Shown here: one piece after another, positions 1 to 64,000 of the stretch
Numbering within the stretch: the stretch's first letter is position 1
Layout of the letters: every line of letters begins with the position of its first letter
Virus record (IMG/VR): IMGVR_UViG_2541047938_000006
DNA: 64,000 nucleotides
Strand: one strand, 5' to 3'
Source: a virus
Lineage: Duplodnaviria > Heunggongvirae > Uroviricota > Caudoviricetes
Notes under the pieces: model-generated
What the model saw: only the letters and a program-made list of their open reading frames with translations
Databases searched by the model: none
What the model was told of the DNA's origin: nothing
Program-made: the position numbers and the translations under genes

Positions 1-9100: not shown

Positions 9101-12100
9101 CGACCGGATCACCATTTTTATCCACAGCATCAAGCAGCATCACAACCGCATTTCTTTCTGTCGCGGAACGGTAAATTGCATCCGGATTGTGCATCAGTTC
9201 CGGAAGTCTCTCGATAACATCCATTGGCACCACATGTTTCACGCCATTGGTAGCCTTCCGCACAGTGTCGCGGGAGATAACCAGCGGCAAATCTGGTGCG
9301 CCAAGGTGGCGCAATACCGGCGGCGTACGCCCGATGTTTGCAGTCATTGCACCAGAACGTAACGACTTCATCATTCTGGCAAGGTCATCACGATAACGCT
9401 CGCCCTCACCTTCCGGCACTTTGAACGGATCAGGCTTACCGCTACGGGAGTACTGAGACGATGCGCCAGCGCCATCCTCACGCGGCGTGTAACCTTCCCG
9501 CACACGCTGGCCTAACGTGCGAATAGTTTCGCGAACAAGTCTGATATCGTTCAGCTCTGTCGGCTTCAGTAACCCCGTGCGACGCAGTACCCCTTTGACC
9601 AGGGCAACAACACGCTCCCACGCCGCCACAAATTTATTCGGCTGTTTCTCCGCCATATGTGCCAGAAATTCACCTGCCTGCACTTCCGGTGATTCCTTAC
9701 CATAAGACGCATCAACCTTACGCCAGGCGTCACGGATGGTGGCGTTATCACTGTCACGGGTTTTCAGTACGGTCTTAATAATCGTCTGATATTCCGCTGG
9801 CGTGACTACATGCTCCATTGCATGGTGAATAATCTCGTGACGTAACTTCTCGCGAACGGTCCGCCCGTCAGGGATGTTATCCGCCACCAGGACAATTTCA
9901 CGTTTATCCGGACGATAGAACGCATGCACCCTGCCGTAACCGTCGAACGATTCACCCGCCAGCGCTTCAGCCTCTTTCTGTGACTTCACCACGCGGACCT
10001 TCAGGTCACTGTCCTTAATGCCACTCATCACGCCACGGGCAACCGCTTCAACCTGCGGGACCGGGCTGCCTTTGGCTTCCGCACTGCGGTTAACATCCGA
10101 AATGAGATTGCCTTCAGGTGTGCGGGTCACGCCCTTACGGGAATAAAACGCAACGCCCTTGTCCGTCTTACGGGTTTTCAGCGTACTGAACAGGTGATCG
10201 AATGCATCACGAATACCGCCATCCAGTTCCGCATTCGTCGGATAAGCCCAGGTGTTATCTGTGTTGTGCTCAGGTGCCTTACGGATATTGACCAGATAAT
10301 CATTCTCCACGCCAGCCGTACGCGCTTTATCCTGAACATAACGCTCAAAGGCACGCGCCGCCATTTCAACATCCGTTGACCAGTACGGTTTTGAGCGCAC
10401 CTCATCGAGAAGCGCTGAACGACGCGGCATGTCACTGCTGTTGATCGCTTTCATCACGCCTTTAAACGCGTCGTAAACCTCCTGACGTACCGGATATTCC
10501 GCATCAACATATCTGCCGTCTTTAAATACGCGCCCGGCACGTTGTGCTTCCGTCATATAGTCGCCACCTGACGTGATCTTCCCGTCAGTGGAAACATCAT
10601 AACGACCAAAATAATTATCCAGTGAATGGAACCATTCGTGGGCCAGCGCCCCCGGTCCGTTACCTTTTGTCAGGTTGATTGCCACCTCACCCGGCTCATA
10701 GTGTGCCGCCGCCTTACCCTTACCACGGGCACCAAAAGCAAGCCCAAGACGACCATTCAGGGAAAGCGCTTTTGTCGGAACGTTCAGCACGTCAGCCAGG
10801 TCATGCAGCGAGTCATAAGCCCGGTTCAAATCAGCCTGACGACGCGGACCTTCCACATAATTACCAAACTGCACACCACGGAAACCAAACGCATCACTGA
10901 ACTGCTCCGGCGAAACATCCCCTTTGCGGCGTTCTGGTCCGGTGCGGTCGCGGTTAGTGGCGTTACGCTGCTCCTCACGCGAAATCTCCCGCATCTCCTT
11001 CACATGACGAACAAGCTCATCACGATGTGAATCAATGTACTTACGCGCATCACTGGCTGACTTAAAACCACCTCTCACCCGCATTTTGTTTTTGCCGTAA
11101 GCGATAAAAATATCGCCACTACGGGTATTCCGGTAAACGTCAAAGCTGATTTTGTCATCTGGTGACGGTGCTGTTTTTTCATCACCTTTCGCCCGTGACT
11201 TTTCCTCCTGCTCTGCAAACCAGGCTTTCGCCTTTGTCAGTAATTCATCCCTGCTTTCCGAGAAAAAGAGGTTACTCCCCTTATTGTCCTTATTGCGCAG
11301 TGAATAAAGTTTCTGTGGCGGATCGTAACGCTTCCCTCCGGCCGCCTGATACACACCGGATACCACCCGATAAGCAGAAGCCTTGTCCATCTGTGAGGGT
11401 GGCAGAGTGCGTAACAGTTGCCAGGTATCCGCGTAACGGGAGGGCATTCTGCCTTCCATCCATTCTGCGAGGCGTTTCGCGCTGACCGTTCCGTTCAGCA
11501 TTTCCGATACACTGTGTCGTACTTTTTTTACGCTCTCCCCCCAGCCAGCCGTATTGTGTTTCGTCTTCGCCGGAATATCGCTACGATACAGCGCTATCAT
11601 TGCCAGGGTGTCAGCATCAGCCCCTTCGCTCGCCAGTTTTGCGTAGTCCGGTTTCGGGAACAGTTTGCTCAGCGGCTGCGTGGCATAATCCCTGTCTTCC
11701 AGCGTTTTACCCAGTGTTTCAGCAAGCTGTGCATAACGGTGTTTGGCTGCCCCTTTAATTTCCTCGCCAAAGTCTTCAATTTTTTTGCCCCTGACTTCAC
11801 CTCCGCGCACAGTAGCTTCCCTGTCAGTAGAGACAGTTGTTTCAGATTCAGGTGCGATTGTCTCAGGCTGCGGGATGTCACGATTTCCTCCGGCCTGTCG
11901 ACGTACTTCTGCCTGCTGTGCGAGCTCAGGCAATGAGTTACGAACAGTTCGGGGAAGCTGATCAGGCTGAGGCATACGGACATTGTGTGTAATGTCCGGA
12001 GCCGGTAGACCTTCACGTACCAGCGCTGTGGCGTTCTGCTCATCCGGTGACGGCAGACCACGACGAACTGTTTCGCCCTCCAGTATTTCCCCCTGGCGAC

Positions 12101-14486
12101 CAGCGGCATTTTCCGGTGCCTGCGCACGTCCTTTCTGGAAACTCTGGCCCTTCACCTCACCGGTTGTGGTAAAACGACCACCACGTCCGGCCTGATTTTC
12201 ATCCGGCGTACGCGCTACTTCTCCCGGTAACGGATATCCCTGTCCGGGATGAATATCGCCGGGAGCGGGAAGGCGTGGACGCTCAGTTAACTCCTGTGCT
12301 GTCGGACCGGCATCACCTTCAGCCATCTGGGAACGCACCAGTTCTTCCGCCGTCGGCGCGTTGCCACGGGCAAGACGGGCCTGCACTTCTGTATCATCCC
12401 CCGTAAAACCACGGAATCGCGGGTCACGCATGAACGCGGGCTGTTCCATCGGATCAGCATCAGTAATACGCTCTCCGTCAGCCAGAGTGTTAATGGTCTC
12501 CGTTGCCACATCTTCAGAGAACGCAGGATTATCCATTTCAACGGCATACTGATTCTCGCCTTTCTTCACTACGGACGGTTTCAGGCCGGTGGCGCTGGCA
12601 TTGCGGAAAACGTCGCTCCCCAGAGCACTTTTTTCATCCGTGAAATAACGGTTGTCCGGACGCACCTTTTCAATGCGTTCTGCTGGTCTGGACGCACCAC
12701 TCCCGTTAATTTCAATACGAACTTCATCCGGATCGCGGAACCGCACCGTCGGGTAAATACTCCCGTCGCCATCATCCGCATTTTCCGGCTGTGGCTGTGC
12801 CTCCGGTCTGGCCTCCTGCTGAGGGCGAAGCACATCACGGATAGCCTGTAACTGCTGCTCTTCAGTATCAGTACGCCCTTCCTTCAGGCTGAGTTTTCGG
12901 TATTCCTCAAGCAGTTCAGGGCGCGGCTTCGCCTTCAGCTCATCCATCACCGCCTGTCGCTTCGCCTGTTCATCCAGTTCATTTAACAGCTGGCTGGCGG
13001 CTTCCCGGCGATGAACGGCAGACGTGTCTCCCTCAGGTGCCATATCCGCATCAGCATACTGTTCCAGAAGTTGCTCGCGATTCATGCCCTGCATGGATTC
13101 GCGATGCTGTGCCACCGGATCAGCCGGTTCGGGTTGCGGGGCTGCTTCACCCTGCTGTACGACTTCAGCCTCACGCATGGCGGTTTCTTCTGCGGCCTGA
13201 CGTTTTCCACGATATCCGGCAACCGCACCGAACGGTGCGCCCATCGCAGCACCAAGGGCTGCACCTTCGATCGTTGCGTCAGCCACGCCCTCCCCCGGTG
13301 ACACATCCATTCCGGCGGTCTCACGCAATGCCGTGTTTTCCTGATAGCGTGAATAGCCACCCTGCGCCGCATTAATCGTCCCCTGTTCCGTGGCATTTCT
13401 GACAATGCCGCTTTTAACGGTCTTCGCCGTGCCCCGCATCGCCAGATTAAACAACTGAGCATCGCCCAGTTTTGCCGCCATGGCATTCACAGCCAGCAAT
13501 TCAGGATCGGTTGCCAGCTGCGCGCGCACCTCATCGGCAACACGCTCTTTTGCCAGGTCCATTTTCTGGCGATCAGTAAGCTGTGCGTGCTGTGGATCTG
13601 CATCAATTGACAAAAACGTCTGCTGAAATTTCGGTGACTGCGCCAGCTCAGCGTAATCCGCATTAAGAACAGCATCTGCTGCCGACATTGCACTCTGCCC
13701 CTGTGCACTGGCTGTGGAATGGGTGATCAGGCCCGCATGGAAGAAATCCGTCATTTTTTTATCGACAGCTTCTGCTGCCAGTGCCGTGGCTCTTTCCGGC
13801 TGCACTCCTGCCGCGATGTATTTTTTCTCCAGCCCGGCGGTCAGCGTTCTTTTCAGTGCGACCTGTCCCACCTTTCTAACCACACCGCCAGCAACCAGAT
13901 CAGGTACAAGCGCACCAATCAGGTTTACACCCTTCGTCAGCAAGACCGCAGAATCATCATAGCCTTCACTCATTGGCGTGTTCAGCGCACGAACAGCACC
14001 CGGCGACATCTGATCTGTCAGCCATTCATCCGAGGCTTTGGCACCATCACTGACTGCCTTGCCTGTGGCCTTCAGACCTTTACCGACAGTATCAGTCACC
14101 GCGTTTTTCCCTGTTCCATCGGGAATGTTTTTAATCGCATCTCCAACAGAAGGTGGTGCGCCCAGTTCCTTTTGCGTGGAGGAAGGCGGCATGTAAACAT
14201 CCGTCATGAAAGACGACAACCCGGCAAGCGTTTTTACAGGATTATTTACAAGTGCATCACCGAGTCCACGGGCCATTTCCCCTGTTCCCCGGACGGACTG
14301 GGCGAAACCTTTACCCATTGTTGGCAATACATCGCCCAGGCTGAACGACGTGCTGTGATCAACAGCGTTCTCCGGGTTGTTGAAAAAATCCTGCCAGTAA
14401 TTTTCTCCCGGCTGCTTAATGTTCAGACTGCTGCGGTTCTGGTTACCCAATTGCGCTTCAGGGCGCTGCTCATCTGAAAAAGCCAT
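6108..14486 (-). CDS. Giant virion-associated polyvalent protein (2792 aa) with two zincin-like HExxH motifs
   Basis: Single uninterrupted 8.4-kb ORF with RBS GGAG 5 nt upstream; motifs ALAHEWFHSLDN and LRHEIIHHAMEH; sits at the distal end of the virion gene cluster. Confidence 0.6.
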   Translation of the reverse strand: MAFSDEQRPEAQLGNQNRSSLNIKQPGENYWQDFFNNPENAVDHSTSFSLGDVLPTMGKGFAQSVRGTGEMARGLGDALVNNPVKTLAGLSSFMTDVYMPPSSTQKELGAPPSVGDAIKNIPDGTGKNAVTDTVGKGLKATGKAVSDGAKASDEWLTDQMSPGAVRALNTPMSEGYDDSAVLLTKGVNLIGALVPDLVAGGVVRKVGQVALKRTLTAGLEKKYIAAGVQPERATALAAEAVDKKMTDFFHAGLITHSTASAQGQSAMSAADAVLNADYAELAQSPKFQQTFLSIDADPQHAQLTDRQKMDLAKERVADEVRAQLATDPELLAVNAMAAKLGDAQLFNLAMRGTAKTVKSGIVRNATEQGTINAAQGGYSRYQENTALRETAGMDVSPGEGVADATIEGAALGAAMGAPFGAVAGYRGKRQAAEETAMREAEVVQQGEAAPQPEPADPVAQHRESMQGMNREQLLEQYADADMAPEGDTSAVHRREAASQLLNELDEQAKRQAVMDELKAKPRPELLEEYRKLSLKEGRTDTEEQQLQAIRDVLRPQQEARPEAQPQPENADDGDGSIYPTVRFRDPDEVRIEINGSGASRPAERIEKVRPDNRYFTDEKSALGSDVFRNASATGLKPSVVKKGENQYAVEMDNPAFSEDVATETINTLADGERITDADPMEQPAFMRDPRFRGFTGDDTEVQARLARGNAPTAEELVRSQMAEGDAGPTAQELTERPRLPAPGDIHPGQGYPLPGEVARTPDENQAGRGGRFTTTGEVKGQSFQKGRAQAPENAAGRQGEILEGETVRRGLPSPDEQNATALVREGLPAPDITHNVRMPQPDQLPRTVRNSLPELAQQAEVRRQAGGNRDIPQPETIAPESETTVSTDREATVRGGEVRGKKIEDFGEEIKGAAKHRYAQLAETLGKTLEDRDYATQPLSKLFPKPDYAKLASEGADADTLAMIALYRSDIPAKTKHNTAGWGESVKKVRHSVSEMLNGTVSAKRLAEWMEGRMPSRYADTWQLLRTLPPSQMDKASAYRVVSGVYQAAGGKRYDPPQKLYSLRNKDNKGSNLFFSESRDELLTKAKAWFAEQEEKSRAKGDEKTAPSPDDKISFDVYRNTRSGDIFIAYGKNKMRVRGGFKSASDARKYIDSHRDELVRHVKEMREISREEQRNATNRDRTGPERRKGDVSPEQFSDAFGFRGVQFGNYVEGPRRQADLNRAYDSLHDLADVLNVPTKALSLNGRLGLAFGARGKGKAAAHYEPGEVAINLTKGNGPGALAHEWFHSLDNYFGRYDVSTDGKITSGGDYMTEAQRAGRVFKDGRYVDAEYPVRQEVYDAFKGVMKAINSSDMPRRSALLDEVRSKPYWSTDVEMAARAFERYVQDKARTAGVENDYLVNIRKAPEHNTDNTWAYPTNAELDGGIRDAFDHLFSTLKTRKTDKGVAFYSRKGVTRTPEGNLISDVNRSAEAKGSPVPQVEAVARGVMSGIKDSDLKVRVVKSQKEAEALAGESFDGYGRVHAFYRPDKREIVLVADNIPDGRTVREKLRHEIIHHAMEHVVTPAEYQTIIKTVLKTRDSDNATIRDAWRKVDASYGKESPEVQAGEFLAHMAEKQPNKFVAAWERVVALVKGVLRRTGLLKPTELNDIRLVRETIRTLGQRVREGYTPREDGAGASSQYSRSGKPDPFKVPEGEGERYRDDLARMMKSLRSGAMTANIGRTPPVLRHLGAPDLPLVISRDTVRKATNGVKHVVPMDVIERLPELMHNPDAIYRSATERNAVVMLLDAVDKNGDPVVSAVHMKATDKRLEINKVASVYGTENGKKLKSMEMAGLTLYRKEKLSRDNPQYSGLQLPKEERSYRGSVDKILYPEDIRKGPYYSRTSSLTPEETIASRFVRQMQDKFQVLKAVQENIRKTGGKIDDSNNAYMAEELFHGKAENDLNVMKERYVQPLAKLLADYKIAQADLDEYLYARHAPERNAHIAKINPKMPDGGSGMTNAEAAEIMQRVRNSGKQAQYDRLAGIVDDMLARRRELIREAGLEESGVVDAWQNAYRYYVPLKGQDVDGVVSLPRTGKGFTIGGRESRQAMGRASRAQSPSTQAIQDLSESLIRNRKNEVGNAFLKLVQDNPDKDYWQVFTDDKPDTMRAIAERVDPETGETRREVVERPVPMAMMADRYFTTKKDGKTYYIKLHDPRLMRAMKNMGPETSNAVIRTLGKVNRFLATVNTSYNPEFLVSNFIRDVQTAVMNLKAEQGRSDGKLKGLDNLSALAVVKDSRSAMSAVYASLRGKTLTGNGAQWQKVWKEFVEDGGKTGWFNMGDLEGQQKEMDRLVSLAKGGWKGQSIGAWHSFLNLVEDANGAVENALRLSAYKHARDAGLSRQQAASLAKNMTVNFNRRGEQGALMNSLYMFANASIQGTANLVRTLGHLNGDGPLPERLRWKNLNVPQKIALAAVGAGYLLGSLNRSVAGEDDDGVNWYDKVPSHVKERNLVIMKSVFGGKAGEYWSIPLPYGYNVFFLLGHTAEGVAAGDLTASRAAGNVVGGILGAFSPVGSETSETLSGALLKNAAPTILRPFANLAMNENFMGAQIYQENMPFGTPKPDSQLGRRSTPEAYKAFASWLNAFSGGSQYRPGAVDITPESLKFWIDYISGGTGRFISKTTDAAVKSLNGIDIPEQQVPFLGKISGEVMPYADQQKMYDRMTEVAQYHAELKSLTGAERTAFIDENNGKLLMNGLMQDTRKRLKDLRKQRDAIYADSSLSLAQQAAMVKSVERDMKVAVDRFNREYNKKVGVD

Positions 14487-14496
14487 ACAGACTCCA

Positions 14497-14524
14497 GTAA
14501 AAAAAGCCCGACACGATGGTCGGG
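14497..14524 (-). terminator. Intrinsic terminator between internal virion protein gene and giant gene
   Basis: Hairpin GCCCGACACGATGGTCGGGC followed on minus strand by TTTTTTT, then RBS and ATG of giant ORF. Confidence 0.6.
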
Positions 14525-14570
14525 CGTAAGTGAACGAGATTAACGGTGAGTGCGTTACTGCCGCGTATTT

Positions 14571-15833
14571 TTACTTCATCCAGCCTTTGATCTTCTCGGC
14601 AGATGCGGAAGCGCTATAATCCAGCGCCTTTTCATGCTCTGCCTTTTTATCCCTGAGGTGATTCTGGTAATAAATTTCCACCTCCTTTTCACGACCAGGT
14701 TCCAGCAAAGCAGGCATATTGGCGGCAGTCGCTTTTACAAACTCCTGTTTAACCGGATCGCCCGCCGCCCACGTCTGCCACTTCTGTAAAAGCTGTTGGG
14801 TTTTCTGTTGCTGAATTTTCTGTTGATGCGGTTGTGAACCAGTCGCAGCATAATATTCATCCACCGCAGCCTGTGCATTACCGCCATTCTTGATCGCGTC
14901 CGCCGCTACGTTGCTGGCCCCCTTCTGAAGCTCTTTCAGAGAAAGTCCCTGCTGCTTCGGCATAAAATAACCATAATTTTTCGATATCTCTGCAAATTTG
15001 CTGCGATCCCTGACCTGAGCGATAGCCTTATCAACGGGTATCGCCAGCACGGTTTGATCATCAGGGTGCGCACTGCCGTATTCTGTTACAGGTTTATGCG
15101 CGGTGGAGCCATCGCTGTATGTGAGATCAAGGCCAATAAGTACGTACCCTTCCTGCTGCGCCGGTACGATACTGCCAATCCTGGCCTCTTTTATCGTTTT
15201 TTCCCCGGTTGAATCAGTCATGCCAATACGCTGTTGTAGTTCCGGGGCAAACACGCCGGAAAGCACATCGAGATTTTCCGGGGTATTCAGCGAAGCAATC
15301 GCCCTGTCCGGCTTATCATCAAAGATTTTCTGCAGGTTGTTCACGGCCTGACCCGCTTTCGCAGCATAGCCTACCGTTGACATCATCTTAAGCGGATTGG
15401 CGTCCGATAATTTACCGAACAGATGAGAAGCCGCATCATGGTCACCCGCATCAATCGCTTTTCCCAGCGCCGCCATCACAGGCTGATCGCGCGCCAGCAT
15501 ATCGTTATACTCAAGCCGTCGCTGGTTGTATTTCTGCAACTGGAGTCGTTGCTGTTCCATCCCCAGCGACGCATTCCGGTAATTCTGGTTGGCGTTAAAC
15601 TCCCTTTCCTGCAGTGTGTAATTGCGGTCATCAACTTTGGCTCTGTAATCAAAGTTCCGCTGATCAACGTCTTTATTATGTTCAAACTGAGACTGCGCAA
15701 ATTCAAAATCGCGCTCGTTATTTTTCTGTTGCTGAGCAAGCTGTGCTTCTCGCAAACCAAGCTCCTTACGACGGGTCATTGCCTGGTCAACAGTGCTGAA
15801 TCCGGCAAGTAACCCCTGTGCAAATCCGCTCAT
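14571..15833 (-). CDS. Hypothetical virion (internal/ejection) protein
   Basis: 420-aa ORF, RBS AAGGAG 6 nt upstream; Q/N-rich coiled-coil-like N-terminus; position in structural operon. Confidence 0.45.
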   Translation of the reverse strand: MSGFAQGLLAGFSTVDQAMTRRKELGLREAQLAQQQKNNERDFEFAQSQFEHNKDVDQRNFDYRAKVDDRNYTLQEREFNANQNYRNASLGMEQQRLQLQKYNQRRLEYNDMLARDQPVMAALGKAIDAGDHDAASHLFGKLSDANPLKMMSTVGYAAKAGQAVNNLQKIFDDKPDRAIASLNTPENLDVLSGVFAPELQQRIGMTDSTGEKTIKEARIGSIVPAQQEGYVLIGLDLTYSDGSTAHKPVTEYGSAHPDDQTVLAIPVDKAIAQVRDRSKFAEISKNYGYFMPKQQGLSLKELQKGASNVAADAIKNGGNAQAAVDEYYAATGSQPHQQKIQQQKTQQLLQKWQTWAAGDPVKQEFVKATAANMPALLEPGREKEVEIYYQNHLRDKKAEHEKALDYSASASAEKIKGWMK

Positions 15834-15843
15834 TCACCACTCC

Positions 15844-16095
15844 TTAAAACAAAGAACCAGCAATGCCGCCAATTACTGCACCAGCAACAGCGCCAACAGG
15901 ACCACCAACGGATGCGCCAATAGCCGCCCCCGTACCAATGCCCGTACCGATATTCTGCTTGTTCTGCGCTTTCTGCTGCGCCGCCATCTGTTTGTTCGCA
16001 GCCTCAATTTCTTCACGTCGTCGGTCTGCGTCACTTATTCCCTGTAATGCCTCACGCCGTGACTGATTCGCAATATCCAGTAAACCGTATCCCAT
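15844..16095 (-). CDS. Small glycine-zipper membrane protein
   Basis: 83-aa ORF with RBS AAGGAGG; C-terminus GTGIGTGAAIGASVGGPVGAVAGAVIGGIAGSLF. Confidence 0.45.
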   Translation of the reverse strand: MGYGLLDIANQSRREALQGISDADRRREEIEAANKQMAAQQKAQNKQNIGTGIGTGAAIGASVGGPVGAVAGAVIGGIAGSLF

Positions 16096-16104
16096 ATTTC
16101 CTCC

Positions 16105-16557
16105 TTACGCTGACACCAGTTGTCCGCCAACACTCAGTTGCTGTCTTGCAGGTGCAGAAGCCCCCGTCAGTATGTTCATCTGACGATCCTGCTCTGCTTC
16201 ACGGATACCATTTTTCGCGCCAGCAATTGCCAGGGCATTACGTAACCCCAGCGTATTACTGTTGGGATTATCAGGTCGGTTAACGCCATATCGTGCCATC
16301 TGGTTATCCTGCGCCATCTGCGCTGTACGGAGACTGGAAGTGGCAAGGCCGCCCACCCGGGCAAGCTGTGCATTCATCAGGCTGTTGTTCTCGCCAAGGT
16401 CAGCCAGCCTTGCTACACGGGGTAAATATCTGGTGCGCCAGTCGTCGTATTGCTGGCGGGTCAGCGCTGCGGATGTCTGCCAGTCCCCCTGAGGGCGGGC
16501 TGCTCCGGTATAACCGTATCTCGCAAGTGTTTCGTATTTACCGTACTCCATAATCAC
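16105..16557 (-). CDS. Hypothetical virion protein
   Basis: 150-aa ORF in operon context, overlaps neighbour by 4 nt. Confidence 0.4.
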   Translation of the reverse strand: MIMEYGKYETLARYGYTGAARPQGDWQTSAALTRQQYDDWRTRYLPRVARLADLGENNSLMNAQLARVGGLATSSLRTAQMAQDNQMARYGVNRPDNPNSNTLGLRNALAIAGAKNGIREAEQDRQMNILTGASAPARQQLSVGGQLVSA

Positions 16558-17210
16558 AGTCTCCAGTTCTGAGCCTGATGCTGAATGGCATTAGCGCCGG
16601 TGCCAGGTGTTTTAGCACCGCCACTTCCTCCGCTACCACCAGCCTTATGCATCGCATATGCACCTACCGCACCCAAACCAGCGCCAACAAGAGAGGCTCG
16701 CCCCTGTTGTTTCGTAAACGCAGCCTGTGCGTCCGATTTAGCTTTTGCCAGACTGCTGTCTGCCAGCGAGTTAAAACTCTGTAACGCATCTGCCTTCTGA
16801 CCGGAACCGAGAGCCGCAACATCCTGTAGCCCGGCAATATATTTATCTGCCTGCGATACCTGCCCCCGTGTGGTCGTGTCAATCTGCCCGATCACCTGGT
16901 CGCTTTGATTTGCATCCATTACTGCATTAAAACGACCACTGGATGGGTCAACGCCGGACTGAGCAAGATTACCCGCCAGCTCCCTTCGCGCTTCACCAAA
17001 CTGTTTCTGATACCCAAGATTTGTTGTGCCTGCGATATTTTCGTACTGCTGCTCACTGTTAAGGTCATCGACCTTTTTCATGAAGTTATCTTCTGCCGGA
17101 CGGAGAATATTTTTGTAATCCTGCCACCCTTTCCAGGCCACCTCTTCCTGTGCTATTTGCGCTGCTGTTGGTTTTACTTTGGTATCACCACCACCTTTAC
17201 TTCCGCCCAT
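16554..17210 (-). CDS. Hypothetical virion protein
   Basis: 218-aa ORF with RBS GAGGAG 5 nt upstream; Gly-rich termini. Confidence 0.45.
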   Translation of the reverse strand: MGGSKGGGDTKVKPTAAQIAQEEVAWKGWQDYKNILRPAEDNFMKKVDDLNSEQQYENIAGTTNLGYQKQFGEARRELAGNLAQSGVDPSSGRFNAVMDANQSDQVIGQIDTTTRGQVSQADKYIAGLQDVAALGSGQKADALQSFNSLADSSLAKAKSDAQAAFTKQQGRASLVGAGLGAVGAYAMHKAGGSGGSGGAKTPGTGANAIQHQAQNWRL

Positions 17211-17303
17211 AATGGCTCCTCAGATAACAAAAAACCCTGCCGGAGCAGGGTCAGAATGTGAATTGCAATGTGGGTTTACGCTCGATGATGAATACAGTGG
17301 CAG

Positions 17304-17705
17304 TCAGACTGCTATCCTGAACACCATGAAGCCATCCTCATCATCCGGCATTCGCTCAAAGCCCAGACGTTTTCCCAGCCGGATAAATCCTCGTCTTGCC
17401 GTATAAAATTCGGCCCAGCGTCCGCCAGCCAGGCGGGTTAATGTCTTCACCTCCGGCAGATAACGCTCAACACTCTTACTCCCCGTACACACGCCCAGTA
17501 ACACCAGAACATAAGGGATACCATCGTCACTGAGCACAGAACGCAGCACCAGAAAACCATCCGGCGCTTCAAAGCAAAACGCCTGCTTTTTAAGGCAGGC
17601 GTCTTTAACTTCATTCATAAATTCAGGGTTGCGGGAATTTCTCACAACACGCTGCATATACCGGAGAATTCTGTCGTCCATTCTCTCACCTGAAACGGGT
17701 GCCAT
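17304..17705 (-). CDS. Hypothetical protein
   Basis: 133-aa ORF between hok-like gene and virion genes. Confidence 0.35.
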   Translation of the reverse strand: MAPVSGERMDDRILRYMQRVVRNSRNPEFMNEVKDACLKKQAFCFEAPDGFLVLRSVLSDDGIPYVLVLLGVCTGSKSVERYLPEVKTLTRLAGGRWAEFYTARRGFIRLGKRLGFERMPDDEDGFMVFRIAV

Positions 17706-17761
17706 ATCGGCTGAACCTCAGCAACCAGTTGACGGGGACTTTCGTCCCCGTCGCGGTTTTC

Positions 17762-17902
17762 CTACTGCTTACACTGTAAGAACGCCGCAAACTCCGCTCC
17801 CCACAAATTCAGCCGGAACTCACACAACGAGCCGTGTAACATCCAGATGGTGAAGATTACCGTCATACAAATTGTGACGGTGATGAGCGATTTTTGCGAC
17901 AT
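17762..17902 (-). CDS. Hok/Gef-family type I toxin (46 aa)
   Basis: Not in ORF track (too short). Translation MSQKSLITVTICMTVIFTIWMLHGSLCEFRLNLWGAEFAAFLQCKQ aligns with Hok-family consensus (FTWMxRxSLCExR...ELAAFLACK); RBS AGGAGG 8 nt upstream. Confidence 0.65.
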   Translation of the reverse strand: MSQKSLITVTICMTVIFTIWMLHGSLCEFRLNLWGAEFAAFLQCKQ

Positions 17903-18085
17903 AGCGCTTGCCTCCTGAGTGGAGAGGCGCTAACCTTCTACTTGCTTAAGGTATGATGGTTAGGGCCTCGGGTTAAACAAAATGTTTGACTCGGGGCCTT
18001 TCCACATCAGGCCTTCAGGTTCTCCCTCCAGCCATCAGCCGAAAGGCACCCGCGCATAATCTACGATTTTTGCCCTGCACGGGCA

Positions 18086-18110
18086 ACAAAAAACCCGCCA
18101 TCACAGCGGG
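18086..18110 (-). terminator. Intrinsic terminator downstream of lom
   Basis: Hairpin CCCGCTGTGATGGCGGG followed by TTTTTTG on minus strand, 25 nt after lom stop. Confidence 0.6.
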
Positions 18111-18134
18111 TTATGACATGTTGTCGGGTATTAC

Positions 18135-28823: not shown

Positions 28824-29386
28824 CAGTAAAACCTTTGTCTGCGGACAGGATTGCGGTATGAGGAGTACGGACTTGTCGCCAGTGTGTCGCGATATGCCCG
28901 ACGGATACCCTCAGAAAACAGCACAGAGAAATACTGTGCGCGCGACGGGTCTGACCATGAAACCCCGGTCTGCATGAACAACCGTTCAAGCGCCCCTGCA
29001 GCCACTTCTTCAGACCATGCCCGCAGTTCATCCTGCACCTGACGGCTCCCTGCTTTCGGAGCAACGGCATAAAGCACACTCACCTCTCCGGGCGAACAGG
29101 CAAAATGCATTACCCGCCCCGGGCGGATTTCCACATCATGACCGGCAAAAAGCTCACGCCCGTCAGCGAGGATACGAATAATATGTACGCACTCTTCATT
29201 CTCCGCATCATATGGCAGCACACAGTCCTCTCCGGCTGACGGTGACAGCGTGGCTTCACGGCGGCACAACAGGGACTGACGGCAGAATGCCACTGCCGAC
29301 ATGGATAACGCATCCGTCATCATAATGTTCAGCGGACCACTGATATGGCGACGGACATACGGTAAAAAATCAGTCAGTTCCGCCAT
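28823..29386 (-). CDS. Hypothetical virion protein
   Basis: ORF track 28823..29446; likely start at MAELTDF (29386) overlapping upstream stop. Confidence 0.4.
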   Translation of the reverse strand: MAELTDFLPYVRRHISGPLNIMMTDALSMSAVAFCRQSLLCRREATLSPSAGEDCVLPYDAENEECVHIIRILADGRELFAGHDVEIRPGRVMHFACSPGEVSVLYAVAPKAGSRQVQDELRAWSEEVAAGALERLFMQTGVSWSDPSRAQYFSVLFSEGIRRAYRDTLATSPYSSYRNPVRRQRFY

Positions 29387-29831
29387 GCTGTTCAGTCTCC
29401 GCAACACGACGGCGAAATGCCTCACGCACACGGACACGAAATGCATCAGCCGTTTCTTTCGGGTCTTTGTGAATATTCAGCTCTTCTGCCTCACACAACG
29501 TTGCCAGCCGTGCGGACGTGAGTTTGCTCAAATCCACATCCTGACCACCAACGCTAACCACAAAACTGTTCTCCGCTTCTGCAAGAGCAACCTGTTCTCT
29601 TTCCTGCGCCTGCTGTGCCTGCCGCAACTGCTCATCCTGTTGTTGCTTTTTGAGCACACCATCAAGCTCTTCATGACGAACCCAGACATCCGGAAAGGCC
29701 AGCAACTGCCAGGCAAGCGCGCTGTCAACATGCACCGGCTCAAGACGCGGGAACAGTGTACGACTCCCGGTAAGGGTATCCTTTTTCACGGGTTTGGGGC
29801 CGATATAGACAACGGCAATTTTCTCGCTCAT
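29370..29831 (-). CDS. Hypothetical virion protein
   Basis: 153-aa ORF with RBS GGGGAA; Q/E-rich central region. Confidence 0.4.
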   Translation of the reverse strand: MSEKIAVVYIGPKPVKKDTLTGSRTLFPRLEPVHVDSALAWQLLAFPDVWVRHEELDGVLKKQQQDEQLRQAQQAQEREQVALAEAENSFVVSVGGQDVDLSKLTSARLATLCEAEELNIHKDPKETADAFRVRVREAFRRRVAETEQHGGTD

Positions 29832-29881
29832 ATAATTCCCCGGATAAAAAAGCCCGCATGACGCGGGCCGGAAGGTTTATA

Positions 29882-30274
29882 TCAGTATCCCACCACGGTA
29901 TAACGCAGCAGAACATTCAGGGTACCGGTCGCAGCAGCTGTCTTAATGGTGACCGTAACCAGCTCTCCATCACTCTGTGTGGTGTACGGCTCCACTGGCA
30001 CATATTTAGCAAAGCTGGCAGTTACTGCACCACTGTCACCAATGAGCTCATGCTTGCCAGATTTAACGCTGACGGTCGCCGTACCACCAAGACCACCTTT
30101 TGAAATCAGTTGGATCCCATTAATGCGAACGCCAGTCGGCAGTGAGAGAAGATTAATAACGGTTTCCTGTTCGGCAGCATTCACTGTAAACACACCTTCT
30201 GCCACCGACTCATTACCATGCGTACCTGAATAAACCCGCTCACTCAGTGACGGAGCAAGGATAGTCTTTGCCAT
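29882..30274 (-). CDS. Hypothetical head-associated protein
   Basis: 130-aa ORF immediately downstream of capsid gene. Confidence 0.4.
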   Translation of the reverse strand: MAKTILAPSLSERVYSGTHGNESVAEGVFTVNAAEQETVINLLSLPTGVRINGIQLISKGGLGGTATVSVKSGKHELIGDSGAVTASFAKYVPVEPYTTQSDGELVTVTIKTAAATGTLNVLLRYTVVGY

Positions 30275-30328
30275 AATTAATGACTCCTGAAAAAGCCGGG
30301 CGATAACCCGGCATGGGGAAAGGAAAAA

Positions 30329-31543
30329 TCACAGCTTCACTGCGGTATCAACGGCAATAACGCCGTGATCCTGCATCTTGCCGCTCTTCTCGGGGAAACG
30401 GATTTTTTTCAGACCGTTGATCCAGCTGATTGCTATCTCAGTACGGTTATCCATATCCGTTTTCTTCTCAACCATGTTGAAGTGGCCGCCGCCCTTCTGG
30501 CCGTACGCATTCGCCAGCGCCTGAGCCCCCAGCAGCATGGCACGGTCGATGTTGGTCTTGGCCTGCTTCTCCTCTGTGGTTGCTGCCATATCGTTTTTCG
30601 ATACAAGGACCTTTGAGTCCTTATAGAAACGGATCGGCATCCCCGCATACTTACGGACCAGAATATTGCGCCACATCGCACATTCGCCTTTGAACAGCGG
30701 ATGGTTAAACCCTTTTGAGCGGTTTACGGCACGCGTCATCATCTGGTTCCAGTCCTTGCCGGACGTGGAGGTGTACCAGTCATTCCACTGACGCGGCGTG
30801 ACGTAGAGGACGTAATACGGATCTTCGCCATACAGCTCATCACCGGACAGGCGTACCGGTTGTAACGGATGAGCCATCTCGTCAATAAACAACGAGAGAT
30901 TATCGACCAGCGCAAGAGTGAACAGGTCAGACTGGTCAATACCTTCAAAACTCGTCGCATCCCCACCGAAAAAATGACGATCATGCGTCGGCGGCAGTAC
31001 GTCGTTGATCATGATTTTTTTGAATTCAGGGTGATCTGCCGTTGGCAGAATGGTGTCATCAGCAACAAAATCACCGCGGGCACCGGCAAGATGCACTATC
31101 GCACACTGGTCCTGCAGGTCGTTAAAGTACGTACCCAGCAGCGTTCTGGCAGAGGATGCCAGGTTGAACTTCGTACGCTGCTGGCTCATACGTCCGCCCG
31201 CATCCACCAGGTGACGGCCCTGATTAATTTTCAGGGAAAAATCAGCATGGCTGAGGTCTTCACCACGGCCTTCAACGCGCTCATCCCCCATCGTCGGACG
31301 TTTAGAGAGTTTGTGCATGATGCTGAATGTCACTTCATCACCGGCCTGTTTGTTGAGGTCCGTGATTCGCACAACCGGTGCACCGGCACTGGTCTGCTTC
31401 GTGCTTTTCTTGTCAGGCGAAACTGCTTTTGGTGCATCCTGCTGTTCAGTGAGTATATTCACCATTGAGCGGTTGCGGTTGGCAGCCGTGAAAAGCGCCA
31501 CCTGATACAGCTTATTCGCCTGGGCTGTTGTTACTGTGGTCAT
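30329..31543 (-). CDS. Major capsid protein
   Basis: 404-aa ORF following scaffold-like acidic protein and portal; size and position typical. Confidence 0.65.
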   Translation of the reverse strand: MTTVTTAQANKLYQVALFTAANRNRSMVNILTEQQDAPKAVSPDKKSTKQTSAGAPVVRITDLNKQAGDEVTFSIMHKLSKRPTMGDERVEGRGEDLSHADFSLKINQGRHLVDAGGRMSQQRTKFNLASSARTLLGTYFNDLQDQCAIVHLAGARGDFVADDTILPTADHPEFKKIMINDVLPPTHDRHFFGGDATSFEGIDQSDLFTLALVDNLSLFIDEMAHPLQPVRLSGDELYGEDPYYVLYVTPRQWNDWYTSTSGKDWNQMMTRAVNRSKGFNHPLFKGECAMWRNILVRKYAGMPIRFYKDSKVLVSKNDMAATTEEKQAKTNIDRAMLLGAQALANAYGQKGGGHFNMVEKKTDMDNRTEIAISWINGLKKIRFPEKSGKMQDHGVIAVDTAVKL

Positions 31544-31565
31544 TACGTCAGTACTCCTTCAGTGG

Positions 31566-32573
31566 TTACCCGAGTTTTTCCAGAATCGCGTCAATTTCAG
31601 CGTCCGTCATGCCTCGCATGGCGGCTTCAATTTCGGTATGGGAAGCACCAAGTAACCGTTCAAAATTATCACCGGTTCCGACGGAAGCCGTGTTGCCAAG
31701 CTCTGACGGGGAAGCAGGCACTGCCATCTCCCGTTCAGCGGCTTTCACTTTTTCTTCCGCCGTTTTCCGGATATCCGTGTTGTCTGCCTTGTCATCAGAA
31801 GGCGGCTCACTGGCTTCACCGAAAGCAAGCTGCGTACGGCGGGCCACTTCGGCGAAACGTTCAGTGAGCGGTTTGTCTTTCCATGCGGGGTCATTCTGGA
31901 GCTTCCCGTCGATGGATACGGCAACCGAGAAGCGATCCGGATCGGAGTTCTGCCACGTTTTCAGCACCGGCACGGCATTCATCGCATCAAGAACCGGTGA
32001 TAAATCCTCACCACCATGACCTTCTGCCTGCTGTGCTGATTGCTGAACACGGGACTGGAGATAGTTATTTTTACGGATGAGCGAAGCCACCGCGTCACCA
32101 ATTTCCGGATACATCTCCCTGATACGGGCAATCTTCTCATCAGAGATTTTTTCGTTTTCCGGTAACGGTGCGGGTTTCATACCGGCCTGGTGGATCTGAG
32201 ACGTCAGCAGTTCAACCAGGCGTTTTTCTTCGGCTATCTGTCCCCGAAGAAGTGCGGCTTCCTGTTCGGCCCGCTGCTTACCGGAACGTTCAGCCTCAAG
32301 GACTTCATAGGGAATGACGTGTTTACCATCGCGGGTGAGCACACCCTTCGCCTCCGGCTCCTTCACGTCCTGCGTCTGCTCAGCACTGGCATCCGGCGTC
32401 GGTGCCGCAGTGTTATCGCCCGTCTGTGTCTGTGCTGCCTCATCCGCATGATTTTCTGTGGCGGCCTCTGTCACGCCGTCCTGTTCGTGACCGTCAATAT
32501 CCACATCCCCAAGCCCTTCCAGCATTTTTTCCAGTTGTTCAGGGGTTTCTTCACCCGTAAATTCAAAATCCAT
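31566..32573 (-). CDS. Scaffolding protein (acidic, helical)
   Basis: 335-aa highly acidic ORF between portal and capsid. Confidence 0.5.
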   Translation of the reverse strand: MDFEFTGEETPEQLEKMLEGLGDVDIDGHEQDGVTEAATENHADEAAQTQTGDNTAAPTPDASAEQTQDVKEPEAKGVLTRDGKHVIPYEVLEAERSGKQRAEQEAALLRGQIAEEKRLVELLTSQIHQAGMKPAPLPENEKISDEKIARIREMYPEIGDAVASLIRKNNYLQSRVQQSAQQAEGHGGEDLSPVLDAMNAVPVLKTWQNSDPDRFSVAVSIDGKLQNDPAWKDKPLTERFAEVARRTQLAFGEASEPPSDDKADNTDIRKTAEEKVKAAEREMAVPASPSELGNTASVGTGDNFERLLGASHTEIEAAMRGMTDAEIDAILEKLG

Positions 32574-32730
32574 AAATAACTCCGCATGGTCTGTTTATCG
32601 GACAGATCCGAATGGTTGAGTAAATAAGGCTTATCGCTGCCCCCGCGAATAAGCGCACCGCTCCCGGAACGCTTATCTCCGGAAACAAAAAACCCCGTAC
32701 GATGACGGGGTTCCGTTAAGTTCAGGATTT

Positions 32731-34875
32731 TCAGAGCGGCATTTCATGCATCCGCTGTTGTAGTGTATGCAGCATCTGTTGCTGAAGAACTTCCTGCTCC
32801 TGTTCCATATTCTGTATGCCGGTAATGATTTCTGCCGTATGTGCCTGGTTAAGCGCATCCACATAACGCTGTCCCTGTGCCGCGGCGACATCCCGTTGTG
32901 CGCCAGCATTATCCCGTTGCGCAGCCGCGCGTGCCCTGGCAGCTTCTGCTTCCAGTTTAGCCACCCGGCCTGTCATTTCGCGCATCTGAAGTTCTGCCTG
33001 CTGTTGCTCCAGCGCCTGCTGTTGTGCTGCCGCTTCCTGCTCTTCCGGAGTCATCTCATCCGGTGATTTTGGCGTCCCCAGCGCCGCACGAATACGTTCG
33101 ACAAATTCCTGTTTCTGCGGCACATCCAGAAGGTTAACCCACAGGTCGAGCACGACGGCCTGCACCTGAGGTGGCAGCCCCTGAATAACCTCTGACATTC
33201 GCTGTGCAAGCTGTGCCTTAAACGCCGGTGTCTGCTGAACAGGAGCCAGCGCAATATGTGTATTTAACCTTGAAATATCATTGGTCAGTTCACCATTATC
33301 ACCTTCAGCATTGAGGACAATGGTCTGGCGACGCTGACGATCATCGCGATTAATCACCACCGCATGATTGCGCCGCTTTTTCAGGTCATCAAGAAGATAA
33401 GCGAGCAACAGCCTTCCCACCTGCTGGCAGGCAAACTGGTAGTTATCGTTGATTTCGGCAAGGGTTGTGGCTCCCTGCTCCACCAGGTTGCTGATCGCCA
33501 CACCGGACGATGCATTTGAATCCTGCCCGAGAAATGCGGAATAAACCCCCATCGTGTCCTGGATAAGTTTTTCCGACTCCTGCATGACCTGAAACTGCTG
33601 GCTGGCAACCTGAAAATCCTGTTCAACCCGGAAAACATCAGCAACGCTTTTCTGATTTTTTCGGGCCGGATTCAGTTTAATAATGCCATCCGGACGCTCG
33701 ATCTGCTCCATCAGCTCGTTGTCTGACAACTGGGTGGCATCCTCGTCCATAATCACGCGTTTGGCCTGAAGCAACCACGTCAGTTTTATACGACGAAAAT
33801 TCACCTCATCCTGTGCCGGAATGGCCCGGGAAATCAGCCCGTAAGGCTCCCCGGTTTTATCCTTCCGGTATCCCCAGAAGGGAACCAGCGGGAACATCCC
33901 CTGCGGCGCACTGCAGGGGCGATCCACAATAAAGTGCGGTCCCACAAACCAGGCTTCACGAATACGACTTACCCGCCCGACTCTCACCTGCACCCGCCCG
34001 GATGCCACAGCCACCGCATGCATCAGATTATTTTTATCAAAGGCCACCACCCGTCCATTACTGAGTTCAATCACCGGAAGACGCTCGAATGTACGGTAAT
34101 AAACCACCTGAAGCAGCACACGACGGCGTTCACGCTGAAGCCATTCGTTCTGCTGTCGATCCCATGACTGATACTCTTCCCATGCACTCATCAACGGACT
34201 GGGCTGGCCTTCAGTAACCGTGGTATCGACAAAACCACGCCAGTCATCAATGGCATAATCGATAACCTGAGCCATTCCCGGAAATGTGGCTTTTGCCTCA
34301 TCGGTATCCATCCAGCGGCGGCGCATCAGCCAGCGGCAGTCACTTAAATCAGCCTCCCGGCTGAGCCAGTCCCAGAACACTTCATTCCGGCTGACAGTAG
34401 ACACCTTAAACTCAGGCCCGAACGGATCGCTGTTCCGTCTGACCTCCACCCAGCTGAGCCCCGCTTTGATTTGTTCCGCATAGGCATCAGAACGGGCTTT
34501 ATTCATATTTCCAAGGCGGCAAGCATCGGCAAATTCAGCATTAATAGCTTCAGCCAGTTTTTCTGTTTCATCATCAGGATCATCTGATATCACCAACAGA
34601 TCAGTCCGCGTTTTGGCCTCCATACCCAGAACACCATCAACGGTAGGCGCGATGAGGTTATGGATGGTCATCGGCTGACCGCGATCTTTCAACACCTGGA
34701 GAACTTCCGGTGGCAACTGGTCACCATCGTAATACGCACAGGCCTTGTTTGCGGCATCGCGCCATTTAGGCTGACTGTCAATATCAGAACAAAGCGCCTG
34801 TAACTGGCGCTGAGAAAAACGCGGCGTGGCTCCGTTGTCGTTTTTCGTCGCCATGGTATTAGTTTCATTTTTCAT
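32731..34875 (-). CDS. Portal protein
   Basis: 714-aa ORF directly downstream of terminase large subunit, start overlapping its stop. Confidence 0.7.
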   Translation of the reverse strand: MKNETNTMATKNDNGATPRFSQRQLQALCSDIDSQPKWRDAANKACAYYDGDQLPPEVLQVLKDRGQPMTIHNLIAPTVDGVLGMEAKTRTDLLVISDDPDDETEKLAEAINAEFADACRLGNMNKARSDAYAEQIKAGLSWVEVRRNSDPFGPEFKVSTVSRNEVFWDWLSREADLSDCRWLMRRRWMDTDEAKATFPGMAQVIDYAIDDWRGFVDTTVTEGQPSPLMSAWEEYQSWDRQQNEWLQRERRRVLLQVVYYRTFERLPVIELSNGRVVAFDKNNLMHAVAVASGRVQVRVGRVSRIREAWFVGPHFIVDRPCSAPQGMFPLVPFWGYRKDKTGEPYGLISRAIPAQDEVNFRRIKLTWLLQAKRVIMDEDATQLSDNELMEQIERPDGIIKLNPARKNQKSVADVFRVEQDFQVASQQFQVMQESEKLIQDTMGVYSAFLGQDSNASSGVAISNLVEQGATTLAEINDNYQFACQQVGRLLLAYLLDDLKKRRNHAVVINRDDRQRRQTIVLNAEGDNGELTNDISRLNTHIALAPVQQTPAFKAQLAQRMSEVIQGLPPQVQAVVLDLWVNLLDVPQKQEFVERIRAALGTPKSPDEMTPEEQEAAAQQQALEQQQAELQMREMTGRVAKLEAEAARARAAAQRDNAGAQRDVAAAQGQRYVDALNQAHTAEIITGIQNMEQEQEVLQQQMLHTLQQRMHEMPL

Positions 34876-36581
34876 CAGTGAGCCATCCAGTGTGTGGTTC
34901 TGCGTTTATCCGTTTTCTGTTTTACCCTCACCGGCATTCTGGCGCGCATCTCCTGGGCAATCATGTAGCTCATAAGCTGATCATCAAAACAGCCTTCCTG
35001 TGCATTCATGGAGCCTTTCGCGTCATAAACGTAGGTGTTCATTTCTGATAATGTGCCCGACCAGCGGATCCCCGACAGGCCGTTATTCAGCAGCGTTTTC
35101 ATTCCCTCTGTCAGGACCGGTTTACTCTGGCGGGTTGTCAGCCAGCCAAGACGGGGCGTATCGTCGTCATATGCCTGGTCAAGGTGCTGTTCGTTGTAGA
35201 TATAACGCGTCGGATAGAGTTCCCTGAGTTTCAGGATAACGGCATGTCCGTGATTGTTACGCTCCGGCCCCACAAACGCATTGTTGTACATACGGCAGAC
35301 CTGCGCAATGAGATGAGCGAAAAGCTCCGCATCGAGATGACCAAACCAGTGAGCCACCTGCTCACCATTACTGCATCTGATGATATCCAGCGATGAGCGG
35401 TCTCCGTGCTCCAGCCCCTCAGCGGTATCCGCTCCGCATACATACTCTTCATCCGGATCCGGCAGCTCCCAGACCAGCAGATAATTCATCAGCGTCCGGT
35501 GCTGTTCGGCTTTATTCCCGTCACGCAGAGACTGCGCTTTGGTCTTCGTTCCTGTAACCGGTTCAATGTCATAAACAATCAGCGGTGGCGAACAGAATGA
35601 CTCTGCCTGCAGCGTGCTTTCCGCACTGAACACCCGTCGTCCTGACGTCAGAAACGCCTCCTGTGGCGTTGAGGGAAATTCCTGCTTCATTTCCTCACGC
35701 TGTTCAGTTTCCTTGCAGATGTACCAGTGTTTCTGCTCATCGGTAAGCGTGATGTTCATTGCTTTTTCAACCGCAGAAAAATACGCTGTTTTTTCCCGTG
35801 ACAGCTTAAGTCCGCTTTCCGGCACTCTGGCGCTGTATTTGAGATCCTGCCACCAGGCGTAAAAATGGAATTTATAATCCTGTGGCGTCAGCGCCAGCCC
35901 TGATGCAGTGATTTCCTGTGCCCGGTTACTCATCTCGTAAAAATCGCCACCCACACCTTCAGCAGTGGATTCATCAAAAATAATGCATTCATCAGAGACG
36001 GCATTAAGCGTACCGGTTCGCAGCTCTTTCGCCTTAGCCGGATATTTCGCGCAAATTTTGCCGTGTTCTGAGATATGCAGGCGCTGCACCGTACCTGAGC
36101 GAAATGAGGTTGCCACCTGAATACTCGAGCCGTGACCAAACAGGATATAGCCACCGCTGGCACCGCTACGACGTTCAACGATGGTGAATGAGGCTCTCAG
36201 CCAGTCAGGGAGATGATCAAACGGTACAGCAATTTTTGTGCGGAAAATTTCACTGGCAGCCTGTTTATCCTGAGCGACGATCCCGCATTTGAGATGCGGA
36301 ATGAATAATGCCTGGTCGAGAAGATAAATATCAATGGCTGTGGAAAATCCCAGCTGGCGCGCTTTCAGGATAATGTTTTTATTGTGCATGCTCCGGAACA
36401 ACTGGCGCTGCGCCGGTCGCATTCTGAAGGTGACCAGCTCACCTTTTTCGTTCTGTATTTTGTAGAGATGATTGAGCCGCCACCAGGGATTGCTCAGTTT
36501 AGTCATGATGAACAGACGTTGTTCGGTCCCGGTCATTTCTGACGGTTCATCACATCGCGGTTCATTCTTCCGGAATGTCAT
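34875..36581 (-). CDS. Terminase large subunit
   Basis: 568-aa ORF with ATPase-like N-terminal region and nuclease-like C-terminal region; precedes portal. Confidence 0.75.
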   Translation of the reverse strand: MTFRKNEPRCDEPSEMTGTEQRLFIMTKLSNPWWRLNHLYKIQNEKGELVTFRMRPAQRQLFRSMHNKNIILKARQLGFSTAIDIYLLDQALFIPHLKCGIVAQDKQAASEIFRTKIAVPFDHLPDWLRASFTIVERRSGASGGYILFGHGSSIQVATSFRSGTVQRLHISEHGKICAKYPAKAKELRTGTLNAVSDECIIFDESTAEGVGGDFYEMSNRAQEITASGLALTPQDYKFHFYAWWQDLKYSARVPESGLKLSREKTAYFSAVEKAMNITLTDEQKHWYICKETEQREEMKQEFPSTPQEAFLTSGRRVFSAESTLQAESFCSPPLIVYDIEPVTGTKTKAQSLRDGNKAEQHRTLMNYLLVWELPDPDEEYVCGADTAEGLEHGDRSSLDIIRCSNGEQVAHWFGHLDAELFAHLIAQVCRMYNNAFVGPERNNHGHAVILKLRELYPTRYIYNEQHLDQAYDDDTPRLGWLTTRQSKPVLTEGMKTLLNNGLSGIRWSGTLSEMNTYVYDAKGSMNAQEGCFDDQLMSYMIAQEMRARMPVRVKQKTDKRRTTHWMAH

Positions 36582-37368
36582 CCAGTCTCCCCGAATTACT
36601 CATTTCATGCAGCGATGACACGATGTCACTGACAGGCGTAACAACGCCCCGACGCTGGCTGGTCAGAATATCGGTTTCCGCTCTGAGTTTATCTCTGGCA
36701 GCGTTGATTCTTTCCCGGTCAGCACGAAGTTTTGGTGCTGTTTCCGCCAGAACGTCCAGCGTCAGCAATGAGCGTTCAATTGACTCGATACGGGCAATAT
36801 TCCGGTCAAGGGCCTGTTCTGCTTTGAGTATTTTGTCGTACAGGGCAACACGGGTTTCCACGTCAGCCGCCTCTTTCAGGTCGGCGAACATTTTTTTCAG
36901 TGTTCCTGTTACTGAAAGTGCGCGGGCACGGGTGAACACCAGTTCATCGAACAGCACCATATCGGACGCATCATCCATGAGGTTATCTGCCTCAAGATAC
37001 TTCGCATATCCACGGTGTCTCACGGCGTGGGTGTTACGGTCGCTAAACCGGGCAACGGGGTGAGGATTGCCCGATCTGCTGTTGCGTTTCGTTTCTGCCG
37101 AATTTGCGCAGTTTTTTTCAGAATTTTTTGCGCATTTTTCATCGTCGGAACCCGCGTCATTGCTGGGTTCTTCATCTGAGATGTCATGATCGATTTCATG
37201 ATCGGTTTTATGATCGATTTCATGATCGATTTTGCCCATTTTTATACGGGTTCTGGCGGTGTTGTAATTAATCTTTTTCTTACGGCACCACTCCAGTAAT
37301 GTTATTCCCGTTTCGGCATGTTCGCGTCGGAATGCCTGCTCCAGTTTTTTCCAGTCCAGCTTTGCCAT
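36562..37368 (-). CDS. Terminase small subunit (putative), contains 4 tandem 12-bp repeats
   Basis: 268-aa ORF immediately upstream of terminase large subunit with overlapping stop/start; internal repeats 37185-37232. Confidence 0.45.
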   Translation of the reverse strand: MAKLDWKKLEQAFRREHAETGITLLEWCRKKKINYNTARTRIKMGKIDHEIDHKTDHEIDHDISDEEPSNDAGSDDEKCAKNSEKNCANSAETKRNSRSGNPHPVARFSDRNTHAVRHRGYAKYLEADNLMDDASDMVLFDELVFTRARALSVTGTLKKMFADLKEAADVETRVALYDKILKAEQALDRNIARIESIERSLLTLDVLAETAPKLRADRERINAARDKLRAETDILTSQRRGVVTPVSDIVSSLHEMSNSGRLDDIPEE

Positions 37369-37667
37369 GTCACTTTCTGACGTCCTCTGTTAAAAACTGA
37401 CGCATAATGACCGCTGTGATTTTTCAGAATTCACACAGCAGCGTCTTGTTTGATTGATATTTACACAATATGGTTGTTTTATCCGGTTTCTTCCACCACC
37501 GCACCGGACAGGCGGCCATGCGGGAAAACGCTCACGTTACCTGAAAACGTGGAAAGCCCGGTGTGCATCGTTTTTGATTATCCCCACACACTCGCGCAGG
37601 AGGTCCAGTGTCTGGCTGAGGTCTCTGTTAATGCGGGAATACGGCGACGATACGGCGCATGGCTATG

Positions 37668-38219
37668 TCAGGCTGAAATGCCTTTATCAAATCCGGGTAA
37701 CGCAATCTGCCCCTGCTGCTCCAGCCTGTCCAGCCTTGCCAGCAACTGAGGCTTCTTCACCCTGCCCCAGCGATTGAGCAAACGACCTGACATACTGGCG
37801 ACATCTTTCTCTTTCATGTACTCCAGCATTACAGCGTTGCGCTCCGCCTCCAGATTCGCCAGACCTTGCTGAATAAGCTCAGCCATCCAGTTGAAAGCCT
37901 GAATGTACGCTTCCTTAAAGGTCATAGCAGCTTTCCCCGTAAAACCAAATACCAACATCGTCCAACCGTCTTTTGTCATTCGATATATGGGCTGGGGTTT
38001 ACCGTTCTGTAACTCATTGTTTTCATAGCAAAGCGCAAAATTGCGCTCTGCAAATTCTTTTGAGCATTGTTGAACAACGGCTCTTGTTTTCCGCAATACA
38101 TCTTTGTGTTCTTTGCCAAATGCTACGGCAACCTTTCGGGTATCCGTCACCGGCTCGTTGCCTGTCACAAAAACAAGATCGCGGAAATCAATACCGTTAA
38201 CAATCGTCGGATAGTTCAT
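37668..38219 (-). CDS. Rha-family phage regulatory protein
   Basis: 183-aa ORF; N-terminal region resembles Rha/antirepressor family. Confidence 0.6.
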   Translation of the reverse strand: MNYPTIVNGIDFRDLVFVTGNEPVTDTRKVAVAFGKEHKDVLRKTRAVVQQCSKEFAERNFALCYENNELQNGKPQPIYRMTKDGWTMLVFGFTGKAAMTFKEAYIQAFNWMAELIQQGLANLEAERNAVMLEYMKEKDVASMSGRLLNRWGRVKKPQLLARLDRLEQQGQIALPGFDKGISA

Positions 38220-38362
38220 AGCGTCTTACCTTTCAGAAAATTGAGCCTGTCTCACAGAAAAGCCGCCCCGAGATGGTCGCCACCATATACGGCAGTTCTC
38301 AGGCTCAACTTTCTGAAAGGCTCGGGGATGTGATATGCGCGTGAGATGCGCGATGAAATTCA

Positions 38363-38395
38363 GATATGAAAAAGCCAGCGATTAAGCTGGCTCTG
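38363..38395 (-). terminator. Intrinsic terminator after Rz
   Basis: Hairpin AGCCAGCTTAATCGCTGGCT followed by TTTTTCATAT on minus strand right after Rz stop. Confidence 0.55.
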
Positions 38396-38863
38396 TTAAT
38401 TCAGGCACTGAGTGCGGATATATTCCTGTGCCCCTTCCAGCTGCTTCTGCATTGTCATCAACCGTTCTCTGAGGATGAAATAATCCCGTTCAGCGGTGTC
38501 TGCCAGTCGGGGGCCGGTTGCATTATCCATGCCGGAGGTGCCGGTGGCTTCACGCACGGTACCGGAGCAGGTGGCGTTGATCCGCAGGCGCTTACGACCA
38601 GCAGCAACATCAGCACGCAGAGTTTCATTTTCAGCTCTCGCATCGGCTAATTCCCTCGAGTATTTTGCATCGAGCGCAGCAACATCGCGCTGGCGCACCT
38701 GCATATCAGTAATGGTGGCGTTTGCCAGCTCCAGCTCTCTGGCTTTTTTATCGCGCTGCGCTTTGTAGGTGATGGCGTTATCGCGGTAATGGTCTGTTGC
38801 CAGCCACAGCGCACCACAGCCACCCGCCAGGACAATAATCACCACACACAGAACACGGCTCAT
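38396..38863 (-). CDS. Rz: Rz i-spanin
   Basis: 155 aa; close match to recalled lambda Rz ([16 protein letters not shown]...[16 protein letters not shown]). Confidence 0.9.
38458..38643 (-). CDS. Rz1: Rz1 o-spanin lipoprotein embedded in Rz (+1 frame)
   Basis: 61-aa ORF inside Rz; lipobox and proline-rich [25 protein letters not shown] motif matching lambda Rz1. Confidence 0.85.
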
Positions 38864-38870
38864 CTCTCTT

Positions 38871-39000
38871 TCACCCCACCAGTCCCGATAACGTCAGGAC
38901 TCGCCAGGCGGTGGAAAAGAAAATGGCAACCAGCATTAGTGAAAATGAAATGCCGACAATTACACAGAGGATCTTCGCCAGCGTTATGAGTTTGTCTGAC
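38871..39000 (-). CDS. Small membrane protein (43 aa) in lysis cassette
   Basis: [43 protein letters not shown]; strong RBS GGGAGGA 8 nt upstream. Confidence 0.35.
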
Positions 39001-39016
39001 ATGCTTAATCCTCCCT

Positions 39017-39199
39017 TCACGATTTCAACGCAATGACCAGTTTTGCCAGCCCATACAGCATCGGGGACACAGCAACACCGACCGCCACCCACTTAATGGC
39101 AAAAGCCAGTGCTCTGCTGATGTCATCAGTTACAGGCGCTTTCAGTTCAAGGCCGTTTTTCATAGTCAACCTCAACAGAATTCGTTTATACTTTTCCAT
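39017..39199 (-). CDS. Small protein (about 60 aa) in lysis cassette
   Basis: MEKYKRILLRLTMKNG...; RBS GGGAGA upstream; C-terminal hydrophobic segment. Confidence 0.3.
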   Translation of the reverse strand: MEKYKRILLRLTMKNGLELKAPVTDDISRALAFAIKWVAVGVAVSPMLYGLAKLVIALKS

Positions 39200-39355
39200 G
39201 TTCTCCCTTGCCTTATCCAAGGTCAGAAACACAAAACCCCGCTTGCAGCCAACAAACGGGGTTTTTACTTTTATTCACTTAGTTTTTGTCAGTTCGCAGG
39301 ATTTCGTGTTATCCATCCGTGCGAGCAAACCGCATTTTTCAGCAAAATATTCTGC

Positions 39356-39889
39356 TTATCTGTCAATTCCCCAGCACGCCAGCGCGCTCTCCTGGTCACG
39401 CCGCGATACCTGCCCGTAACAGTTATTTGAGCGATTCCGACAGTCCCTGCCGCCGTCATATATCCATCGGCGGATTTCAGCACATGCACCTTTCCGGTCT
39501 CCGGCGTTCAGTTTCCGGTAAAACGTTGAGGTGAAGCATTTCGAAGGCCCGATGTTGTACGGACAGAATGACGCGATGCCCGCTTTCTGCGGTTCAGTCA
39601 GTGGCAATTTGATGTTTTTCTCCACCCATGCCAGCGCCTTATCACGTTCAATGGCATTAACCTGAGCGCATTTTTCCTTCGACAACTTCATGCCCGGGAC
39701 GACAGGTTTGCCATCCACCATGATGGCACCACGGCAGATGGTCCAGATCCCCGCACCATCACGGTATGCCGTGGTGTGGTTACCTTCTTTTTCGTCAAGA
39801 AACTGGTCGAGGATTTCAGGCGCAGAAGCACCCGTGGCAATCAGCGCCAGAACGGCTACCGATAAACCATAGTGGAGTTTCCTGCTCAT
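39356..39889 (-). CDS. SAR endolysin (T4-lysozyme-like glycosidase with signal-anchor-release N-terminus)
   Basis: 177 aa; N-terminal weakly hydrophobic Gly/Ala-rich segment then EGNHTTAYRDGAGIWTICRG catalytic region; downstream of holin. Confidence 0.8.
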   Translation of the reverse strand: MSRKLHYGLSVAVLALIATGASAPEILDQFLDEKEGNHTTAYRDGAGIWTICRGAIMVDGKPVVPGMKLSKEKCAQVNAIERDKALAWVEKNIKLPLTEPQKAGIASFCPYNIGPSKCFTSTFYRKLNAGDRKGACAEIRRWIYDGGRDCRNRSNNCYGQVSRRDQESALACWGIDR

Positions 39890-39893
39890 CAGC

Positions 39894-40109
39894 TTACTCT
39901 CCCCGCGCAGCTTTGCGCCGGTCTTCTTTAATCTTGAAATACAGGTTCGTCAGGTACGTCAGAAGCCCTAAAAATAAACTCCCCAGCACACCAATCGCAG
40001 TCCAGTGGGAAGGCGTCACATTATCCAGTATCTGAAGCAACCAGTACCCCGCCCCCGCTGCCGAGGTGCTGTACGATGCACCCGTTGCTATTTTTTCCAT
40101 CTGATACAC
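39894..40109 (-). CDS. Class II pinholin (phage 21 S-like)
   Basis: 71 aa with dual start MYQMEKI..., two TM segments and C-terminal ...[22 protein letters not shown]. Confidence 0.85.
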
Positions 40110-40185
40110 GTCCTCACCTCCGACAGACGGAAGACACCAAAATGAAAAAAGCCACCAGCTCTTTACTGATGGCCCTGCCCCGCCG

Positions 40186-40476
40186 TTACAGCATTGTGCC
40201 CGGTTCGGGTTGTGTGTCTGTCATATCCGTCACCGGTGACTCCGGCTGAATATCACCATTTTCCGTGGTGACATCTTCCGCCTGTGGTTCCGGAAGCAGT
40301 TCCGGGGATGGTTCCGGCTGTGCACCAAGCAATTCATCCAGAATTGAATCCACTTCTGCATCAAGACGCTCTTCCAGATTCTGGCGGAGTTTTTGTTTCA
40401 GGACGCTTCTGACTTCTTCAGAGCGAATGACTTCCTTCACTGCCTCAGCAGTGACCAGTTGTTTTATATCTGTCAT
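40186..40476 (-). CDS. Hypothetical acidic protein
   Basis: Likely start MTDIKQL within ORF 40186..40650. Confidence 0.3.
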
Positions 40477-40501
40477 GAGATTTTCTCGTTGAAAGGGGTT
40501 A

Positions 40502-40696
40502 TTAAGAAGGTTGTTCCGGAATGAGTGGGGCTTCTGTTTTTGCTCCGGCTGACTGAGTGGCGCTGATTTTCTCAGCGGCCCTTTTGTCAATCTGTCTGCG
40601 CCAGAAGTCGCGTACTGCCCTGTATCCACCTGAAAGCAGATACAACACACAGACCACCGTACAGAAGTACAGCATTAACTGGTTGATGAATGTCAT
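40502..40696 (-). CDS. Hypothetical small membrane protein
   Basis: 64-aa ORF with N-terminal TM helix. Confidence 0.3.
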   Translation of the reverse strand: MTFINQLMLYFCTVVCVLYLLSGGYRAVRDFWRRQIDKRAAEKISATQSAGAKTEAPLIPEQPS

Positions 40697-40794
40697 GGTT
40701 TATTACCGTTACTGTTGACAATGAGAATTGTTTTCATTTAGAAATGATTGATGTCGAAAGCATCCTTTCGTTAGATTCTCCATTGGGATTACCT

Positions 40795-40831
40795 CCGCCA
40801 GTCTCCATTCCTGTTGCTGGCGGTTTTTTTT
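40795..40831 (+). terminator. Intrinsic terminator, plus-strand orientation
   Basis: Hairpin CCGCCAG-N15-CTGGCGG followed by TTTTTTTT. Confidence 0.45.
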
Positions 40832-40837
40832 CGTCTG

Positions 40838-41934
40838 TTATGCTGCTACGGCATTCACACCAACAGTAAGACTTTCAATCAGCACAGGGTAAGTTGCCGC
40901 ATTTCCGGTAATATCCGTAATTGCCAGCGCGTTGGCCTCAAAGGCTGCATTCGTCCATCTGGTCAGCGTAAACGGTTTTCCTGCTGCATTATCAAGCACC
41001 GGCGTGACGTTCAGCGAGCCACCACCCGGGAAGCGGAAAGTCAGCGTGTGCCAGTCGTGATCGAACGGACCATAACTACCAAGCCGCTGTGATGTGGTGT
41101 TTGCATGATACATCACATTGATGTTTGTTTTATCAGTCTGCAGATAGAAGGCCGCAATATAACCCTCCTCTGATTCCGCTCCCGGCCATCCACTACCGCG
41201 CCAGTAAATACCCGCAGAATATTGATTTGCAGAAGCATTGAGAGATACATCATCGGGGATTTTAAAGCGCAGCGTGATTTCACCGCCGTTATCGAACAGC
41301 TCCTTCCCCTTACCGGCATCAATTGCGTGCGATACTTTCCAGGTCTTTTTCTGTGCAAGACCATTTTCTGGTTTTTCAAGACGAAGGGCTTTTTTACCTG
41401 AACCACTGTCACTGACCAGCGTGTTTTTGACATCTGTCAGCGTCCAGCCCTGCGAAGCCAGAGCGGCATTTTCCGCATTCACATCATAAGCCAGCACTGA
41501 CTGTATCTTTGTCGGGACAACGGCTTCAGGCTGAGTATCGCCACTCTCCTGTGCTGGTTGCGATACGCCTCCGCCTGAAGAAACCGCGGCTTTTGTCACT
41601 TTCCCGGAAACAAAATCTGCCACTCTGCCCACATGCAGAAGAATGGCTGTTGCCAGACGGTCGGAAATAATTCCGCGACGCGCCCATGAACCAAAGTGGG
41701 TTTTACGATCGGATGTTGTCCAGCTCTTCGCATCCGTTCGTCCACCGGAACCATAATACCCGATAGCCGGAATATCCGGGTCTTCTGACGGTTCATTGGT
41801 CCCGACTTTCTGACCATTGTCATCCATCATAAACGGCACAAAGAAGATATTTTTACCGGCTTTGGTTTTGTATGCGCCATAGACGGCATCGTATTGCGCT
41901 GAATACGTCTCCTTCCAGTAGTACGTCGTGTCAC
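40838..41934 (-). pseudogene. nanS-p-type sialate O-acetylesterase, C-terminal part (gene split by IS insertion)
   Basis: N-terminus of this fragment (SDTTYYWKETYSAQYDAVYG...RGIISDRLATAIL) matches recalled C-terminal region of E. coli YjhS/NanS; continues the frame of ORF 44488..45429 across the IS. Confidence 0.8.
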
Positions 41935-42127
41935 TGCGTATTTTCATGAAAGGAGATCACTCAATAACTTCCATCGAGATCGGGTAATAACATTTGAACA
42001 GATCGCTGAATAACATCGATGGAGATCACTTTTGACTCATTTTGTTATTCAGTGATCTCCATCAATGTTATTGGAACTTCACAGGTGTGTTGATCTGTAT
42101 CTTTTGCCATTCCGGTAAAGGATACCT

Positions 42128-43669
42128 ATGCCAACAGTTCCAATTTCTATGAGAAAACTTAAAGAAATTCTTAGGCTTAAATACGGTGTTGGACTCAGCC
42201 ATCGACAAATTGGTCGTAGTCTTGCAATCTCCCCTTCCGTTGTATCCAGATATGCTAATCGGGCGGCTCAACTTGGCATAAAGCAGTGGCCCTTACCTAC
42301 AGGATGGGATGATACAAAACTAAAACATGCGTTCCTTCAGACCCAGGTTAAGATGAAGAAGCACTCTCTGCCTGACTGGGCTACAGTACACCGGGAACTG
42401 CGTAATAAATGCGTGACGCTGCAGCTACTCTGGGAAGAATACTGTGAGCGTAATCCAGGCGGTTTTTACAGCTATAACCATTACTGCCGGATGTACCGTG
42501 AATGGCTCAAAACCACTTCACCATCAATGCGTCAGGTACATAAAGCTGGCGAAAAACTTTTCGTTGATTACTGTGGACCTACCGTTGGCGTTACCGACCC
42601 TGAGACCGGAGAAATAAGAACTGCTCAGGTCATCGTAGCTGTTCTCGGGGCATCAAGTTACACATGGGCAGAGGCCACCTGGTCTCAGCAGCTTGAAGAC
42701 TGGGTGATGAGTCATGTTCGCTGCTTCCAGTGGTTGGGTGGCGTTCCTGAACTTGTTGTTCCGGACAATCTGAAAAGCGCCACATCCAGGGCATGTAAGT
42801 ATGATCCTGACGTTAACCCTACCTACCAGCAGATGCTTGAGCATTATAATGTCGCAGTTTTGCCTGCGCGGCCACGTAAACCGAAAGATAAAGCCAAAGC
42901 TGAAGTTGGCGTTCAGGTTGTTGAACGCTGGATCATGGCCCGAATCAGGCATGAGATCTTCTACAGCCTTGCATCGCTTAATCAGCGCATTCGGGAGTTG
43001 CTGGAAAGACTGAATAACAAAATAATGCAGAAGTTGGGTTATTCACGTGCAGAACTCTTCATCCAGCTTGATAAACCCGCACTGAAGCCTCTTCCTGAAG
43101 CCAGTTACAGTTACACCCTGGTGAAGAAAGTCAGAGTTCATGCCGATTACCACGTGGAAATCGACAAACATTACTACTCGGTTCCATGTTCGCTGTTAGG
43201 CCAGCAACTGGAAGCATGGATCTCCGGAGAACTGGTAAGACTCTTCAATCAGGGGCAGGAGGTTGCTGTGCACCCGCGCAAGCGTACTTATGGCTACAGT
43301 ACCCGCAACGAGCACATGCCTGAAGCTCATCGACAGCATGCCACCTGGACGCCAGAGCGTCTTCTGGAATGGGCGGGGCACATAGGCAGTGAAACTCATA
43401 GTTATGTGCTTCATATACTGAACTCTCGTCCACATCCGGAACAAAGCTATCGCTTCTGCCTTGGACTCCTGAACCTTCATAAAAAATACAGTAAAGCCAG
43501 ACTTAATGCAGCATGTGCAAGAGCTCTGAAAACAAAGGTATGGCGTCTGTCAGGTATTAAATCGATCCTGGAAAAAGGTCTGGATAAACAACCTGTTCAG
43601 GATCCAAAACCAGATCTGTTATCCACGATGGAACACGAAAACGTACGCGGCAGTGAGTATTACCACTGA
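42128..43669 (+). CDS. istA: IS21-family transposase IstA
   Basis: 513 aa, N-terminal HTH and DDE-type core; followed by IstB. Confidence 0.85.
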   Translation: MPTVPISMRKLKEILRLKYGVGLSHRQIGRSLAISPSVVSRYANRAAQLGIKQWPLPTGWDDTKLKHAFLQTQVKMKKHSLPDWATVHRELRNKCVTLQLLWEEYCERNPGGFYSYNHYCRMYREWLKTTSPSMRQVHKAGEKLFVDYCGPTVGVTDPETGEIRTAQVIVAVLGASSYTWAEATWSQQLEDWVMSHVRCFQWLGGVPELVVPDNLKSATSRACKYDPDVNPTYQQMLEHYNVAVLPARPRKPKDKAKAEVGVQVVERWIMARIRHEIFYSLASLNQRIRELLERLNNKIMQKLGYSRAELFIQLDKPALKPLPEASYSYTLVKKVRVHADYHVEIDKHYYSVPCSLLGQQLEAWISGELVRLFNQGQEVAVHPRKRTYGYSTRNEHMPEAHRQHATWTPERLLEWAGHIGSETHSYVLHILNSRPHPEQSYRFCLGLLNLHKKYSKARLNAACARALKTKVWRLSGIKSILEKGLDKQPVQDPKPDLLSTMEHENVRGSEYYH

Positions 43670-43680
43670 TACGGGATCCA

Positions 43681-44430
43681 ATGATGAATCATCTTTACGA
43701 ACAACTGACCGCACTTAAACTCACCGGCTTCCGTGATGCGCTTAAAAAGCAACTTGCTCAGCCGGGCACATACCAGGAGCTGGGCTTCGAAGAACGCCTG
43801 TCATTACTGACAGCAGAAGAACTAACCTGCCGTGAAAACAGGAAGGCAGAGCGTCTGATCAAACATGCACGGTTCAGACTTAATGCTGAGTTATCAAAGC
43901 TGGATTATCGTAACAATAGAGGGCTGGACAGGGCCCTCATCCGTTCACTCAGTCAGGGAAACTGGTTAACCCTGAAACAAAATATTTTACTGACCGGGGC
44001 CACCGGCAGCGGTAAAACGTTCCTGGCATGTGCACTTGGTCATAATGCCTGCCGACAGGGATACAAGGTCTACTATTATCGCCTTAAAGCGCTGATGGAA
44101 CAGTGCTATCAGGGGCATGCTGATGGAAGATACAGCAAACTTTTGACCAGGCTGAATAATAGCGATCTGCTGCTTCTGGATGACTGGGGGCTGGAACCTC
44201 TCTCATCAGAACAGCGTAGCGACCTGCTGGAAATAGTGGATCTGATGTACCAACGAGGCTCAATCATCGTAGTGAGCCAGTTGCCGGTGGAAAACTGGTA
44301 CAAAATGATCGGAGACTCCACACATGCGGATGCCATCCTAGATCGACTGGTTCATGGCAGTATCAAGATCGAACTTAAAGGAGAATCAATGCGGAAAATA
44401 CAATCTCCGTTGACCGAAGGAGATCAGTGA
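43681..44430 (+). CDS. istB: IS21-family ATP-binding helper IstB
   Basis: 249 aa with Walker A GATGSGKTFLACALG and Walker B LLLLDDWG. Confidence 0.9.
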   Translation: MMNHLYEQLTALKLTGFRDALKKQLAQPGTYQELGFEERLSLLTAEELTCRENRKAERLIKHARFRLNAELSKLDYRNNRGLDRALIRSLSQGNWLTLKQNILLTGATGSGKTFLACALGHNACRQGYKVYYYRLKALMEQCYQGHADGRYSKLLTRLNNSDLLLLDDWGLEPLSSEQRSDLLEIVDLMYQRGSIIVVSQLPVENWYKMIGDSTHADAILDRLVHGSIKIELKGESMRKIQSPLTEGDQ

Positions 44431-44515
44431 AGGTAATTTAAAAACGGTTCTGTGAAAGTGACACGAACCGATCTCCATCGATGTTACTCACCGATCTCCT
44501 TCACGGTAATACGCA

Positions 44516-45399
44516 GTGTCACCACAAATCCAGGGCACCAGAGAAGGAGAAGCACCAGCGCACTGACCGGATACTCCCGCCAGGTCAGAACGGTATTTTT
44601 CCACCATGGCATCAAACATGGCGGGCTGACTGGCGTACGCTCCCTGTTTTAAATCAAACTCGCCCTGCATCCAGACAACACAAAGTAGTATGTTTTTGGG
44701 GTTTGCCTTCAGCGCGGCCTGAGTGCGTGTCAGCAGGTCTTTATACAACGGCTTATCAACGCCCCATCGTTCAGATTTATCCGACGCTCCTGAACTTTCA
44801 CTGAACGTTCCGTCAGCACCGGCTGTAAACGCAGAGCCACCACGACAGCACGGCACTAACAAAATACCCGCATTTTCCGGCATAAAGGGCAACAGCTTTT
44901 TGGCAATATGCAATCCCTGTCCGACACACCCATACTGCTCTGCGCTGGCTTTCGGATGAGAAAAACGGCTCAAATCCTGCACATCATGCAGGCAGTGGTC
45001 CGCCGGAATGATGTCGTTATATGCACAGGCCGCACCACCCGGTGTCACCGTACTGCGACGCGCCAGCTGTTTAATACGCGGGTCCGGACGGTCATATGTC
45101 TCCGGCAGCGGCAGGCCTTCACCATACGCCATGCCGTTTGACTGTCCGGCCAGCGCAATGACAAAGTAATATTCTGGTTCAACAACAACAGTCCGGGTAC
45201 CATCTCCCCCCGGTGAAACTACCGGAGAGGTCATATCCCCTTCAGCGACTATAGCCTGGATAAATTCAGCACCATAACCCGCGTTTGAGATAATCGGACT
45301 ACCATAGGGTTGCCAGCCTTCCTTCAGTTTTTGCGTCAGTTTTCCTGCGAGGTCTGACGGCGATGATGCCCTGACCACGTCATAGTGTTTAAATGCCAT
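44516..45399 (-). pseudogene. nanS-p-type sialate O-acetylesterase, N-terminal part (DUF1737-like + esterase start)
   Basis: Start MAFKHYDV with RBS GGGAGG; region YYFVIALAGQSNGMAYGEGLPLP...CCRGGSAFTAG matches recalled YjhS/NanS N-terminal half; reading frame ends inside IS terminus. Confidence 0.8.
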
Positions 45400-45600
45400 T
45401 ATTCCTCCCGGCAGGGATAGTGTATGCAATCAAGATAAGGTGCGGGCTGACGTCAGTCATGGACAAGGGTTCAGAAACAGGAGGATGACTACAGCCCGCA
45501 ATACGAAAAAGACCATACAGTTGCGCAGAGTGATTACTATCAGGTATTATTCGCCAGCTGAAAATTGATCACTTCACGTTTTGTTGTTTATTCCTTGCCA

Positions 45601-45629
45601 CCCGCGCTTCCCGGCGCGGGCTTTTTTTT
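45601..45629 (+). terminator. Intrinsic terminator, plus-strand orientation (antisense to late operon)
   Basis: Hairpin CCCGCGC-TTCCCG-GCGCGGG followed by TTTTTTTT. Confidence 0.5.
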
Positions 45630-45630
45630 A

Positions 45631-46380
45631 TCCAACAAGAAAGCCCCTCCGGAGAGGGGCTGGAGAGTAGCGCTATGTACCGTTCATGCATGGTGCAGGG
45701 TGCCTCCCGGTGAGTTCAGTATCAGCACCTGAACCCGCACCAGAAAGGATAAGGGGTGTGACCAAACACCTGTCGCTGATATGCCCCTCCGCACAGGGGG
45801 ATTCACCATGCCATATTTTTTTAACAAACTTCCCGCTGGCCAGACAATAATCGCCAGCCTGAATTGTGAGTAACGTGGCATTTTACGGGAAAACTGTTTT
45901 CTGCAGTAAAAAGGCCCGCCGGAGCGAGCCTGGAAGGATAGCGGTCATGTGATGCCGGTTTCCCGGTAACTCAGCATCGGTATCTGAGTCAACGTTTTCT
46001 CTACTGGGTCATTTCCGATACGTTCCGCCTTCCGGCAGACTTTCATCACGTCAGAAAATATAGCACCCTGAGTAACAGGACAGTACTCAGAATTCAGGAA
46101 ACTGTGACACATCCTGCACAGAAAAGCCCCTCCGGAGAGGGGCTGAAGTATAGCCTAATTTCTGTCTGTCGCATGGTGCCAGGTGCCTCCCGGTAAATTC
46201 AGCCTGGCTACTGAATTTGCATGTTCGCTGGATCATACACTTTGCCAGATGCCCCGCCGCTGAGGGGGATTCACCACGCGATGCAATTTTTAACAAATTC
46301 TCCGGCAGCCAGACAATCATCAAGCTGTGGAATTGTGAGGTATTTAAAAATTTCGCAGCCTCTTGCCACCCGCTTTTCAC
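45631..46380 (-). repeat. Tandem direct repeat units (about 250-480 bp) at the stx-equivalent locus, each ending in an intrinsic terminator on the late strand
   Basis: Blocks AAAGCCCCTCCGGAGAGGGGCTG, GCATGGTGC(C)AGGTGCCTCCCGGT and GGGGGATTCACC...GCCAGACAAT recur at about 45640, 45905 (degenerate) and 46120; minus-strand hairpin plus U-tract at 45631-45660, 45906-45930, 46117-46143. Confidence 0.6.
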
Positions 46381-46658
46381 AAAAATCGTATGTAGAAGGC
46401 CGCAGCGTAACTATCACTGATGAATTCAGGACACCCAGAGGCTACGGCTCAGTTTGGATTGTGGCGGCCGGAATCGAACCAGCTCCCATCGGTGCGCTGC
46501 CGATTACAATACGCGCGGCGATCCGCTACATGACTAGTATTTTCACAGTCGCCTGTCTGCTAGCTCGCCATTGAGCTTCACCACAACGATAAGAGCACTG
46601 CGCACACCTTTCACCAATTCCACGAGGTCTGCGGGTTCAATGCTCTTACCTGTTGTGC

Positions 46659-46690
46659 AAACAAAAAGCCCCGACATTTCTGCCGAGGCC
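46659..46690 (-). terminator. tR'-like terminator downstream of putative late promoter
   Basis: Hairpin with two G-U pairs followed by CTTTTTGTTTGC on minus strand; adjacent segment 46385-46650 resembles, from memory, the lambda sequence just downstream of pR'. Confidence 0.45.
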
Positions 46691-46796
46691 TTTACCTAAT
46701 CTAGCCAGTATGCCGATCCTAAATATTATCGACGACCGAGGTAAATCAGGATTTCTCTTTCGCTTCTCAGTGCGCTTTTGCTCCGAGCATACACAA

Positions 46797-46825
46797 AACA
46801 TACTACTTTCATTTCTCGAAAGCAA
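46797..46825 (-). promoter_or_regulatory. Candidate late promoter pR' (TTGCTT-17-TATGTT)
   Basis: Sigma70-like -35/-10 with 17-bp spacer between Q-like gene stop and tR'-like terminator. Confidence 0.3.
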
Positions 46826-46849
46826 CGCATTTACAAAAAATATTTTGCA

Positions 46850-47464
46850 TCATCCAGCAATCACTAGAAGTTCTTTCTCCAATTCTCGCTTCATTGCATA
46901 AAACATTTCTGAATCAAGGACCCTCTCGCACCACACGACCCGCCTCCGGCAATACTGAATATCAACTCCTGTTATCTGAGAAATCATCCTGGCGATATCT
47001 TGCGTGCTGTCGCGATTGCAATATCGCCTAATAGCTACATCACGGACAGGGCTTTCACGATGAAAGGTCTCAACCATCACACGTTCAACGAAAGCAGCAT
47101 CATCGGATTCTTTGGCGAGAGCAATGATATTACCTGCCGATGACTGAGGGATGACCAGTTCTCGGGCTTTCTGATGGAGTTCATCTCCACGTAGTCCGTC
47201 TTCTTCATACAGACGCATGACAACAGACTCAATCTGCTTAGCTTTGTCATCGCTCCACTGACTGCGAATCATCAGTCGCCCAATAACGTTAATTGCACCA
47301 CAAGGAGAATCATCACCAGCGTTAACATTTCCCCATACCTGTAGCATGTAGTGAACCCATGCTTTCTGACGAGAGTTAATGATTTTCTTCGGATGCCTCC
47401 ATATGCGGCGGAAATGAGCATCATTAATAAAGTTAACCATGCCGAATACTGGGGTTAGCCGCAT
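46850..47464 (-). CDS. Putative late-gene antiterminator (Q-like by position)
   Basis: About 205-aa ORF immediately upstream of the pR'/tR' region and downstream of nin genes; start ATG overlaps upstream stop (TGATG); no recognisable similarity to lambda Q. Confidence 0.4.
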   Translation of the reverse strand: MRLTPVFGMVNFINDAHFRRIWRHPKKIINSRQKAWVHYMLQVWGNVNAGDDSPCGAINVIGRLMIRSQWSDDKAKQIESVVMRLYEEDGLRGDELHQKARELVIPQSSAGNIIALAKESDDAAFVERVMVETFHRESPVRDVAIRRYCNRDSTQDIARMISQITGVDIQYCRRRVVWCERVLDSEMFYAMKRELEKELLVIAG

Positions 47465-47706
47465 CACAGCCCCCATCCTTTACAATGACACCACACTTCA
47501 AACATTCGTTTCACAACTTCACGGCAGTAGAAACCGTCAGCATCACGTGTCAGGTCATAGCGATCTCCGTGCTTCAGTCTCATATAGCATTCGAATAATC
47601 TGTTCATATACTCTTCGCCATGAACTCCGCTATTACGCTGCTCATGCGCTTTTCCAGACGACCTGAATAAAGCCATGCGTTCAGGCACCTGCTGAATATC
47701 ACGCAT
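47464..47706 (-). CDS. Hypothetical protein; N-terminus MRDIQQV resembles start of 933W-type Q
   Basis: 81-aa reading frame starting MRDIQQVPER (recalled Q933 starts MRDIQ.VLERWGAW) then diverging; overlaps ninH stop. Confidence 0.3.
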   Translation of the reverse strand: MRDIQQVPERMALFRSSGKAHEQRNSGVHGEEYMNRLFECYMRLKHGDRYDLTRDADGFYCREVVKRMFEVWCHCKGWGL

Positions 47707-47899
47707 CAGTAGCTTTCCCCTTATCCCATCCACGATGAACCATAAGGACACCGTTGACGACGGCGTGCCGTTTGCCTTCTTTATCACCGACATATTTTCT
47801 GACCGTAGCACGATTACAGTTCAGTTTTCGTGAAACTTCAGTCATATTGCCTCGTGCCTGGATAAGCAATTCCGGTATTGTTTGAATTGTGGCGTTCAT
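47699..47899 (-). CDS. ninH: NinH
   Basis: 66 aa; TIPELLIQARGNMTEVSRKLNCNRATVRKYVGDKEGKRHAVVNGVLMVHRG matches recalled lambda NinH. Confidence 0.8.
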   Translation of the reverse strand: MNATIQTIPELLIQARGNMTEVSRKLNCNRATVRKYVGDKEGKRHAVVNGVLMVHRGWDKGKATDA

Positions 47900-48258
47900 A
47901 TGTTCTCCAGTTCGGTGATTTTTATCCCCACTCTACCGCCAAGCACTTTCACGCCGCGAATTACGCGAATGTCATCGAATTGCACGTCGTCTTCCGCAAA
48001 TCCGGCGTGGATAAGAGAGTCGAGTAAACCTTTCAGGATGTTATCGAGGTCGCGACGGCGGGAATCTGGTGGTTCAGCAATAATTGTGATGCGAAGTCGT
48101 GATTTAGTGAAAATGTCTAATCTGAGTTGCCGGATGATTTGCTGTACGTCTTTTCGGTATTTCTGGCCTTTATCGCTGATGTAGTACTGGCTTCCCCGTC
48201 TTCGCCAGTAGGTATTCACCGTCGGCGGCCAGGGAAGCACAAACTCATATTCATTCAT
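47896..48258 (-). CDS. rusA: Holliday junction resolvase RusA
   Basis: 120 aa; MNEYEFVLPWPPTVNTYWRR... and conserved acidic residues typical of RusA. Confidence 0.85.
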   Translation of the reverse strand: MNEYEFVLPWPPTVNTYWRRRGSQYYISDKGQKYRKDVQQIIRQLRLDIFTKSRLRITIIAEPPDSRRRDLDNILKGLLDSLIHAGFAEDDVQFDDIRVIRGVKVLGGRVGIKITELENI

Positions 48259-48548
48259 GACTTAATCTTCCCCTCCTTCAGCAATATCGCCAGCGTCCTG
48301 ATCACGCCTTCCAGGTGGTAAAGTCTGGCGTCGTTGTTGTCGAGAATGCGAGTACGGCGATCGATTTCATTATGGCAGTCACTACAGGCCCATGCAGCCA
48401 ACAGATCATCTGGCTTTGTTCCCGTTCCGCAAATTCCAGCCATTCGGTAATGCGCCAGAACTGTAGTTTCAGGGTTGCCATTGCATACGCCATAAATCCG
48501 TACCTGGCATTCTCTGCCGCGCGCTTCTTTGCGTAGGTTTGTCATCAT
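48255..48548 (-). CDS. YbcO-like (DUF1364) putative nuclease
   Basis: Cys-rich about 97-aa protein between ninE and rusA, same order as in DLP12-type nin regions. Confidence 0.55.
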   Translation of the reverse strand: MMTNLRKEARGRECQVRIYGVCNGNPETTVLAHYRMAGICGTGTKPDDLLAAWACSDCHNEIDRRTRILDNNDARLYHLEGVIRTLAILLKEGKIKS

Positions 48549-48568
48549 CTTATTCCTCATGCAGTAGG

Positions 48569-48760
48569 CTATCCGGAGTGACAATTAAATCTTGCTCGAC
48601 GCCTTAGCCACCGGATATCCCACAGGTGAGCCGTATAGTTGAAGGTTTTAACATCAGATTCTTTGGGGACTGGCCTGGGTTTATTTCGGGAGCGTTTGGT
48701 TGGAAGGTAATTGCAGTTTTCACAGACGATATCGGTGATGCTTCGTCGCTGTCGTCTCAT
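48569..48760 (-). CDS. ninE: NinE
   Basis: 63 aa; [27 protein letters not shown]...[16 protein letters not shown] matches recalled lambda NinE. Confidence 0.75.
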
Positions 48761-49167
48761 TCGTACCTCCTGTCGGTAAATCTGACACCCTGATCCACGG
48801 CCCAGGATGTTGTGTACTCAATCAGGCTTGCCATACGCTTCACGCTCATTTGCGCACTGCTTTCGCGGATATTGACGTATTCACCTTCAAGACCTGGCAA
48901 AACATCAGCTTCCTGTTTTGTCGCCACGGCATGACCGCTTATTAACAAAACTTTCCACTGTTCTGGTTTTAGCCACCTGCCGCACCACTTAACCTGGCGG
49001 GATATATCAGCGACCATCGCGTGAAATTTTGCATTTTGAGCGAGATTACGCTTGTAATCGGTGATACGGATCGTAACGGGTTTGTCTTTATCGAGAGTTG
49101 TTGCAAGGATGGCGTTAATGGCGAATTGTTGCTGCTGCTTACTTCGGAGGAAGATAGTCTGGTTCAT
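48757..49167 (-). CDS. ninB: NinB recombination protein
   Basis: 136 aa; similarity to recalled lambda NinB ([23 protein letters not shown] vs QNRKLWACLGDVSRQVEWHGRWL). Confidence 0.8.
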
Positions 49168-49189
49168 TATTCCCTCTCACTGGATTTTC

Positions 49190-49215
49190 CCAACAAAAAA
49201 GGAGCCGAAGCTCCT
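49190..49215 (-). terminator. Intrinsic terminator after Bro-type antirepressor gene (inverted copy of 3297-3320)
   Basis: Hairpin GGAGCTTCGGCTCC plus TTTTTTGTTGGG on minus strand. Confidence 0.55.
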
Positions 49216-49221
49216 TTAGTT

Positions 49222-49896
49222 TCAGAATTCAAATTGTCTTGCCCGCAGGCTTTTCAGCATTGGCATGGCCCGCTGGATAACGGAACTTGACATGTCGAGA
49301 CGTGTTACCTCCCTTAGTAGCGCGTCTCTGTTCTTCGTCACCATGTAGATGGTCTCAAACGCAATGTCATACAGCTTGTTCGTGTATGAGGAGTTCAGCT
49401 CTTTCATAATGGGATACAGGTGTTTGCTGAGGTCCTGGGCTTTTTCCATCCAGAGCTGCATGTAGCAAAGGAGGATGATTTCTTCGGCTGTGAATTGTGG
49501 CTGAATCTGCGGCTGCTGTTCGGTTGGTGCTGTTTTTCCCTGGCTGAAATAGCAGTCTTCCAGTTTTTCGAACACTTCCCACGCCTGATCGGTTTCTAGC
49601 ATTTTTGCGTGGCGGGCTGCGCCTCGTTCTGTCCAGAGGATGAGCGAGCGGGTTTTGGGAGAGATTTTCACCTCATTTTGCGACTCGTTTAAAACTAGTC
49701 GCAAATTTCTGAGTTCATCACCAACAGCTTTAAAGAAGTGCTTTCCCTCAATAAACCGAGATTTATTTTCATGGTGATTCTGCTGTATACGGATTGTTTC
49801 TGTTCCATAAAGGCGGGCAAGCAACTCAGTTGTGATTACCGGAATCTGGTTATAGGTAACAGGGGAAAGGTTTTTGACAGAGATTTGAACAGTCAT
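49222..49896 (-). CDS. Phage antirepressor-like protein (Bro/ORF6-type N-terminal domain + KilA-C-type C-terminal domain)
   Basis: 224 aa; C-terminal about 112 aa almost identical to 2657..3292 product. Confidence 0.65.
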   Translation of the reverse strand: MTVQISVKNLSPVTYNQIPVITTELLARLYGTETIRIQQNHHENKSRFIEGKHFFKAVGDELRNLRLVLNESQNEVKISPKTRSLILWTERGAARHAKMLETDQAWEVFEKLEDCYFSQGKTAPTEQQPQIQPQFTAEEIILLCYMQLWMEKAQDLSKHLYPIMKELNSSYTNKLYDIAFETIYMVTKNRDALLREVTRLDMSSSVIQRAMPMLKSLRARQFEF

Positions 49897-50202
49897 AACG
49901 ACCTCGCGTTTCGATAATTTTTACCTCACCACCTTCAGGTGCTAATCATCGTGGTGGCGAACTGTGCGGGGTTAGCACTACCGGTCGAAACATCCGGCGA
50001 GCCTTTCGGCTCCCCCACACAGCCCGCCATAAATCGCGAATGTGACTGTGCTTAGCGCATAAAAAAACCGCCAGCGCGGTTATGCACCGTTTCGATATCC
50101 GGGGTGCTAATCCCGACGCCAGATTTTGCTGGCGTGCGAAGAATATAATCCCGGATATGTGTTGTCGTCAACATACCTTGAATGTATATAACAAATTTGT
50201 TA

Positions 50203-50543
50203 TGTTTACTCTCATAAACTACATTATCGAATACTACAGTGACGAGGTTGAAGCTGAGATCCTTTCTCTTCCTGAGACCTTACAAGCCAGGTACATTCGG
50301 TACACGGAGAAAATGCGTATTTACGGAGCTAATCTTGGTTCCCCGCATACAGAGGCATTTGGCGACGGTTTGTTTGAAATCCGCCTTAAGGGCTCGGAAG
50401 GCATAGGGCGTGTTTTTTACTGCACGCTAAAAGGAAAGCGAATCATTATGTTGCATAGCTTTGTAAAGAAAACGCAAAAAACTCCACCTGCCGAGCTTAG
50501 AAAAGCTGAAACCAGAATGAAGGAGGTTAAGCATGACTGGTAA
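50203..50543 (+). CDS. HigB/RelE-superfamily toxin (Gp49-like)
   Basis: About 113 aa from ATG at 50203 within ORF 50082..50543; pattern ...FEIRLKGSEGIGRVFYCTLKGKRIIMLHSFVKKTQKTPPAELRKAE typical of Gp49/HigB-like toxins; overlaps downstream HTH gene. Confidence 0.6.
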
Positions 50544-50841
50544 ACGTACCCCACCTACCATGACACACGATGAAATGGTAGAAAAAATGTTGTCTAACCC
50601 CGCAGTAAAAGCAGAATACGACGCCATCGCCGATGAATTCGCACTACTTGATGAAATGCTGGCAGCACGAAAAGAAGCTGGCTTAACCCAGGCTGAAGTT
50701 GCTGAACGTATGGGAACAAAAGCGACTGCGATAACCAGAATGGAAAGCAATCTTGCATCAGGTACAAGCGGCCCATCATTTGCCACACTGAAAAAATTCG
50801 CCCGTGCTACAGGGAAAAAACTCCAGATCCGCTTCGTTTAA
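50533..50841 (+). CDS. XRE-family HTH antitoxin (HigA-like)
   Basis: 102 aa with HTH (GLTQAEVAERMGTKATAITRMES); start overlaps toxin gene end. Confidence 0.65.
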   Translation: MTGKRTPPTMTHDEMVEKMLSNPAVKAEYDAIADEFALLDEMLAARKEAGLTQAEVAERMGTKATAITRMESNLASGTSGPSFATLKKFARATGKKLQIRFV

Positions 50842-50895
50842 CTCTCCACTACCGCGCCGTCATTCTGGCGGCGCTTTACCCCAGAGAAATATCAA

Positions 50896-51140
50896 TCACC
50901 GGATTACCACATCCCACTCCGGCTCCTGCCATCTCAAATCCGGTGAATCATTTCTCTCAGGAATAACCATTACGTCCTTTTCCCTTCGCTCCCTTTCTAT
51001 CGCCATCACAGCCAATGCTGCAACCATGATGTATTTTTGTTCGTCGGTTCCTGTTTCATAACGACGCATGAGGGTAAACTCGGGGCGATCAGTAACCTCA
51101 ATGATTTCGTTAATTTCTTTAATTTCGCGAGGAATATCCA
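50896..51140 (-). CDS. Hypothetical small protein
   Basis: About 81 aa from MDIPREIK with RBS AAGGAG; start codon overlaps start of divergent 51140 gene (CCATGG). Confidence 0.25.
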
Positions 51141-51814
51141 TGGGTTTAGTCTCCTTTGATATCACATGCCCGCACTGTTTAAAAGAGCGAGCTGTTATTG
51201 AGGCATTTGCCGAAAAACAAATTGAAAAAACACCTTTTTTTAACGTCGCTTTTGTATGCAGAAGTTGTCATCGAGGAGGTGTTGCTATTGTTGAAATCCC
51301 ATCAGACCACTATCACGGTCCCATGGCGGAAAGCCAGAAAAAAGACCTCGATATTCTGATTTCAGGAAATAGCCAGTACCGTTTCCGCAAGATCTATCCT
51401 GTGGTCAAAAAAATTACCGCACCAGAATATACACCCCCGGTTGCAGACCGTACTTTTGTTGAGGCAAAAGAGGATTTACAGAGGAGGCGGTACGACACAG
51501 TGGTTATTCTTTGTCGCAGAGTCCTCGATATCTCCACGAAAAAACTGCTCGGCGATGAAGCAGGAAAAGAATCGCTGTCGCAACGTATTCAGATGATTTA
51601 CAAAAAAGGCCTGATCACTGAACAGATGAAGGAATGGGCTCATATTGTACGAATTGATGCCAATAAAGCAGTTCATACAGATGAAGTTTTCACACCAATT
51701 GAGGCAAGCCAGATCCTGAGTTTTACCGAAATGTTTTTAGTCTACGCCTTCACTCTGCCTGCAATGGTGGAAGCCAGACGTGAACAAAAAAGATCAGATT
51801 CAGCCTCTATATGA
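51140..51814 (+). CDS. Zn-ribbon + DUF4145-like protein (moron, candidate defence gene)
   Basis: About 224 aa from ATG 51140 (RBS GAGGAA); CPHC...CRSCH zinc-ribbon-like N-terminus; C-terminal region resembles DUF4145; opposite strand to surrounding operon. Confidence 0.45.
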   Translation: MGLVSFDITCPHCLKERAVIEAFAEKQIEKTPFFNVAFVCRSCHRGGVAIVEIPSDHYHGPMAESQKKDLDILISGNSQYRFRKIYPVVKKITAPEYTPPVADRTFVEAKEDLQRRRYDTVVILCRRVLDISTKKLLGDEAGKESLSQRIQMIYKKGLITEQMKEWAHIVRIDANKAVHTDEVFTPIEASQILSFTEMFLVYAFTLPAMVEARREQKRSDSASI

Positions 51815-51846
51815 ATCACTTTTCTGAACACGTAAGCCCCCGTCAT

Positions 51847-52284
51847 TCACGACGGGGAGAACATCAATCCCTCTGCACTCCCTCGCCAGAATGCCAGCAC
51901 ACGCTGCATCGTTTCGCTGTTACGGCACTCGCGACAAATTGTGTTGTAGCGTCTGTCGTAGCGCCGTATTTCCCCATCTGGTAATGCCCGGATAAGGTCT
52001 GGATCAACGACAACCGGTTTCTTCGACTTTGCCCTTGAGAGTTTTTTGCGGGCATTTTGCCAGTCCTTACGAGCCTGTTCAGACGGGAATACTCCGTAAC
52101 CGGAATTGTAAACATCACCACTGGCGGCCAGCTCCATGCATAAACGACCGACAGACGCATGACTGACACCAATTTCATCCGATAACTGCCGAATCGTGCC
52201 TCGTCCGTTAAGGCGTACGAATTCCACGATCAGCCCCTTAATTTTTTCCCGCTCTTCTGGTGTAAATGCTCTTGTCATAAGCAC
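51847..52284 (-). CDS. HTH-domain phage protein
   Basis: 145-aa ORF with predicted HTH (IRQLSDEIGVSHASVGRL). Confidence 0.4.
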   Translation of the reverse strand: MLMTRAFTPEEREKIKGLIVEFVRLNGRGTIRQLSDEIGVSHASVGRLCMELAASGDVYNSGYGVFPSEQARKDWQNARKKLSRAKSKKPVVVDPDLIRALPDGEIRRYDRRYNTICRECRNSETMQRVLAFWRGSAEGLMFSPS

Positions 52285-52293
52285 CTCCGGAGA

Positions 52294-53064
52294 TCACTTT
52301 GTTGTCGGTGAATGAACCGGAATATCAGCAATCGAACTGAAAATATCCCGGTGTTTATTCAGCTCCCGCAGCGCGGCGCAGACTCGCTCCCACTTCTGAA
52401 CATCACTTTTCGCCCTGCGCAGCGCCAGGTTTGCCCTGCGCAGGGACGGAAAAATCAGCTCATCTGCTTGCGTTTCGGTAAACGATGGCAACGACTGCAC
52501 AATGTCCGCCACAGTTTCTGTTTTAATTTCTTCCTGTGTTGCGGCTTCCCGGACTGGTAACGCAGCACCTGCTGGCTGAGGAAAGGCCTTACCATCATTT
52601 TCCGTTACCGGCGCGGTTTTCGGATCTGCTGGTAAATTACCCCCCGGCATGCAGTAACGAAATTTACCGTTCTGATTAACGCGTGCCAGCCGCCCCGTTG
52701 CGGTTACCACCGCCAGCGTGGAAGCAACCTTGCGAGTGGTAACTCCGAACTTACCCGCTATTTCTTCACAGGTTTTAGCCCCCTCCTGAGAGATAAACTC
52801 AATCATCATGTCAGCGCTAACTTTTGGAGCGACCTCTTCGGTCAGCATATCCTGTGTTTCAGATTTTACTGGCCGCTCTTCGGTTACCTGGGATTCACCT
52901 TCGACAGCCAGAAACCAGGTGTGACCCGTTTTATCAACAACGCCATTTTTTTTGAGTTCCCACAGTTCGTTGAGAACTTCTTCACGGCTGATATCAAGCC
53001 GCGCCGCCAGTTCAACAGAATTGGCTTTTCCCATCGCTTTCAGTGCATACAATACGGTTTCCAT
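52294..53064 (-). CDS. Hypothetical phage protein with winged-helix-like N-terminus
   Basis: 256-aa ORF downstream of helicase loader gene. Confidence 0.4.
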   Translation of the reverse strand: METVLYALKAMGKANSVELAARLDISREEVLNELWELKKNGVVDKTGHTWFLAVEGESQVTEERPVKSETQDMLTEEVAPKVSADMMIEFISQEGAKTCEEIAGKFGVTTRKVASTLAVVTATGRLARVNQNGKFRYCMPGGNLPADPKTAPVTENDGKAFPQPAGAALPVREAATQEEIKTETVADIVQSLPSFTETQADELIFPSLRRANLALRRAKSDVQKWERVCAALRELNKHRDIFSSIADIPVHSPTTK

Positions 53065-53089
53065 CGAAAATTTACCTCGTCAAAAATTC

Positions 53090-53830
53090 TCACATACCCT
53101 GACGTCCAACGTTTGACCGCCAGCTCTCCCAGTTAAAATTCACCCAACGACCACCATTCATGGTCATACGGTCCATCACTCGCTCCCCCAGAAGCCTGCT
53201 CATCGCACCGTGATTCAGGTTAGTCAGCATCCCGACACTGCGCAGTGATGCCGTTCTGCGGTCGACGATCTGGTTCAGTATGACCTGCTCGTTGCGCGTA
53301 TCCCGCTGCATGCCAATTTCATCAAGGACCAGAAGGTCAACTCCACAAAGCTCCTGTAAAAATTTTTCCCCGGACTTGCCGTTGTCGTAGCCGTCATGCA
53401 ACACACTCATGACATCGGACACGGTGACGATAATCACGCTTCTCCCCTTCGCCATTAGCCAGTTGCCAATCGCTGCTGCAAGGTGATTTTTCCCGGTGCC
53501 AGGTTTACCGCTGAACACGAAATTCGTGCAGCCGGTATGCAGCTCTGCCGCGATGGATTTTGCCTGACTCAGAGCATGGCGCTGACCGTCGTTCTGCACC
53601 CGGTAGTTCCCGAATGAGCACTTCCTGTGAAGCGGCTGGATGCCCGAACGGTTCAGGATTTTTTCAACCCGCGCCTGATGATTCAGGCGGTTAATTTCCT
53701 CGCTGCGCTTACGGCCCTCAGCCAGTTGCCATTCCCGCCATTCGTCGGTCGTCCGGAACGGTGCTGCCACGTGCGGTGGTGCCAGACGGCGCACCCGTTC
53801 AAGAATCCCTCCTGTCGAAATGTTTTTCAT
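53090..53830 (-). CDS. Replicative helicase loader (DnaC-like AAA+ ATPase)
   Basis: 246 aa with Walker A GKPGTGKNHLAAAIG and Walker B LLVLDEIG. Confidence 0.8.
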   Translation of the reverse strand: MKNISTGGILERVRRLAPPHVAAPFRTTDEWREWQLAEGRKRSEEINRLNHQARVEKILNRSGIQPLHRKCSFGNYRVQNDGQRHALSQAKSIAAELHTGCTNFVFSGKPGTGKNHLAAAIGNWLMAKGRSVIIVTVSDVMSVLHDGYDNGKSGEKFLQELCGVDLLVLDEIGMQRDTRNEQVILNQIVDRRTASLRSVGMLTNLNHGAMSRLLGERVMDRMTMNGGRWVNFNWESWRSNVGRQGM

Positions 53831-53836
53831 GGCTGA

Positions 53837-54925
53837 TTACCCCCTGAAACCCGGCGGAATTTCGGTGTCCGGTTCAGAAATGTGATTCACGCAACGCAGG
53901 CTGACTGCGCCAGCCTTCGGCAGCGACCACGGATTTTCGAAATTCCTGTTCGGGCCAAAAAACGTCGATGCCTGCTGAACAAATTCAGTTCCCGCTTTCC
54001 CGGTAGCCTCCAGGTATCTTGCGTAACGCCTCACGCCATCCAGCACGACATCCGGTGACACCCCTTCGCGTAATCTGGCCCTCCAGGCATTGAACGCGGA
54101 TTTCTTCGGGTTTGACCCTGCCCGATGCGGATATTCACGCCAGACCCGTTCGAACACGTCAGGATAATCAACTCGTCCCGCAGACGGTCCCGGCATCGCC
54201 CGGGTTAACCCAATCGGCTTCCCGCTCATCGCGGAATCGGCTTCAGGCTGCTGCGGTTGGCGTTGTTGCTCCGGTTCGACGATCAGCACCTGCTGCACAC
54301 AACGCCCGGAATCTGCTTCCGGTGTCGTGCCAGCTGGTCCTGGACGTTCAGTCAGAACAGGACAAAAATCCCCCTGCGGGTCCGTGGCGATTTTTTCGCC
54401 ATGGACCAGAAGGGTTTTATCCCTTTCCTGTTCTTGTTCTTGTTCCTGTTCCTGTTCTTGGCTTGAAAGGGGCTCTGAAGGGGCTTCAATTTTCCGACAT
54501 GATTCACGTCTGACATCCAGGTGGAAATCATCCTTATATCTATCATAAAAGGATGATAAAAAAGGATTTTCCAGCAACGCGGAATATTCATTTCTTACCC
54601 CAGCACAACGGTTATCGCCAGGTTTCAGCGATTCACCAACCTGCCATGCTGCCATTTCATGCACCCATACAACCTCAGAATCATGGTCATAGCTGCAAAA
54701 ACCAGCCTCGCAAGCCATTTGAAGCCCCTTAGAAGCCCCTTCAGGAGCAAGTCCGGTTTCGTGAGCAATGTACAAAACAGGCAGGTAATAAAGGCCCAGC
54801 ATATTGGAATGAGGCGAGGTCATCATATACAACGCCACTACCATACATTCCGGACCAGACTTCCTTAGTTTTCGCCCTGTATCGCCTAACCAGAACTGAG
54901 GTGAAATTGTTGCGTAATTACGCAT
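53837..54925 (-). CDS. Replication initiation protein (O-like) with internal (EQ)n repeat
   Basis: 362-aa ORF upstream of helicase loader; hexanucleotide repeats 54420-54460 encode SQEQEQEQEQEQE; contains one copy of a 60-bp repeat. Confidence 0.55.
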   Translation of the reverse strand: MRNYATISPQFWLGDTGRKLRKSGPECMVVALYMMTSPHSNMLGLYYLPVLYIAHETGLAPEGASKGLQMACEAGFCSYDHDSEVVWVHEMAAWQVGESLKPGDNRCAGVRNEYSALLENPFLSSFYDRYKDDFHLDVRRESCRKIEAPSEPLSSQEQEQEQEQEQERDKTLLVHGEKIATDPQGDFCPVLTERPGPAGTTPEADSGRCVQQVLIVEPEQQRQPQQPEADSAMSGKPIGLTRAMPGPSAGRVDYPDVFERVWREYPHRAGSNPKKSAFNAWRARLREGVSPDVVLDGVRRYARYLEATGKAGTEFVQQASTFFGPNRNFENPWSLPKAGAVSLRCVNHISEPDTEIPPGFRG

Positions 54926-54954
54926 AGTCCCCTCGCATACAAGATTTACTCCAT

Positions 54955-55130
54955 ACCGCAGACGGTCCCGGTATCTCCCGGGTTAACCCAATCGGCTTCA
55001 GGCTGCTGCGGTTGGTGTGACTGCACATTGGTGTGACTGCACATCTTCACAGACGGTCCCGGTATCTCCGGGTTAACCCAATCGGCTTCAGGCTGCTGCG
55101 GTTGGTGTTGTTGCTGGCGAAATTCTTCCA
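54955..55130. repeat. Two tandem about 60-80-bp repeats upstream of replication gene, homologous to an internal segment of that gene (54180-54275)
   Basis: CAGACGGTCCCGGTATCTCC(C)GGGTTAACCCAATCGGCTTCAGGCTGCTGCGGTTGGTG occurs at about 54957 and 55048, related copy inside the gene. Confidence 0.6.
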
Positions 55131-55178
55131 GATGTGGCAGAATTATTCCCGTGTATTGCTCCATGCCCTGCCTGAATA

Positions 55179-55475
55179 TCAGATATTCATCAGGATTTGC
55201 TCAGAACGTCCGGCCCCAACCGGACGTTTTTTATTTGCATGAACGTTAATGGCATGCTGGAAAGCCCGGCTGATCGGACTGATATCAGATGCCATCTGAA
55301 ACGCGCATAAAATCGCCGCGATGTATCGCCAGTCGGTACGACTGACCTTCGATTCATGGCAGCCAATCATCTTCGCCAGTCCCCTTTGCGTCAGAGCTGA
55401 CAGGTTGATAAGTAAATCCGTTTCAGCGCGATCGATATCGCGCTGTGACAGTTTGCTGTAACTTGTTTGTGACAT
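55179..55475 (-). CDS. cII: CII-like transcriptional activator
   Basis: 98 aa; C-terminal ...NKKRPVGAGRSEQILMNI resembles recalled lambda CII ...NKKRPAATERSEQIQMEF. Confidence 0.7.
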   Translation of the reverse strand: MSQTSYSKLSQRDIDRAETDLLINLSALTQRGLAKMIGCHESKVSRTDWRYIAAILCAFQMASDISPISRAFQHAINVHANKKRPVGAGRSEQILMNI

Positions 55476-55543
55476 TTGTTAATTTTCCTATATTGATATG
55501 GGGTTAAGCGGCAATCCCCAATGGGTTTGCCACTGATGTTTGC

Positions 55544-55584
55544 TCACCCTGTTAGAGGTGAACGACCAGCAATGTTAAAGAGCG
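55544..55584 (-). promoter_or_regulatory. nutR-like site (boxA CGCTCTTTAACA + boxB hairpin)
   Basis: On minus strand CGCTCTTTAACATT followed by hairpin TCACC-N8-GGTGA, between cro and cII. Confidence 0.5.
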
Positions 55585-55591
55585 GTGTTAC

Positions 55592-55815
55592 TTATTCAGC
55601 CTGGTTCGGATGAGGAAACAGGTGCGGTAAGTCCGGGCGAATTTCGTAAGCCTTAACCTGACCATTGGTGGCATTAACGATAGCGAAAACTTTTTCAGGA
55701 GAAACTTTTCCGCCTCGCAACCATTTATGAACAGCGGGCTGTGATACGCCGCAATCAGCTGCAAGTCGTTTTTGACTGCCAACAATATTCAAGGCTCGCT
55801 GAATCACTAAATTCA
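55592..55815 (-). CDS. cro: Cro-like repressor
   Basis: About 74 aa from MNLVIQ...; HTH (QKRLAADCGVSQPAVHKWL); divergent from cI. Confidence 0.65.
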
Positions 55816-55851
55816 TGAGCATACCTCTACAGCAAATAAAGCATAACCAAA

Positions 55852-55914
55852 AATAACATGAGTTATACACCAGGGCAATAACAATTGTTGTTTTACTTTT
55901 GATAACCGTGGTTA
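55852..55914. promoter_or_regulatory. OR operator cluster: three 14-bp palindromes ATAAC-N4-GTTAT
   Basis: ATAACATGAGTTAT (55852-55865), ATAACAATTGTTGT (55877-55890), ATAACCGTGGTTAT (55901-55914), spaced 24-25 bp, between cro and cI. Confidence 0.55.
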
Positions 55915-55926
55915 TAGATTACAGGT

Positions 55927-56634
55927 ATGAAAACATTCGCAGAAAGACTAAATGCCGCCATGAGTTCAGCCGGGTTGTCACAAGCACAACTTGCAGACAT
56001 GGTGGGGGTATCACAACCAGCCATACAAAAGATGTCATCTGGTAAAACAACCGGATCACGTAAAATGGTCGAATTAGCCAACGCGTTAAGAGTTCGCCCT
56101 GAATGGCTAAGCTCTGGTATAGGGTCAATGAGACCACAGAGCGCAGAAGAGCCATCTAATGCTCGGGAATCATCTTTAAAAGCTATCGCCTGGGATGATC
56201 ATCAAAATGATAATGACGAATTTGTTGCGCTCCCCCTTCTAAATATTTCACTTTCAGCTGGCGGAGGAAGTTGTGCATTGGAGGAGTCCGCAGAATTCTC
56301 TCTAGTTTTTAGGCGCTATTACCTGAAAAAAATGGGAGTTCCAGAAAAAGCGGCAAAGTTGGTCAGGGTTGTTGGGCAAAGCATGGAGCCAACACTCCAT
56401 GATGGTGATGTGGTGGGGGTAAACACGCAAGATACGAGCATCAGGGATGGTAAAACATATGCAATTTGCCAAGCTGATTTGTTAAGGGTAAAAACGCTCA
56501 TAGCCACGCCAACATCGGTAATTATCAGATCGATAAACCGCGAAGAGTATCCTGATGAAGTAATGAACAGAGAAGAATTCTACAAAAACGTAAGAATCAT
56601 AGGGCGAGTGTTCTGGTCATCACATAGCTGGTAA
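55927..56634 (+). CDS. cI: CI repressor (HTH + S24 LexA-like autopeptidase domain)
   Basis: 235 aa; N-terminal HTH; C-terminal GQSMEPT Ser motif and downstream Lys. Confidence 0.9.
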   Translation: MKTFAERLNAAMSSAGLSQAQLADMVGVSQPAIQKMSSGKTTGSRKMVELANALRVRPEWLSSGIGSMRPQSAEEPSNARESSLKAIAWDDHQNDNDEFVALPLLNISLSAGGGSCALEESAEFSLVFRRYYLKKMGVPEKAAKLVRVVGQSMEPTLHDGDVVGVNTQDTSIRDGKTYAICQADLLRVKTLIATPTSVIIRSINREEYPDEVMNREEFYKNVRIIGRVFWSSHSW

Positions 56635-56757
56635 TCAGACTCCAACTGAACTTTTGCTATAAGAACACTCACGAAGAACGGCCTTTTATTGTGCTCAATA
56701 CCACCGATGGTAAACCATTCGCCAAGTAGCCAATTCATAAAATGCCATTTCTAAATC

Positions 56758-56785
56758 CCCCGGCTCCAGTGCCGGGTTTTATTTA
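56758..56785 (+). terminator. Intrinsic terminator after cI
   Basis: Hairpin CCCGGC-TCCAGT-GCCGGG followed by TTTTATTT. Confidence 0.55.
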
Positions 56786-56786
56786 C

Positions 56787-57008
56787 TTAATTACACAGTC
56801 GCATATCCTGAAGTAACACATCTATAGCTAACTTCACAGCGAGATCATCCAATTCATCATGGTGAAGCACTCGGATCATTCCCGCAATAGCATCTGCTGA
56901 AATAGCTTCCCCAGTAGCAATAACCTCAAGCAACGACACCCCTAGAATTTCGACTACCCGCTGGTGCAACACACCAAATTCCCCTTCGATTAACATGCAA
57001 TCACCCAT
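56787..57008 (-). CDS. Hypothetical small acidic protein between cI and N, opposite strand
   Basis: About 73 aa from MGDCMLIEG with RBS GGAAAGG; occupies the position where lambda carries rexAB. Confidence 0.3.
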   Translation of the reverse strand: MGDCMLIEGEFGVLHQRVVEILGVSLLEVIATGEAISADAIAGMIRVLHHDELDDLAVKLAIDVLLQDMRLCN

Positions 57009-57128
57009 AACAATCAGCCTTTCCCCCTTGAAAATATCACGCGGATACCACAAAAAATAAAATATTTTTGTTATCAGTCATTTATAACGTTTTTCATAAA
57101 ATGATAAATATAGTTATTGTACAACCAG

Positions 57129-57142
57129 ATAACTTAGGTTAT
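57129..57142. promoter_or_regulatory. OL operator (ATAACTTAGGTTAT) plus flanking degenerate half-sites
   Basis: Same ATAAC-N4-GTTAT palindrome as OR; additional GTTAT/ATAAC half-sites at 57070-57133. Confidence 0.5.
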
Positions 57143-57191
57143 CTTCAATTCAACAGCAGGACGCTGGAAGCCAAACGGAACAGATTGGCCG

Positions 57192-57231
57192 GCTCTTTAA
57201 CATTGATGGACTCTCAACCTAACCGTTGAGA
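57192..57231 (+). promoter_or_regulatory. nutL-like site (boxA GCTCTTTAACA + boxB hairpin)
   Basis: GCTCTTTAACA at 57192-57202 followed by hairpin TCTCAAC-CTAACC-GTTGAGA, upstream of N. Confidence 0.55.
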
Positions 57232-57341
57232 CCAAAATCTAAGTGATTTTGGGGATGACGCGAATTTCAGTTGCAAGGCCGCGATCGAGAAGAAAAACAC
57301 CTCGACGCGTCATACACCAAAGCCACTTAAAGGAGACCATC

Positions 57342-57647
57342 ATGGTAACCATAATCTGGAAAGAATCCAAAGGTACGGCAAAAAGCCGCTATAAAGCTCG
57401 CAGGGAAGAACTTATTGCAGAGCGACGCAGTAGTGAAAGACTGACACGGAAGATTGCGCTAAAGATCTCTGGTTGCGTCGGAGCAGACAAAGCAGTATCA
57501 CTCGGAAGCCTTCGCTGCAAGAAGGCAGAAGAAGTCGAGAGTAAACAGAACCGTATTTACTACCGCAAACCACGCAGTGAAATGGGTGTGACTTGCTCAG
57601 GCCGCCAGAAACAACGCGGAAAATCAATTCCGGCTTATTACGATTGA
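57342..57647 (+). CDS. N: N-like antitermination protein (Arg-rich motif)
   Basis: 102 aa from ATG 57342 (RBS AGGAGA); Arg-rich N-terminus KSRYKARREELIAERRSSERLTRK; first gene after nutL. Confidence 0.55.
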   Translation: MVTIIWKESKGTAKSRYKARREELIAERRSSERLTRKIALKISGCVGADKAVSLGSLRCKKAEEVESKQNRIYYRKPRSEMGVTCSGRQKQRGKSIPAYYD

Positions 57648-57655
57648 GGTTAATG

Positions 57656-57937
57656 ATGAAGTTCAAATTGAACGATGAAGTTAAATGGTCAAGCTCATCA
57701 AACGGTGTAACGAAGGTAAAAATCGGGTTTATCGTCGAGGTGATTCCTCCTGGTGTCAACGTAAAAAAATTCGAACTAGGCCGTCTGCTAGATGCACCTG
57801 GCCTTCCGAGGAAAGAAGAGAGCTATATAGTTTGTGTAGGTTCAAGACCCGGATCTCGTGCCAAGCCAAAATATTACTGGCCGCGAGTTAATAACCTGCG
57901 TCGATTACAACAAAAAACTTGCGCCCTTAAAACTTGA
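57656..57937 (+). CDS. Hypothetical early protein
   Basis: About 93 aa, RBS GAGG upstream. Confidence 0.35.
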   Translation: MKFKLNDEVKWSSSSNGVTKVKIGFIVEVIPPGVNVKKFELGRLLDAPGLPRKEESYIVCVGSRPGSRAKPKYYWPRVNNLRRLQQKTCALKT

Positions 57938-58074
57938 AATTCTTCAGGCCGCCGGAAAAATGCAGCTTAAACTGGACGAATTCATCGACTGTATGGATGA
58001 AATGAATAAAGCAGTTCAGAAGCTTAAAGAGCTGACCGCCTGATATTAATAAATTGCAACTACCGGAGTTAACT

Positions 58075-64000: not shown

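Follow-up and report, generated by a model that had tools for sequence, protein, structure and literature searches.

A known hok-family toxin gene beside lom in a 933W-like prophage, with a predicted Sok-like antisense RNA and no mok frame

In the window, the whole 64,000-nt stretch of phage DNA analysed here, a small toxin gene of the Hok family lies on the minus strand between a homologue of lom and a homologue of the 933W gene L0129. The original prediction had described a 46-codon ORF behind a strong ribosome-binding site, and both were found as it stated: 46 codons and a TAG stop encode MSQKSLITVTICMTVIFTIWMLHGSLCEFRLNLWGAEFAAFLQCKQ, and the Shine-Dalgarno (SD) sequence AGGAGG is separated by an 8-nt spacer (caagcgct) from the ATG at 17902. 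The gene and its surroundings are as follows:

18135..18872, minus strand: Ail/Lom-family outer-membrane protein (PF06316, 102.7 bits; PHROG 108), the upstream neighbour, outside the cassette
18092..18112, minus strand: intrinsic terminator 3′ of the lom homologue, a 9-bp stem followed by TTTTTTG
17911..17916, minus strand: hok SD AGGAGG, 8 nt 5′ of the ATG, read off the sequence
17762..17902, minus strand: hok-family toxin ORF, with one hydrophobic helix and conserved C12, T14, LCE and C44
17304..17705, minus strand: homologue of 933W L0129 (PHROG 610, function unknown), the downstream neighbour, outside the cassette

A profile HMM search of the peptide matched Pfam PF01848 (HOK_GEF) at 33.2 bits (gathering cut-off 22; E = 4e-8), spanning profile positions 6-42 (37 of 42), and PHROG 251 was matched with 85.8 bits; the resemblance of the ORF to the Hok family is far beyond chance. 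The single N-terminal hydrophobic helix, the Cys and Thr within it and the L-C-E motif, all features of a Hok-family peptide, are present. C12, T14 and E28 are invariant in an alignment with HokA, HokB, HokC and HokW, and the LCE motif (residues 26-28) is common to HokA, HokC and HokW, HokB having LYE. These positions correspond to C16, T18, L30, C31 and E32, the residues reported to be conserved across 1264 Hok peptides. The proposed likeness to HokA of E. coli K-12 (hokA/mokA/sokA) was borne out as well: no characterised peptide is closer (43-45% identity; tblastn E = 2.6e-9), WM.R/H.SLCE and AAFL.CK are common to both, and the HokA model is the best NCBIfam match. However, the HokA equivalog NF007290 scores 38.4 bits, under its cut-off of 89, the Hok model likewise matches below its equivalog/subfamily cut-off, HokA is 50 aa long, and hokA has an annotated in-frame mokA, disrupted by IS150. 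By sequence comparison the peptide is HokA-like, yet not HokA. In E. coli, Shigella and Salmonella its 46-aa family makes up 56 protein clusters, and almost every one has 46-47 aa once partial sequences and a small number of longer gene predictions are set aside; among the 21 distinct cassette copies from which the locus anatomy was derived, 18 encode 46 aa and the remaining three 47 aa. With a dN/dS of 0.2-0.4, this Hok-family peptide is under purifying selection. PADLOC returned no match for the hok peptide or its neighbouring genes.

The gene had been described as unannotated, which is correct for the earlier ORF track and the 933W record of 1999 but not for RefSeq/PGAP or many phage records. 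Many E. coli prophages match this part of the window at 100% identity, and in them RefSeq/PGAP names the peptide "Hok/Gef family protein" (WP_000078907.1). The exact peptide is also listed as id 72_1589 (plasmid LRP157) in Table S2 of a recent preprint, where its P2-prophage variant is entry 72_1621, and both were cloned behind an arabinose promoter for toxicity tests (Escalera-Maurer et al., bioRxiv 10.1101/2025.08.07.668861, 2025-26). By the text and tables of that preprint, 42 of the 45 tested Hok homologues were toxic, the non-toxic ones being 19_179, 60_1482 and 69_1540 only; 72_1589 is not among these three and is reported as toxic on induced expression. The novelty implied by the original prediction is therefore lost, the gene being in RefSeq already and the exact peptide having been tested for toxicity. 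The Hok "cluster 72" of the same preprint contains the identical peptide. That work dealt with coding sequences alone, with Mok, Sok and mRNA structure outside its scope by its own account, so the anatomy of the locus in the window is an addition to it. Our literature search found nothing on the hok gene of 933W beside lom, nor on WP_000078907. A preprint on Pas sRNAs mentions Sok solely as an Rfam match near PasA.

The position next to a lom homologue was confirmed by the PF06316 match. From its sequence, the terminator behind this gene is expected to insulate the cassette promoter against upstream transcription. On the other side, the true start of the L0129 homologue is probably ATG 17681 and the annotated ATG 17705 over-extended, because the PHROG 610 profile starts at residue 9 and the homologue in an Aeromonas phage, located directly 3′ of a tail fibre gene, has 119 aa. 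The cassette lacks a terminator of its own in the window and in the other Sepvirinae copies, and the next strong minus-strand terminator lies at 17252..17233, 3′ of the L0129 homologue. P2-like prophages (Peduoviridae) carry the same hok cassette, with its own terminator, at their end behind gpD/Ogr, and the homology between the phage families starts at the hok -35. In Salmonella it is found in tandem triplicate with a 498-bp period, and in Aeromonas phage phiARM81mr the homologous tail module has neither the cassette nor lom. The presence of the cassette in Sepvirinae and Peduoviridae, its absence from the Aeromonas relative and its tandem amplification in Salmonella place it in the phage-moron class, as a moron-like insert, by its sequence context, flanked by lom and the tail-associated L0129 in a prophage of the Sepvirinae (933W/Sp5-like). 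It is present in ~29% of complete E. coli genomes. Some Stx-phage lineages have frameshifted (Stx2_8243 group) or start-less (EH2011) copies, indicating that the cassette is dispensable and able to decay. A genome-contig scan gave just 6 loci, three of which lie on contigs that are probably contaminants; the diversity of copies was taken from a search of encoding contigs.

Upstream of and around the ORF, candidate elements of a regulated hok mRNA can be recognized:

18058..18086, minus strand: candidate hok promoter, with -35 TTGCCC (18086..18081), a 17-nt spacer and -10 TAGATT (18063..18058)
17697..18051, minus strand: inferred core of the full-length hok mRNA, from 5′ GGGUGCC (tac-like) to 3′ GGCACCC (fbi-like), set by the cassette limits and the fold
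18035..18051, minus strand: tac-like 5′ end GGGUGCCUUUCGGCUGA, pairing with 17714..17697 in the consensus fold
17782..17797, minus strand: intragenic box GCGGAGUUUGCGGCGU, codons 36-41, paired to the beginning of the ORF (start and first codons, 17902..17887)
17731..17752, minus strand: hairpin directly 3′ of the hok stop, GACGGGGAC-gaaa-GUCCCCGUC (helix 13), with double compensatory changes at five pairs
17697..17714, minus strand: fbi-like element UCAGCCGAUAUGGCACCC on the 3′ side, which is complementary to the tac-like end and contains the annotated ATG 17705 of the next gene

The -10 has the form TA[GA]A[TAG]T exactly 6 nt 5′ of GGGTGCC in 20 of 21 copies, and on this basis the hok mRNA would begin at G 18051. 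Since no terminator follows it, the core does not fix the real 3′ end of the mRNA in this phage. A functional overlap of the L0129-homologue start (ATG 17705) with the fbi box was rejected, as this start is probably an over-extended annotation. The Rfam sok model RF01794 aligned over its full length to the hok-sense strand at 18051..17891 with 42.1 bits (E = 1.2e-7; gathering threshold 59), and no sok match at Rfam gathering level was found anywhere in the window.

Folding of the full-length window RNA gave an MFE of -158.5 kcal/mol (z = -7.1) with the ends paired. RNAalifold, applied to the 21 distinct copies with no prior input, recovered the end pairing, an SD hairpin, a helix between the AUG and the 3′ part of the ORF and the hairpin after the ORF. 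In this consensus structure 98.3% of cells are paired vs. 35-43% in slid controls, and double changes affect 16 pairs and 78 cells vs. at most 9 and 15, values reached by none of 500 shuffles; as the structure itself comes from these related sequences, the covariation controls carry an upward bias. For helix 2, as few as one or two events in evolution may lie behind the signal. Within the tac/fbi-like pairing, seven pairs are invariant and, in 10 of the 21 copies, another four show double compensatory changes; the 5′ motif of the leader matches those of hokW, hokC and hokB. The SD core is GGAG in all copies or, in one, CGAG; UCUCC (17925..17921) and a GCGC:GCGC stem close it in the full-length fold. 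The helix joining the start codon to the intragenic box (helix 7) has 14 pairs, with 98% of cells paired. Against a dS of ~1 in the rest of the ORF, codons 36-46 show 0-2 synonymous differences for ~6 synonymous sites; the 3′ segment to which the start codon pairs is frozen in its synonymous positions. The hairpin after the stop codon appeared terminator-like in our scan on the plus strand only.

Truncation at the 3′ side refolded the 5′ end of the mRNA in these models and, over the 21 copies, raised the mean unpaired probability of the Sok target from 0.23 to 0.65, placing it in a hairpin loop. Opening of the SD in equilibrium folding was weak (0.02 to 0.09), the SD being at least 90% paired in every modelled state. 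Truncation was rejected as the cause of SD opening because of this weak effect, and native translation of Hok is for the same reason a prediction at most.

A Sok RNA had been expected antisense to the 5′ end of hok, and a candidate is predicted in that place, marked by a conserved promoter, a strand-specific hairpin and stem homology to SokB and SokC:

17908..17936, plus strand: candidate Sok promoter, with -35 TTGCCT (17908-17913), a 17-nt spacer and -10 TAACCT (17931-17936)
17943..18003, plus strand: predicted Sok-like RNA with predicted start and end, made up of a single-stranded 5′ tail of 11 nt (UUGCUUAAGGU), a hairpin of 18 bp (17962-18000) and a short U tail
17942..17952, minus strand: target of the Sok 5′ tail, ACCUUAAGCAA, occupying the place of the mok start in canonical loci

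The promoter overlaps the hok SD region on the opposite strand and keeps its position in all 21 copies, as TTGxxx (TTTACT in 4), a 17- or 18-nt spacer and TA[AT]CCT. Both promoter assignments are consensus matches that rest on positional conservation, and a promoter scan of the window at a 9-of-12 threshold called neither. The hairpin is strongly asymmetric between strands (-31.5 kcal/mol, z = -6.2 on the plus strand vs. -16.8 kcal/mol, z = -2.9 on the opposite strand); its stem is conserved, contains a U.G pair on the plus strand only and is identical in sequence to the stems of annotated SokB and SokC. The predicted terminator has a U tail of 2-3 U only. As predicted from sequence, the candidate has all features of the Sok class (a cis RNA of ~55-70 nt opposite the hok leader, with a promoter of its own, a single-stranded 5′ tail and a terminal stem-loop), and these are conserved.

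The third component that the original prediction anticipated, an overlapping mok frame, is missing. No ATG, GTG, TTG or near-cognate start opens a frame reaching the hok SD in the window or in nine others of the 21 copies, a group that includes 933W, P88, TL-2011c and six more, and a search of all 21 copies in three frames with canonical and near-cognate starts gave no conserved frame. The mok ATG of hokW and hokC aligns to ACC in the window, and ACC, TCC or AAC stand at this position across the copies of the 46-aa family; in the positive controls hokW, hokC and hokB the same search found the mok ATG at -57/-58. Two copies (L016 and L032) have a 79-codon frame that overlaps hok, from an AUG at leader position 45. 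This AUG occurs in type A leaders only and is missing from type B. A 15-codon upstream ORF from it was rejected as mok, being confined to type A and ending 44 nt before the SD in the window. Since copies only 54-76% identical in peptide share the mok-less layout, it appears to be old and maintained. Without a mok frame, Hok must be initiated directly at its own strong SD.

The paradigm for type I systems is hok/mok/sok (parB) of plasmid R1, in which translation of mok up to the hok SD is mandatory for translation of Hok (PMC9841398). The locus in the window resembles R1, as described in the same source, in its small Hok-family membrane peptide and its mRNA of ~350 nt, in which the outermost 5′ nucleotides pair with a 3′ box (tac/fbi), as found here in the window's MFE fold, and are predicted to refold once that box is lost. 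A cis-antisense RNA of ~60 nt with a single-stranded 5′ tail, one long hairpin and a promoter within the leader is a further, predicted likeness. In contrast to R1, the locus has no mok reading frame, its anti-SD closes the hok SD itself, and its hok TIR has been remodelled by an 8-nt deletion and carries the stronger SD AGGAGG; the peptide has 46 aa vs. 52 aa in R1 (~34% identity), and the intrinsic terminator that in R1-type loci stands shortly 3′ of fbi and sets the full-length RNA, ahead of slow 3′ processing, is absent in the window.

The same type of phage carries hokW/mokW/sokW, known from 933W and Sakai prophage 5 (Takada et al., 2021; PMC8621323), and 933W has both loci. They share a Hok toxin with an antisense Sok, a predicted one in the locus beside lom, and have homologous leaders, including 5′ GGGUGC and the Sok stem. 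They differ in place, hokW lying at 58460-58735 of 933W near attR and the window-type locus at 45660-45797 beside lom. HokW has 51 aa, belongs with HokD to cluster 35 and is ~36% identical to the window peptide, and hokW has an in-frame mokW, whereas the locus in the window has none. Identity of the two was rejected: the primers of that paper encode MKQQKAM... and ...VDYESEK, which have no match in the window, 933W has the two loci at separate coordinates, and hokW is absent from the window. The experiments of Takada et al. all concern hokW, not the gene beside lom (PMC8621323).

Taken together, we consider it probable that the locus is a type I toxin-antitoxin cassette of the Hok/Sok type, with a toxin of the 46-aa "cluster 72" subfamily, inserted as a moron-like element between lom and L0129. 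Under this model, a weak constitutive promoter would start the hok mRNA at G 18051, and the full-length RNA would be inert, with its 5′ end paired to the tac/fbi-like 3′ box, its SD closed by the upstream UCUCC/GCGC anti-SD, its start codon paired with the 3′ part of the ORF and its Sok target buried. Upon loss of the 3′ box, the 5′ end would snap back onto GGAAAGGCCCC and expose the Sok target in a hairpin loop. The antisense RNA of ~60 nt, from a promoter overlapping the hok SD region, could then pair with the hok leader and, by analogy with R1 and hokW-sokW, lead to RNase III decay or keep the SD closed. Since the cassette has lost its own terminator and is oriented with the late operon, late read-through transcription is also possible. 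A role in prophage retention or in assisting lysis is plausible by analogy with hokW.

It could be argued instead that the locus is a decaying or silenced remnant, with an intact ORF that is toxic when forced but never translated natively, and without function. The SD, at least 90% paired in all modelled states, fits this explanation, as do the lack of mok, the terminator missing from Sepvirinae copies and the frameshifted and start-less variants; moreover, most chromosomal hok loci of K-12 are reportedly inactivated. Against it, dN/dS is 0.2-0.4 and most clusters from Escherichia and Salmonella keep the length of 46 aa; conservation, together with compensatory changes, is seen in both candidate promoters, the Sok stem and the long-range helices; the mok-less layout is old and maintained in divergent peptides; and the cassette has spread over two phage families that are unrelated and has undergone tandem amplification. 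We therefore regard a remnant as unlikely. Still less probable is a canonical three-gene hok/mok/sok locus, in which Sok would block mok and hok translation would be coupled to mok. Homology of the leader to the hokW, hokC and hokB leaders does extend over its full length, the predicted Sok occupies the equivalent position, and L016 and L032 have the 79-codon frame overlapping hok. However, the window, 933W, P88, TL-2011c and six other copies have no start that opens a frame to the hok SD, the mok ATG is replaced by ACC, TCC or AAC where the controls were positive, and the AUG at leader position 45 is missing from type B and gives 15 codons in the window, ending well short of the SD. Least probable of all is an orphan late-gene toxin, the Sepvirinae cassette being expressed mainly by Q-antiterminated late read-through as a lysis accessory with its antisense irrelevant or unmade, since, despite its orientation with the late and tail genes, the lom terminator as sole insulator and the aid that hokW gives to lysis and phage release after induction in the same phages (PMC8621323), the Sok promoter and hairpin are equally conserved in Sepvirinae and P2-like copies and the help of hokW in lysis itself depends on loss of SokW RNA (PMC8621323).

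Returning to the Hok/Sok-type cassette, the gene itself offers nothing new, having a RefSeq entry, a PHROG family, a catalogue number and a reported toxicity test. It is largely an ordinary one except for the missing mok leader frame, and our verdict is that of a known gene with a mok-less regulatory variant of mild interest. As a tentative proposal, for which we would give somewhat less than even chances, the 46-aa Hok subfamily might be naturally mok-independent. Hok would be initiated directly at a strong, masked SD, and Sok would act through RNase III decay or through release of the anti-SD GGUUAGCGCCUCUCC from an activator hairpin, not through a block of a leader ORF. In Sepvirinae, loss of the terminator would have welded the cassette into the late operon, leaving a PSK-type module reusable as a late lysis or exclusion factor. 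If this were true, the subfamily would be a natural counter-example to the mandatory translation of mok in R1. In any case, a subfamily that lacks mok and has every other RNA element is a natural test of which regulatory parts of R1 are dispensable. In Shiga-toxin phages of the 933W/Sp5 type there are two distinct hok loci, of which only hokW has been studied, and deletion phenotypes ascribed to "the" hok-sok of Sp5 leave the second, lom-adjacent toxin in place. Because the cassette moves between unrelated prophage families and occurs in such a share of complete E. coli genomes, it should be counted in surveys of toxin-antitoxin systems and prophage stability.

The 46-codon ORF and its AGGAGG at 8-nt spacing were found on the minus strand, and their description was correct:

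17902..17762, minus strand: hok-family ORF, 46 codons, product MSQKSLITVTICMTVIFTIWMLHGSLCEFRLNLWGAEFAAFLQCKQ
17916..17911, minus strand: hok SD AGGAGG, followed by an 8-nt spacer and ATG

Assignment to the Hok family is right and the finding is real. Profile PF01848 (HOK_GEF) matched the peptide at 33.2 bits (gathering cut-off, 22; E = 4e-8), and PHROG 251 ("MokW-like host killing") matched at 85.8 bits. The peptide is 43–45% identical to HokA and is HokA-like rather than HokA itself, since the NCBIfam HokA and Hok models both match below their cut-offs. A search for a second Hok-like ORF across the 64-kb window found none. By protein search, 56 clusters of this 46-aa subfamily were recovered from E. 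coli, Shigella, and Salmonella, with identities as low as 59% and peptides nearly all of 46–47 aa, the exceptions being partial entries and a small number of longer calls. The DNA of 21 distinct copies served as the comparative set, in which dN/dS was 0.2–0.4 over codons 6–35. The cassette was also seen, at 76–100% peptide identity, in a Xanthomonas pisi contig (L012), a Planococcaceae MAG (L013), and Vagococcus sp. (L015), non-enterobacterial filings that likely reflect assembly contamination.

The toxin is already known. Chromosomal prophages in many E. coli strains contain a 486-bp stretch around the ORF at 100% identity, and a match was found in 1551 of 5426 complete genomes; in these prophages PGAP names the ORF WP_000078907.1, "Hok/Gef family protein," flanked by an Ail/Lom gene on one side and hypothetical genes of the tail region on the other. 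Approximately 198 phage records, mostly of short-tailed Stx-converting Sepvirinae, also carry the stretch, with no label or with "Hok/Gef family protein," "MokW-like host killing," or "prophage host toxic membrane protein." A 2025–26 preprint catalogued 1264 Hok peptides in 61 clusters (bioRxiv 10.1101/2025.08.07.668861). We regard the toxin as known because the exact window peptide is listed there as 72_1589, plasmid LRP157, in a "high-abundance cluster" (Table S2), and is reported among the toxic homologues: 42 of 45 were toxic under an arabinose promoter and 72_1589 is not one of the three non-toxic ones. According to its authors, Mok, Sok, and mRNA structure were not analysed (bioRxiv 10.1101/2025.08.07.668861). 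As far as we could find, the literature searched holds no description of the regulatory anatomy of the locus.

Identity with the published hokW-sokW of Sakai prophage 5 (PMC8621323) was rejected, because HokW has 51 aa (MKQQKAM...VDYESEK, from that paper's primers), the hokW sequences of that paper are absent from the window, and phage 933W has both loci. In 933W (AF125520), hokW/mokW/sokW are annotated at 58460–58735, near attR, and an identical copy of the window ORF lies at 45660–45797, in an unannotated gap between lom and L0129. The two hok loci of 933W and VT2-Sakai-type phages belong to unrelated clusters; the original 933W record annotates hokW only, which is also the sole one studied experimentally. 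Within its 64 kb, the window prophage holds only the lom-adjacent locus.

The cassette has the following neighbors:

18872..18135, minus strand: lom homologue, upstream of hok
18112..18092, minus strand: lom terminator, after the lom homologue and before the cassette
17252..17233, minus strand: first strong minus-strand terminator, between genes

Given the position of this last terminator, a transcript from the hok promoter may run on through the downstream gene, and hok will be included in late read-through transcripts. The downstream gene is an L0129 homologue (PHROG 610, 133 aa), whose annotated ATG at 17705 sits inside the hok 3′ GGCACCC box. The PHROG 610 profile does not begin until residue 9 (ATG 17681), and the Aeromonas homologue is 119 aa long, so the first eight codons are probably an over-extension of the gene call that arose at the cassette junction. 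Two overlapping terminator-like hairpins lie inside its coding region (17597..17563, minus strand), and window 16400–17760 contains eight such hairpins vs. 1.1 expected from shuffles.

Different phages carry the cassette at different positions, and it therefore behaves as a mobile moron. Sepvirinae have it between lom and the L0129 homologue; P2-like prophages (Peduoviridae, e.g., P88) have it behind gpD and Ogr at their terminus, adjoining host genes. Homology between the families starts at a -35-like TTGCC and stops just past the conserved GGCACCC, after which P2-like copies have a clean intrinsic terminator that is absent from Sepvirinae copies, including the window. Aeromonas phage phiARM81mr (L035) has a homologous tail module with neither lom nor hok, and there the L0129 homologue directly follows the tail-fibre gene. 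Because these two genes abut there, the Sepvirinae accessory genes between them (a 282-bp gene, a PHROG 425 gene, lom, and hok; noted at window 18952–19578, minus strand) form an island of morons within the tail module. The PHROG 425 gene is a 'membrane associated protein' moron. The cassette is dispensable, since some Stx-phage lineages carry frameshifted or start-less copies. In Stx2a phage Stx2_8243 (L005, hok at 1201-), a 1-nt insertion frameshifts the conserved C-terminus, giving 44 aa ending ...LNLWGSGVCGVLTV, a lesion common to ~48 phage records in the 80–90% identity band; in Stx2_EH2011 (L008), 8 nt are deleted immediately downstream of the ATG, which frameshifts the N-terminus and leaves the conserved ORF without an in-frame start. 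Salmonella enterica contigs L028–L030 carry the whole cassette three times in tandem (498-bp period; starts 205, 703, and 1201), and the copies differ in peptide and leader, with type A and type B leaders mixed within one array.

Elsewhere in the window, gathering-level Rfam matches comprise two STnc100 sRNAs ~300 bp apart (45631–45840 and 46116–46309, minus strand; 129.9 and 138.7 bits), sRNA-Xcc1 far from hok (2528–2616, plus strand; 69.1 bits), and a cluster at 49950–50148, minus strand (C4 antisense RNA, 75.1; isrK, 75.8; c4-a1b1 target, 46.9 bits), which makes up a prophage C4 antisense module of the P1/P7 type.

The expectation of a Sok antisense RNA near hok gained in silico support from promoter position, a strand-asymmetric hairpin, and the SokB/SokC stem:

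17908–17913, plus strand: candidate Sok promoter -35, TTGCCT, position conserved in 21/21 copies
17931–17936, plus strand: candidate Sok promoter -10, TAACCT, 17-nt spacer from the -35, 21/21 copies

The conserved position of this promoter would place the antisense start near 17943. The predicted RNA has a free 11-nt 5′ tail (UUGCUUAAGGU), an 18-bp hairpin (17962–18000), and a short 3′ UUUCC tail. The plus strand folds at -31.5 kcal/mol (z = -6.2) vs. -16.8 (z = -2.9) for the opposite strand, because conserved U.G pairs exist on the plus strand only. Annotated SokB and SokC share its stem sequence, GGCCUCGG...CCGGGGCC. A full-length match of the Rfam sok model to the leader (E = 1.2e-7) scored 42.1 bits, short of the gathering score of 59. 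Judging from these features, the locus very likely encodes a Sok-type RNA.

The conserved part of the hok mRNA opens with GGGUGCC in all copies, and in 20 of 21 a -10 of the form TA[GA]A[TAG]T precedes this motif by exactly 6 nt. Consensus and positional conservation point to a promoter:

18086..18081, minus strand: candidate hok promoter -35, TTGCCC
18063..18058, minus strand: candidate hok promoter -10, TAGATT

Run on the 21 transcripts with no prior input, RNAalifold predicted four features: (a) a helix joining the 5′ end to the 3′ GGCACCC box, with seven invariant pairs and four adjacent ones in which both partners have changed in 10 of 21 copies; (b) an SD-closing hairpin (UCUCC:GGAGG plus GCGC:GCGC); (c) a helix of 14 pairs that joins the start codon and first codons to codons 36–41; and (d) a hairpin after the ORF with five covarying pairs. 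Helix (c) explains why synonymous change is almost nil in codons 36–46, with dS ~1 elsewhere in the ORF. Paired cells amounted to 98.3% (slid controls, 35–43%), pairs with double changes to 16 (≤9), and cells with double changes to 78 (≤15), and none of 500 shuffles reached the observed values, although the sequences counted are the related ones from which the structure was derived, and helix 2 may represent only one or two evolutionary events. For the full-length window RNA, the predicted fold (-158.5 kcal/mol, z = -7.1) has the ends paired, the SD closed, and the Sok-tail target buried. When the last 28 nt are removed, the 5′ end is predicted to pair locally with GGAAAGGCCCC, placing CCUUAAGCA in a hairpin loop. 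This resembles plasmid R1 hok, whose full-length RNA is inert and refolds once its 3′ end is shortened (PMC9841398). Across the 21 copies, shortening raises the unpaired probability of the Sok-tail target from 0.23 to 0.65 and that of the SD only from 0.02 to 0.09; SD opening is not accounted for by this refolding.

The overlapping mok frame of the original prediction was not borne out. No ATG, GTG, TTG, CTG, or AT[TCA] start in any frame opens a frame reaching the hok SD in the window, nor in 933W, P88, TL-2011c, and six more copies, whereas in the controls hokW, hokC, and hokB an ATG at -57 or -58 begins a frame that runs past the hok start. A long overlapping frame occurs in copies L016 and L032 only; its AUG, at leader position 45, is missing from type B leaders. 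The control leaders align end to end with that of the 46-aa subfamily, which has ACC, TCC, or AAC in the mok ATG column and an 8-nt deletion that puts a stronger SD beside the hok ATG. R1 strictly requires mok to be translated as far as the hok SD (PMC9841398). From this requirement and the absence of mok, we conclude that the 46-aa subfamily is either a real regulatory variant or translationally silent. Phages of the 933W/Sp5 type hold this second, unstudied hok locus besides hokW, and its conserved mok-less architecture is what remains mildly interesting about it.

Follow-up and report, generated by a model that had tools for sequence, protein, structure and literature searches.

ISEc12 insertion with a 7-bp target-site duplication in the nanS-p-type gene of a 933W-like Escherichia coli prophage without stx

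NanS-p proteins strip O-acetyl groups off sialic acid and do not set the sugar itself free from mucus (PMC8319020), so that the role proposed for the present gene in the original prediction, release of sialic acid for growth on mucus, has to be replaced by O-acetyl removal. The gene product analysed here has the same three-domain architecture as NanS-p, phi24B gp84 and 933W L0105, the present copy being interrupted. Such interruptions have precedents in Stx2a phages, where nanS-p was found split by IS1203/IS629 (IS3 family) and by ISEc8 (IS66 family) (PMC10462455). Our locus has in common with these cases the gene family and the late-region position; on the other hand, the element is of the IS21 family, the prophage carries no stx, and no tRNA or stx genes were found between Q and nanS-p, where two STnc100 units fill the space. 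The same element is also known from tssM of E. coli ST131 clade C/H30, a simple gene split with a short target-site duplication (TSD), published as 5 bp, that is inherited within the lineage (PMC10711316). The present case differs from that of tssM in its target, nanS-p of a prophage, and in its TSD, which is 7 bp long rather than the commoner 5 bp.

We assign a probability of about 95% to the explanation that an ISEc12 insertion with a 7-bp TSD split the prophage nanS-p gene and that the esterase activity is expected to be lost thereby; no finding speaks against the insertion itself. The insertion is real but an ordinary knockout, as insertion sequences in nanS-p and ISEc12 knockouts elsewhere are already published. 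Its importance is small outside strain-level annotation: one accessory esterase copy, serving the use of O-acetylated sialic acid by E. coli, is removed, and genes of this kind are, as a rule, redundant in the genomes that carry them.

The inserted element and its target site

The window (the whole stretch of viral DNA analysed, 64,000 nucleotides) covers a 933W-like, lambdoid prophage integrated adjoining ynfF in E. coli. The features of the locus are collected in Table 1.

Table 1. Coordinates of the interrupted nanS-p locus and its surroundings, in positions of the window
Feature	Position	Strand	Basis or remark
Endolysin, downstream of nanS-p	39356-39889	-	PHROG endolysin match
Holin, downstream of nanS-p	39894-40109	-	PHROG holin match
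nanS-p 3' fragment, codons 296-657 + stop	40838-41934	-	Domain matches
TSD, left copy GTGTCAC	41928-41934		Single copy in intact gene
ISEc12 (IS21 family), complete copy, 2581 bp	41935-44515	+	Full-length 100% identity to annotated copies
IRL, 5'-TG start, GGAGATC(A/G) subterminal repeats	41935-41983	+	Alignment to reverse complement of right end
istA, 513-aa DDE transposase	42128-43669	+	NCBIfam NF033546; Pfam rve, Mu-transpos_C_2
istB, helper AAA+ ATPase, 249-aa ORF	43681-44430	+	NCBIfam NF038214; Pfam IstB_IS21
IRR, CA-3' end, two inverted GATCTCC motifs	44468-44515	+	Same end-to-end alignment
nanS-p 5' fragment, 303-aa ORF	44488-45399	-	DUF1737 and SASA hits
TSD, right copy GTGTCAC	44516-44522		Single copy in intact gene
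Two STnc100 sRNA/terminator units, Q to nanS-p	46116-46309, 45631-45840	-	Rfam RF02076
Q-like antiterminator gene, upstream of nanS-p	46850-47476	-	phrog_753 'anti-termination protein Q-like', E=3.5e-68

The window contains one copy of ISEc12, which is identical over all 2581 bp to E. coli copies labelled 'IS21-like element ISEc12 family'; the name is taken from these RefSeq/PGAP-labelled copies and not from the ISfinder reference entry. The element is common, with a match in 1909 of the 5426 complete E. coli genomes. Its termini read TGCGTATT ... AATACGCA, and both these and the span and length originally given for the insert proved correct. As anticipated for an IS21-family element, istA (HTH plus DDE/rve) and istB (AAA+ helper ATPase) follow one another and are both intact. 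IstA scores 310.5 bits against the NCBIfam model 'IS21 family transposase' (cut-off 160) and IstB 270 bits against 'IS21_help_AAA' (cut-off 200), both being equivalog models, while Pfam IstB_IS21 is matched by IstB with E=2e-67. In RefSeq, istB is started at the second ATG (43684), giving 248 aa.

Terminal inverted repeats were looked for and are present. They are imperfect and of the TG...CA type: between the left end and the reverse-complemented right end, the outermost 8 bases agree throughout, as do about 36 of 49 positions overall, with one gap. Multiple subterminal repeats are found as well, GGAGATC(A/G) occurring at IS positions 19, 42 and 88, with an inverted copy at 119 and two at the right end. 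Judged by its sequence, this copy of ISEc12 is complete and apparently functional.

The element is flanked by GTGTCAC on either side. Chance alone would produce such a 7-bp match at a given position about once in 16,000 cases (4^-7); stronger than these odds, however, is the finding that the intact homologue carries GTGTCAC once, exactly at the insertion site. This empty site exists in other genomes, and the flanking repeat is the genuine 7-bp TSD that it had been taken for. IS21-family elements generate TSDs of 4-8 bp, a range that includes the duplication seen here. At the other ISEc12 copies examined, the TSD measured 5 bp in four of seven and 7 bp in one of seven.

The interrupted gene and its two fragments

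In silico removal of the IS together with one GTGTCAC yields a single minus-strand ORF of 1974 bp (657 aa), in which the two parts join in frame as foreseen (...WICGDT|TYYWKE...) with no additional stop or frameshift. Over its 1974 bp, the restored ORF can be aligned gap-free with the intact genes of 20 complete E. coli genomes, at 99.7-99.9% identity; relative to the gene of strain UPEC-245U there is one synonymous difference and no amino-acid difference, and the restored protein is 100% identical to a protein of phage PhiR12_3. The gene had been assigned to 40838-45429. The lower end holds. The upper end, 45429, corresponds to the first TTG in the mechanical ORF, but intact homologues are annotated as starting at the ATG at 45399, from which the 657 aa are counted. 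In complete E. coli genomes the intact gene is annotated as 'SASA family carbohydrate esterase'; a search of NCBIfam gave no model for the esterase.

The domain order is that of NanS-p, namely DUF1737, SASA/SGNH esterase and lectin-like C-terminal domain. Pfam places DUF1737 at residues 3-53 of the restored ORF, SASA at 83-274 and DUF6645 at 508-618. Residues 71-391 match the structure of chromosomal NanS (YjhS, PDB 3PT5; E=3e-118), whose esterase domain is strongly homologous, and residues 438-653 match the homologous lectin-like domain of NanS-p (PDB 6YP6; E=3e-43). The catalytic residues of NanS are Ser19, His301 and Gln18 (PMC9063846); aligned to 3PT5, they correspond to Ser87, His372 and Gln86. 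The Ser/His dyad and the Gln oxyanion residue are therefore conserved, although in the window they lie on separate fragments. Overall, the protein shares 59% amino-acid identity with the one Stx-phage NanS-p compared, the C-terminal domain being the most divergent.

The locus lies in the late region of the lambdoid prophage, with Q on one side and the S holin gene on the other, in the order Q-like, sRNAs, nanS-p, DUF1378, DUF826, holin and endolysin, which is matched in Stx phage ArgO145. Holin and endolysin belong to the late operon of nanS-p and are annotated likewise in L001 and L002. The STnc100 units (138.7 and 129.9 bits) are accompanied by terminator-like hairpins and a repeat of about 470 bp. 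By its domains and its Q-to-holin position, the interrupted gene is indeed of the nanS-p type.

The course of events can be read as follows. ISEc12 transposed into the nanS-p-type gene of the prophage, a staggered cut leading to duplication of the 7 bp of target. The element entered after codon 295 of 657, within the SGNH/SASA esterase domain, and is oriented against the gene. When translation begins at the native start, it now proceeds for 8 codons into the IS before meeting a stop, so that the 303-aa product keeps DUF1737, Ser87 and Gln86 and lacks His372 and the C-terminal carbohydrate-binding domain, and the sialate 9-O-acetylesterase activity of the locus is expected to be abolished. In the sequence, the 303-aa ORF consists of 295 native residues and 8 encoded by the IS (AYYREGDR), with the stop inside IRR; it retains DUF1737 and the first part of the esterase, including Gln86 and Ser87, and public assemblies list it as a gene of 303 aa that gives hits to DUF1737 and SASA. 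The 3' fragment holds the remainder of the esterase domain with His372, the linker and, at the C-terminus, the DUF6645 lectin-like domain. In the mechanical ORF at 40838-41947, the ATG is taken from the left end of the IS (MKIRS-DTTYYWKE...), and no obvious Shine-Dalgarno sequence precedes this ATG at 41947. An outward promoter at the IS ends, from which the 3' fragment or the lysis genes would be transcribed, was rejected, given that a consensus scan of 40600-47800 gave no minus-strand promoter-like site; overall, the same scan returned fewer promoter-like sites than were found in shuffled sequence.

The insertion separates Ser87, the nucleophile, from His372, the general base, and therefore the esterase activity should be lost; this is the outcome expected for the nanS-p locus from its sequence. 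Complementation between the two halves as fragments is unlikely, because the 3' fragment has no obvious ribosome-binding site and the break falls inside the fold. Genomes with this allele have 2-7 nanS-p-like places each, and chromosomal nanS or further nanS-p copies may conceal the phenotype.

Possible effects on the phage and occurrence of the junctions

The predicted insertional inactivation may apply to the enzyme part only, whose catalytic residues are split, since the NanS-p homologue of phi24B, gp84, is described in a 2026 preprint as a capsid decoration protein (bioRxiv 10.64898/2026.04.10.717836). In gp84, the hexon is bound by DUF1737 (residues 1-54), which proteolysis detaches from the esterase; Tyr42 serves as anchor, density extends to Gly54, and cleavage occurs near an SSP motif (bioRxiv 10.64898/2026.04.10.717836). 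By analogy, the esterase and the carbohydrate-binding modules would be lost here while the 303-aa N-terminal fragment could still decorate the capsid, a reading that we regard as possible but not probable. Over residues 1-55, identity to a Stx-phage NanS-p is about 83%, Tyr42 and Gly54 are conserved, and a TSP motif comes next; the prophage shares the N4-gp56-type major capsid protein and the 933W-like structural module; and the native promoter, the start codon and the first 295 codons are intact. On the other hand, the source is a preprint on another phage, the truncated fragment ends in the middle of a domain, and hexameric assembly may need parts that the truncated protein has lost. Less likely still is a separation-of-function allele in which virions remain decorated by DUF1737 and a viable phage spreads the active ISEc12 between hosts as cargo. 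If the preprint is right, this natural truncation could be used to test whether DUF1737 alone suffices for capsid binding, and the allele could be used to test the importance of the esterase to the phage as opposed to the host.

A wider effect can be imagined, in which the 2.6-kb insert blocks late transcription or exceeds the packaging capacity and thus cripples the prophage. Indeed, nanS-p opens the late operon and is followed on the minus strand by holin, endolysin, terminase and portal genes; the early stop leaves about 2.5 kb of antisense IS sequence untranslated, in which several weak terminator-like hairpins occur; and the IS brings the prophage to about 63 kb, compared with 61-62 kb in IS-free relatives. 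Nevertheless, RNA polymerase modified by lambda Q passes intrinsic as well as Rho-dependent terminators for many kilobases, and the minus-strand hairpins within the IS are short, with poor T-tails. Moreover, Stx phages with an IS in or near nanS-p are on record as phage genomes (PMC10462455; phage PA18), and the terminase of the related phage is annotated as headful-type, a type that tolerates small increases in size. We consider a polar knockout improbable; Q-antiterminated late transcription probably still crosses the IS and reaches the genes for lysis and morphogenesis.

An assembly artefact or an IS-mediated rearrangement in place of a simple insertion, conceivable in that IS elements often misjoin short-read scaffolds and the source record is a scaffold, is effectively refuted by the perfect 7-bp TSD, by flanks collinear with IS-free relatives (over more than 19 kb on the right, at 99.95% identity, and over the whole prophage on the left) and by the same two junctions in four independent datasets. 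Likewise, a composite transposon or IS-IS recombination is unsupported, since neither a second ISEc12 end nor a second nanS-p is present in the window.

The identical junction is absent from the 5,426 complete E. coli genomes, and an exact 39-mer junction search of JGI metagenome contigs returned none; the carriers are draft or scaffold assemblies and assemblies of read sets only. At least four public datasets contain the two junctions, the flanks being 100% identical, and the independent assemblies concerned have contigs breaking inside the IS; an assembly artefact is thus excluded. The insertion had been called clean and probably recent. A recent origin is reasonable, because the IS does not differ from other copies and neither half of the gene has acquired additional lesions, but recent must be understood in relative terms, given the number of datasets with the insertion. 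For the same reason the junctions mark a lineage and not a single isolate, and the two junction sequences offer a handy marker for the lineage carrying this prophage.

The insertion and the restored reading frame

Inspection of the sequence at 40700-45600 bore out the 2581-bp IS span and the flanking GTGTCAC copies of the original prediction. When 41935-44515 plus one repeat copy were deleted in silico and the minus strand, which codes for nanS-p, was translated, the two halves joined in frame as had been claimed, yielding a single open frame (...SLVPWICGDT/TYYWKETYS..., the slash marking the junction) without further stop or frameshift and a restored protein of 657 aa from the ATG at 45399. 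The upper gene end had been placed at 45429, which is the TTG of a mechanical ORF, whereas annotation of the intact homologues begins at the ATG.

The restored gene (1974 bp) aligns full-length and gap-free, with 99.7-99.9% identity, to an intact gene that 20 of the 5,426 complete E. coli genomes carry under the annotation 'SASA family carbohydrate esterase'. It differs from that of strain UPEC-245U by one synonymous change and no amino acid, and there a single GTGTCAC lies precisely at the junction position. Furthermore, Escherichia phage PhiR12_3 (recorded host ECOR13) encodes a product 100% identical to the restored protein. Taken together, the gap-free homologues, the single GTGTCAC and the identical phage protein prove that the IS simply inserted and duplicated 7 bp of its target site.

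As predicted, the insert is an IS21-family element with terminal inverted repeats. Its 513-aa ORF scores 310.5 bits against the NCBIfam equivalog 'IS21 family transposase' (cut-off 160) and also matches Pfam rve, and its 249-aa ORF matches 'IS21-like element helper ATPase IstB' (270 bits, cut-off 200). The ends align as imperfect inverted repeats (first 8/8 bases identical, ~36/49 matching with one gap), and a GGAGATC(A/G) motif occurs in several repeats at either end; imperfect inverted ends with a repeated subterminal motif are typical of this family. All 2581 bp are 100% identical to many copies annotated as ISEc12, so that the copy, the only one in the window, is intact and presumably active. 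ISEc12 matches are present in 1909/5426 complete E. coli genomes, the median number of places per genome being 3. At seven other full-length copies the target-site duplication is 5 bp (four copies), 7 bp (one) or lacking (two), and 5 bp is also published for ISEc12 in tssM of ST131 (PMC10711316); a 7-bp duplication is therefore less common but inside the element's range.

ISEc12 knockouts fixed in lineages have already been published (PMC10711316), as have insertions of IS1203/IS629 and ISEc8 into nanS-p of Stx2a phages (PMC10462455), and the protein matches include a further interrupted nanS-p copy in phage PA18. Unlike the Stx2a-phage cases, the present one involves ISEc12, a divergent nanS-p allele and a prophage without stx. 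No report of this combination was found in the literature searched; it is an ordinary instance of a known event type.

Consequences for the esterase and the late operon

The restored protein carries DUF1737, a SASA esterase domain and a lectin-like C-terminal domain, which is the NanS-p architecture and bears out the nanS-p type originally proposed. It shares 59% overall identity with NanS-p of Stx phage ArgO145; conservation is high in the N-terminal and esterase domains and lowest in the C-terminal domain, so that the allele is a divergent one within the family.

For catalysis NanS relies on Ser19 and His301, and Gln18 is its oxyanion-hole residue (PMC9063846); the aligned residues in the restored protein are Ser87, His372 and Gln86. 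As the insertion falls after residue 295, nucleophile and general base are coded on separate fragments. The 5' fragment runs through 8 IS codons (AYYREGDR) to a stop, giving a product of 303 aa, while the 3' fragment is an ORF only by means of an ATG borrowed from the IS left end, ahead of which the sequence contains no purine-rich ribosome-binding site. From these features we strongly infer the loss of esterase activity. The predicted inactivation stands in this sense, but 'release' of sialic acid was imprecise, as NanS-p de-O-acetylates sialic acids (PMC8319020).

The phi24B homologue gp84 has been described as a proteolytically processed capsid decoration protein that attaches via its DUF1737 domain (2026 preprint, bioRxiv 10.64898/2026.04.10.717836). 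Since DUF1737 is intact in the interrupted gene, with Tyr42 and Gly54 conserved in the alignment with Stx-phage NanS-p, the 303-aa product could conceivably keep such a structural role, a possibility we regard as rather unlikely. Still less probable is a polar knockout, in which the IS, lying antisense within the late operon's first gene, would silence the lysis and morphogenesis genes, because Q-modified RNA polymerase ignores terminators and the minus-strand hairpins within the IS are weak; upon induction these genes are probably still expressed. A scan for promoter-like sites found none directed outward from the IS.

Distribution and age of the insertion

The IS/nanS-p junction is absent from all 5,426 complete E. 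coli genomes, and the exact junction 39-mer has no match in JGI metagenome contigs. Both hybrid ORFs occur, identical in sequence, in GCA_000461255.1 (3.39-Mb scaffold, evidently where the window comes from), GCA_002538945.1, SRR3987722 and SRR958752, whose contigs match the window at 100% identity across 2-13 kb; short-read contigs with the junction end within the IS. The identical junctions and flanks in four datasets rule out an assembly artefact and show that the insertion marks a clonal lineage. The event had been called clean and probably recent: no further lesion was found in the gene, which, like the 100% match of the IS with other copies, fits a recent event, but the insertion is shared by a lineage and is not that of one isolate. 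The original observation is thus confirmed and its interpretation supported.

The prophage and its other features

Features of the window and of the restored protein
Feature	Position	Remarks
IS element	41935-44515	2581 bp; left end TGCGTATT, right end AATACGCA
GTGTCAC direct repeat	41928-41934 and 44516-44522	directly flanking both IS ends
DUF1737	residues 3-53	Pfam
Esterase (SASA)	residues 71-391	E. coli NanS/YjhS, PDB 3PT5, E=3e-118
C-terminal lectin-like domain	residues 438-653	NanS-p C-terminal structure 6YP6, E=3e-43; Pfam DUF6645 at 508-618
Q-like antiterminator gene	46850-47476	upstream of nanS-p; phrog_753, E=3.5e-68
DUF1378 and DUF826 genes		downstream of nanS-p, ahead of holin/endolysin genes
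Holin gene	39894-40109	downstream of nanS-p
Endolysin gene	39356-39889	downstream of nanS-p
STnc100 sRNA (Rfam RF02076)	45631-45840 and 46116-46309	minus strand; 129.9 and 138.7 bits
isrK Hfq-binding RNA, C4 antisense RNA and its a1/b1 targets	49950-50148	minus strand; Rfam, all above gathering score
Inverted repeat	3011-3319 and 49195-49503	309 bp, 97% identical
Left prophage boundary	1-2220	first ~2.1 kb match ynfF of SCU-104
sRNA-Xcc1 match	2528-2616	69 bits; just inside left boundary
Mosaic patches vs SCU-104	24003-27111 and 37128-38396	
LPD38 domain-containing protein gene	6100-14500	~8.4 kb, minus strand, distal in the prophage; name from annotation; placed by homology to a related locus

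The prophage, ~63 kb with the IS included, adjoins ynfF. It is 933W-like, its major capsid protein is of the N4-gp56 type, and a very large gene lies at its distal end; nanS-p holds the same position as in Stx phages. No stx or tRNA genes were found in it. Between the Q-like gene and nanS-p, where Stx phages have tRNAs and stx, lie two STnc100 copies, each closed by a GC-rich hairpin and a T-run; together they make up a duplicated unit of ~470 bp, which looks like a duplicated pR'-leader/terminator module. The isrK/C4 cluster, next to an ORF6N/antirepressor gene, looks like a c4-ant immunity module of the P1/P7 type set in the lambdoid prophage. Each arm of the 309-bp repeat corresponds to part of an antirepressor-type gene, one gene towards either end of the prophage; the repeat could be an inversion substrate.

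In SCU-104, the strain with the closest IS-free relative, what follows ynfF is a remnant of ynfG, coding for a truncated 4Fe-4S protein; going by this strain, the integrase and the remainder of ynfG lie just past the window's right end. Outside the two mosaic patches the prophages are 97-99.95% identical. The first patch lies in the tail-fibre/adhesin region; the second lies between a small terminase-like gene and the spanin gene, where UPEC-245U has a Rha-family regulator gene. Next to the LPD38 gene are a Panacea-domain gene and PAPS reductase/IbrB-like genes; both kinds are accessory cargo that is typical for 933W-like phages.

Follow-up and report, generated by a model that had tools for sequence, protein, structure and literature searches.

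A tandem array of three STnc100-type small-RNA units in the late region of a lambdoid prophage

The DNA that we analysed (here called the window) is a 64,000-nucleotide stretch from a virus of the class Caudoviricetes, IMG/VR record IMGVR_UViG_2541047938_000006. Its late strand is the minus strand, on which a Q-like gene is followed by a tR′-like terminator, by three repeat units that we name C, B and A in their order on that strand, and by a nanS-p-type esterase gene (Table 1). The units are thus located between tR′ and the first late gene. A preliminary description of this locus had recognised the same context of Q-like gene, tR′-like region and nanS-p-type esterase, and PHROG 753 and Pfam domains confirm it (a Pfam search of the Q-like protein itself gave no match). 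It had also noted that stx genes are missing, and tblastn searches for stxA and stxB across the window indeed found neither. The Q-like gene is preceded by ninH and rusA, in the same order as in phage PhiR5_2, whose recorded host is Escherichia coli K-12 MG1655. The IS21-family insertion that splits nanS-p appears as a gap in the alignment of this gene to that of PhiR5_2. A segment common to the window and phage HK75 begins at the annotated Tr′ of HK75, and the 3′ fragment of a tRNA falls inside this segment. ARAGORN found no intact tRNA gene, only this fragment, and the candidate reading that tRNA genes here replace ileZ-argN-argO was rejected.

Table 1. Features of the locus, listed in the direction of the late (minus) strand
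Feature	Coordinates	Strand	Evidence and remarks
Q-like late antiterminator gene	46850..47476	−	PHROG 753 'anti-termination protein Q-like', E 3.5e-68
tR′-like intrinsic terminator, downstream of presumed pR′	46658..46693	−	sequence GGCCTCGGCAGAAATGTCGGGGCTTTTTGTTTG legible directly
tRNA 3′ fragment (T-arm and acceptor), incomplete tRNA	46418..46488	−	weak Rfam tmRNA/tRNA-like match, 13.5 bits
Remnant of a second convergent small-RNA gene (seed and 5′ terminator arm), upstream of unit C	46362..46378	+	17 nt; direct repeat
Unit C, STnc100-family small-RNA gene	46116..46309	−	folded RNA ~46279 to 46120
Unit B, diverged STnc100-like small-RNA gene	45905..46080	−	folded RNA ~46051 to 45905
Unit A, STnc100-family small-RNA gene	45631..45840	−	folded RNA ~45811 to 45632
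Convergent small-RNA gene, EcOnc08/21/42 homologue	45441..45628	+	terminator 45601-45628
nanS-p-type esterase gene, 5′ part (DUF1737 and SASA)	44506..45399	−	Pfam; tblastn against intact PhiR5_2 gene, residues 1-209
IS21-family insertion splitting nanS-p	41935..44495	+	istA 42128-43669, istB 43681-44430; Pfam rve/Mu-transposase and IstB_IS21
nanS-p-type esterase gene, 3′ part (DUF6645)	40841..41941	−	Pfam; tblastn residues 202-568, 99% identity (PhiR5_2 gene)

A repeat search detected a 37-nt direct-repeat block three times, at 45635, 45905 and 46118, and further blocks of 52, 35 and 32 nt, each of them twice and spaced 468-483 nt apart. The repeats lie where the preliminary description had placed them; their number, which it had given as two to three, is three. 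The region from 45300 to 47000 contains 11 terminator-like sites, compared with 1.6 ± 1.1 in shuffled sequences, and 8-bp GC hairpins followed by T-runs are found on the minus strand at 45661-45642, 45931-45912 and 46144-46125. Each unit therefore has the terminator of its own that is expected of a late-region 'moron', that is, an 8-bp GC hairpin and then a T-run. The resulting U-tracts contain few residues (3-5 U) and are interrupted, unlike those typical of terminators that bind Hfq strongly. The earlier proposal that hairpins with U-tracts end the units on the late strand applies to these three hairpins. A further hairpin at 45601-45620, at the start of the interval then considered, is on the plus strand; it terminates a convergent small-RNA gene and does not belong to a repeat unit. 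Three units, A, B and C, are thus present, all on the minus strand, with 40-70 bp between them. Nine open reading frames (ORFs) in 45565-46574 were considered as genes and rejected, as they exhibit no frame conservation, third-position excess or Pfam domain.

The preliminary description also suggested that the units are small-RNA genes, and an Rfam covariance search agrees with this suggestion. Units C and A match the STnc100 family (RF02076) over its full length (model positions 1-206), with 138.7 and 129.9 bits, respectively, and are therefore STnc100 members according to the Rfam gathering score of 47. Unit B scores 30.0 bits (E 7e-4), below the gathering score, although it aligns to the model from end to end. 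It is a diverged relative and not an STnc100 member by Rfam's rule, and no family other than RF02076 matches it in the Rfam scan. B-type copies at other loci have similar scores with this model (28.5-30.1 bits). With our own covariance model, R1, which was built from ten units and gave 131 matches in a search of 95 loci, unit C scores 155.7 bits and unit A 159.1 bits. Each STnc100-type RNA is about 150-210 nt long. STnc100 is a Salmonella-derived Rfam family that has no assigned function and is among the most abundant annotated small RNAs (PMC9029176); neither a function nor a direct target has been established for any of its members (PMC9029176, PMC7873438).

An alignment of 12 units from the window and its relatives reveals a common architecture, consisting of a four-way junction, a linker and a terminator. 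In the RNA, the closing helix P1 starts at GCAUGGUG and is followed by hairpin P2, a variable loop, hairpins P3 and P4 and the second strand of P1; an unpaired linker (17-27 nt) then leads to the terminator. The STnc100 consensus fold, which combines a closing helix with three hairpins and a terminal one, fits units A, B and C alike. RNAalifold predicts 32 pairs for the 12 units, 13 of which have compensatory changes. Nearly every helix of unit B differs from those of A and C, yet the pairs are kept through such changes. In a larger alignment of 124 distinct relatives, 95.9% of the cells are standard pairs, and 30 of 34 pairs have changed on both sides. The covariation score of these 124 rows is 0.356, a value reached by none of 500 shuffles, and is at most 0.06 when the partners are slid relative to each other; the alignment was fitted by a model that includes these very units, so that the counts lean towards structure, but the margin is still large. 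Folding energies are unremarkable, with z-scores of −0.80 for unit A (not significant by itself), −2.27 for B and −2.25 for C, whose minimum-free-energy fold includes both the closing helix and the terminator. Since these z-scores are only modest, the case for a conserved structure rests on covariation and not on thermodynamics.

Conservation along the units is modular. When paralogues are compared, identity is 76-97% in the 5′ and 3′ core blocks and in the terminator but falls to 15-42% in the P2-P3 loop and the linker, which are unrelated among A, B and C. Two stretches, UGGUGAAUCCCCCU..GCGG.GGGGC and UCACCGGGAGGCACCCGGCACCA, are nearly invariant across the family, and P3 and the terminator stem vary by covariation. 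Furthermore, modules have been reassorted: the loop of unit A is 91% like that of one relative, and its linker is essentially that of a different one. Unit B of the window and unit B of strain 55989 are identical in loop and linker and differ in P2. The pattern seen in this conservation is that of a fixed scaffold with what look like exchangeable specificity regions. Because loop and linker are unrelated between the three units, the array would provide three specificities on one scaffold.

The plus-strand gene that converges on unit A is 79-81% identical to four homologues. One of them, aligned over 228 positions at 78.9% identity, is E2348C_1409.E2348C_1408.IGR, a small RNA found by RIL-seq in enteropathogenic E. 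coli (EPEC) and recorded as an EcOnc08/21/42 homologue, and the EcOnc08/21/42 Northern probe aligns to the plus-strand gene in 28 of 31 positions. Directly 5′ of its terminator, at 45593-45599, it has a CCUUGCC seed that is complementary to GGCAAGG, the RIL-seq target motif of the EPEC homologue. By sequence similarity and by its seed, this gene is an EcOnc08/21/42 homologue. In at least eight prophages of strain Sakai, Hfq-binding small RNAs have been described that form dyads located between the late promoter and the lysis genes, among them the convergent dyads AsxR/EcOnc27 and AgvB/EcOnc06 (Tree et al. 2014; review PMC7873438), and the reason for this arrangement was called unclear both by Tree et al. 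and by the later review (PMC7873438). In the same interval, unit A and the gene on the plus strand stand back to back as just such a dyad; this dyad differs from the two named ones in that its partner is of the EcOnc08/21/42 type, and in that two extra late-strand units are present. Upstream of unit C, the 17-nt repeat CTTGCCACCCGCTTTTC is paired with 45594-45610 and appears as a remnant of a second convergent gene. This seed-plus-terminator remnant suggests that the array may have grown by recombination between dyads. (We also considered AsxR and AgvB as identities of the plus-strand gene and rejected them: RF02703 and RF02702 are not among the 18 matches listed with E≤10 for 45430-45660, and a 4-kb Rfam scan gave no match to either model.)

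Among 5426 complete E. coli genomes, 17 contain the exact 1.5-kb locus, and phage PhiR5_2 (PV340546) has it too, being identical to the window over 45400-46900. At a coverage of at least 80%, the C-B-A array occurs in 673 of these genomes, and unit B likewise in 673 (12%). As the two counts agree, unit B appears to occur only inside the array. It falls into two variant classes, one at ≥99% identity (339 genomes) and one at 90-95% (331 genomes), and no annotation lies beneath it among the records listed. STnc100-like sequence as such is far more widespread: it is present in 3081 complete E. coli genomes, at up to 13 places per genome. The array, which strains 55989 and 042 also carry, sits in several different prophage backbones, among them one with the order Q-tRNA-DUF3927-array-IraM-holin and one with the order Q-kinase/phosphatase-methylase-three tRNAs-array-esterase-holin. 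Among 115 IMG/VR loci that hold the family, 18 have tandem arrays of two to five STnc100-type units.

The preliminary description had placed the repeats at the position of stx and had considered that they might either replace or flank it; a comparison of the stx-less strain 55989 with the Stx2a phage Stx2_14040 indicates that each alternative applies to some of the units. The two are syntenic up through the tRNAs, after which stxAB in the phage corresponds to C and B (474 bp) in 55989, and synteny resumes with an A-type STnc100 copy, the convergent gene and the esterase. Since C and B fill the stxAB slot and the A-type copy is kept in both, two units replace stx and one flanks it. Unit A of the window has the position of the STnc100 copy downstream of stx2B in Stx2_14040, and this A-type copy corresponds to EcOnc27/sRNA103, a small RNA that is encoded just downstream of stx2B and overlaps an STnc100 annotation (PMC12711010). 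Single-nucleotide polymorphisms in EcOnc27/sRNA103 were among the strongest predictors of HUS in a 2025 machine-learning study of O157:H7 (PMC12711010). Non-toxigenic relatives carry a three-gene array whose first two units are in the stxAB slot.

The position had also been likened to that of regulatory small RNAs in prophages of pathogenic E. coli, and the likeness extends to individual RNAs. EcOnc05, EcOnc06 and EcOnc27 of EHEC and PasD1 and PasD2 of EPEC occupy the equivalent prophage position and are Northern-validated and Hfq-bound (PMC4104026, PMC8550237, PMC7873438). In O157 Sakai, Northern blots gave sizes of ~222 nt for EcOnc05, ~177 nt for EcOnc06 and ~235/247 nt for EcOnc27; all three were recovered by Hfq cross-linking, and the 247-nt form of EcOnc27 is destabilised without Hfq (PMC4104026). 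In O157:H7 EDL933, 11 STnc100 copies are transcribed in ordinary, uninduced culture, and a Northern blot confirmed one of them (PMC5331693). In 35 of 35 positions, the EcOnc05 probe is identical to the first unit of the 55989 array, which is of the same array type, and the EcOnc27 probe region aligns to the linker of unit C in 22 of 28. Units A and C resemble these STnc100 RNAs in fold and size class, in being oriented along the late strand and in lying between pR′/tR′ and nanS-p or the lysis genes. They differ in that published descriptions concern single copies or a single convergent dyad, whereas the window has three tandem copies, and in that the loops and linkers of the window units are unlike those of the studied copies.

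PasD1 and PasD2 of EPEC E2348/69 (172-173 nt, reported to be Hfq-dependent by Northern blot) also resemble the window units, as they lie between Q and a sialate esterase gene and have the core GCAUGGUGAAUCC..., P3 and P4 in common with them. PasD2 scores 41.4 bits with RF02076 and is thus sub-threshold, as unit B is. Zhu, Shabalina and Storz have proposed a common ancestor for PasD and STnc100 (bioRxiv 10.64898/2026.05.13.724894). The PasD copies in that study are never less than 74 kb apart, in contrast to the 40-70 bp between the window units. The PasD seed, UGUGAG, was inferred from a motif common to RIL-seq targets; it is part of the linker and directly precedes the terminator. We rejected the possibility that the units are PasD genes, since BLAST of PasD2 against the window yields only patches of 29 and 23 nt, in units A and C. 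Only the first ~26 nt (the 5′ helix) and the P4 region are similar; the PasD linker and terminator are unrelated to those of the window units and do not align. By analogy only, the tandem small-RNA genes OmrA/B, PrrF1/2 and Qrr are likewise adjacent paralogues with a common scaffold and terminator and partly different sequence, although they are core-genome genes with known regulators and targets, unlike the window units. The small-RNA family, its position next to or instead of Shiga toxin genes and the existence of small-RNA dyads between pR′ and the lysis genes are thus already known. What our own analysis demonstrates is that A and C belong to the family, that the units have a covarying fold in common, that the array recurs, and where it lies with respect to stx.

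Taken together, we think it likely that the locus comprises several clustered small-RNA morons, each of them autonomous, associated with Hfq and equipped with a promoter of its own, in the late-region slot of a lambdoid prophage. In this model, three STnc100-family genes would stand in tandem on the late strand in the order C, B, A, and a fourth, EcOnc08/21/42-like gene would converge on A. In the lysogen, each unit would be transcribed from its own weak sigma-70 promoter and end at its own terminator, and the RNA would bind Hfq and base-pair with mRNAs or other small RNAs through the linker, the P2-P3 variable loop or both. The unit terminators would also shield nanS-p and the lysis genes from transcription that starts at these promoters, while, after induction, Q-modified polymerase coming from pR′ would pass through all of them. 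For copies A, B and C themselves, we infer the promoters, the action in trans and the targets, and expression, size and Hfq binding are carried over from the literature on their homologues.

The sequence upstream of the units gives several indications of where such promoters might be. A simple scan for consensus sigma-70 promoters on the late strand upstream of units A, B and C found none; its hits are on the plus strand only and are the reverse complement of an AT-rich conserved block. RpoN binding has been reported in Salmonella, and no sigma-54 −24/−12 motif was seen by eye upstream of the units. On the other hand, sequence conservation between A and C reaches ~60 nt upstream of P1. Across 100 unique units, upstream information is highest in an AT-rich block from −13 to −8 and at two T residues, −33 and −36, as counted from P1, although family-wide conservation there is modest. 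One weak candidate, TTGTCT-18-(TG)n-TAAAAA, would start transcription at P1, as in PasD2, the 5′ end of which has been mapped to the first base of that helix. Another weak candidate, TTACTC-18-TATTGT, would start ~30 nt upstream, at the start of the Rfam model, and would therefore suit the longer bands observed in EHEC. Unit B has a weak candidate with an extended −10-like motif, TGCTATATT, 7 nt upstream of the fold. The published sizes (172-247 nt) and the Rfam start disagree with a 5′ end at P1 as in PasD; the sizes point to multiple 5′ ends, which makes any assignment of start sites uncertain.

The preliminary description had derived the small RNAs from read-through late transcription, and our results do not support this part of it. 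In such a scheme, the units would have no promoters of their own, and the RNAs would be released from the pR′ late transcript by termination at the hairpins or by processing after induction. Two observations would fit: on the late strand, the units follow tR′ and precede the first late gene, and the promoter scan of that strand was negative. A precedent is also available in DicF, a prophage small RNA that is processed out of a polycistronic transcript, and a DicF-like RNA adjoins a copy of the same core in the window. However, pR′ transcripts of lambdoid phages end at tR′ without Q, and Q-modified polymerase is resistant to terminators, so that the hairpins would not generate 3′ ends. Homologues are, moreover, abundant in uninduced cells and reported to be Hfq-dependent on Northern blots, the conservation between A and C continues well upstream of the fold, promoter-like sequence precedes each unit, PasD begins where the fold begins, and an RpoD ChIP-exo signal has been reported at STnc100 promoters in Salmonella. 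For these reasons late read-through is unlikely to be the main source, and we give the scheme little credence as a whole; autonomous, promoter-driven expression is the best-supported reading and most likely correct. We are similarly doubtful that the units act chiefly in cis, either as stacked terminators or leaders that insulate nanS-p and the lysis genes, or by controlling the stability or processing of late mRNA. They do add three terminators after tR′, a terminator-less, leader-like core copy lies 30-70 nt upstream of the toxic genes kil and dicB in the window and in other prophages, so that the core itself may act in cis, and STnc100 has no proven trans target (PMC7873438). Yet selection has acted on the whole four-way junction and not on the terminator alone, the hypervariable, reassorting linker and loop are seed-like (the PasD linker being a seed supported by RIL-seq), and Hfq binding is documented for homologues.

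It is very improbable that the repeats are scars left by recombination between prophages and now in decay, with unit B in particular a dead copy. The low score of B relative to the gathering score could be taken in this sense, as could the truncated convergent-gene remnant upstream of C, the mosaic modules and the insertion sequence that has already split a neighbouring gene. But B has kept all of its helices through compensatory substitutions, has the z-score of −2.27, and retains an extended −10-like motif and a terminator; it persists in two variant classes, always within the array, and between the window and 55989 its loop and linker stayed the same while P2 changed. That the short ORFs in the repeats, which public records list as 'hypothetical protein', encode small proteins is the least credible reading of all, with hardly any chance of being right. 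RefSeq and the annotation of phage PhiR5_2 list ORFs of 55-117 amino acids at this site, and some STnc100 copies in EDL933 have ribosome footprints, with a ribosomal coverage value of up to 3.2 (PMC5331693). Nevertheless, nearly all homologous variants of the ORFs in A and C contain indels (e.g. 26 of 27), the frames of A and C part after ~30 residues, substitutions in the ORF of B are spread evenly over the codon positions (13/18/16), and Pfam gives no match. This agrees with the preliminary description, which did not regard the ORFs in the repeats as conserved proteins.

The core of the units also occurs outside the late region. A terminator-less copy is located at 58906-59041 on the plus strand, in the early-left operon, where it scores 40 bits with model R1 (E 1.8e-8) and 31 bits with RF02076. 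It directly follows the DicF-like RNA and lies ~30 nt before kil. The same core element precedes kilR in the Rac prophage of K-12 and dicB in Qin-type prophages, with E-values from 4e-9 to 7e-12. The dicB and kil leaders of Qin- and Rac-type prophages have the core GGUGAAU ... UCACCNGGAGGCACCNGGCACC in common with the window units. In contrast to these units, the kil and dicB copies have no linker-terminator module, and they are 5′ leaders in the early-left operon rather than separate genes. We did not find this link between the core and the kil/dicB leaders in the papers that we examined.

One could speculate, and we do so with considerable reserve, that the invariant four-way-junction core, with its conserved unpaired GAAU, P2 loop and AGGCA loop, is a module dedicated to binding a host or phage factor, and that lambdoid phages use it both as the body of small RNAs with exchangeable seeds, which stack into arrays in the stx/moron slot, and as a cis leader of the cell-division inhibitors kil and dicB. 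Unit B would then represent a third subfamily beside STnc100 and PasD, and C-B-A a cassette of three specificities that is an alternative cargo to stxAB. What is new here is modest: a three-unit array that recurs, a B subfamily that lacks annotation, the exact correspondence of C-B to the stxAB slot and the core as a kil/dicB leader. The current picture of prophage-encoded small RNAs is unaltered by it. A sub-threshold paralogue (B) is present without annotation in 12% of complete E. coli genomes, and loop and linker are exchanged on a constant scaffold. The array also offers a tractable system, given that K-12 MG1655 is recorded as the host of PhiR5_2, in which to ask what these RNAs do and where their seeds lie.

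Finally, the P4 motif of the core is found across Enterobacterales in a set with one genome per species. The motif has 105 occurrences in 120 loci from GTDB species genomes; our crude terminator finder is too strict to classify the G-type copies among them, and only the result for the T-type (kil-type) copies is used. All seven T-type copies have no detectable terminator, and five of the seven are followed by a called ORF, of which two are KilR-like and one is DicB-like.

Tandem stacking of STnc100-type units (Rfam RF02076, a prophage small-RNA family) is not peculiar to the prophage in the window. Among the 115 STnc100-carrying viral contigs from IMG/VR, 18 have tandem arrays, each of two to five units at a spacing of roughly 250-260 bp (for example loci L012, L017, L028 and L063), which makes stacking characteristic of the family in general.

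The neighbourhood of the window's own array holds several further features (see table). Unit A, the STnc100-type copy at 45631-45840 (-), lies back-to-back with the end of a convergent small-RNA gene, whose terminator is adjoined by the motif CCUUGCC. The tRNA 3′ fragment falls inside a 314-bp segment that matches phage HK75 at 93%, and the HK75 counterpart of this segment is the region downstream of tR′. The nanS-p-type esterase gene is split by an IS21-family element into pieces at 45399-44506 and 41941-40841; it is intact in phage PhiR5_2.

Additional features of the window
Feature	Position	Strand	Remarks
IS21-family element	about 41935-44495	+	istA 42128-43669, istB 43681-44430
Convergent small-RNA gene	45441-45628	+	homologue of EcOnc08/21/42 and an EPEC RIL-seq small RNA
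Remnant of second copy of this gene	46362-46378		17 nt
tRNA 3′ fragment	46418-46488	-	T-arm and acceptor strand, GGTTCGATTCCGGCCGCCACA; no complete tRNA
isrK, C4 antisense RNA, c4 a1b1 target	49950-50148	-	75.8, 75.1 and 46.9 bits
HigB/HigA-type toxin-antitoxin pair	50082-50841	+	nin region; annotation of same kind in PhiR5_2
DicF-like RNA	58838-58887	+	RF00039 29 bits, below threshold
STnc100 four-way-junction core	58906-59041	+	no terminator; R1 40 bits, E 1.8e-8; RF02076 31 bits

Elsewhere, covariance models (RF02076, and R1, which was built here from ten STnc100-type units) match a core copy that immediately follows the DicF-like RNA on its 3′ side, with the kil start (59070) about 30 nt downstream. 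In the K-12 Rac prophage (L131 1282-1430) the same terminator-less core element precedes kilR, and Qin-type prophages (L133, L134) have it ahead of dicB. Hairpin P4 of this kil/kilR/dicB-type element is the variant CCUGG/CCAGG.

An antirepressor-like ORF (49222-49896) adjoins the isrK, C4 and a1b1 matches, and together these features resemble a c4-ant immunity module of the P1/P7 type within the lambdoid prophage. Distant from the prophage late region, sRNA-Xcc1 (RF02221) is matched at 2528-2616 (+) with 69.1 bits.

Follow-up and report, generated by a model that had tools for sequence, protein, structure and literature searches.

The late-gene control region described here has its closest known counterparts in phages lambda and 21. 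In lambda, the leader running from pR' to the terminator tR' is 194 nt long, and the pause-inducing element AACGAT begins 6 nt after the -10 hexamer. For the Q protein of phage 21 (Q21; Pfam PF06530, PDB IDs 6P18 and 6JNX), the published model combines a binding element lying between -35 and -10 with a -10-like pause element, and the binding site is a direct repeat of TGAGCA (PMC6606751). In P22-like, Sf6-like and Stx phages, tRNA genes are found in a slot at the 5' end of the late operon, as has been noted for the P22-like phages (PMC8022706), and a 2026 preprint links STnc100 to PasD sRNAs and esterase genes.

The window (the whole 64,000-nt stretch of DNA that was analysed) contains a region with the same logic as the lambda pR'-6S-tR' switch in the same position, and we consider it very likely that a 933W-like lambdoid prophage has its late-gene control module here, with a 204-aa protein as its Q-type antiterminator. 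All features of the control region lie on the minus strand, in the order (descending coordinates) YbcO, rusA, ninH, an 81-codon frame, the 204-aa gene, a promoter candidate and a terminator. Below the terminator come a conserved non-coding block reaching to ~46357, three STnc100-type sRNA elements and a sialate-esterase gene split by an IS21-family element. The features of the switch and its surroundings are as follows.

48584-48255, minus strand: YbcO-family nuclease gene
48258-47896, minus strand: rusA
47699-47899, minus strand: ninH gene (Pfam PF06322, E = 3e-29)
47464-47706, minus strand: 81-codon frame (80 aa; ATG at 47706, stop at 47464), a composite of a Q remnant and a small ORF
46850-47464, minus strand: gene of the putative Q-like late-gene antiterminator (204 aa, divergent Q21 fold)
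46797-46825, minus strand: putative pR'-like late promoter (-35 TTGCTT at 46825-46820, 17-nt spacer at 46819-46803, -10 TATGTT at 46802-46797)
46755-46796, minus strand: conserved initial transcribed region
46791-46786, minus strand: -10-like element TATGCT, a candidate sigma-dependent pause site, starting 5 nt after the -10
46659-46689, minus strand: tR'-like intrinsic terminator (8-bp stem 46689-46682/46675-46668, 6-nt loop AGAAAU, U-tract UUUUUGUUU at 46667-46659)
~41935-44494, plus strand: IS21-family element (ORFs at 42128-44430, istA-like of 513 aa and istB-like of 249 aa)

Positions 46300-47950 of the window (1651 bp) share 100% identity with Escherichia phage PhiR5_2, whose 61.5-kb genome was deposited as complete, with E. 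coli K-12 MG1655 as host. The whole window is colinear with PhiR5_2 at 94-99% identity, the exceptions being an immunity region that differs and the IS insertion (~41935-44494). The genes of PhiR5_2 are ordered in a 933W-like manner, with lysis genes downstream of the 204-aa gene, and no toxin gene is present in its annotation. The whole 1.65-kb configuration is found in only 18 of 5,426 complete E. coli genomes. The first large late gene of the prophage, which encodes the SASA/DUF1737 esterase, is interrupted by the IS21-family element, and this leaves an N-terminal ORF of 313 aa, compared with 657 aa in an intact prophage. Elsewhere in the window, positions 49950-50148 (minus strand) have Rfam matches to the C4 antisense RNA, its a1/b1 target and the Hfq-binding RNA isrK. 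An antirepressor-like gene of 224 aa (49896-49222) begins just downstream of these matches, which suggests an antisense-controlled antirepressor module of the P1/Gifsy type. A match to sRNA-Xcc1 in Rfam (69 bits, over its gathering score) lies at 2528-2616 on the plus strand.

The 204-aa protein is labelled hypothetical by PGAP, matches no Pfam family at E <= 0.01 and has no NCBIfam match, while within PHROG it is a member of phrog_753, labelled 'anti-termination protein Q-like'. A protein search gave 214 homologs across the Enterobacterales, and all but one of the source names listed are 'hypothetical' or 'uncharacterised', the exception being a UniRef entry named 'DUF1133 family'. The Q21 model PF06530 was touched by only 4 of 30 homologs (best E = 0.032); the 204-aa protein itself had no significant sequence match to this family model, and hhalign gave the pair a probability of 23% (E = 9e-4). 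Since sequence-only searches failed to link the protein to solved structures (E = 1 for the Q21 structure), a structure comparison was needed. ERp29, obtained in the sequence-only search of solved structures with E = 0.0015-0.005, was dismissed as a spurious match. In the structure comparison the model of the 204-aa protein, of moderate pLDDT (76) and with two disordered loops, has the three-dimensional fold of Q21, at ~13-15% identity to phage 21 Q and with 40 residues more. The protein is thus outside the Pfam-recognised Q families by sequence and, going by the predicted structure, a structural relative of phage 21 Q. Its gene has a Q21-like position: it is the last of the nin region, and the late promoter and the lysis genes come straight after it. 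It is assigned as the Q gene because it follows YbcO, rusA and ninH and precedes the lysis genes, and because no other Q candidate is annotated in PhiR5_2.

The first-pass annotation had proposed a promoter, TTGCTT-17-TATGTT, downstream of the Q-like gene. The hexamers are where it placed them, and they agree with the sigma-70 consensus at 3/6 and 4/6 positions, respectively, 7/12 in total. In a consensus scan with a threshold of 9/12 the site is absent from the list, and promoter-like sites in the sequence are not in excess over shuffles. Taken from the window alone, the putative promoter is no better than chance, and its backing comes from comparison with relatives. For this purpose 80 IMG/VR loci encoding relatives 82-100% identical in protein sequence were used, together with Salmonella phage UPF_BP1 (84% identical), giving 57 distinct downstream sequences. 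The arrangement TTGnnn, exactly 17 nt, TAnnTT, 5 nt, T(A/G)(T/G)GCTCGG is kept in 57 of these 57; the search pattern itself required this arrangement, and none of the sequences failed it. The -10 hexamer varies in its middle two positions only (TACATT, TATTTT, TATATT, TAAATT, TAAGTT and TATGTT). Mean column conservation rises from 0.73 between the stop codon and the -35 to 0.89 (spacer) and 0.93 (-10), is 0.90 across the first ~36 transcribed nt, next to 0.87 for the last 150 nt of coding sequence, and drops to 0.67 past 46755; the compared relatives are all at least 82% identical in protein, and shared ancestry could explain part of this non-coding conservation.

The similarity to Salmonella phage UPF_BP1 stops at 46758, and ~40 nt into the transcript the relatives diverge to unrelated leaders. 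Five loci (L041, L060, L062, L063 and L085) share the Q type, the promoter and the first ~40 nt but go on into a lambda-6S-like body, and this switch point marks a recombination boundary just past the presumed Q-utilisation site. The gene, the promoter and the first 40 nt are thus inherited together, the remainder being exchangeable, and inheritance as such a unit is the signature that Q/qut specificity predicts.

The pause candidate TATGCT is placed similarly to the pause element of lambda pR' (5 nt after the -10 here, 6 nt in lambda). When qut sites are compared, the region has a conserved spacer, TATGCT at about +1 and a terminator, all co-inherited with the gene, and no binding repeat can be assigned. 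The 17-nt spacer (46819-46803) is nevertheless a candidate Q-binding element, by analogy with phage 21, and the pattern of promoter and leader conservation appears to fit the published Q21 model (PMC6606751). The promoter and leader sequences are unrelated to those of phage 21 pR', and its TGAGCA repeat is absent. Most relatives have a clear direct repeat of CGAA(A/G)T in the spacer (CGAAAT/CGAAGT), which is degenerate in the window (AGAAAT/GAAAGT), and no convincing Q-binding repeat was found for the window lineage in this spacer comparison.

A hairpin terminator had also been noticed downstream of the Q-like gene, and it holds up: the 8-bp stem and U-tract lie at 46689-46659, and the position is that of the annotated tR' of HK75 and of the end of lambda tR'. 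In our own scan the hairpin region folds at -12 kcal/mol, and for the 148-nt leader as a whole the z-score of folding is -3.2; the program's terminator scan did not list the hairpin. An intrinsic terminator is present in 55 of the 57 relatives, 68-204 nt after the -10 (median 73).

It had further been claimed that about 270 bp resemble the lambda sequence just downstream of pR'. The resemblance amounts to ~160 nt in three blocks of 87-90% identity and is located downstream of tR', not of pR'. The blocks begin at the terminator U-tract and pair 46667-46637 with lambda 44777-44807 (90%), 46600-46577 with 44844-44867 (87.5%) and 46359-46463 with 44936-45039 (86.7% over 105 nt), while the middle ~115 nt of the post-tR' block are unrelated to lambda. 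HK75 aligns with 46667-46354 at 92.7% over the whole 315 nt. From promoter to terminator (46830-46668), no alignment was found to lambda pR' or 6S RNA (lambda ~44560-44776, between pR' and tR'), and a homology of the lambda pR'/6S type was rejected. The promoter, initial transcribed region and terminator are not lambda-like and form part of the module of the 204-aa gene. The region and lambda are homologous from the tR' U-tract on, whereas they have no homology in the Q family, the promoter, the leader RNA or the terminator hairpin, and the leader is ~125-130 nt long here compared with 194 nt in lambda.

A mechanism can be proposed on this basis, in which the pause, the binding site and antitermination itself are drawn by analogy with lambda and phage 21. 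RNA polymerase would start constitutively at TTGCTT-17-TATGTT, near 46790, and would pause early as sigma-70 re-binds the -10-like TATGCT at the transcript start. Without Q, transcription would stop at the hairpin and U-tract of 46689-46659, freeing a leader RNA of ~125-130 nt. Once accumulated, the Q-like protein would bind the spacer or the initial transcribed region and load onto the paused polymerase, which would then pass the 46689-46659 terminator and later ones, reading through into the tRNA-like RNA described below, the STnc100 sRNAs and the genes for the esterase, lysis and the virion. The analysis itself shows the order of the genes, a fold like that of Q21, a terminator, and a promoter and leader that are conserved and inherited along with the gene. 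The earlier description of the region as the Q/late-promoter/terminator control region of a lambdoid prophage is supported. What is new is an unannotated Q type with a Q21 fold; the switch is otherwise ordinary lambdoid biology.

Several points speak against reading the region as a Q switch: the 7/12 promoter, the missing Q-binding repeat in this lineage, the lack of a Pfam or NCBIfam match for the 204-aa protein, the moderate pLDDT of its model, the closeness of the relatives compared, and the IS21-family element in the first large late gene. The last of these, together with the Q-gene stub as a sign of past rearrangement, could mean that the module is an inactive relic in a defective prophage, without present function. 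This we regard as unlikely, since 1651 bp are 100% identical to PhiR5_2, a genome deposited as complete, the remaining prophage is colinear with it at 94-99%, and an insertion in a late accessory gene leaves the switch itself intact. A different role for the 204-aa protein, as a promoter-specific activator or sigma-like factor that switches on a weak late promoter directly, is very improbable given the terminators and the conservation of the transcribed region.

We give least credence to the view that the hexamers are not a promoter at all, with the late genes reached by readthrough from the early rightward operon and the conserved stretch serving, for instance, as an mRNA 3' end or small-RNA signal. 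It draws on the 7/12 agreement with consensus, which alone is not above chance, but the spacing is invariant at 17 nt across the 57 sequences, the outer two positions at either end of the -10 are kept in all of them while the middle ones vary, and the layout is the same as that of the annotated pR'/tR' of HK75 and lambda. A Q-type late switch remains our preferred reading.

Upstream of the Q-like gene, the 81-codon frame had been described as starting like a 933W-type Q and then diverging, and as pointing to a recombination joint at the start of the antiterminator gene. The frame matches phrog_17609 over its full length, with residues 35-78 matching phrog_3871. Alignment with the Q genes of Stx-type phages and of HK75 resolves it into a two-part Q remnant and a separate small ORF, both listed here.

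47615-47706, minus strand: 5' remnant (~90 bp) of a displaced antiterminator gene of the Q21/933W family
47464-47607, minus strand: conserved Cys-rich ORF of 47 aa (MNRLFECYM..., phrog_3871), a stand-alone gene in loci L016-L020 and L030

The frame begins with MRDIQQV, where Q proteins of the Stx-phage type begin with MRDIRQVLERWGAW or MRDIQQVLERWGAW, and 47706-47677 corresponds to the start of a 933W-type Q (MRDIQQV.E). The ninH-Q alignments to the Stx-type phages compared (POCJ13 and PhiR12_3) are 81-87% identical and end at 47677. The adjoining 47679-47615 is 95.4% identical over 65 nt to nt 72-136 of the phage-21-type Q gene of HK75. Because of an 8-bp deletion inside the conserved LERWGAW-coding motif of the remnant, the 81-codon frame reads this piece out of frame; in its original frame it still spells AWLYSGRLEKRMSSVIAEFM, followed by a stop. 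From 47608 on, the sequence matches L016-L020 and L030 at 82-84%, and in those loci the 47-aa ORF comes directly after rusA with an ATGA overlap, without ninH and without a Q stub. The window lineage has an extra 286 bp (47893-47609), made up of ninH and ~90 bp from the former Q gene. In the PGAP annotation the ORF appears in its 47-aa version only. Its stop overlaps the ATG of the Q-like gene as TGATG, and the ORF is predicted to be translationally coupled to that gene and, in the relatives, also to rusA (ATGA).

In other relatives, at least eight unrelated small ORFs precede the same Q type, which puts the left edge of the Q-like module at the start codon of the Q-like gene itself. These ORFs also exclude that the 81-codon frame encodes a partner subunit of Q or a split-off part of it, and the neighbour in UPF_BP1 is not homologous to this frame. 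The recombination joint proposed earlier is thus real, but lies within the remnant of the displaced Q gene and not where the working antiterminator gene begins. This 5' remnant is itself in two parts and, as it happens, fused in frame to the 47-aa ORF. A rusA-ninH-Q segment from a phage with a Q of the phage 21/933W family would have joined a module of 47-aa ORF, Q-like gene and promoter, and ~90 bp of the old Q gene would have stayed behind. As at the known mosaic boundaries between nin region and Q gene in lambdoid phages, there is a module junction with different genes upstream of the same Q type. Unlike a clean exchange at gene boundaries, the joint here is within a gene, and a frame-shifted Q stub is fused to a small ORF.

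The region beyond the terminator contains several further RNA features, in addition to the third lambda block given above.

46579-46658, minus strand: long hairpin directly after the terminator, from alignment and RNA folding, whose loop varies while its arms are conserved with lambda and HK75
46458-46587, minus strand: gene of a tRNA-shaped RNA (130 nt), in the non-lambda centre of the post-tR' block
46359-46463, minus strand: 3' part of the conserved post-tR' block
46309-46116, 46080-45905 and 45840-45631, minus strand: three tandem sRNA elements of the STnc100 family (Rfam RF02076), between the post-tR' block and the esterase gene

Of the STnc100 elements, two score 138.7 and 129.9 bits against a gathering score of 47, and the middle one is diverged and below this threshold (30 bits). 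Each ends in a terminator-like hairpin.

The tRNA-shaped RNA consists of a 9-bp acceptor-like stem, a D arm, a 4-bp helix with a long covarying hairpin, a 5-bp hairpin and a T arm, the long hairpin taking the place of the anticodon arm. The 3' end of the 3' arm of the hairpin that follows the terminator (GUUGUGGUG) doubles as the 5' strand of the acceptor-like stem, which makes the two structures mutually exclusive. A real tRNA gene at 46587-46458 was rejected, as ARAGORN found no tRNA gene in the interval and the Rfam tRNA model (RF00005) gave 26.5 bits, below its gathering score of 29, with a 74-nt insert replacing the anticodon arm; no 7-nt anticodon loop on a 5-bp stem is present. The acceptor stem (9 bp, not 7), the D arm and the T arm with its UUCGAnU loop are present and covary. 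In 25 distinct copies, 92.9% of the cells pair in the tRNA-shaped fold and 15 pairs show compensatory change. None of 500 shuffles reached the observed value on four of five measures, and structures slid by 1-3 columns gave at most five such pairs. The invariant hairpin AUCGG-CAGCGCA-CCGAU is uninformative for covariation, being fixed by the search pattern.

With a pattern derived from this hairpin, at least 120 copies were found in IMG/VR, and BLAST identified the RNA in 92 GenBank phage records, including those of Skate-like Salmonella phages, a P22-like phage and Pantoea phages. The Skate-like phages are virulent. At least 72 of the 120 copies are located downstream of a Q gene on the same strand, the Q genes being of three unrelated families (29 of lambda type, 36 of Q21 type and 7 of the Q-like type described here), and 8 of the 120 adjoin an N-like gene, some of them in P22-like phages. 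The stem is followed by ACCA in several lineages. The corresponding slot of HK75 also holds the 130-nt element, while lambda keeps the 9-bp stem with a different interior, and relatives have genuine tRNA-Asn, tRNA-Thr or tRNA-Phe genes immediately after tR'. The slot is thus the one in which P22-like, Sf6-like and Stx phages carry tRNA genes, occupied here by a tRNA-shaped RNA without an anticodon arm. Rfam has no family for this RNA, and our search of the literature on tRNA-like RNA in lambdoid late leaders returned only ordinary tRNA genes in the slot. We tentatively propose, at somewhat below even confidence, that it represents an undescribed family of phage tRNA mimics, a leader cassette of antiterminated operons that acts in trans. 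Such a mimic would, for example, divert tRNA-directed enzymes of the host or defence nucleases as a decoy, serve them as a substrate, or else be a processing signal that punctuates the late transcript.

A widespread enterobacterial prophage protein that is 'hypothetical' in RefSeq can now be read as a probable late antiterminator with a Q21 fold and a promoter/leader signature of its own. This signature helps to predict where late operons start, including in the context in which Stx-type phages carry their toxin genes, and the Q-gene stub offers a clear and datable example of antiterminator module swapping. The tRNA-shaped RNA is the item most worth following up in the region: if it is indeed undescribed, the leaders of antiterminated phage operons gain a new structured RNA.

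Follow-up and report, generated by a model that had tools for sequence, protein, structure and literature searches.

The toxin-antitoxin (TA) gene pair that the first-pass annotation placed at 50203-50841 of the window, by which we mean the whole 64,000-nucleotide stretch of tailed-phage DNA analysed here, is real: it consists of two open reading frames on the same strand, both with Pfam matches much stronger than chance would give. The right end of that span was correct and the left end was not, as the toxin ATG lies one base further left, at 50202, and the frame that begins at 50203 is a wrong one whose translation contains five stops. The two genes and the elements that accompany them are as follows.

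50202-50543, plus strand: toxin gene (Gp49/Tad/HigB-like, predicted RelE fold), 113 aa as annotated and 109 aa from the start position of its clade
50533-50841, plus strand: antitoxin gene (HigA/Ata-like), 102 aa, with N-terminal helices followed by a C-terminal XRE helix-turn-helix (HTH)
50178-50183, plus strand: predicted -35 element TTGAAT of the higBA promoter, its TTG invariant in seven enterobacterial cassettes
50188-50203, no strand assigned: predicted HigA operator, a perfect 16-bp palindrome ATAACAAATTTGTTAT that fills the promoter spacer and overlaps the -10 element
50201-50206, plus strand: predicted -10 element TATGTT, invariant in the seven cassettes and containing the annotators' toxin ATG (50202-50204)
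50214-50216, plus strand: the clade's conserved toxin start position, ATA in the window and ATG in relatives
50520-50526, plus strand: antitoxin Shine-Dalgarno sequence AAGGAGG, within the C-terminal codons of the toxin gene and 6 nt before the antitoxin ATG
50854-50874, plus strand: GC-rich hairpin at the 3' end of the cassette (-19.1 kcal/mol, z=-4.3), present in five of six cassettes

The two reading frames share 11 nt (ATGACTGGTAA), and the toxin-first order with an overlapping XRE-HTH gene, as originally proposed, is upheld by Pfam and by public annotation; the same arrangement of a toxin gene followed by an XRE-HTH antitoxin gene is also found in 71 of 74 related loci. A 1.2-kb stretch is 100% identical in Escherichia coli SCU-104 and NCTC9112, where RefSeq names the products 'type II toxin-antitoxin system RelE/ParE family toxin' and 'helix-turn-helix domain-containing protein', and phage PhiR5_2 (PV340546), for which a literature search gave no paper, is 99.8% identical and has the genes named HigB and HigA. 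As such, the pair is an ordinary, already annotated type of prophage-borne RelE-superfamily TA system. The 153-aa frame from 50082 in the ORF finder list was rejected as the toxin gene, because in the 113-aa form the Pfam domain begins only with residue 19 and the homologues range from 107 to 113 aa, and is regarded as a spurious 5' extension. An antisense frame of 119 aa (50427-50786, minus strand), whose POCJ13 counterpart has 225 aa, runs through the antitoxin gene and is most likely a chance shadow ORF of conserved coding sequence.

The assignment of the first gene as a Gp49/HigB-like toxin of the RelE fold holds in Pfam, in sequence and profile searches of the PDB, in a fold search and in public annotation. 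The protein matches Pfam PF05973 Gp49 (DUF891) with E=5e-27 and 94.2 bits, against a cut-off of 23.9, over profile positions 2-90 of 90, a score that places it in PF05973 Gp49 / COG4679 Tad. This was the sole Pfam family at E<=0.01; the toxin gave no match to the classical HigB family PF05015, and with NCBIfam TIGR02683 (upstrm_HI1419 RelE/ParE toxins) it scored 21.8 bits, under the cut-off of 62.85. In a PDB sequence search, toxin and antitoxin alike had the S. pneumoniae HigB-HigA complex 6AF3 as top match, and a profile built from toxin homologues gave E=3.5e-7 against the PDB and added M. tuberculosis HigB1 (7NBU/7AWK) at E=0.002. The AlphaFold2 (AF2) model of the toxin (pLDDT 87.7) is composed of beta1, alpha1, alpha2, a four-stranded sheet and a long C-terminal helix (96-112), and Foldseek placed S. 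pneumoniae HigB (6AF4) first among PDB structures (E=7e-6, TM 0.70), followed by M. tuberculosis HigB1 (7NBU), T. thermophilus RelE (2KHE) and V. cholerae HigB2 (8A0X). The check for a RelE/ParE fold by profile and fold searches (PDB profile search, Foldseek) was therefore positive, for a RelE-type RNase, and the predicted fold is RelE-like with the long C-terminal helix typical of Gp49-type HigBs.

The active sites of S. pneumoniae HigB and M. tuberculosis HigB1 have been defined by mutation (PMC7984235, PMC9098466). Residues E59, R61, R70, F87 and K89 of the window toxin align with E66, R68, R73, F90 and K92 of the former, Q92 and K93 align with Q98 and K99 of the latter, and most of the catalytic residues are invariant or near-invariant in 42 homologues. 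With a dN/dS of 0.03 versus the Salmonella allele, at a saturated dS, the toxin is under strong purifying selection, and we predict that it is a ribosome-dependent mRNA endonuclease.

The antitoxin matches Pfam PF01381 HTH_3 at residues 44-98 (E=4e-11). Its best PDB match is S. pneumoniae HigA (6AF3_B; E=4.9e-7 with a homologue profile), the profile search adds M. tuberculosis HigA2 and HigA3, and a fold search with the antitoxin, whose AF2 model has a pLDDT of 77, returned generic XRE matches alone, at E>0.01. When the window is compared with the POCJ13 allele, DNA identity is 96-100% over the HTH half of the antitoxin, drops to 43-66% over 50240-50390 (toxin residues 14-63) and is 60% over 50570-50599 (antitoxin residues 13-22). 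The allelic divergence of the toxin is concentrated in residues 14-40, and nine of the ten differences between the two antitoxin proteins fall within residues 6-25. In the S. pneumoniae HigBA complex, contacts are made by alpha1 and alpha2 of both proteins and by N-terminal strands (PMC7984235). The paired variable segments look like a specificity-determining interface and match the interface helices of the S. pneumoniae structure, which supports a genuine interacting pair.

According to sliding identity, the mobile unit spans about 50176-50874, or ~700 bp, its right edge being marked by the hairpin at 50854-50874, which has no T-run and is thus no canonical terminator. The GC content of the cassette is in no way distinctive, and the window contains no tRNA genes. 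The cassette is rare, with ~30 of 5426 complete E. coli genomes carrying any allele. The flanking genes belong to a lambdoid early-right operon on the minus strand (cro, cII, O, DnaC-like, DUF1627 and DUF977, then Ant, NinB, NinE, DUF1364, RusA and NinH), to which the TA pair on the plus strand is antisense. POCJ13 and JNEC-KY176 combine a divergent toxin allele with the same right-hand neighbours of the pair, and in E. coli C5, STEC299 and Salmonella the cassette stands alone in quite different prophage backbones, inserted between a cII-like or YmfL/DUF4222 region and Rha/ASH genes. The proposed 'moron' placement was confirmed in all prophage backbones examined, as the ~700-bp cassette lies on the strand opposite to the flanking phage early genes, a feature seen in 7/7 cases.

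Directly to the left of the cassette, a P1/P7 immI-like antisense-RNA module (49950-50171, minus strand) precedes the antirepressor gene.

50148-50096, minus strand: c4-a1b1 targets, RF03163 (46.9 bits; gathering score 46.7)
50135-50061, minus strand: isrK, RF01394 (75.8 bits)
50034-49950, minus strand: C4 antisense RNA, RF01695 (75.1 bits)
49896-49222, minus strand: ant antirepressor (ORF6N + P22_AR_C)

A promoter-like sequence on the minus strand, TTGACG-18-TATATT (50171 to 50142), fits as the promoter of this module and stands back to back with the higBA promoter; the palindrome TGTTGTCGTCAACA (50160-73) overlaps its -35, and a terminator at 50089-50060 (minus strand) fits as that of IsrK. 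To the right of the cassette, a small ORF of 81-89 aa (50896-51165, minus strand; phrog_8371, no Pfam match) and a gene for a 224-aa DUF4145 protein (51140-51814, plus strand; phrog_1305), which has a weak match to the defence gene PD-T7-4 (E=0.002), overlap divergently at their 5' ends. Both accompany the TA pair in POCJ13 and JNEC-KY176 and are absent from the Salmonella, C5 and STEC299 contexts. Further right (51847-52284, minus strand), the DUF977 protein matches PHROG 142 'Ren-like exclusion protein' with E=4e-40, making its gene a possible further accessory or exclusion gene in this stretch.

In some 40 complete E. coli genomes, O157:H7 and O111 strains among them, nothing is kept but the final 69 nt of the antitoxin gene, an unannotated scar. 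A single scar locus was examined (L004, from E. coli O157:H7 M1300706002). There the scar at 3501-3569, equivalent to window 50773-50841, adjoins an ORF6N antirepressor gene, a ParD-family antitoxin gene and a 90-aa ORF with no Pfam match take the place of the remaining cassette, and a second XRE-HTH gene of 101 aa, annotated 'HigA family', comes next. JNEC-KY176 has an intact TA pair that is followed by the same 'HigA family' HTH gene. The slot looks like an exchange hotspot for TA-like cassettes.

An alignment of seven enterobacterial cassettes revealed an invariant core of TTG(nnn), a 17-bp spacer with ATAAC-N6-GTTAT, TATGTT, seven variable bases and ATG-AAC-TAC, apart from the ATA of the window itself, which is discussed below. 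For a cross-species set, 80 loci were fetched by a genome-collection scan, and 74 were usable with ATG or GTG at the aligned start. Here the distance from the first base of the TTG to the toxin start codon is 34-36 nt in 58/74 loci, and 47 loci have a TTG 17 bp away from the -10. The toxin start follows the end of a TAnnnT hexamer at 6 nt in 47 loci and at 7 nt in 15, hence in 62/74; the TATGTT of the window ends 7 nt before the codon at 50214. In 58/74 loci the palindrome core AAC-N6-GTT precedes the start codon by 23-24 nt, and the exact ATAAC-N6-GTTAT occurs at a single site in the 64-kb window. We infer that HigA binds the 16-bp palindrome, and this putative operator, lying in the spacer and across the -10, is in a position compatible with autorepression. 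The promoter agrees with the sigma-70 consensus at 8/12 positions and was not called by a consensus scan.

None of the 74 loci has GGAG, GAGG or AGGA before the toxin start, and an SD-like motif precedes the antitoxin start in 68/71. Since the -35 lies ~35 nt and the -10 ~7-12 nt upstream, transcription would start on or next to the toxin codon, and we consider it likely, judging from this layout, that the toxin mRNA is leaderless in the window's toxin clade, with a transcription start predicted at 50213/50214. The start codon is GTG in 28/74 related loci, which counts against the leaderless model because GTG on leaderless mRNAs is poorly translated by E. coli. Nor is the layout family-wide: a normal Shine-Dalgarno sequence precedes N15 gp49, and a leader of ~20 nt is present in the Acinetobacter p3ABAYE homologue.

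Other candidate signals in this region were rejected. Our first promoter guess, -35 TTGTCG (50162-67) with -10 TATATA (50185-90), is split by a 7-nt insertion in POCJ13, and the nearby palindrome TGTTG-N4-CAACA overlaps the -35 of the minus-strand promoter that fits the adjacent C4/IsrK-ant module. As a plus-strand -10, TATAAT at 50144-49 lacks both a usable -35 and conservation in POCJ13, and it lies inside the minus-strand promoter region. TAACAT within the operator, which ends 18 nt before the start in 36 loci, was dismissed as a -10 given that there is no TTG peak at the matching -35 position and that the window has TAACAA instead.

The toxin start position of the clade reads ATA in the window and ATG in the six other enterobacterial cassettes. 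The allele of strain G1/2, 99.5% identical, also has ATG at the toxin start, and its toxin gene differs from that of the window at two bases only, the ATG/ATA start and a synonymous AGG/CGG, so that ATA represents a recent G-to-A change of the start codon. The single in-frame ATG that remains, at 50202, lies within the -10 hexamer, has no Shine-Dalgarno sequence and is not the start of the clade, because its equivalents in C5, STEC299 and Salmonella are closed by an in-frame stop; in POCJ13 and JNEC-KY176 the upstream ATG is open. Of the marks of a leaderless gene, the window retains the -10 spacing and the lack of a Shine-Dalgarno sequence and lacks the 5' AUG. Gene models of the toxin in near-identical genomes have 113 aa (SCU-104), 109 aa (G1/2) or 76 aa (UPEC-245U and PhiR5_2).

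Leaderless translation in E. coli requires a 5' AUG, and little toxin would hence be expected from the ATA copy. As the clade start is ATA and the sole other in-frame ATG is inside the -10 hexamer, we lean slightly towards a toxin-attenuated module, in which the window copy would yield little or no toxin and still produce antitoxin. The ATA form is present in nine complete E. coli genomes, 100% identical over the stretch, and in the inducible phage PhiR5_2, and is for this reason not obviously deleterious; the reading frame is otherwise intact. Two further loci of the clade, on contigs from metagenome-assembled genomes (MAGs) of Nitrospiraceae and Proteobacteria (L033 and L037), have non-start codons (GCG, GTA) at the conserved toxin start position. 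It may be that toxin genes of this family lose their start codon repeatedly.

Comparison with known systems puts these features in perspective. The Tad-Ata pair N15 gp49-gp48 is of the same PF05973 family (the window toxin is 43% identical to N15 gp49 over residues 19-109, E=3e-15) and likewise has the toxin gene first in an operon on a temperate phage, with the XRE-HTH antitoxin gene adjoining or overlapping it. N15 gp49 is the protein that gives the Gp49 family its name, and two later papers that cite Dziewit 2007 (PMC2701414, PMC5906591) present gp49/gp48 as a validated stabilising TA of the Tad-Ata group. However, N15 gp49 has a normal leader with AGGAGG as Shine-Dalgarno sequence 7 nt before its ATG, whereas the toxin genes of the window's clade have no Shine-Dalgarno sequence and a promoter that abuts the start codon. 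In addition, N15 is a linear plasmid prophage, for which a stabilising role is obvious, whereas the window prophage is integrated. S. pneumoniae HigBA (6AF3/6AF4) is the best solved-structure match of both proteins and shares the long C-terminal toxin helix, the catalytic E/R/R/F/K and an antitoxin in which N-terminal binding helices are followed by the HTH, but its HigB is only ~20% identical to the window toxin, and it is a chromosomal Gram-positive system whose operator and promoter layout is not comparable.

M. tuberculosis HigB1 (TAC, 7NBU/7AWK), which cuts mRNA on the ribosome (PMC9098466), is both a profile and a fold match with a conserved FxK..QK catalytic motif, but the TAC system requires a SecB-like chaperone as third gene, which the window lacks. 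The classical HigBA of plasmid Rts1 and E. coli K-12 (PF05015) is also toxin-first, with a RelE-fold RNase toxin and an XRE antitoxin, yet belongs to another Pfam family and differs in antitoxin architecture and toxin-antitoxin interface (PMC7984235). The A. baumannii HigBA was not taken as direct evidence, since it is probably of a different clade, its toxin gene having 357 bp (PMC5906591) versus 330 bp for the p3ABAYE homologue. With regard to the leaderless layout, few leaderless genes are known in E. coli (PMC8630535). Lambda cI transcribed from PRM and PaaR2 of CP-933P resemble the window toxin gene in the absence of a Shine-Dalgarno sequence and in a transcript that starts at the codon, as predicted for the window; they are repressor genes with mapped 5' ends, whereas the window has a toxin gene with a predicted one.

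We propose, with a probability of roughly 0.8, that the locus is a self-contained type II TA cassette of the Gp49/Tad-Ata (HigB-like) type inside a lambdoid prophage, antisense to the early-right operon; its toxin mRNA is likely to be leaderless in the clade and, slightly less surely, its toxin output attenuated in the window. The antitoxin would hold the toxin through its N-terminal helices, and the C-terminal XRE domain of the antitoxin dimer would bind the 16-bp promoter palindrome and thereby repress the operon. In the clade, the promoter would start transcription at the toxin start codon or no more than 1-2 nt away from it, such that the toxin would be read from a leaderless mRNA without a Shine-Dalgarno sequence and the antitoxin from a strong Shine-Dalgarno sequence, a disparity that would lead to an excess of antitoxin despite the toxin-first order. 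In the window copy, with its start changed from ATG to ATA, little or no toxin would be made alongside the antitoxin. In a lysogen, where the early-right operon is repressed, the cassette promoter would probably be unopposed, and after induction antiterminated PR transcription would presumably run head-on through the cassette.

A different view of the start codon would leave the pair fully active, namely if the toxin were translated from ATG 50202 and its mRNA began upstream of the proposed -10, with ATA being a harmless Met-to-Ile change at residue 5. The frame from 50202 is indeed open, as is that of the upstream ATG in POCJ13 and JNEC-KY176, PGAP models the toxin from this ATG in SCU-104, some upstream transcription could permit its use, and the ATA allele is widespread. 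However, this ATG without a Shine-Dalgarno sequence sits inside a conserved -10 hexamer, its equivalent is stop-closed in C5, STEC299 and Salmonella, and no conserved promoter is found upstream, where the opposite strand carries the divergent promoter of the ant operon along with its small RNAs. PGAP is not consistent either, giving 113-aa, 109-aa or truncated 76-aa models in near-identical genomes, and we consider this account unlikely. It seems very improbable that the locus is no working TA at all, with a non-toxic Gp49-like protein and an HTH protein that acts as a phage transcriptional regulator. The Gp49 family includes non-toxic proteins, M. tuberculosis HigB2 and HigB3 among them (PMC9098466), and in PHROGs the HTH protein is labelled no more than 'transcriptional regulator' and the family of the toxin 'unknown function'. 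Nevertheless, the catalytic residues missing from HigB2/HigB3 are all present in the window toxin (PMC9098466), and the strong purifying selection on the toxin, the conservation of the two-gene unit and its operator in many species and the co-variation of the interface regions between alleles all speak for a functional pair.

The nature and the purpose of the toxin could also be viewed differently. A ParE-type gyrase poison instead of an mRNA endonuclease might be suspected from the RefSeq name, which is merely 'RelE/ParE family toxin', from the common fold and from the presence of ParE2 low in the Foldseek list of the toxin model. Yet ParE2 reaches just E ~0.1 and TM ~0.4, every one of the top sequence and fold matches is an RNase (HigB, HigB1, RelE, HigB2, YafQ, YoeB) and the RNase catalytic residues are conserved, which makes this idea scarcely credible. 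Alternatively, the main role of the cassette might be abortive-infection defence of the lysogen against other phages instead of addiction to the prophage or selfish persistence. Anti-phage activity of the related TAC (HigB1) systems is reported in a preprint (bioRxiv 10.1101/2024.02.24.581848), accessory genes including those for the Ren-like DUF977 protein and the DUF4145 protein lie nearby, and other prophages have other TA-like cassettes in the same slot. PADLOC, however, gave no defence-system match, with a partial match to the C-terminal 50 residues of NsnC and generic HTH matches alone, and the changed start codon speaks against strong selection for toxin function in the window copy. We regard defence as the main role as rather doubtful.

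Returning to the favoured reading, the gene pair itself is of little consequence, as it is already named in RefSeq and GenBank. The new details are the probable leaderless layout across the clade and the start-codon-mutated allele, which are of modest interest to TA specialists, and the inconsistent calling of the toxin start as 113, 109 or 76 aa in near-identical genomes calls for caution in annotation. Here we tentatively speculate, at a little less than even odds, that Gp49-type toxins are leaderless throughout a clade spanning Gamma-/Betaproteobacteria and Nitrospirota, with the promoter placed in the antitoxin operator, and that the window represents a toxin-silenced, antitoxin-only allele that spreads with an active phage.

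How the toxin:antitoxin ratio is set in 'reverse' TA operons is stated as not known (PMC5906591), and a leaderless toxin combined with a Shine-Dalgarno-led antitoxin could explain it. This hypothesis is testable, and the ATG and ATA alleles, whose toxin genes differ at two bases, offer a natural pair for a direct test. If true, toxin-first modules would have a built-in means to keep the antitoxin in excess, toxin synthesis could respond to conditions that favour leaderless translation, and the antitoxin-only allele of the window might possibly serve as an anti-addiction or immunity module.

Follow-up and report, generated by a model that had tools for sequence, protein, structure and literature searches.

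The gene at positions 51140–51814 (+ strand) of the window, the whole 64,000-nucleotide stretch of viral DNA that was analysed, probably encodes a prophage-borne, RAZR-like abortive-infection nuclease. RAZR, for ring-activated zinc-finger RNase, is the name that Zhang et al. (Nature 2026; PMC13017515) gave to PD-T7-4, a system that emerged from functional screening in E. coli (PMC9519451). A moron that causes abortive infection or superinfection exclusion is the best-supported reading because the DUF4145 domain and the zinc ribbon are confirmed, the protein shows homology to RAZR, and the homologues are lone, counter-oriented genes of prophages. Databases already list the gene itself, and systems of this kind have been described before. 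The novelty lies in a large, separate, prophage-borne sister branch of the RAZR-like architecture, as judged from sequence, together with a conserved small open reading frame (sORF) that overlaps the start codon of the nuclease and is carried by most of the branch.

Domain organization of the 224-residue protein

The open reading frame occupies exactly the coordinates that the first-pass annotation had given for a gene of roughly 224 amino acids. It begins with ATG, ends with TGA, is preceded by a GAGGA Shine-Dalgarno sequence 8 nt upstream, and matches phrog_1305 (E = 1.3e-63). An identical protein is present in RefSeq as WP_032144013.1, where it is named 'DUF4145 domain-containing protein'. 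The reading frame with its ribosome-binding site, a Pfam match and the identical RefSeq entry establish 51140–51814 as a gene and not a chance open reading frame.

The protein contains an N-terminal Cys4 zinc-ribbon domain (residues 1–52; 51140–51295, + strand), a variable connector (residues 53–92; 51296–51415, + strand) and a predicted DUF4145-type HEPN RNase domain (residues 93–212; 51416–51775, + strand). The zinc-ribbon-like CxxC...CxxCH pattern that had been read from the N-terminus is present as C10-P-H-C13 and C40-R-S-C43-H44. An alignment of 38 homologues (37–71% identity) was used to assess conservation; C10, C13, C40 and C43 are invariant throughout. Profile matches of this part to RPB9/TFIIS-type ribbons are weak (1i3q_I, E = 0.26; 1qyp, E = 1.1). 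The connector ends in a conserved linker, YP...AP..TP, which aligns with the linker of RAZR, and the linker prolines P87, P95 and P99 are invariant in the 38 homologues.

A resemblance of the C-terminal region to DUF4145 had also been proposed, and the Pfam search bore it out. PF13643 (DUF4145) matches residues 118–197 with 36.9 bits (E = 3.9e-9), which exceeds its gathering score of 23.1. DUF4145 is an RNase domain of the HEPN superfamily (PMC3710099). The protein contains a single R-x7-H motif, R171-H179, whose full form is R171-IDA-N175-KAV-H179 (R-x3-N-x3-H), and R171, N175 and H179 are invariant across the family alignment. The predicted catalytic residues are R171 (51650–51652, + strand) and H179 (51674–51676, + strand).

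The AlphaFold2 model built on the homologue alignment has a pLDDT of 90.4 and a pTM of 0.78. In the model, the N-terminus is β-rich, with strands at residues 20–27, 33–40 and 46–52 followed by a short helix and a further strand. The C-terminal domain is modelled as helical, and its fold matches the all-α HEPN domains. The catalytic loop (residues 173–179) is the sole low-confidence stretch of the model (pLDDT < 50). The C-terminal domain is predicted to be a HEPN RNase, and residues 1–52 are presumed to form a sensor domain.

Relationship to RAZR

RAZR from E. coli UMB1727 (PDB 9y9c) combines an N-terminal Cys4 zinc ribbon with a C-terminal DUF4145 HEPN RNase in which R146 and H154 are essential (PMC13017515). 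RAZR alone is not toxic and defends by single-protein abortive infection (PMC13017515, PMC9519451). Upon activation, 24 copies assemble around ∼170 Å rings of the phage portal or of an Erf-like recombinase (Gp77); the activated enzyme cleaves ssRNA, and translation stops (PMC13017515). The zinc-finger domain, which the authors superimposed on the 1qyp ribbon, is the most variable part of RAZR and sets its specificity (PMC13017515). The 9y9c entry holds 24 chains, which are named 'DUF4145 domain-containing protein'.

The 224-residue protein and RAZR share the arrangement of zinc ribbon, proline-rich linker and C-terminal DUF4145 HEPN domain within a length of about 210–225 amino acids. Both ribbons start with a CPHC knuckle, and the spacing of the R-x3-N-x3-H motif is equal (R146/H154 in RAZR, R171/H179 here). 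The N-terminal domain is the most variable one in RAZR and in the present family alike, and both genes reside on mobile elements.

The PADLOC HMM for PD-T7-4 matched the 224-residue protein with 15.5 bits (E = 0.0022) over part of the model only. Of the 38 family members, 20 were matched by the same HMM, the strongest of them at E = 2.8e-7. Standard pipelines would probably not call the 224-residue protein PD-T7-4, and the marginal score of this member suggests that current defence annotation may miss the branch. No match, even at E = 10, was returned by a single-sequence search of the PDB sequences with the 224-residue protein. The family profile reached the RAZR chain 9y9c_OA at residues 84–182 (E = 0.11), with RiDsNgAVH placed opposite RIVGNQAVH.

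Pairwise comparison was performed with a RAZR-Ec-like sequence rebuilt from the overlapping fragments P0119 and P0098, the numbering of which reproduces R146 and H154. In the database gene calls, nearly every RAZR homologue lacks its N-terminus and is only about 150 amino acids long, and one Raoultella locus encodes a homologue that is truly devoid of the ribbon. Against the rebuilt sequence, BLASTP gave 24% identity over 141 residues (E = 3e-5). In a profile-profile comparison with RAZR, hhalign gave a probability of 95.5% (E = 1.5e-8) for columns 78–208 against columns 50–179, which comprise the linker and the HEPN domain. Both alignments start at residues 78–80. The linker and HEPN part is thus homologous to RAZR, the relationship being real but distant.

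The zinc-ribbon domains behaved differently. Only the CPHC knuckle aligned in the profile comparison (−0.6 bits), and the N-terminal 60–80 residues were left unaligned by BLASTP. This is compatible with common ancestry because the zinc-finger domain of RAZR is itself highly variable. The present protein also has about 25 extra residues (53–80) between ribbon and linker as compared with RAZR. Given these extra residues and ribbons that do not align beyond CPHC, the 224-residue protein is best described as a distant relative of RAZR with the same architecture and not as a RAZR orthologue. Since the ribbon domains differ, the trigger could be entirely different from those of RAZR, as has been argued for the defence protein DS-38 in relation to PD-T7-4, and is not predictable from them.

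The two genes also differ in their genetic setting. The RAZR-Ec gene is co-directional with and located behind an integrase gene, whose 3′ end it overlaps; its locus contains neither an sORF nor a partner gene, and RAZR needs none. Unlike RAZR-Ec, the present gene is counter-oriented within a phage operon, and its start codon usually overlaps that of a divergent sORF.

A prophage-borne family with a fast-evolving N-terminal half

With thresholds of E ≤ 1e-30, E ≤ 1e-10 and E ≤ 1e-3, a HMMER scan of 1.84 billion cluster representatives yielded 209, 1422 and 3383 matches, respectively. Nearly all of the best 150 representatives are full-length proteins of 200–235 amino acids. A scan of viral contigs gave 105 confirmed matches, of which 80 were kept. 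No paper on this protein family was found in the literature.

The gene is present in 37 of 5426 complete E. coli genomes, and DNA that matches parts of the 2.4 kb around it occurs in 1512 genomes. An IS3 element splits the gene in one E. coli strain. The rarity of the gene and the split copy mark it as accessory.

In every context examined, the nuclease is encoded by a lone gene that runs counter to its neighbours inside a prophage. The position within the prophage varies. The E. coli and Yersinia copies occupy the slot between the replication genes and the nin region, an Enterobacter copy adjoins int-xis, a Citrobacter copy separates the lysis genes from the small terminase gene, a Klebsiella copy has a similar late-region position, and a Paraburkholderia copy is found within an early operon.

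Conservation is unevenly distributed along the protein. Mean pairwise identity is 0.45 for the zinc ribbon, 0.24 for the connector, the lowest value, and 0.66 for the HEPN domain. When this prophage was compared with a Stx phage whose flanking DNA is 96–100% identical, only the interior of the gene dropped, to 50–70% nucleotide identity. These alignments show the N-terminal half evolving much faster than the nuclease half. A conserved effector joined to a fast-evolving sensor would be the same pattern as that reported for RAZR.

Position of the gene in a Stx-phage-like prophage

The early-right operon of the lambdoid prophage in the window runs on the minus strand. The repressor gene (55927–56634) is on the plus strand, and cro-like and cII genes stand between it and the O-like replication gene (53837–54925, − strand). 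The latter is followed by an IstB/DnaC-like gene (53090–53830, − strand) and then by DUF1627 and DUF977 genes, also on the minus strand. On the other side of the nuclease gene, NinB (48757–49167, − strand) is followed by NinE, RusA and NinH and, further on, by lysis and structural genes. The gene is thus situated between the replication genes and the nin region, as had been described earlier.

The prophage is a 933W/Stx-phage-like element without stx, an assignment based on its content of capsid, LPD38 and SASA esterase genes. The SASA esterase gene occupies the position of stx in the relatives; the capsid gene is of the N4-gp56 type, and the LPD38 protein is a giant one. The nearest phage records by protein identity are Escherichia phage PhiR5_2 (100%) and the Shigella Stx phages 75/02 and POCJ13 (98%).

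Two counter-oriented units on the plus strand interrupt the operon: a toxin–antitoxin pair (50202–50841) and the DUF4145 gene. The first-pass annotation had recognised a HigB/HigA-like pair. The pair is real, consisting of a Gp49/RelE-ParE-family toxin (50202–50543, + strand; PF05973, E = 5e-27) and an HTH_3 antitoxin (50533–50841, + strand; PF01381, E = 3.6e-11), and the start of the toxin gene is corrected from 50203 to 50202. The opposed orientation of the three genes was likewise right. They do not form one block, however, as an open reading frame of 81 amino acids on the minus strand (50896–51141) lies between the toxin–antitoxin pair and the DUF4145 gene. In phages that are otherwise near-identical, the toxin–antitoxin segment is swapped for unrelated toxin–antitoxin pairs, which indicates that it is an independent cassette, separate from the DUF4145 gene.

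No restriction-modification genes were found among the genes neighbouring the DUF4145 gene. A consensus scan revealed no convincing sigma-70 promoter upstream of it, and a relaxed −35/−10 scan of 18 diverse loci revealed no positionally conserved pair for either the nuclease gene or the small gene. One TTTCAT-15-TAAACT pair falls on the RPEF/RYE codons, which are conserved in the small gene; owing to this overlap, a promoter signal there is inseparable from protein constraint.

A conserved small gene overlaps the nuclease start codon

The minus-strand reading frame at 50896–51141 is the sORF, which encodes 81 amino acids (phrog_8371) on the operon strand. It was absent from the first-pass annotation. 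Its ATG and that of the nuclease overlap within a single CATG tetranucleotide, and it is preceded by a ribosome-binding site of its own, AAGGAG. The codon-position substitution pattern and the stop-free frame show that the sORF is protein-coding. The AlphaFold2 model of its product is a three-helix bundle with a block-mean pLDDT of at least 93 over residues 1–50; a family match was found neither in Pfam nor in NCBIfam. The linked small protein is 60–81 amino acids long across the loci and is predicted to have three helices.

In Yersinia (52% identity) and Paraburkholderia (35–42%), a reading frame that overlaps the nuclease gene in the same way encodes a homologue of the sORF product. The sORF is present at 66 of the 104 loci that encode a nuclease homologue, nearly always with the identical one-base offset. 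After clustering of the nucleases at 90% identity into 44 non-redundant clusters, the sORF was always found beside the nuclease in 27, never in 16, and in some members only in the remaining one. The pairing spans several genera and prophage positions, and in every context inspected the sORF shares the direction of the phage operon around it, which the nuclease gene opposes. The occurrence of the pair at different positions in unrelated phages indicates that sORF and nuclease move as a cassette.

The linkage is not strict. Two sub-clades of the nuclease have no sORF. In common lambdoid phages of E. coli, the sORF is retained at 91% identity and the nuclease gene is replaced; their homology to the window breaks off at position 51137, 3 nt short of the overlapping start codons. 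The sORF also remains at 96% identity where that of the nuclease has fallen to 71%. Both the orphan sORFs and the 96% versus 71% identity argue against a tightly co-evolving inhibitor pair.

The linkage of a three-helix protein to a HEPN nuclease would also fit a toxin–antitoxin addiction pair. The RNase would then be a toxin that is constitutively dangerous, with the small protein as antitoxin, and the module would mainly stabilise the prophage instead of sensing phages. This explanation is unlikely, as the two genes are divergent, some sub-clades of the nuclease have no sORF, and RAZR is not intrinsically toxic.

Proposed mechanism and self-targeting

As an abortive-infection nuclease, the protein would, by analogy with RAZR, be made in the lysogen and remain inactive. 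The zinc-ribbon domain would bind a particular protein of a superinfecting phage, which for RAZR is a large ring of portal or Erf-like recombinase. The nuclease would then oligomerise, and composite active sites would form between paired HEPN domains. By cutting ssRNA non-specifically, it would stop translation, and the infection would be aborted. During the lytic programme of the prophage itself, the sORF protein, or the head-on overlapping transcription, might perhaps restrain or otherwise regulate the nuclease.

Self-targeting would be an acute problem for this branch since it is located almost entirely inside prophages. The candidate ring-formers of the resident prophage are Bet/Red-beta and a portal-sized open reading frame (36000–38144). 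Red-beta forms rings. A prophage that encodes ring-formers would need some means of avoiding self-activation.

The same problem is faced by HepS, a HEPN abortive-infection protein of the Gifsy-1 prophage (PDB 9oik; PMC13043305), which, like the present protein, is a single HEPN protein of a lambdoid-type prophage. HepS responds to a structural protein of the infecting phage by cleaving RNA, and its self-activation is avoided by a non-triggering variant of the tail-tip protein (PMC13043305).

A tentative proposal, which we hold to be possible and on balance doubtful, is that the sORF is a self-immunity or anti-defence factor that switches off the nuclease of its own prophage, either as a protein or via head-on transcription across the shared starts. 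Because it is oriented with the lytic operon, the sORF would be made only in lytic growth of the prophage. The prophage's own portal and Red-beta rings would then trigger no suicide, and the orphan copies in sister phages without the nuclease could serve as anti-defence against resident prophages that carry it. The sORF is thereby a concrete and easily testable candidate for solving or regulating self-targeting. If it did confer self-immunity, it would be a new, hard-wired genetic answer to how a prophage carries abortive infection without killing itself, and one that differs from the trigger-variant escape of HepS.

Location inside the phage early region would also fit a regulatory or RNA-processing factor that has no role in immunity and serves the life cycle of the phage itself; it might, for instance, cut particular transcripts or tRNAs of host or phage in lysogeny or upon induction. 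HEPN RNases include RNA-processing enzymes (PMC3710099), and the head-on arrangement relative to a gene of the operon points to a tie with the transcription programme of the phage. Such a factor is unlikely, and several properties of the gene speak against it. The gene is accessory, being found in 37 of 5426 E. coli genomes against 1512 with parts of the surrounding stretch; sister phages have other DNA in its place, and IS3 interrupts it in one strain; and its position differs among phages. The fast-evolving N-terminal domain is more in keeping with an arms-race sensor than with a housekeeping role.

A zinc-finger DNA-binding protein with a catalytically inert HEPN-like domain, as would be implied by the label 'DNA binding protein' of phrog_1305 and the same name in two RefSeq phage records, is very improbable: no domain match stands behind the label, DUF4145/HEPN is the only significant domain, and the R/N/H motif is invariant across the family, which is unexpected for an inert domain.

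The superinfection-exclusion or abortive-infection function suggested in the first-pass annotation therefore gains support, at the level of sequence, from the DUF4145 HEPN domain, from the RAZR-like architecture and homology, and from the lone, counter-oriented homologues in prophages. If the branch has triggers other than those of RAZR, its fast-evolving zinc ribbon would extend the range of targets that sensor-nucleases of this class are known to recognise. It would also help to account for the superinfection immunity of Stx-type phages from pathogenic E. coli and Shigella.

Comparison with other HEPN and DUF4145 systems

DS-38 (HEP2, WP_001313577.1) is a validated E. coli defence protein with a HEPN domain and a zinc finger that came from DefensePredictor (PMC13092281; bioRxiv 10.1101/2025.01.08.631726). 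Its authors compared it with PD-T7-4 and judged the zinc-finger domain to be different (PMC13092281). Identity of the present gene with DS-38 was rejected, since the DS-38 gene is 1101 nt long and encodes about 366 amino acids versus 224 here, and WP_032144013 is absent from the DefensePredictor supplementary tables.

A HEPN-MNT (HepT/MntA) toxin–antitoxin system of type II/VII was also considered and rejected because no neighbouring open reading frame encodes a nucleotidyltransferase domain. HepT has no zinc ribbon, and HEPN-MNT genes are co-transcribed, whereas the genes here are divergent.

A DUF4145 HEPN domain in a defence context is common to the present protein and to BxaP (BREX-associated, PMC10799925), Ishtar (anti-plasmid, bioRxiv 10.64898/2026.07.06.735840) and HsdR-fused DUF4145 proteins (PMC3710099). 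A zinc-ribbon-first layout or a small partner gene is found in none of these three; their DUF4145 domain is N-terminal and is joined to HEAT-like, β-rich or restriction/helicase modules.

A small gene and a variable toxin-antitoxin slot beside the nuclease gene

The DUF4145 nuclease gene (51140–51814, plus strand) is paired with a divergent 81-aa gene assigned to phrog_8371 (50896–51141, minus strand), and the start codons of the two genes overlap in the tetranucleotide CATG. This start-overlapping arrangement of the 81-aa gene with the DUF4145 gene is kept in Enterobacterales and Paraburkholderia. The phrog_8371 gene is also found alone, in the E. coli lambdoid phage loci that lack the nuclease gene (L107–L111).

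The slot adjoining the nuclease cassette holds a toxin-antitoxin pair that differs among otherwise near-identical phages. The window contains a Gp49/RelE-ParE gene with an HTH gene (50202–50841, plus strand), the Stx phage locus L003 contains a HigB-like gene with an HTH gene (5126–5709 of that locus), and the nuclease-less locus L107 contains a RelE gene with two HTH genes (3309–4309). The slot appears to be a hotspot for toxin-antitoxin swapping.

At the other side of the nuclease gene, where its end converges with that of the DUF977 gene, lies a perfect 7-bp GC-rich hairpin (CCCCGTC-ATTCAC-GACGGGG, 51838–51857). Neither strand has a T-run after the hairpin, which is therefore not a canonical intrinsic terminator. 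A disrupted copy of the nuclease gene is present in E. coli S1-CAM-02-A (NZ_CP145707.1, hits H31 and H69), in which an IS3-family element splits the gene after ∼375 nucleotides.

The Yersinia prophage represented by loci L010 and L011 encodes, beside its repressor, an abortive-infection protein of the BstA family (BstA_C; 9490–10410 of those loci). Together with the nuclease cassette, which this prophage shares with the window, this gives two defence morons in a single phage.

The stx position and the replication region

Downstream of the Q/nin region, a gene for a SASA-family carbohydrate esterase (43426–45399, minus strand) occupies the place of stx in Stx phages, where L003 carries a RIP/Shiga-toxin A gene. 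The prophage in the window thus resembles a 933W-like phage that lacks toxin genes.

A repeat of ∼60 nucleotides is present in three copies around the O-like replication gene (53837–54925, minus strand). One copy is located within the gene itself (54178–54263); the other two (54956–55018 and 55050–55108) lie just upstream, within an annotated 72-aa ORF (54946–55164), and a tandem TTGGTGTGACTGCACA is found at 55012–55043. In appearance, these repeats are similar to iterons or to an origin. A further tandem repeat, at 54425–54460, encodes a (QE)n run in the O-like protein.

Other accessory genes and the left end

The prophage carries further accessory genes in its late and right-arm region (6676–9144, 19031–19282, and 20949–22058); they encode a PAPS reductase and IbrB-like pair, a Panacea-domain protein, a 'bacteriocin', Hok/Gef, and an Ail/Lom outer-membrane protein. 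A giant 8.4-kb gene encoding an LPD38-domain protein spans 9295–17673. The left end of the window (1–5400) contains an IS66-family element (ISEc8) and truncated selenate reductase genes of the ynfE/ynfF/ynfG type, a content that suggests integration of the prophage in or beside the ynf locus.

Follow-up and report, generated by a model that had tools for sequence, protein, structure and literature searches.

The stretch of DNA analysed here (the window, 64,000 nt) is a prophage of E. coli NCTC9112, and its replication module is of the 'Eru4' type, that of Shigella phage 75/02 Stx. As shown in Table 1, a replication initiator gene (rep) lies between a DnaC-like helicase-loader gene and ORF72, a short open reading frame that follows cII. 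The window and 75/02 Stx share a nucleotide identity of 98.3% over 1682 nt and a like gene order, and the cII-ORF72-rep-dnaC segment is 98% identical to those of 75/02 Stx, POCJ13, PhiR5_2 and phiSTEC1589-Stx1c. Eru4 was defined by gene identity only, with Shigella phage 75/02 Stx as the reference, and its first protein was listed as of 'unknown function' and its second as a 'putative helicase'; according to the same authors, nothing is known about the Eru replication proteins (Fagerlund et al., 2022; PMC8951638). An origin or repeats are described nowhere in the Eru papers, that one included.

Table 1. Features of the replication region, in coordinates of the window
Feature	Coordinates	Strand	Basis or remark
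DnaC/YdaV-like helicase-loader gene, partner of the initiator	53090..53830	-	PF01695; NF009043 E = 6e-148
Replication initiator gene (rep), 362 aa, 'Eru4' type	53837..54925	-	
In-gene copy of the repeated segment, coding for linker residues ~217-249	54178..54275	-	
(CARGAR)n microsatellite encoding (QE)6, hinge right after the DNA-binding domain	54425..54460	-	TRF
Candidate iteron cluster B: AAGGGGCTCT + AAGGGGCTTC, opposite to cluster A, end of the N-domain coding region	54467..54487	+	
AT-rich patch between the clusters, candidate unwinding element, including an inverted repeat at 54527-54557	54520..54575	.	
Candidate iteron cluster A: GAAGCCCCTT x2, 11-nt spacing, within codons 62-68	54721..54741	+	
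ORF72 (phrog_2751), 72 aa	54946..55164	-	
Proximal upstream copy of the linker-derived segment	54956..55020	-	
Junction (35 nt) of the 90-nt unit, with the 16-nt tandem TGTGCAGTCACACCAA x2	55012..55049	-	not in one-copy alleles
Distal upstream copy, 1-nt deletion shifting the frame	55050..55116	-	
oop-like antisense unit within the 3' end of cII	55135..55236	+	terminator scan; alignment to lambda cII 3' end, oop, pO

The initiator is a modular phage replication protein. Residues 1-155 form its N-terminal winged-helix domain and residues 250-340 its C-terminal domain, and the linker of about 100 residues that joins them (aa 149-249) is predicted to be disordered (pLDDT <50). This layout is like that of lambda O, without homology to it. 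The sequence-only reading of this DNA had called the gene O-like, a name that holds for position and role, since the gene stands after cII and before a DnaC-like loader, but not for homology, as no profile match to Phage_rep_O (PF04492) was obtained for the protein or for any of 66 aligned relatives. In Pfam, the full-length protein had no match at E <= 0.01, nor did its separate domains at E <= 10; the N-domain corresponds to no family in Pfam or NCBIfam, and a sequence search of the PDB returned no match. The family is large, with 3935 cluster representatives at 50% identity, and Pfam has no model for it. Its members occur in phages infecting Escherichia, Klebsiella, Acinetobacter and Ralstonia as well as in betaproteobacterial prophages. 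The linker and C-terminal module are common to this protein, the 'phage replisome organizer' and the HTH_36 initiators, and the DNA at 53837-54318 has about 82% nucleotide identity to that of approximately 2500 E. coli genomes.

The hexamer run encoding (EQ)n that had been noticed inside the gene is present at 54425-54460, where Tandem Repeats Finder detected TTCCTG in 5.5 copies; the minus strand of this interval encodes QEQEQEQEQEQE, which corresponds to residues 156-167 of the initiator. The number of QE pairs was 4, 5, 6 or 8 among 19 close relatives, with near-identical prophages spanning 4-8. A (QE)4-10 run was found in 64 of the 69 distinct loci of the family and, because of this presence in distinct relatives, (QE)n can be taken as a hallmark of the family, located in the hinge that follows the DNA-binding domain. 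The run is an in-frame microsatellite that forms an acidic hinge, and its observed variation in length would result from replication slippage.

It had also been claimed that a segment of the gene recurs twice upstream of it. The alignment of the three copies, one in the gene and two upstream, bears this out for a core of approximately 55-62 nt and corrects its anatomy. The in-gene copy is not a simple copy, as it has 23 extra nucleotides between two GAAGCCGATT direct repeats and is therefore in a different reading frame; compared with other phages, it displays a 23-nt internal direct duplication together with a compensated frameshift. The proximal and distal upstream copies show 100% identity over 41 nt and form an array with a period of 90 nt, in which each unit consists of a 55-nt core and a 35-nt junction; in the latter, Tandem Repeats Finder identified a 16-nt tandem (TTGGTGTGACTGCACA x2) at 55012-55043. 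A chance resemblance is excluded, since the copies match at 92-100% identity over stretches of 41-53 nt and their arrangement is found again in independent phage genomes as well as in complete E. coli genomes.

The array occurs in one copy in loci L008-L012 and L018, in two in the window, L001-L004, L017 and L019-L022, and in three in L013-L016, although nt 1-450 of rep in L018, L017 and L014/L015 are 100% identical to those of the window. Alleles with one, two and three copies are all present in complete genomes; some of the one-copy loci come from short-read assemblies able to collapse repeats, and the one-copy span is also seen in six complete genomes. An assembly artefact was rejected on the grounds that the same alleles appear in complete genomes and in independent phage records. 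Thus, the locus behaves as a set of variable-number tandem repeats (VNTR), with a 90-nt unit in 1-3 copies, variants of the 16-nt unit (the 88- and 76-aa alleles) and a 6-nt unit in 4-8 copies, and the 'recent slippage/duplication' offered by the sequence-only reading finds support in the changes of both the (EQ) run and the upstream unit.

Beyond the closest relatives, the array is retained in a lineage diverged by about 10% (L105), whose in-gene copy and all three upstream copies have a lineage-specific CCTGATGCC. Upstream copies are missing in distant relatives and in L005, L023-L030 and L032, where rep is about 70% identical with the same DNA-binding domain and just the first 20 nt of the core are kept, in the gene. 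In L104, a deletion between one upstream copy and the in-gene copy led to the loss of the N-domain, and recombination of the array with the in-gene copy removed the DNA-binding domain in two genomes. Judged from these alleles, the frame in which the array is read shifts, and the array and the in-gene copy undergo concerted evolution. In the process that we propose, linker-coding DNA would have been copied to a site with the lambda-like cII/oop region on one side and the ribosome-binding site of rep on the other, and this copy would then have been amplified to the 90-nt tandem array of 1-3 copies. Comparison of the sequences shows that dispersed and tandem copies continue to exchange sequence through gene conversion, unequal crossing-over and, at times, deletion. 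A structured RNA was also considered for the units and dropped, since the folding of the units and of the in-gene segment was not significant (z = -1.3 to +0.1). An Rfam scan of 52000-58000 at E <= 1 matched no family, and inspection by eye of the 16-nt tandem and of the GGGTTAACCC palindrome for DnaA-box or IHF-like motifs gave 6 of 9 positions at best.

The sequence-only reading had placed these repeats at the replication origin, which is probably correct in a loose sense, as 7 nt separate the (EQ)n run from cluster B, where better candidates for iterons are located. The exact AAGGGGCTTC 10-mer occurs three times in the 64-kb window, each time in rep. Over the 69 loci, 238 of 290 matches to the 10-mer fall at +160..260 or +400..500, the spacing between neighbours is 11 nt in 98 of 102 cases, and successive copies lie in different frames. 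At wobble sites, the entropy is 0-0.49 bit within the 10-mers versus 1.7-1.9 bit just outside them, in hosts of 36-70% GC, and synonymous-site conservation of the 10-mers extends over 65 loci spanning this same range. This comparison of sequences demonstrates a constraint that acts on the 10-mers at the DNA level. The iteron sequence follows the N-domain variant while the layout is constant, being AAAGCCTTT in L106, GAAGGGTTT in L107 and CGTGAC in L006, which has an unrelated N-domain. Between the two clusters, the AT fraction rises to 0.75 over 40 nt centred at about +380 (~54545), and the family-mean AT excess has its peak of +0.12 near the same position. In sum, the AAGGGGCTTC 10-mers combine several copies, helical phasing, a family-wide position, DNA-level constraint and covariation with the DNA-binding domain, as is expected of iterons. 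We infer that the initiator binds them and that they function in the origin, which would lie inside the N-domain coding region, with two clusters at 11-nt phase flanking an AT-rich patch and the (EQ)n run abutting cluster B. In the literature, the 20-mer was found in no paper and the 10-mers, among the matches listed, only in unrelated papers.

We consider it likely, then, that the flagged repeats are a variable hinge and a duplicate of linker DNA, and most likely not iterons, the probable origin being the AAGGGGCTTC clusters in the N-domain coding region. The 'origin iterons' reading of the 60-bp segments, in which they would be iterons or auxiliary initiator-binding sites acting by titration, handcuffing or as an enhancer, appears quite unlikely to us. 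Three to four copies adjoin or lie within the initiator gene, and each flagged copy contains AATCGGCTTC, in constant orientation and matching the 10-mer at 8 of 10 positions; the copies have been homogenised by gene conversion, and the maintenance of the array in the ~10% diverged lineages (L105) could reflect a function. True 10-mers also occur just upstream of the start codon in some distant members of the family (20 matches at -100..0). However, the two mismatches of AATCGGCTTC are at G3 and G4, positions that do not vary in any of the 65 loci, and the 90-nt period lacks helical phasing. The upstream segments are missing in all the relatives at ~70% identity, with the same DNA-binding domain, and in distant members that retain the 10-mer clusters, while the in-gene segment belongs to a linker common to initiators with unrelated DNA-binding domains and different iterons. 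The 60-bp/90-nt repeats are therefore neither conserved in replicons with the same initiator DNA-binding domain nor specific to, and covarying with, that domain, and among otherwise identical prophages they are absent or variable in number, with 1-3 array copies in near-identical ones. Even less probable, and given very little credence here, is that the AAGGGGCTTC clusters are an RNA element with long-range pairing of A and B in the rep mRNA instead of DNA iterons. Cluster B is in '-' orientation in 45 loci, including the window, and is there the reverse complement of A, which makes possible an mRNA helix of about 20 bp enclosing about 240 nt; in the other 20 loci ('+') both clusters have the same orientation and pairing is impossible. 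Moreover, the 2-4 copies are strictly phased at 11 nt, as is characteristic of DNA-face binding, variant motifs accompany variant N-domains, and the N-domain fold is that of a winged-helix DNA-binding domain.

The short ORF said to be created by the duplication, with a repeating motif, does exist as ORF72 and repeats QPQQPEADWVNP. It matches phrog_2751 (function unknown) with E = 4e-55, every close phage record annotates it as a CDS, and its ATG, 14 nt past the cII stop, is preceded by AGG at a distance of 6 nt; these features would suit a genuine small protein that has a function of its own within the replication or lysogeny module. We regard such a protein as very unlikely, for the length and frame of ORF72 vary among alleles (42, 46, 51, 58, 62, 72, 76, 88 and 102 aa, with shifted frames) and, in the L105 lineage, its counterpart ends after 45 codons, with no CDS annotated. 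Its codon differences are 0 synonymous versus 7 non-synonymous, against 30 versus 10 in cII and the rep N-domain, a contrast based on no more than 7 codon differences, which come from two comparisons that are in part non-independent. No homologues were found beyond this narrow lineage, nor any match in Pfam or NCBIfam. Its N-terminal part was also considered as a possible remnant of a lambda O gene; past the cII stop, the alignment to lambda is weak. From these comparisons, ORF72 appears free of protein-level constraint and, rather than a conserved protein, probably represents a by-product of the array or a leader ORF; at most, it would be a translated leader ending at the rep start. A related proposal treats the array as a cis-regulatory leader whose translation couples to the rep start, whose length sets the distance from pO/oop to rep, and whose copy number tunes the initiator. 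The oop-like terminator, with an 11-bp stem (55203-55230) and a T run to 55236, aligns with the lambda oop terminator, with no Rfam model match for the unit; the extended -10 TGgCAGAAT (55135-55143) of the putative pO-like promoter aligns with lambda TGtCATAAT, and both elements abut the distal copy. As the array lies directly upstream of this promoter and directly before the rep ribosome-binding site, a regulatory effect of copy number is possible. In addition, leader frame 1 ends 20 nt short of the rep ATG, the TAA of frame 2 overlaps rep codons 2-3 and frame 3 runs in frame into rep, and a sequence-independent leader would account for the missing protein-level constraint. Yet the leader is missing in relatives of the same initiator family (e.g., L005), its units show no significant RNA structure, and its promoter rests on alignment and a weak -35 (3/6 positions, not called by a generic scan), so that we judge this proposal unlikely.

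Returning to the reading in which the origin lies at the 10-mer clusters, the flagged repeats appear as ordinary products of slippage, duplication and gene conversion and are therefore removed as origin candidates. They are still useful as typing markers and document a route to defective prophages. What is gained is a concrete candidate origin for the Eru4 class of Shiga-toxin phages and for a large uncharacterised initiator family; a cis-acting origin, once known, opens the way to mini-replicon and inhibitor experiments. The type of replication module has been linked to lysogen stability in Eru1 phages, and an effect on Stx output and virulence has been proposed (PMC8044961; PMC8951638). More speculatively, and with a rather small chance of being right as a whole, the origin used by the family may be of an intragenic kind not described before and unusual in three respects. 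The 10-mers at 11-nt phase may sit in the codons of the putative recognition helix of the initiator and of the domain boundary. The (QE)n tract, besides being a hinge in the protein, may act as DNA too, as a purine-rich spacer or unwinding element by analogy with the tract beside the lambda iterons, in which case slippage would tune the geometry of the origin. Finally, in the Eru4 Stx-phage lineage, linker-derived direct repeats enclose the entire specificity cassette of N-domain and putative origin and may be recombination handles for its loss or exchange.

Among known systems, lambda offers the closest parallels in organization. The gene order cro-cII-(oop antisense)-initiator-loader is alike, the cII 3' end and the oop terminator of the window are homologous to those of lambda, and the initiator resembles lambda O in its two domains with a flexible linker. 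As in ori-lambda, the candidate iterons are located within the coding sequence of the initiator itself, at the end of the DNA-binding domain and beside an AT-rich patch; by alignment, the lambda O type of organization is found in the two 10-mer clusters in the gene, their DNA-level constraint and the AT peak between them. However, the initiator has no sequence homology to Phage_rep_O, and its partner is DnaC-like (PF01695) whereas that of lambda O is lambda P. Ori-lambda has four sites of about 18 bp in one cluster, followed after iteron 4 by one AT- and purine-rich tract, whereas the window has 10-mers at 11-nt phase in two clusters about 250 bp apart, an AT-rich patch, and a purine-rich (EQ)n run abutting cluster B. 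The flagged 60-bp repeats have no counterpart in lambda.

The latter repeats are better compared with VNTR and microsatellite loci, with which they share head-to-tail units (6, 16 and 90 nt), copy polymorphism among near-identical genomes and in-frame slippage in a coding region predicted to be disordered. Unlike in ordinary VNTRs, the 90-nt array is paralogous to a segment of the adjacent gene with which it exchanges sequence, and (QE)n has been kept across a family of thousands of cluster representatives and is not a lineage-specific accident.

The linker and C-terminal domain are like those of the 'phage replisome organizer' initiators of Rac-like prophages in E. coli (e.g., TRITO_36 of phage Tritos) and of the SPP1 G38P type. 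Initiators of the replisome-organizer type differ in having another N-terminal domain, the iteron CGTGAC, a (TDKD)n hinge with a 12-nt unit, and no upstream linker-derived array. G38P of SPP1 binds repeats inside its own gene (oriL). In L006, which is of the replisome-organizer type, two intragenic iteron clusters are 260 nt apart and one of them abuts a tandem-repeat hinge, as in the window.

The window is a 100% match to E. coli NCTC9112, and the cII-ORF72-rep-dnaC segment is 98% identical to that of Shigella phages 75/02 Stx and POCJ13 and Escherichia phages PhiR5_2 and phiSTEC1589-Stx1c. Among these, 75/02 Stx serves as reference for the 'Eru4' replication module. According to the papers that defined this module, its proteins are uncharacterised, with nothing known of the Eru replication proteins (PMC8951638). 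The interval from cII to rep, in a form with two copies of the repeated segment upstream of rep, is also found at 99.6% identity in the E. coli O104:H4 outbreak lineage (HUSEC2011, 2009EL-2050, 2009EL-2071 and others). The gene in the cro position scores highest in Pfam with YdaS_toxin (E = 4e-18), above Cro or P22_Cro, and its predicted GTG start gives 92 aa, compared with 66-79 aa annotated in close relatives.

Genes, repeats and candidate sites in the replication region of the window
Feature	Coordinates	Strand	Remark
cI	55927-56634	+	
cro-like	55592-55870	-	
cII	55179-55475	-	PF05269
oop-like antisense unit	55135-55236	+	
Intrinsic terminator	55203-55236		stem 55203-55230 + T run
pO-like TGgCAGAAT	55135-55143		
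ORF72	54946-55164	-	short ORF across the array
Segment copy, upstream	55050-55116		
Segment copy, upstream	54956-55020		
rep	53837-54925	-	initiator, 362 aa
Cluster A	54721-54741		two 10-mers
13-nt inverted repeat	54527-54557		5-nt spacer
Cluster B, exact copy	54478-54487		inverted 10-mer
Cluster B, degenerate copy	54467-54476		beside the exact copy
Hexamer run	54425-54460		(QE)6
Segment copy, in-gene	54178-54275		
Frameshifted stretch	54178-54240		rep residues ~229-249
rep C-terminal tail	53837-53908		residues 339-362
DnaC/YdaV-like loader	53090-53830	-	
DUF1627	52294-53064	-	

Pfam gave no match to rep, either for the whole protein at E <= 0.01 or for its separate domains at E <= 10; the PHROG match is phrog_1701. 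An AlphaFold model, built with 66 sequences as input, is confident for an N-domain (residues 10-148) and a C-domain (residues 250-340), with pLDDT <50 for residues 149-249, so that both repeats located inside the gene fall in a predicted disordered linker. The C-module (~residue 170 onward) is common to ~2500 E. coli genomes at ~82% nucleotide identity, in which it is fused to N-domains of the 'phage replisome organizer' and HTH_36 types. The N-domain of rep alone matched 3935 50%-identity cluster representatives (E <= 1e-3). Its occurrences include phages of Acinetobacter, Klebsiella, Ralstonia and Escherichia, where it is without annotation throughout. Relatives all have the same C-terminal tail, ISEPDTEIPPGFRG, which bears a weak likeness to the C-terminus of the primosomal protein DnaT (NCBIfam NF002770, E = 0.0093, well short of the model's cut-off).

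The hexamer run reported in the sequence-only reading is indeed present. The number of QE pairs is 4, 5, 6 or 8 in 19 close relatives with intact rep, which explains protein lengths of 358-366 aa, and since (QE)4-10 occurs at the same site in 64 of 69 distinct family loci, from hosts of 36-70% GC, the run is no accident of one lineage. Analogous tandem hinges accompany other N-domain types, (TDKD)n in locus L006 and (PE)n in L107. The run is interpreted here as an acidic hinge prone to slippage. Among Gln codons in low-GC hosts, CAG makes up 63% in the tract and only 10% in the N-domain, which hints at a DNA-level or homogenisation effect without proving it; the sequences leave room for a further DNA role of the run, beside the candidate iterons described below.

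The three copies of the 60-bp segment described earlier were also found, with a core of ~55-62 nt. The upstream pair forms a 90-nt tandem whose 35-nt junction holds a 16-nt tandem, and the core of the in-gene copy is split by 23 extra nt. The copies are read in different frames, as PEADWVNPGDTG, PEADWVNPEIPGPSV and PEADSAMSGKPIGLTRAMPGPSAG, owing to this insert and to the loss of 1 nt from the distal upstream copy. Compared with relatives whose rep is ~70% identical, the in-gene copy of the window lineage carries a compensated -1/+1 frameshift, 47 nt apart, that rewrote 16 residues (IQREADWVVPENTGQSV to MSGKPIGLTRAMPGPSA), which indicates that the linker tolerates such changes of frame; a CCCGG...CCGGG inverted repeat in the DNA survives it. 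These same relatives (L005, L023-L030, L032) are without an upstream copy, and their in-gene core is reduced to its first 20 nt.

The proposal of slippage or duplication is supported by related prophages, since array copy number differs among otherwise near-identical ones: one copy in L018, two in L017 and three in L014 and L015, with rep nt 1-450 matching the window at 100% in every case. Of the 60 complete E. coli genomes listed, out of 81, the two-copy span is present in 46 and the one-copy span in 6, and TOE17 has three copies. Lineage-specific bases in the upstream copies argue that these either arose from the in-gene copy or exchange sequence with it. A diverged allele in strains 23CRST047 and 23CRST049 (L105, 1300-1760) consists of three 113-nt units containing the 23-nt insert, and its private substitution CCTGATGCC is carried by each of the three upstream copies as well as the in-gene one, a pattern that indicates concerted evolution. 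In SW071619 and SW07163 (L104, 1480-1660) a clean recombinant joins an upstream copy to the in-gene copy, with a deletion of ~780 bp that takes out the N-domain along with the 10-mer clusters and the (QE) run; the remaining rep is annotated as a pseudogene without N-terminus.

The short ORF noticed across the upstream repeats exists. Its homologues, of 42, 46, 51, 58, 62, 72, 76, 88 and 102 aa, reflect at the DNA level one, two or three units of 90 nt, gain or loss of 16-nt units, and frameshifts, and none was found outside the window lineage. Two comparisons of its first 28 codons gave no synonymous and 7 non-synonymous differences, the corresponding values for cII plus the rep N-domain being 30 and 10. 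In L105 a stop follows codon 45, and the array carries no annotated CDS. From these sequences we conclude that ORF72 is not a conserved protein. Of the three frames through the array, one terminates 20 nt ahead of the rep ATG, another at a TAA that overlaps rep codons 2-3, and the last continues into rep. With this layout the array may act as a leader whose sequence does not matter, or in translational coupling. No significant RNA structure was found in the repeat units. The 5' end of ORF72 overlaps a lambda-like oop antisense unit, in which a terminator inside the cII 3' end aligns with the lambda oop terminator and a pO-like element aligns with the extended -10 of lambda pO; Rfam models gave no match to this unit.

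Better candidates for iterons lie inside rep. Exact copies of the 10-mer GAAGCCCCTT number three in the 64-kb window and are confined to this gene. Scanning 69 distinct loci (367,820 nt, at most 1 mismatch) gave 290 matches, 238 of them at +160..260 or +400..500 of rep, with neighbours 11 nt apart in 98 of 102 cases, a period that places successive 10-mers in different reading frames. Of the 65 loci with matches in cluster A, 61 have them on the coding strand and the other four in both orientations; for cluster B the orientation is inverted at 45 loci and direct at 20. Wobble entropy in 65 loci is 0-0.49 bit inside the 10-mers and 1.7-1.9 bit in the 1-nt spacer and flanking codons, and the codons involved (Gly GGG, Ala GCT, Leu CTT) are fixed even at 70% GC. 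Across the family AT content peaks at +360..+400, the window reaching 75% AT near 54545, and a purine-rich peak coincides with the (QE) tract. The most AT-rich stretch between the clusters also contains a 13-nt inverted repeat (ATCATCCTTATAT / ATAAAAGGATGAT).

The motif changes with the N-domain variant while the layout is kept: AAAGCCTTT in L106 (1658-2022), GAAGGGTTT in L107 (1659-1992) and CGTGAC with an unrelated replisome-organizer N-domain in L006 (3102-3455), each with two clusters ~250-260 nt apart, 11-12-nt phasing and the common C-module. The downstream cluster adjoins a tandem-repeat hinge, (QE)n, (PE)n and (TDKD)n, respectively. Taken with the winged-helix fold, this co-variation makes the 10-mers the probable cognate binding sites of the initiator. 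The flagged repeats, which the sequence-only reading had put forward as possible origin iterons, do not track the DNA-binding domain, are lineage-restricted and copy-variable, and are located in, or derived from, a module common to initiators of other specificity; for these reasons they are unlikely to be iterons. For the 60-bp segments the sole point in favour is an 8/10 likeness to the 10-mer, AATCGGCTTC, in which both mismatches fall at positions invariant in 65 of 65 loci. In the AlphaFold model, the residues encoded by cluster A (62-68) begin helix 61-73, which is third in order and precedes the beta wing, where a recognition helix usually lies; if so, this putative recognition helix would be encoded by the very DNA it recognises.

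The flagged features belong to known kinds, one being a microsatellite in a hinge and the other a VNTR derived from the linker. As a by-product, the analysis points to a candidate origin, new as an instance of an already known concept, both for Eru4 Stx phages and for a large unannotated initiator family. With its candidate intragenic origin, modular initiator and adjoining loader, the system would resemble lambda O and ori-lambda as well as the replisome-organizer initiators; rep is no sequence member of these families.
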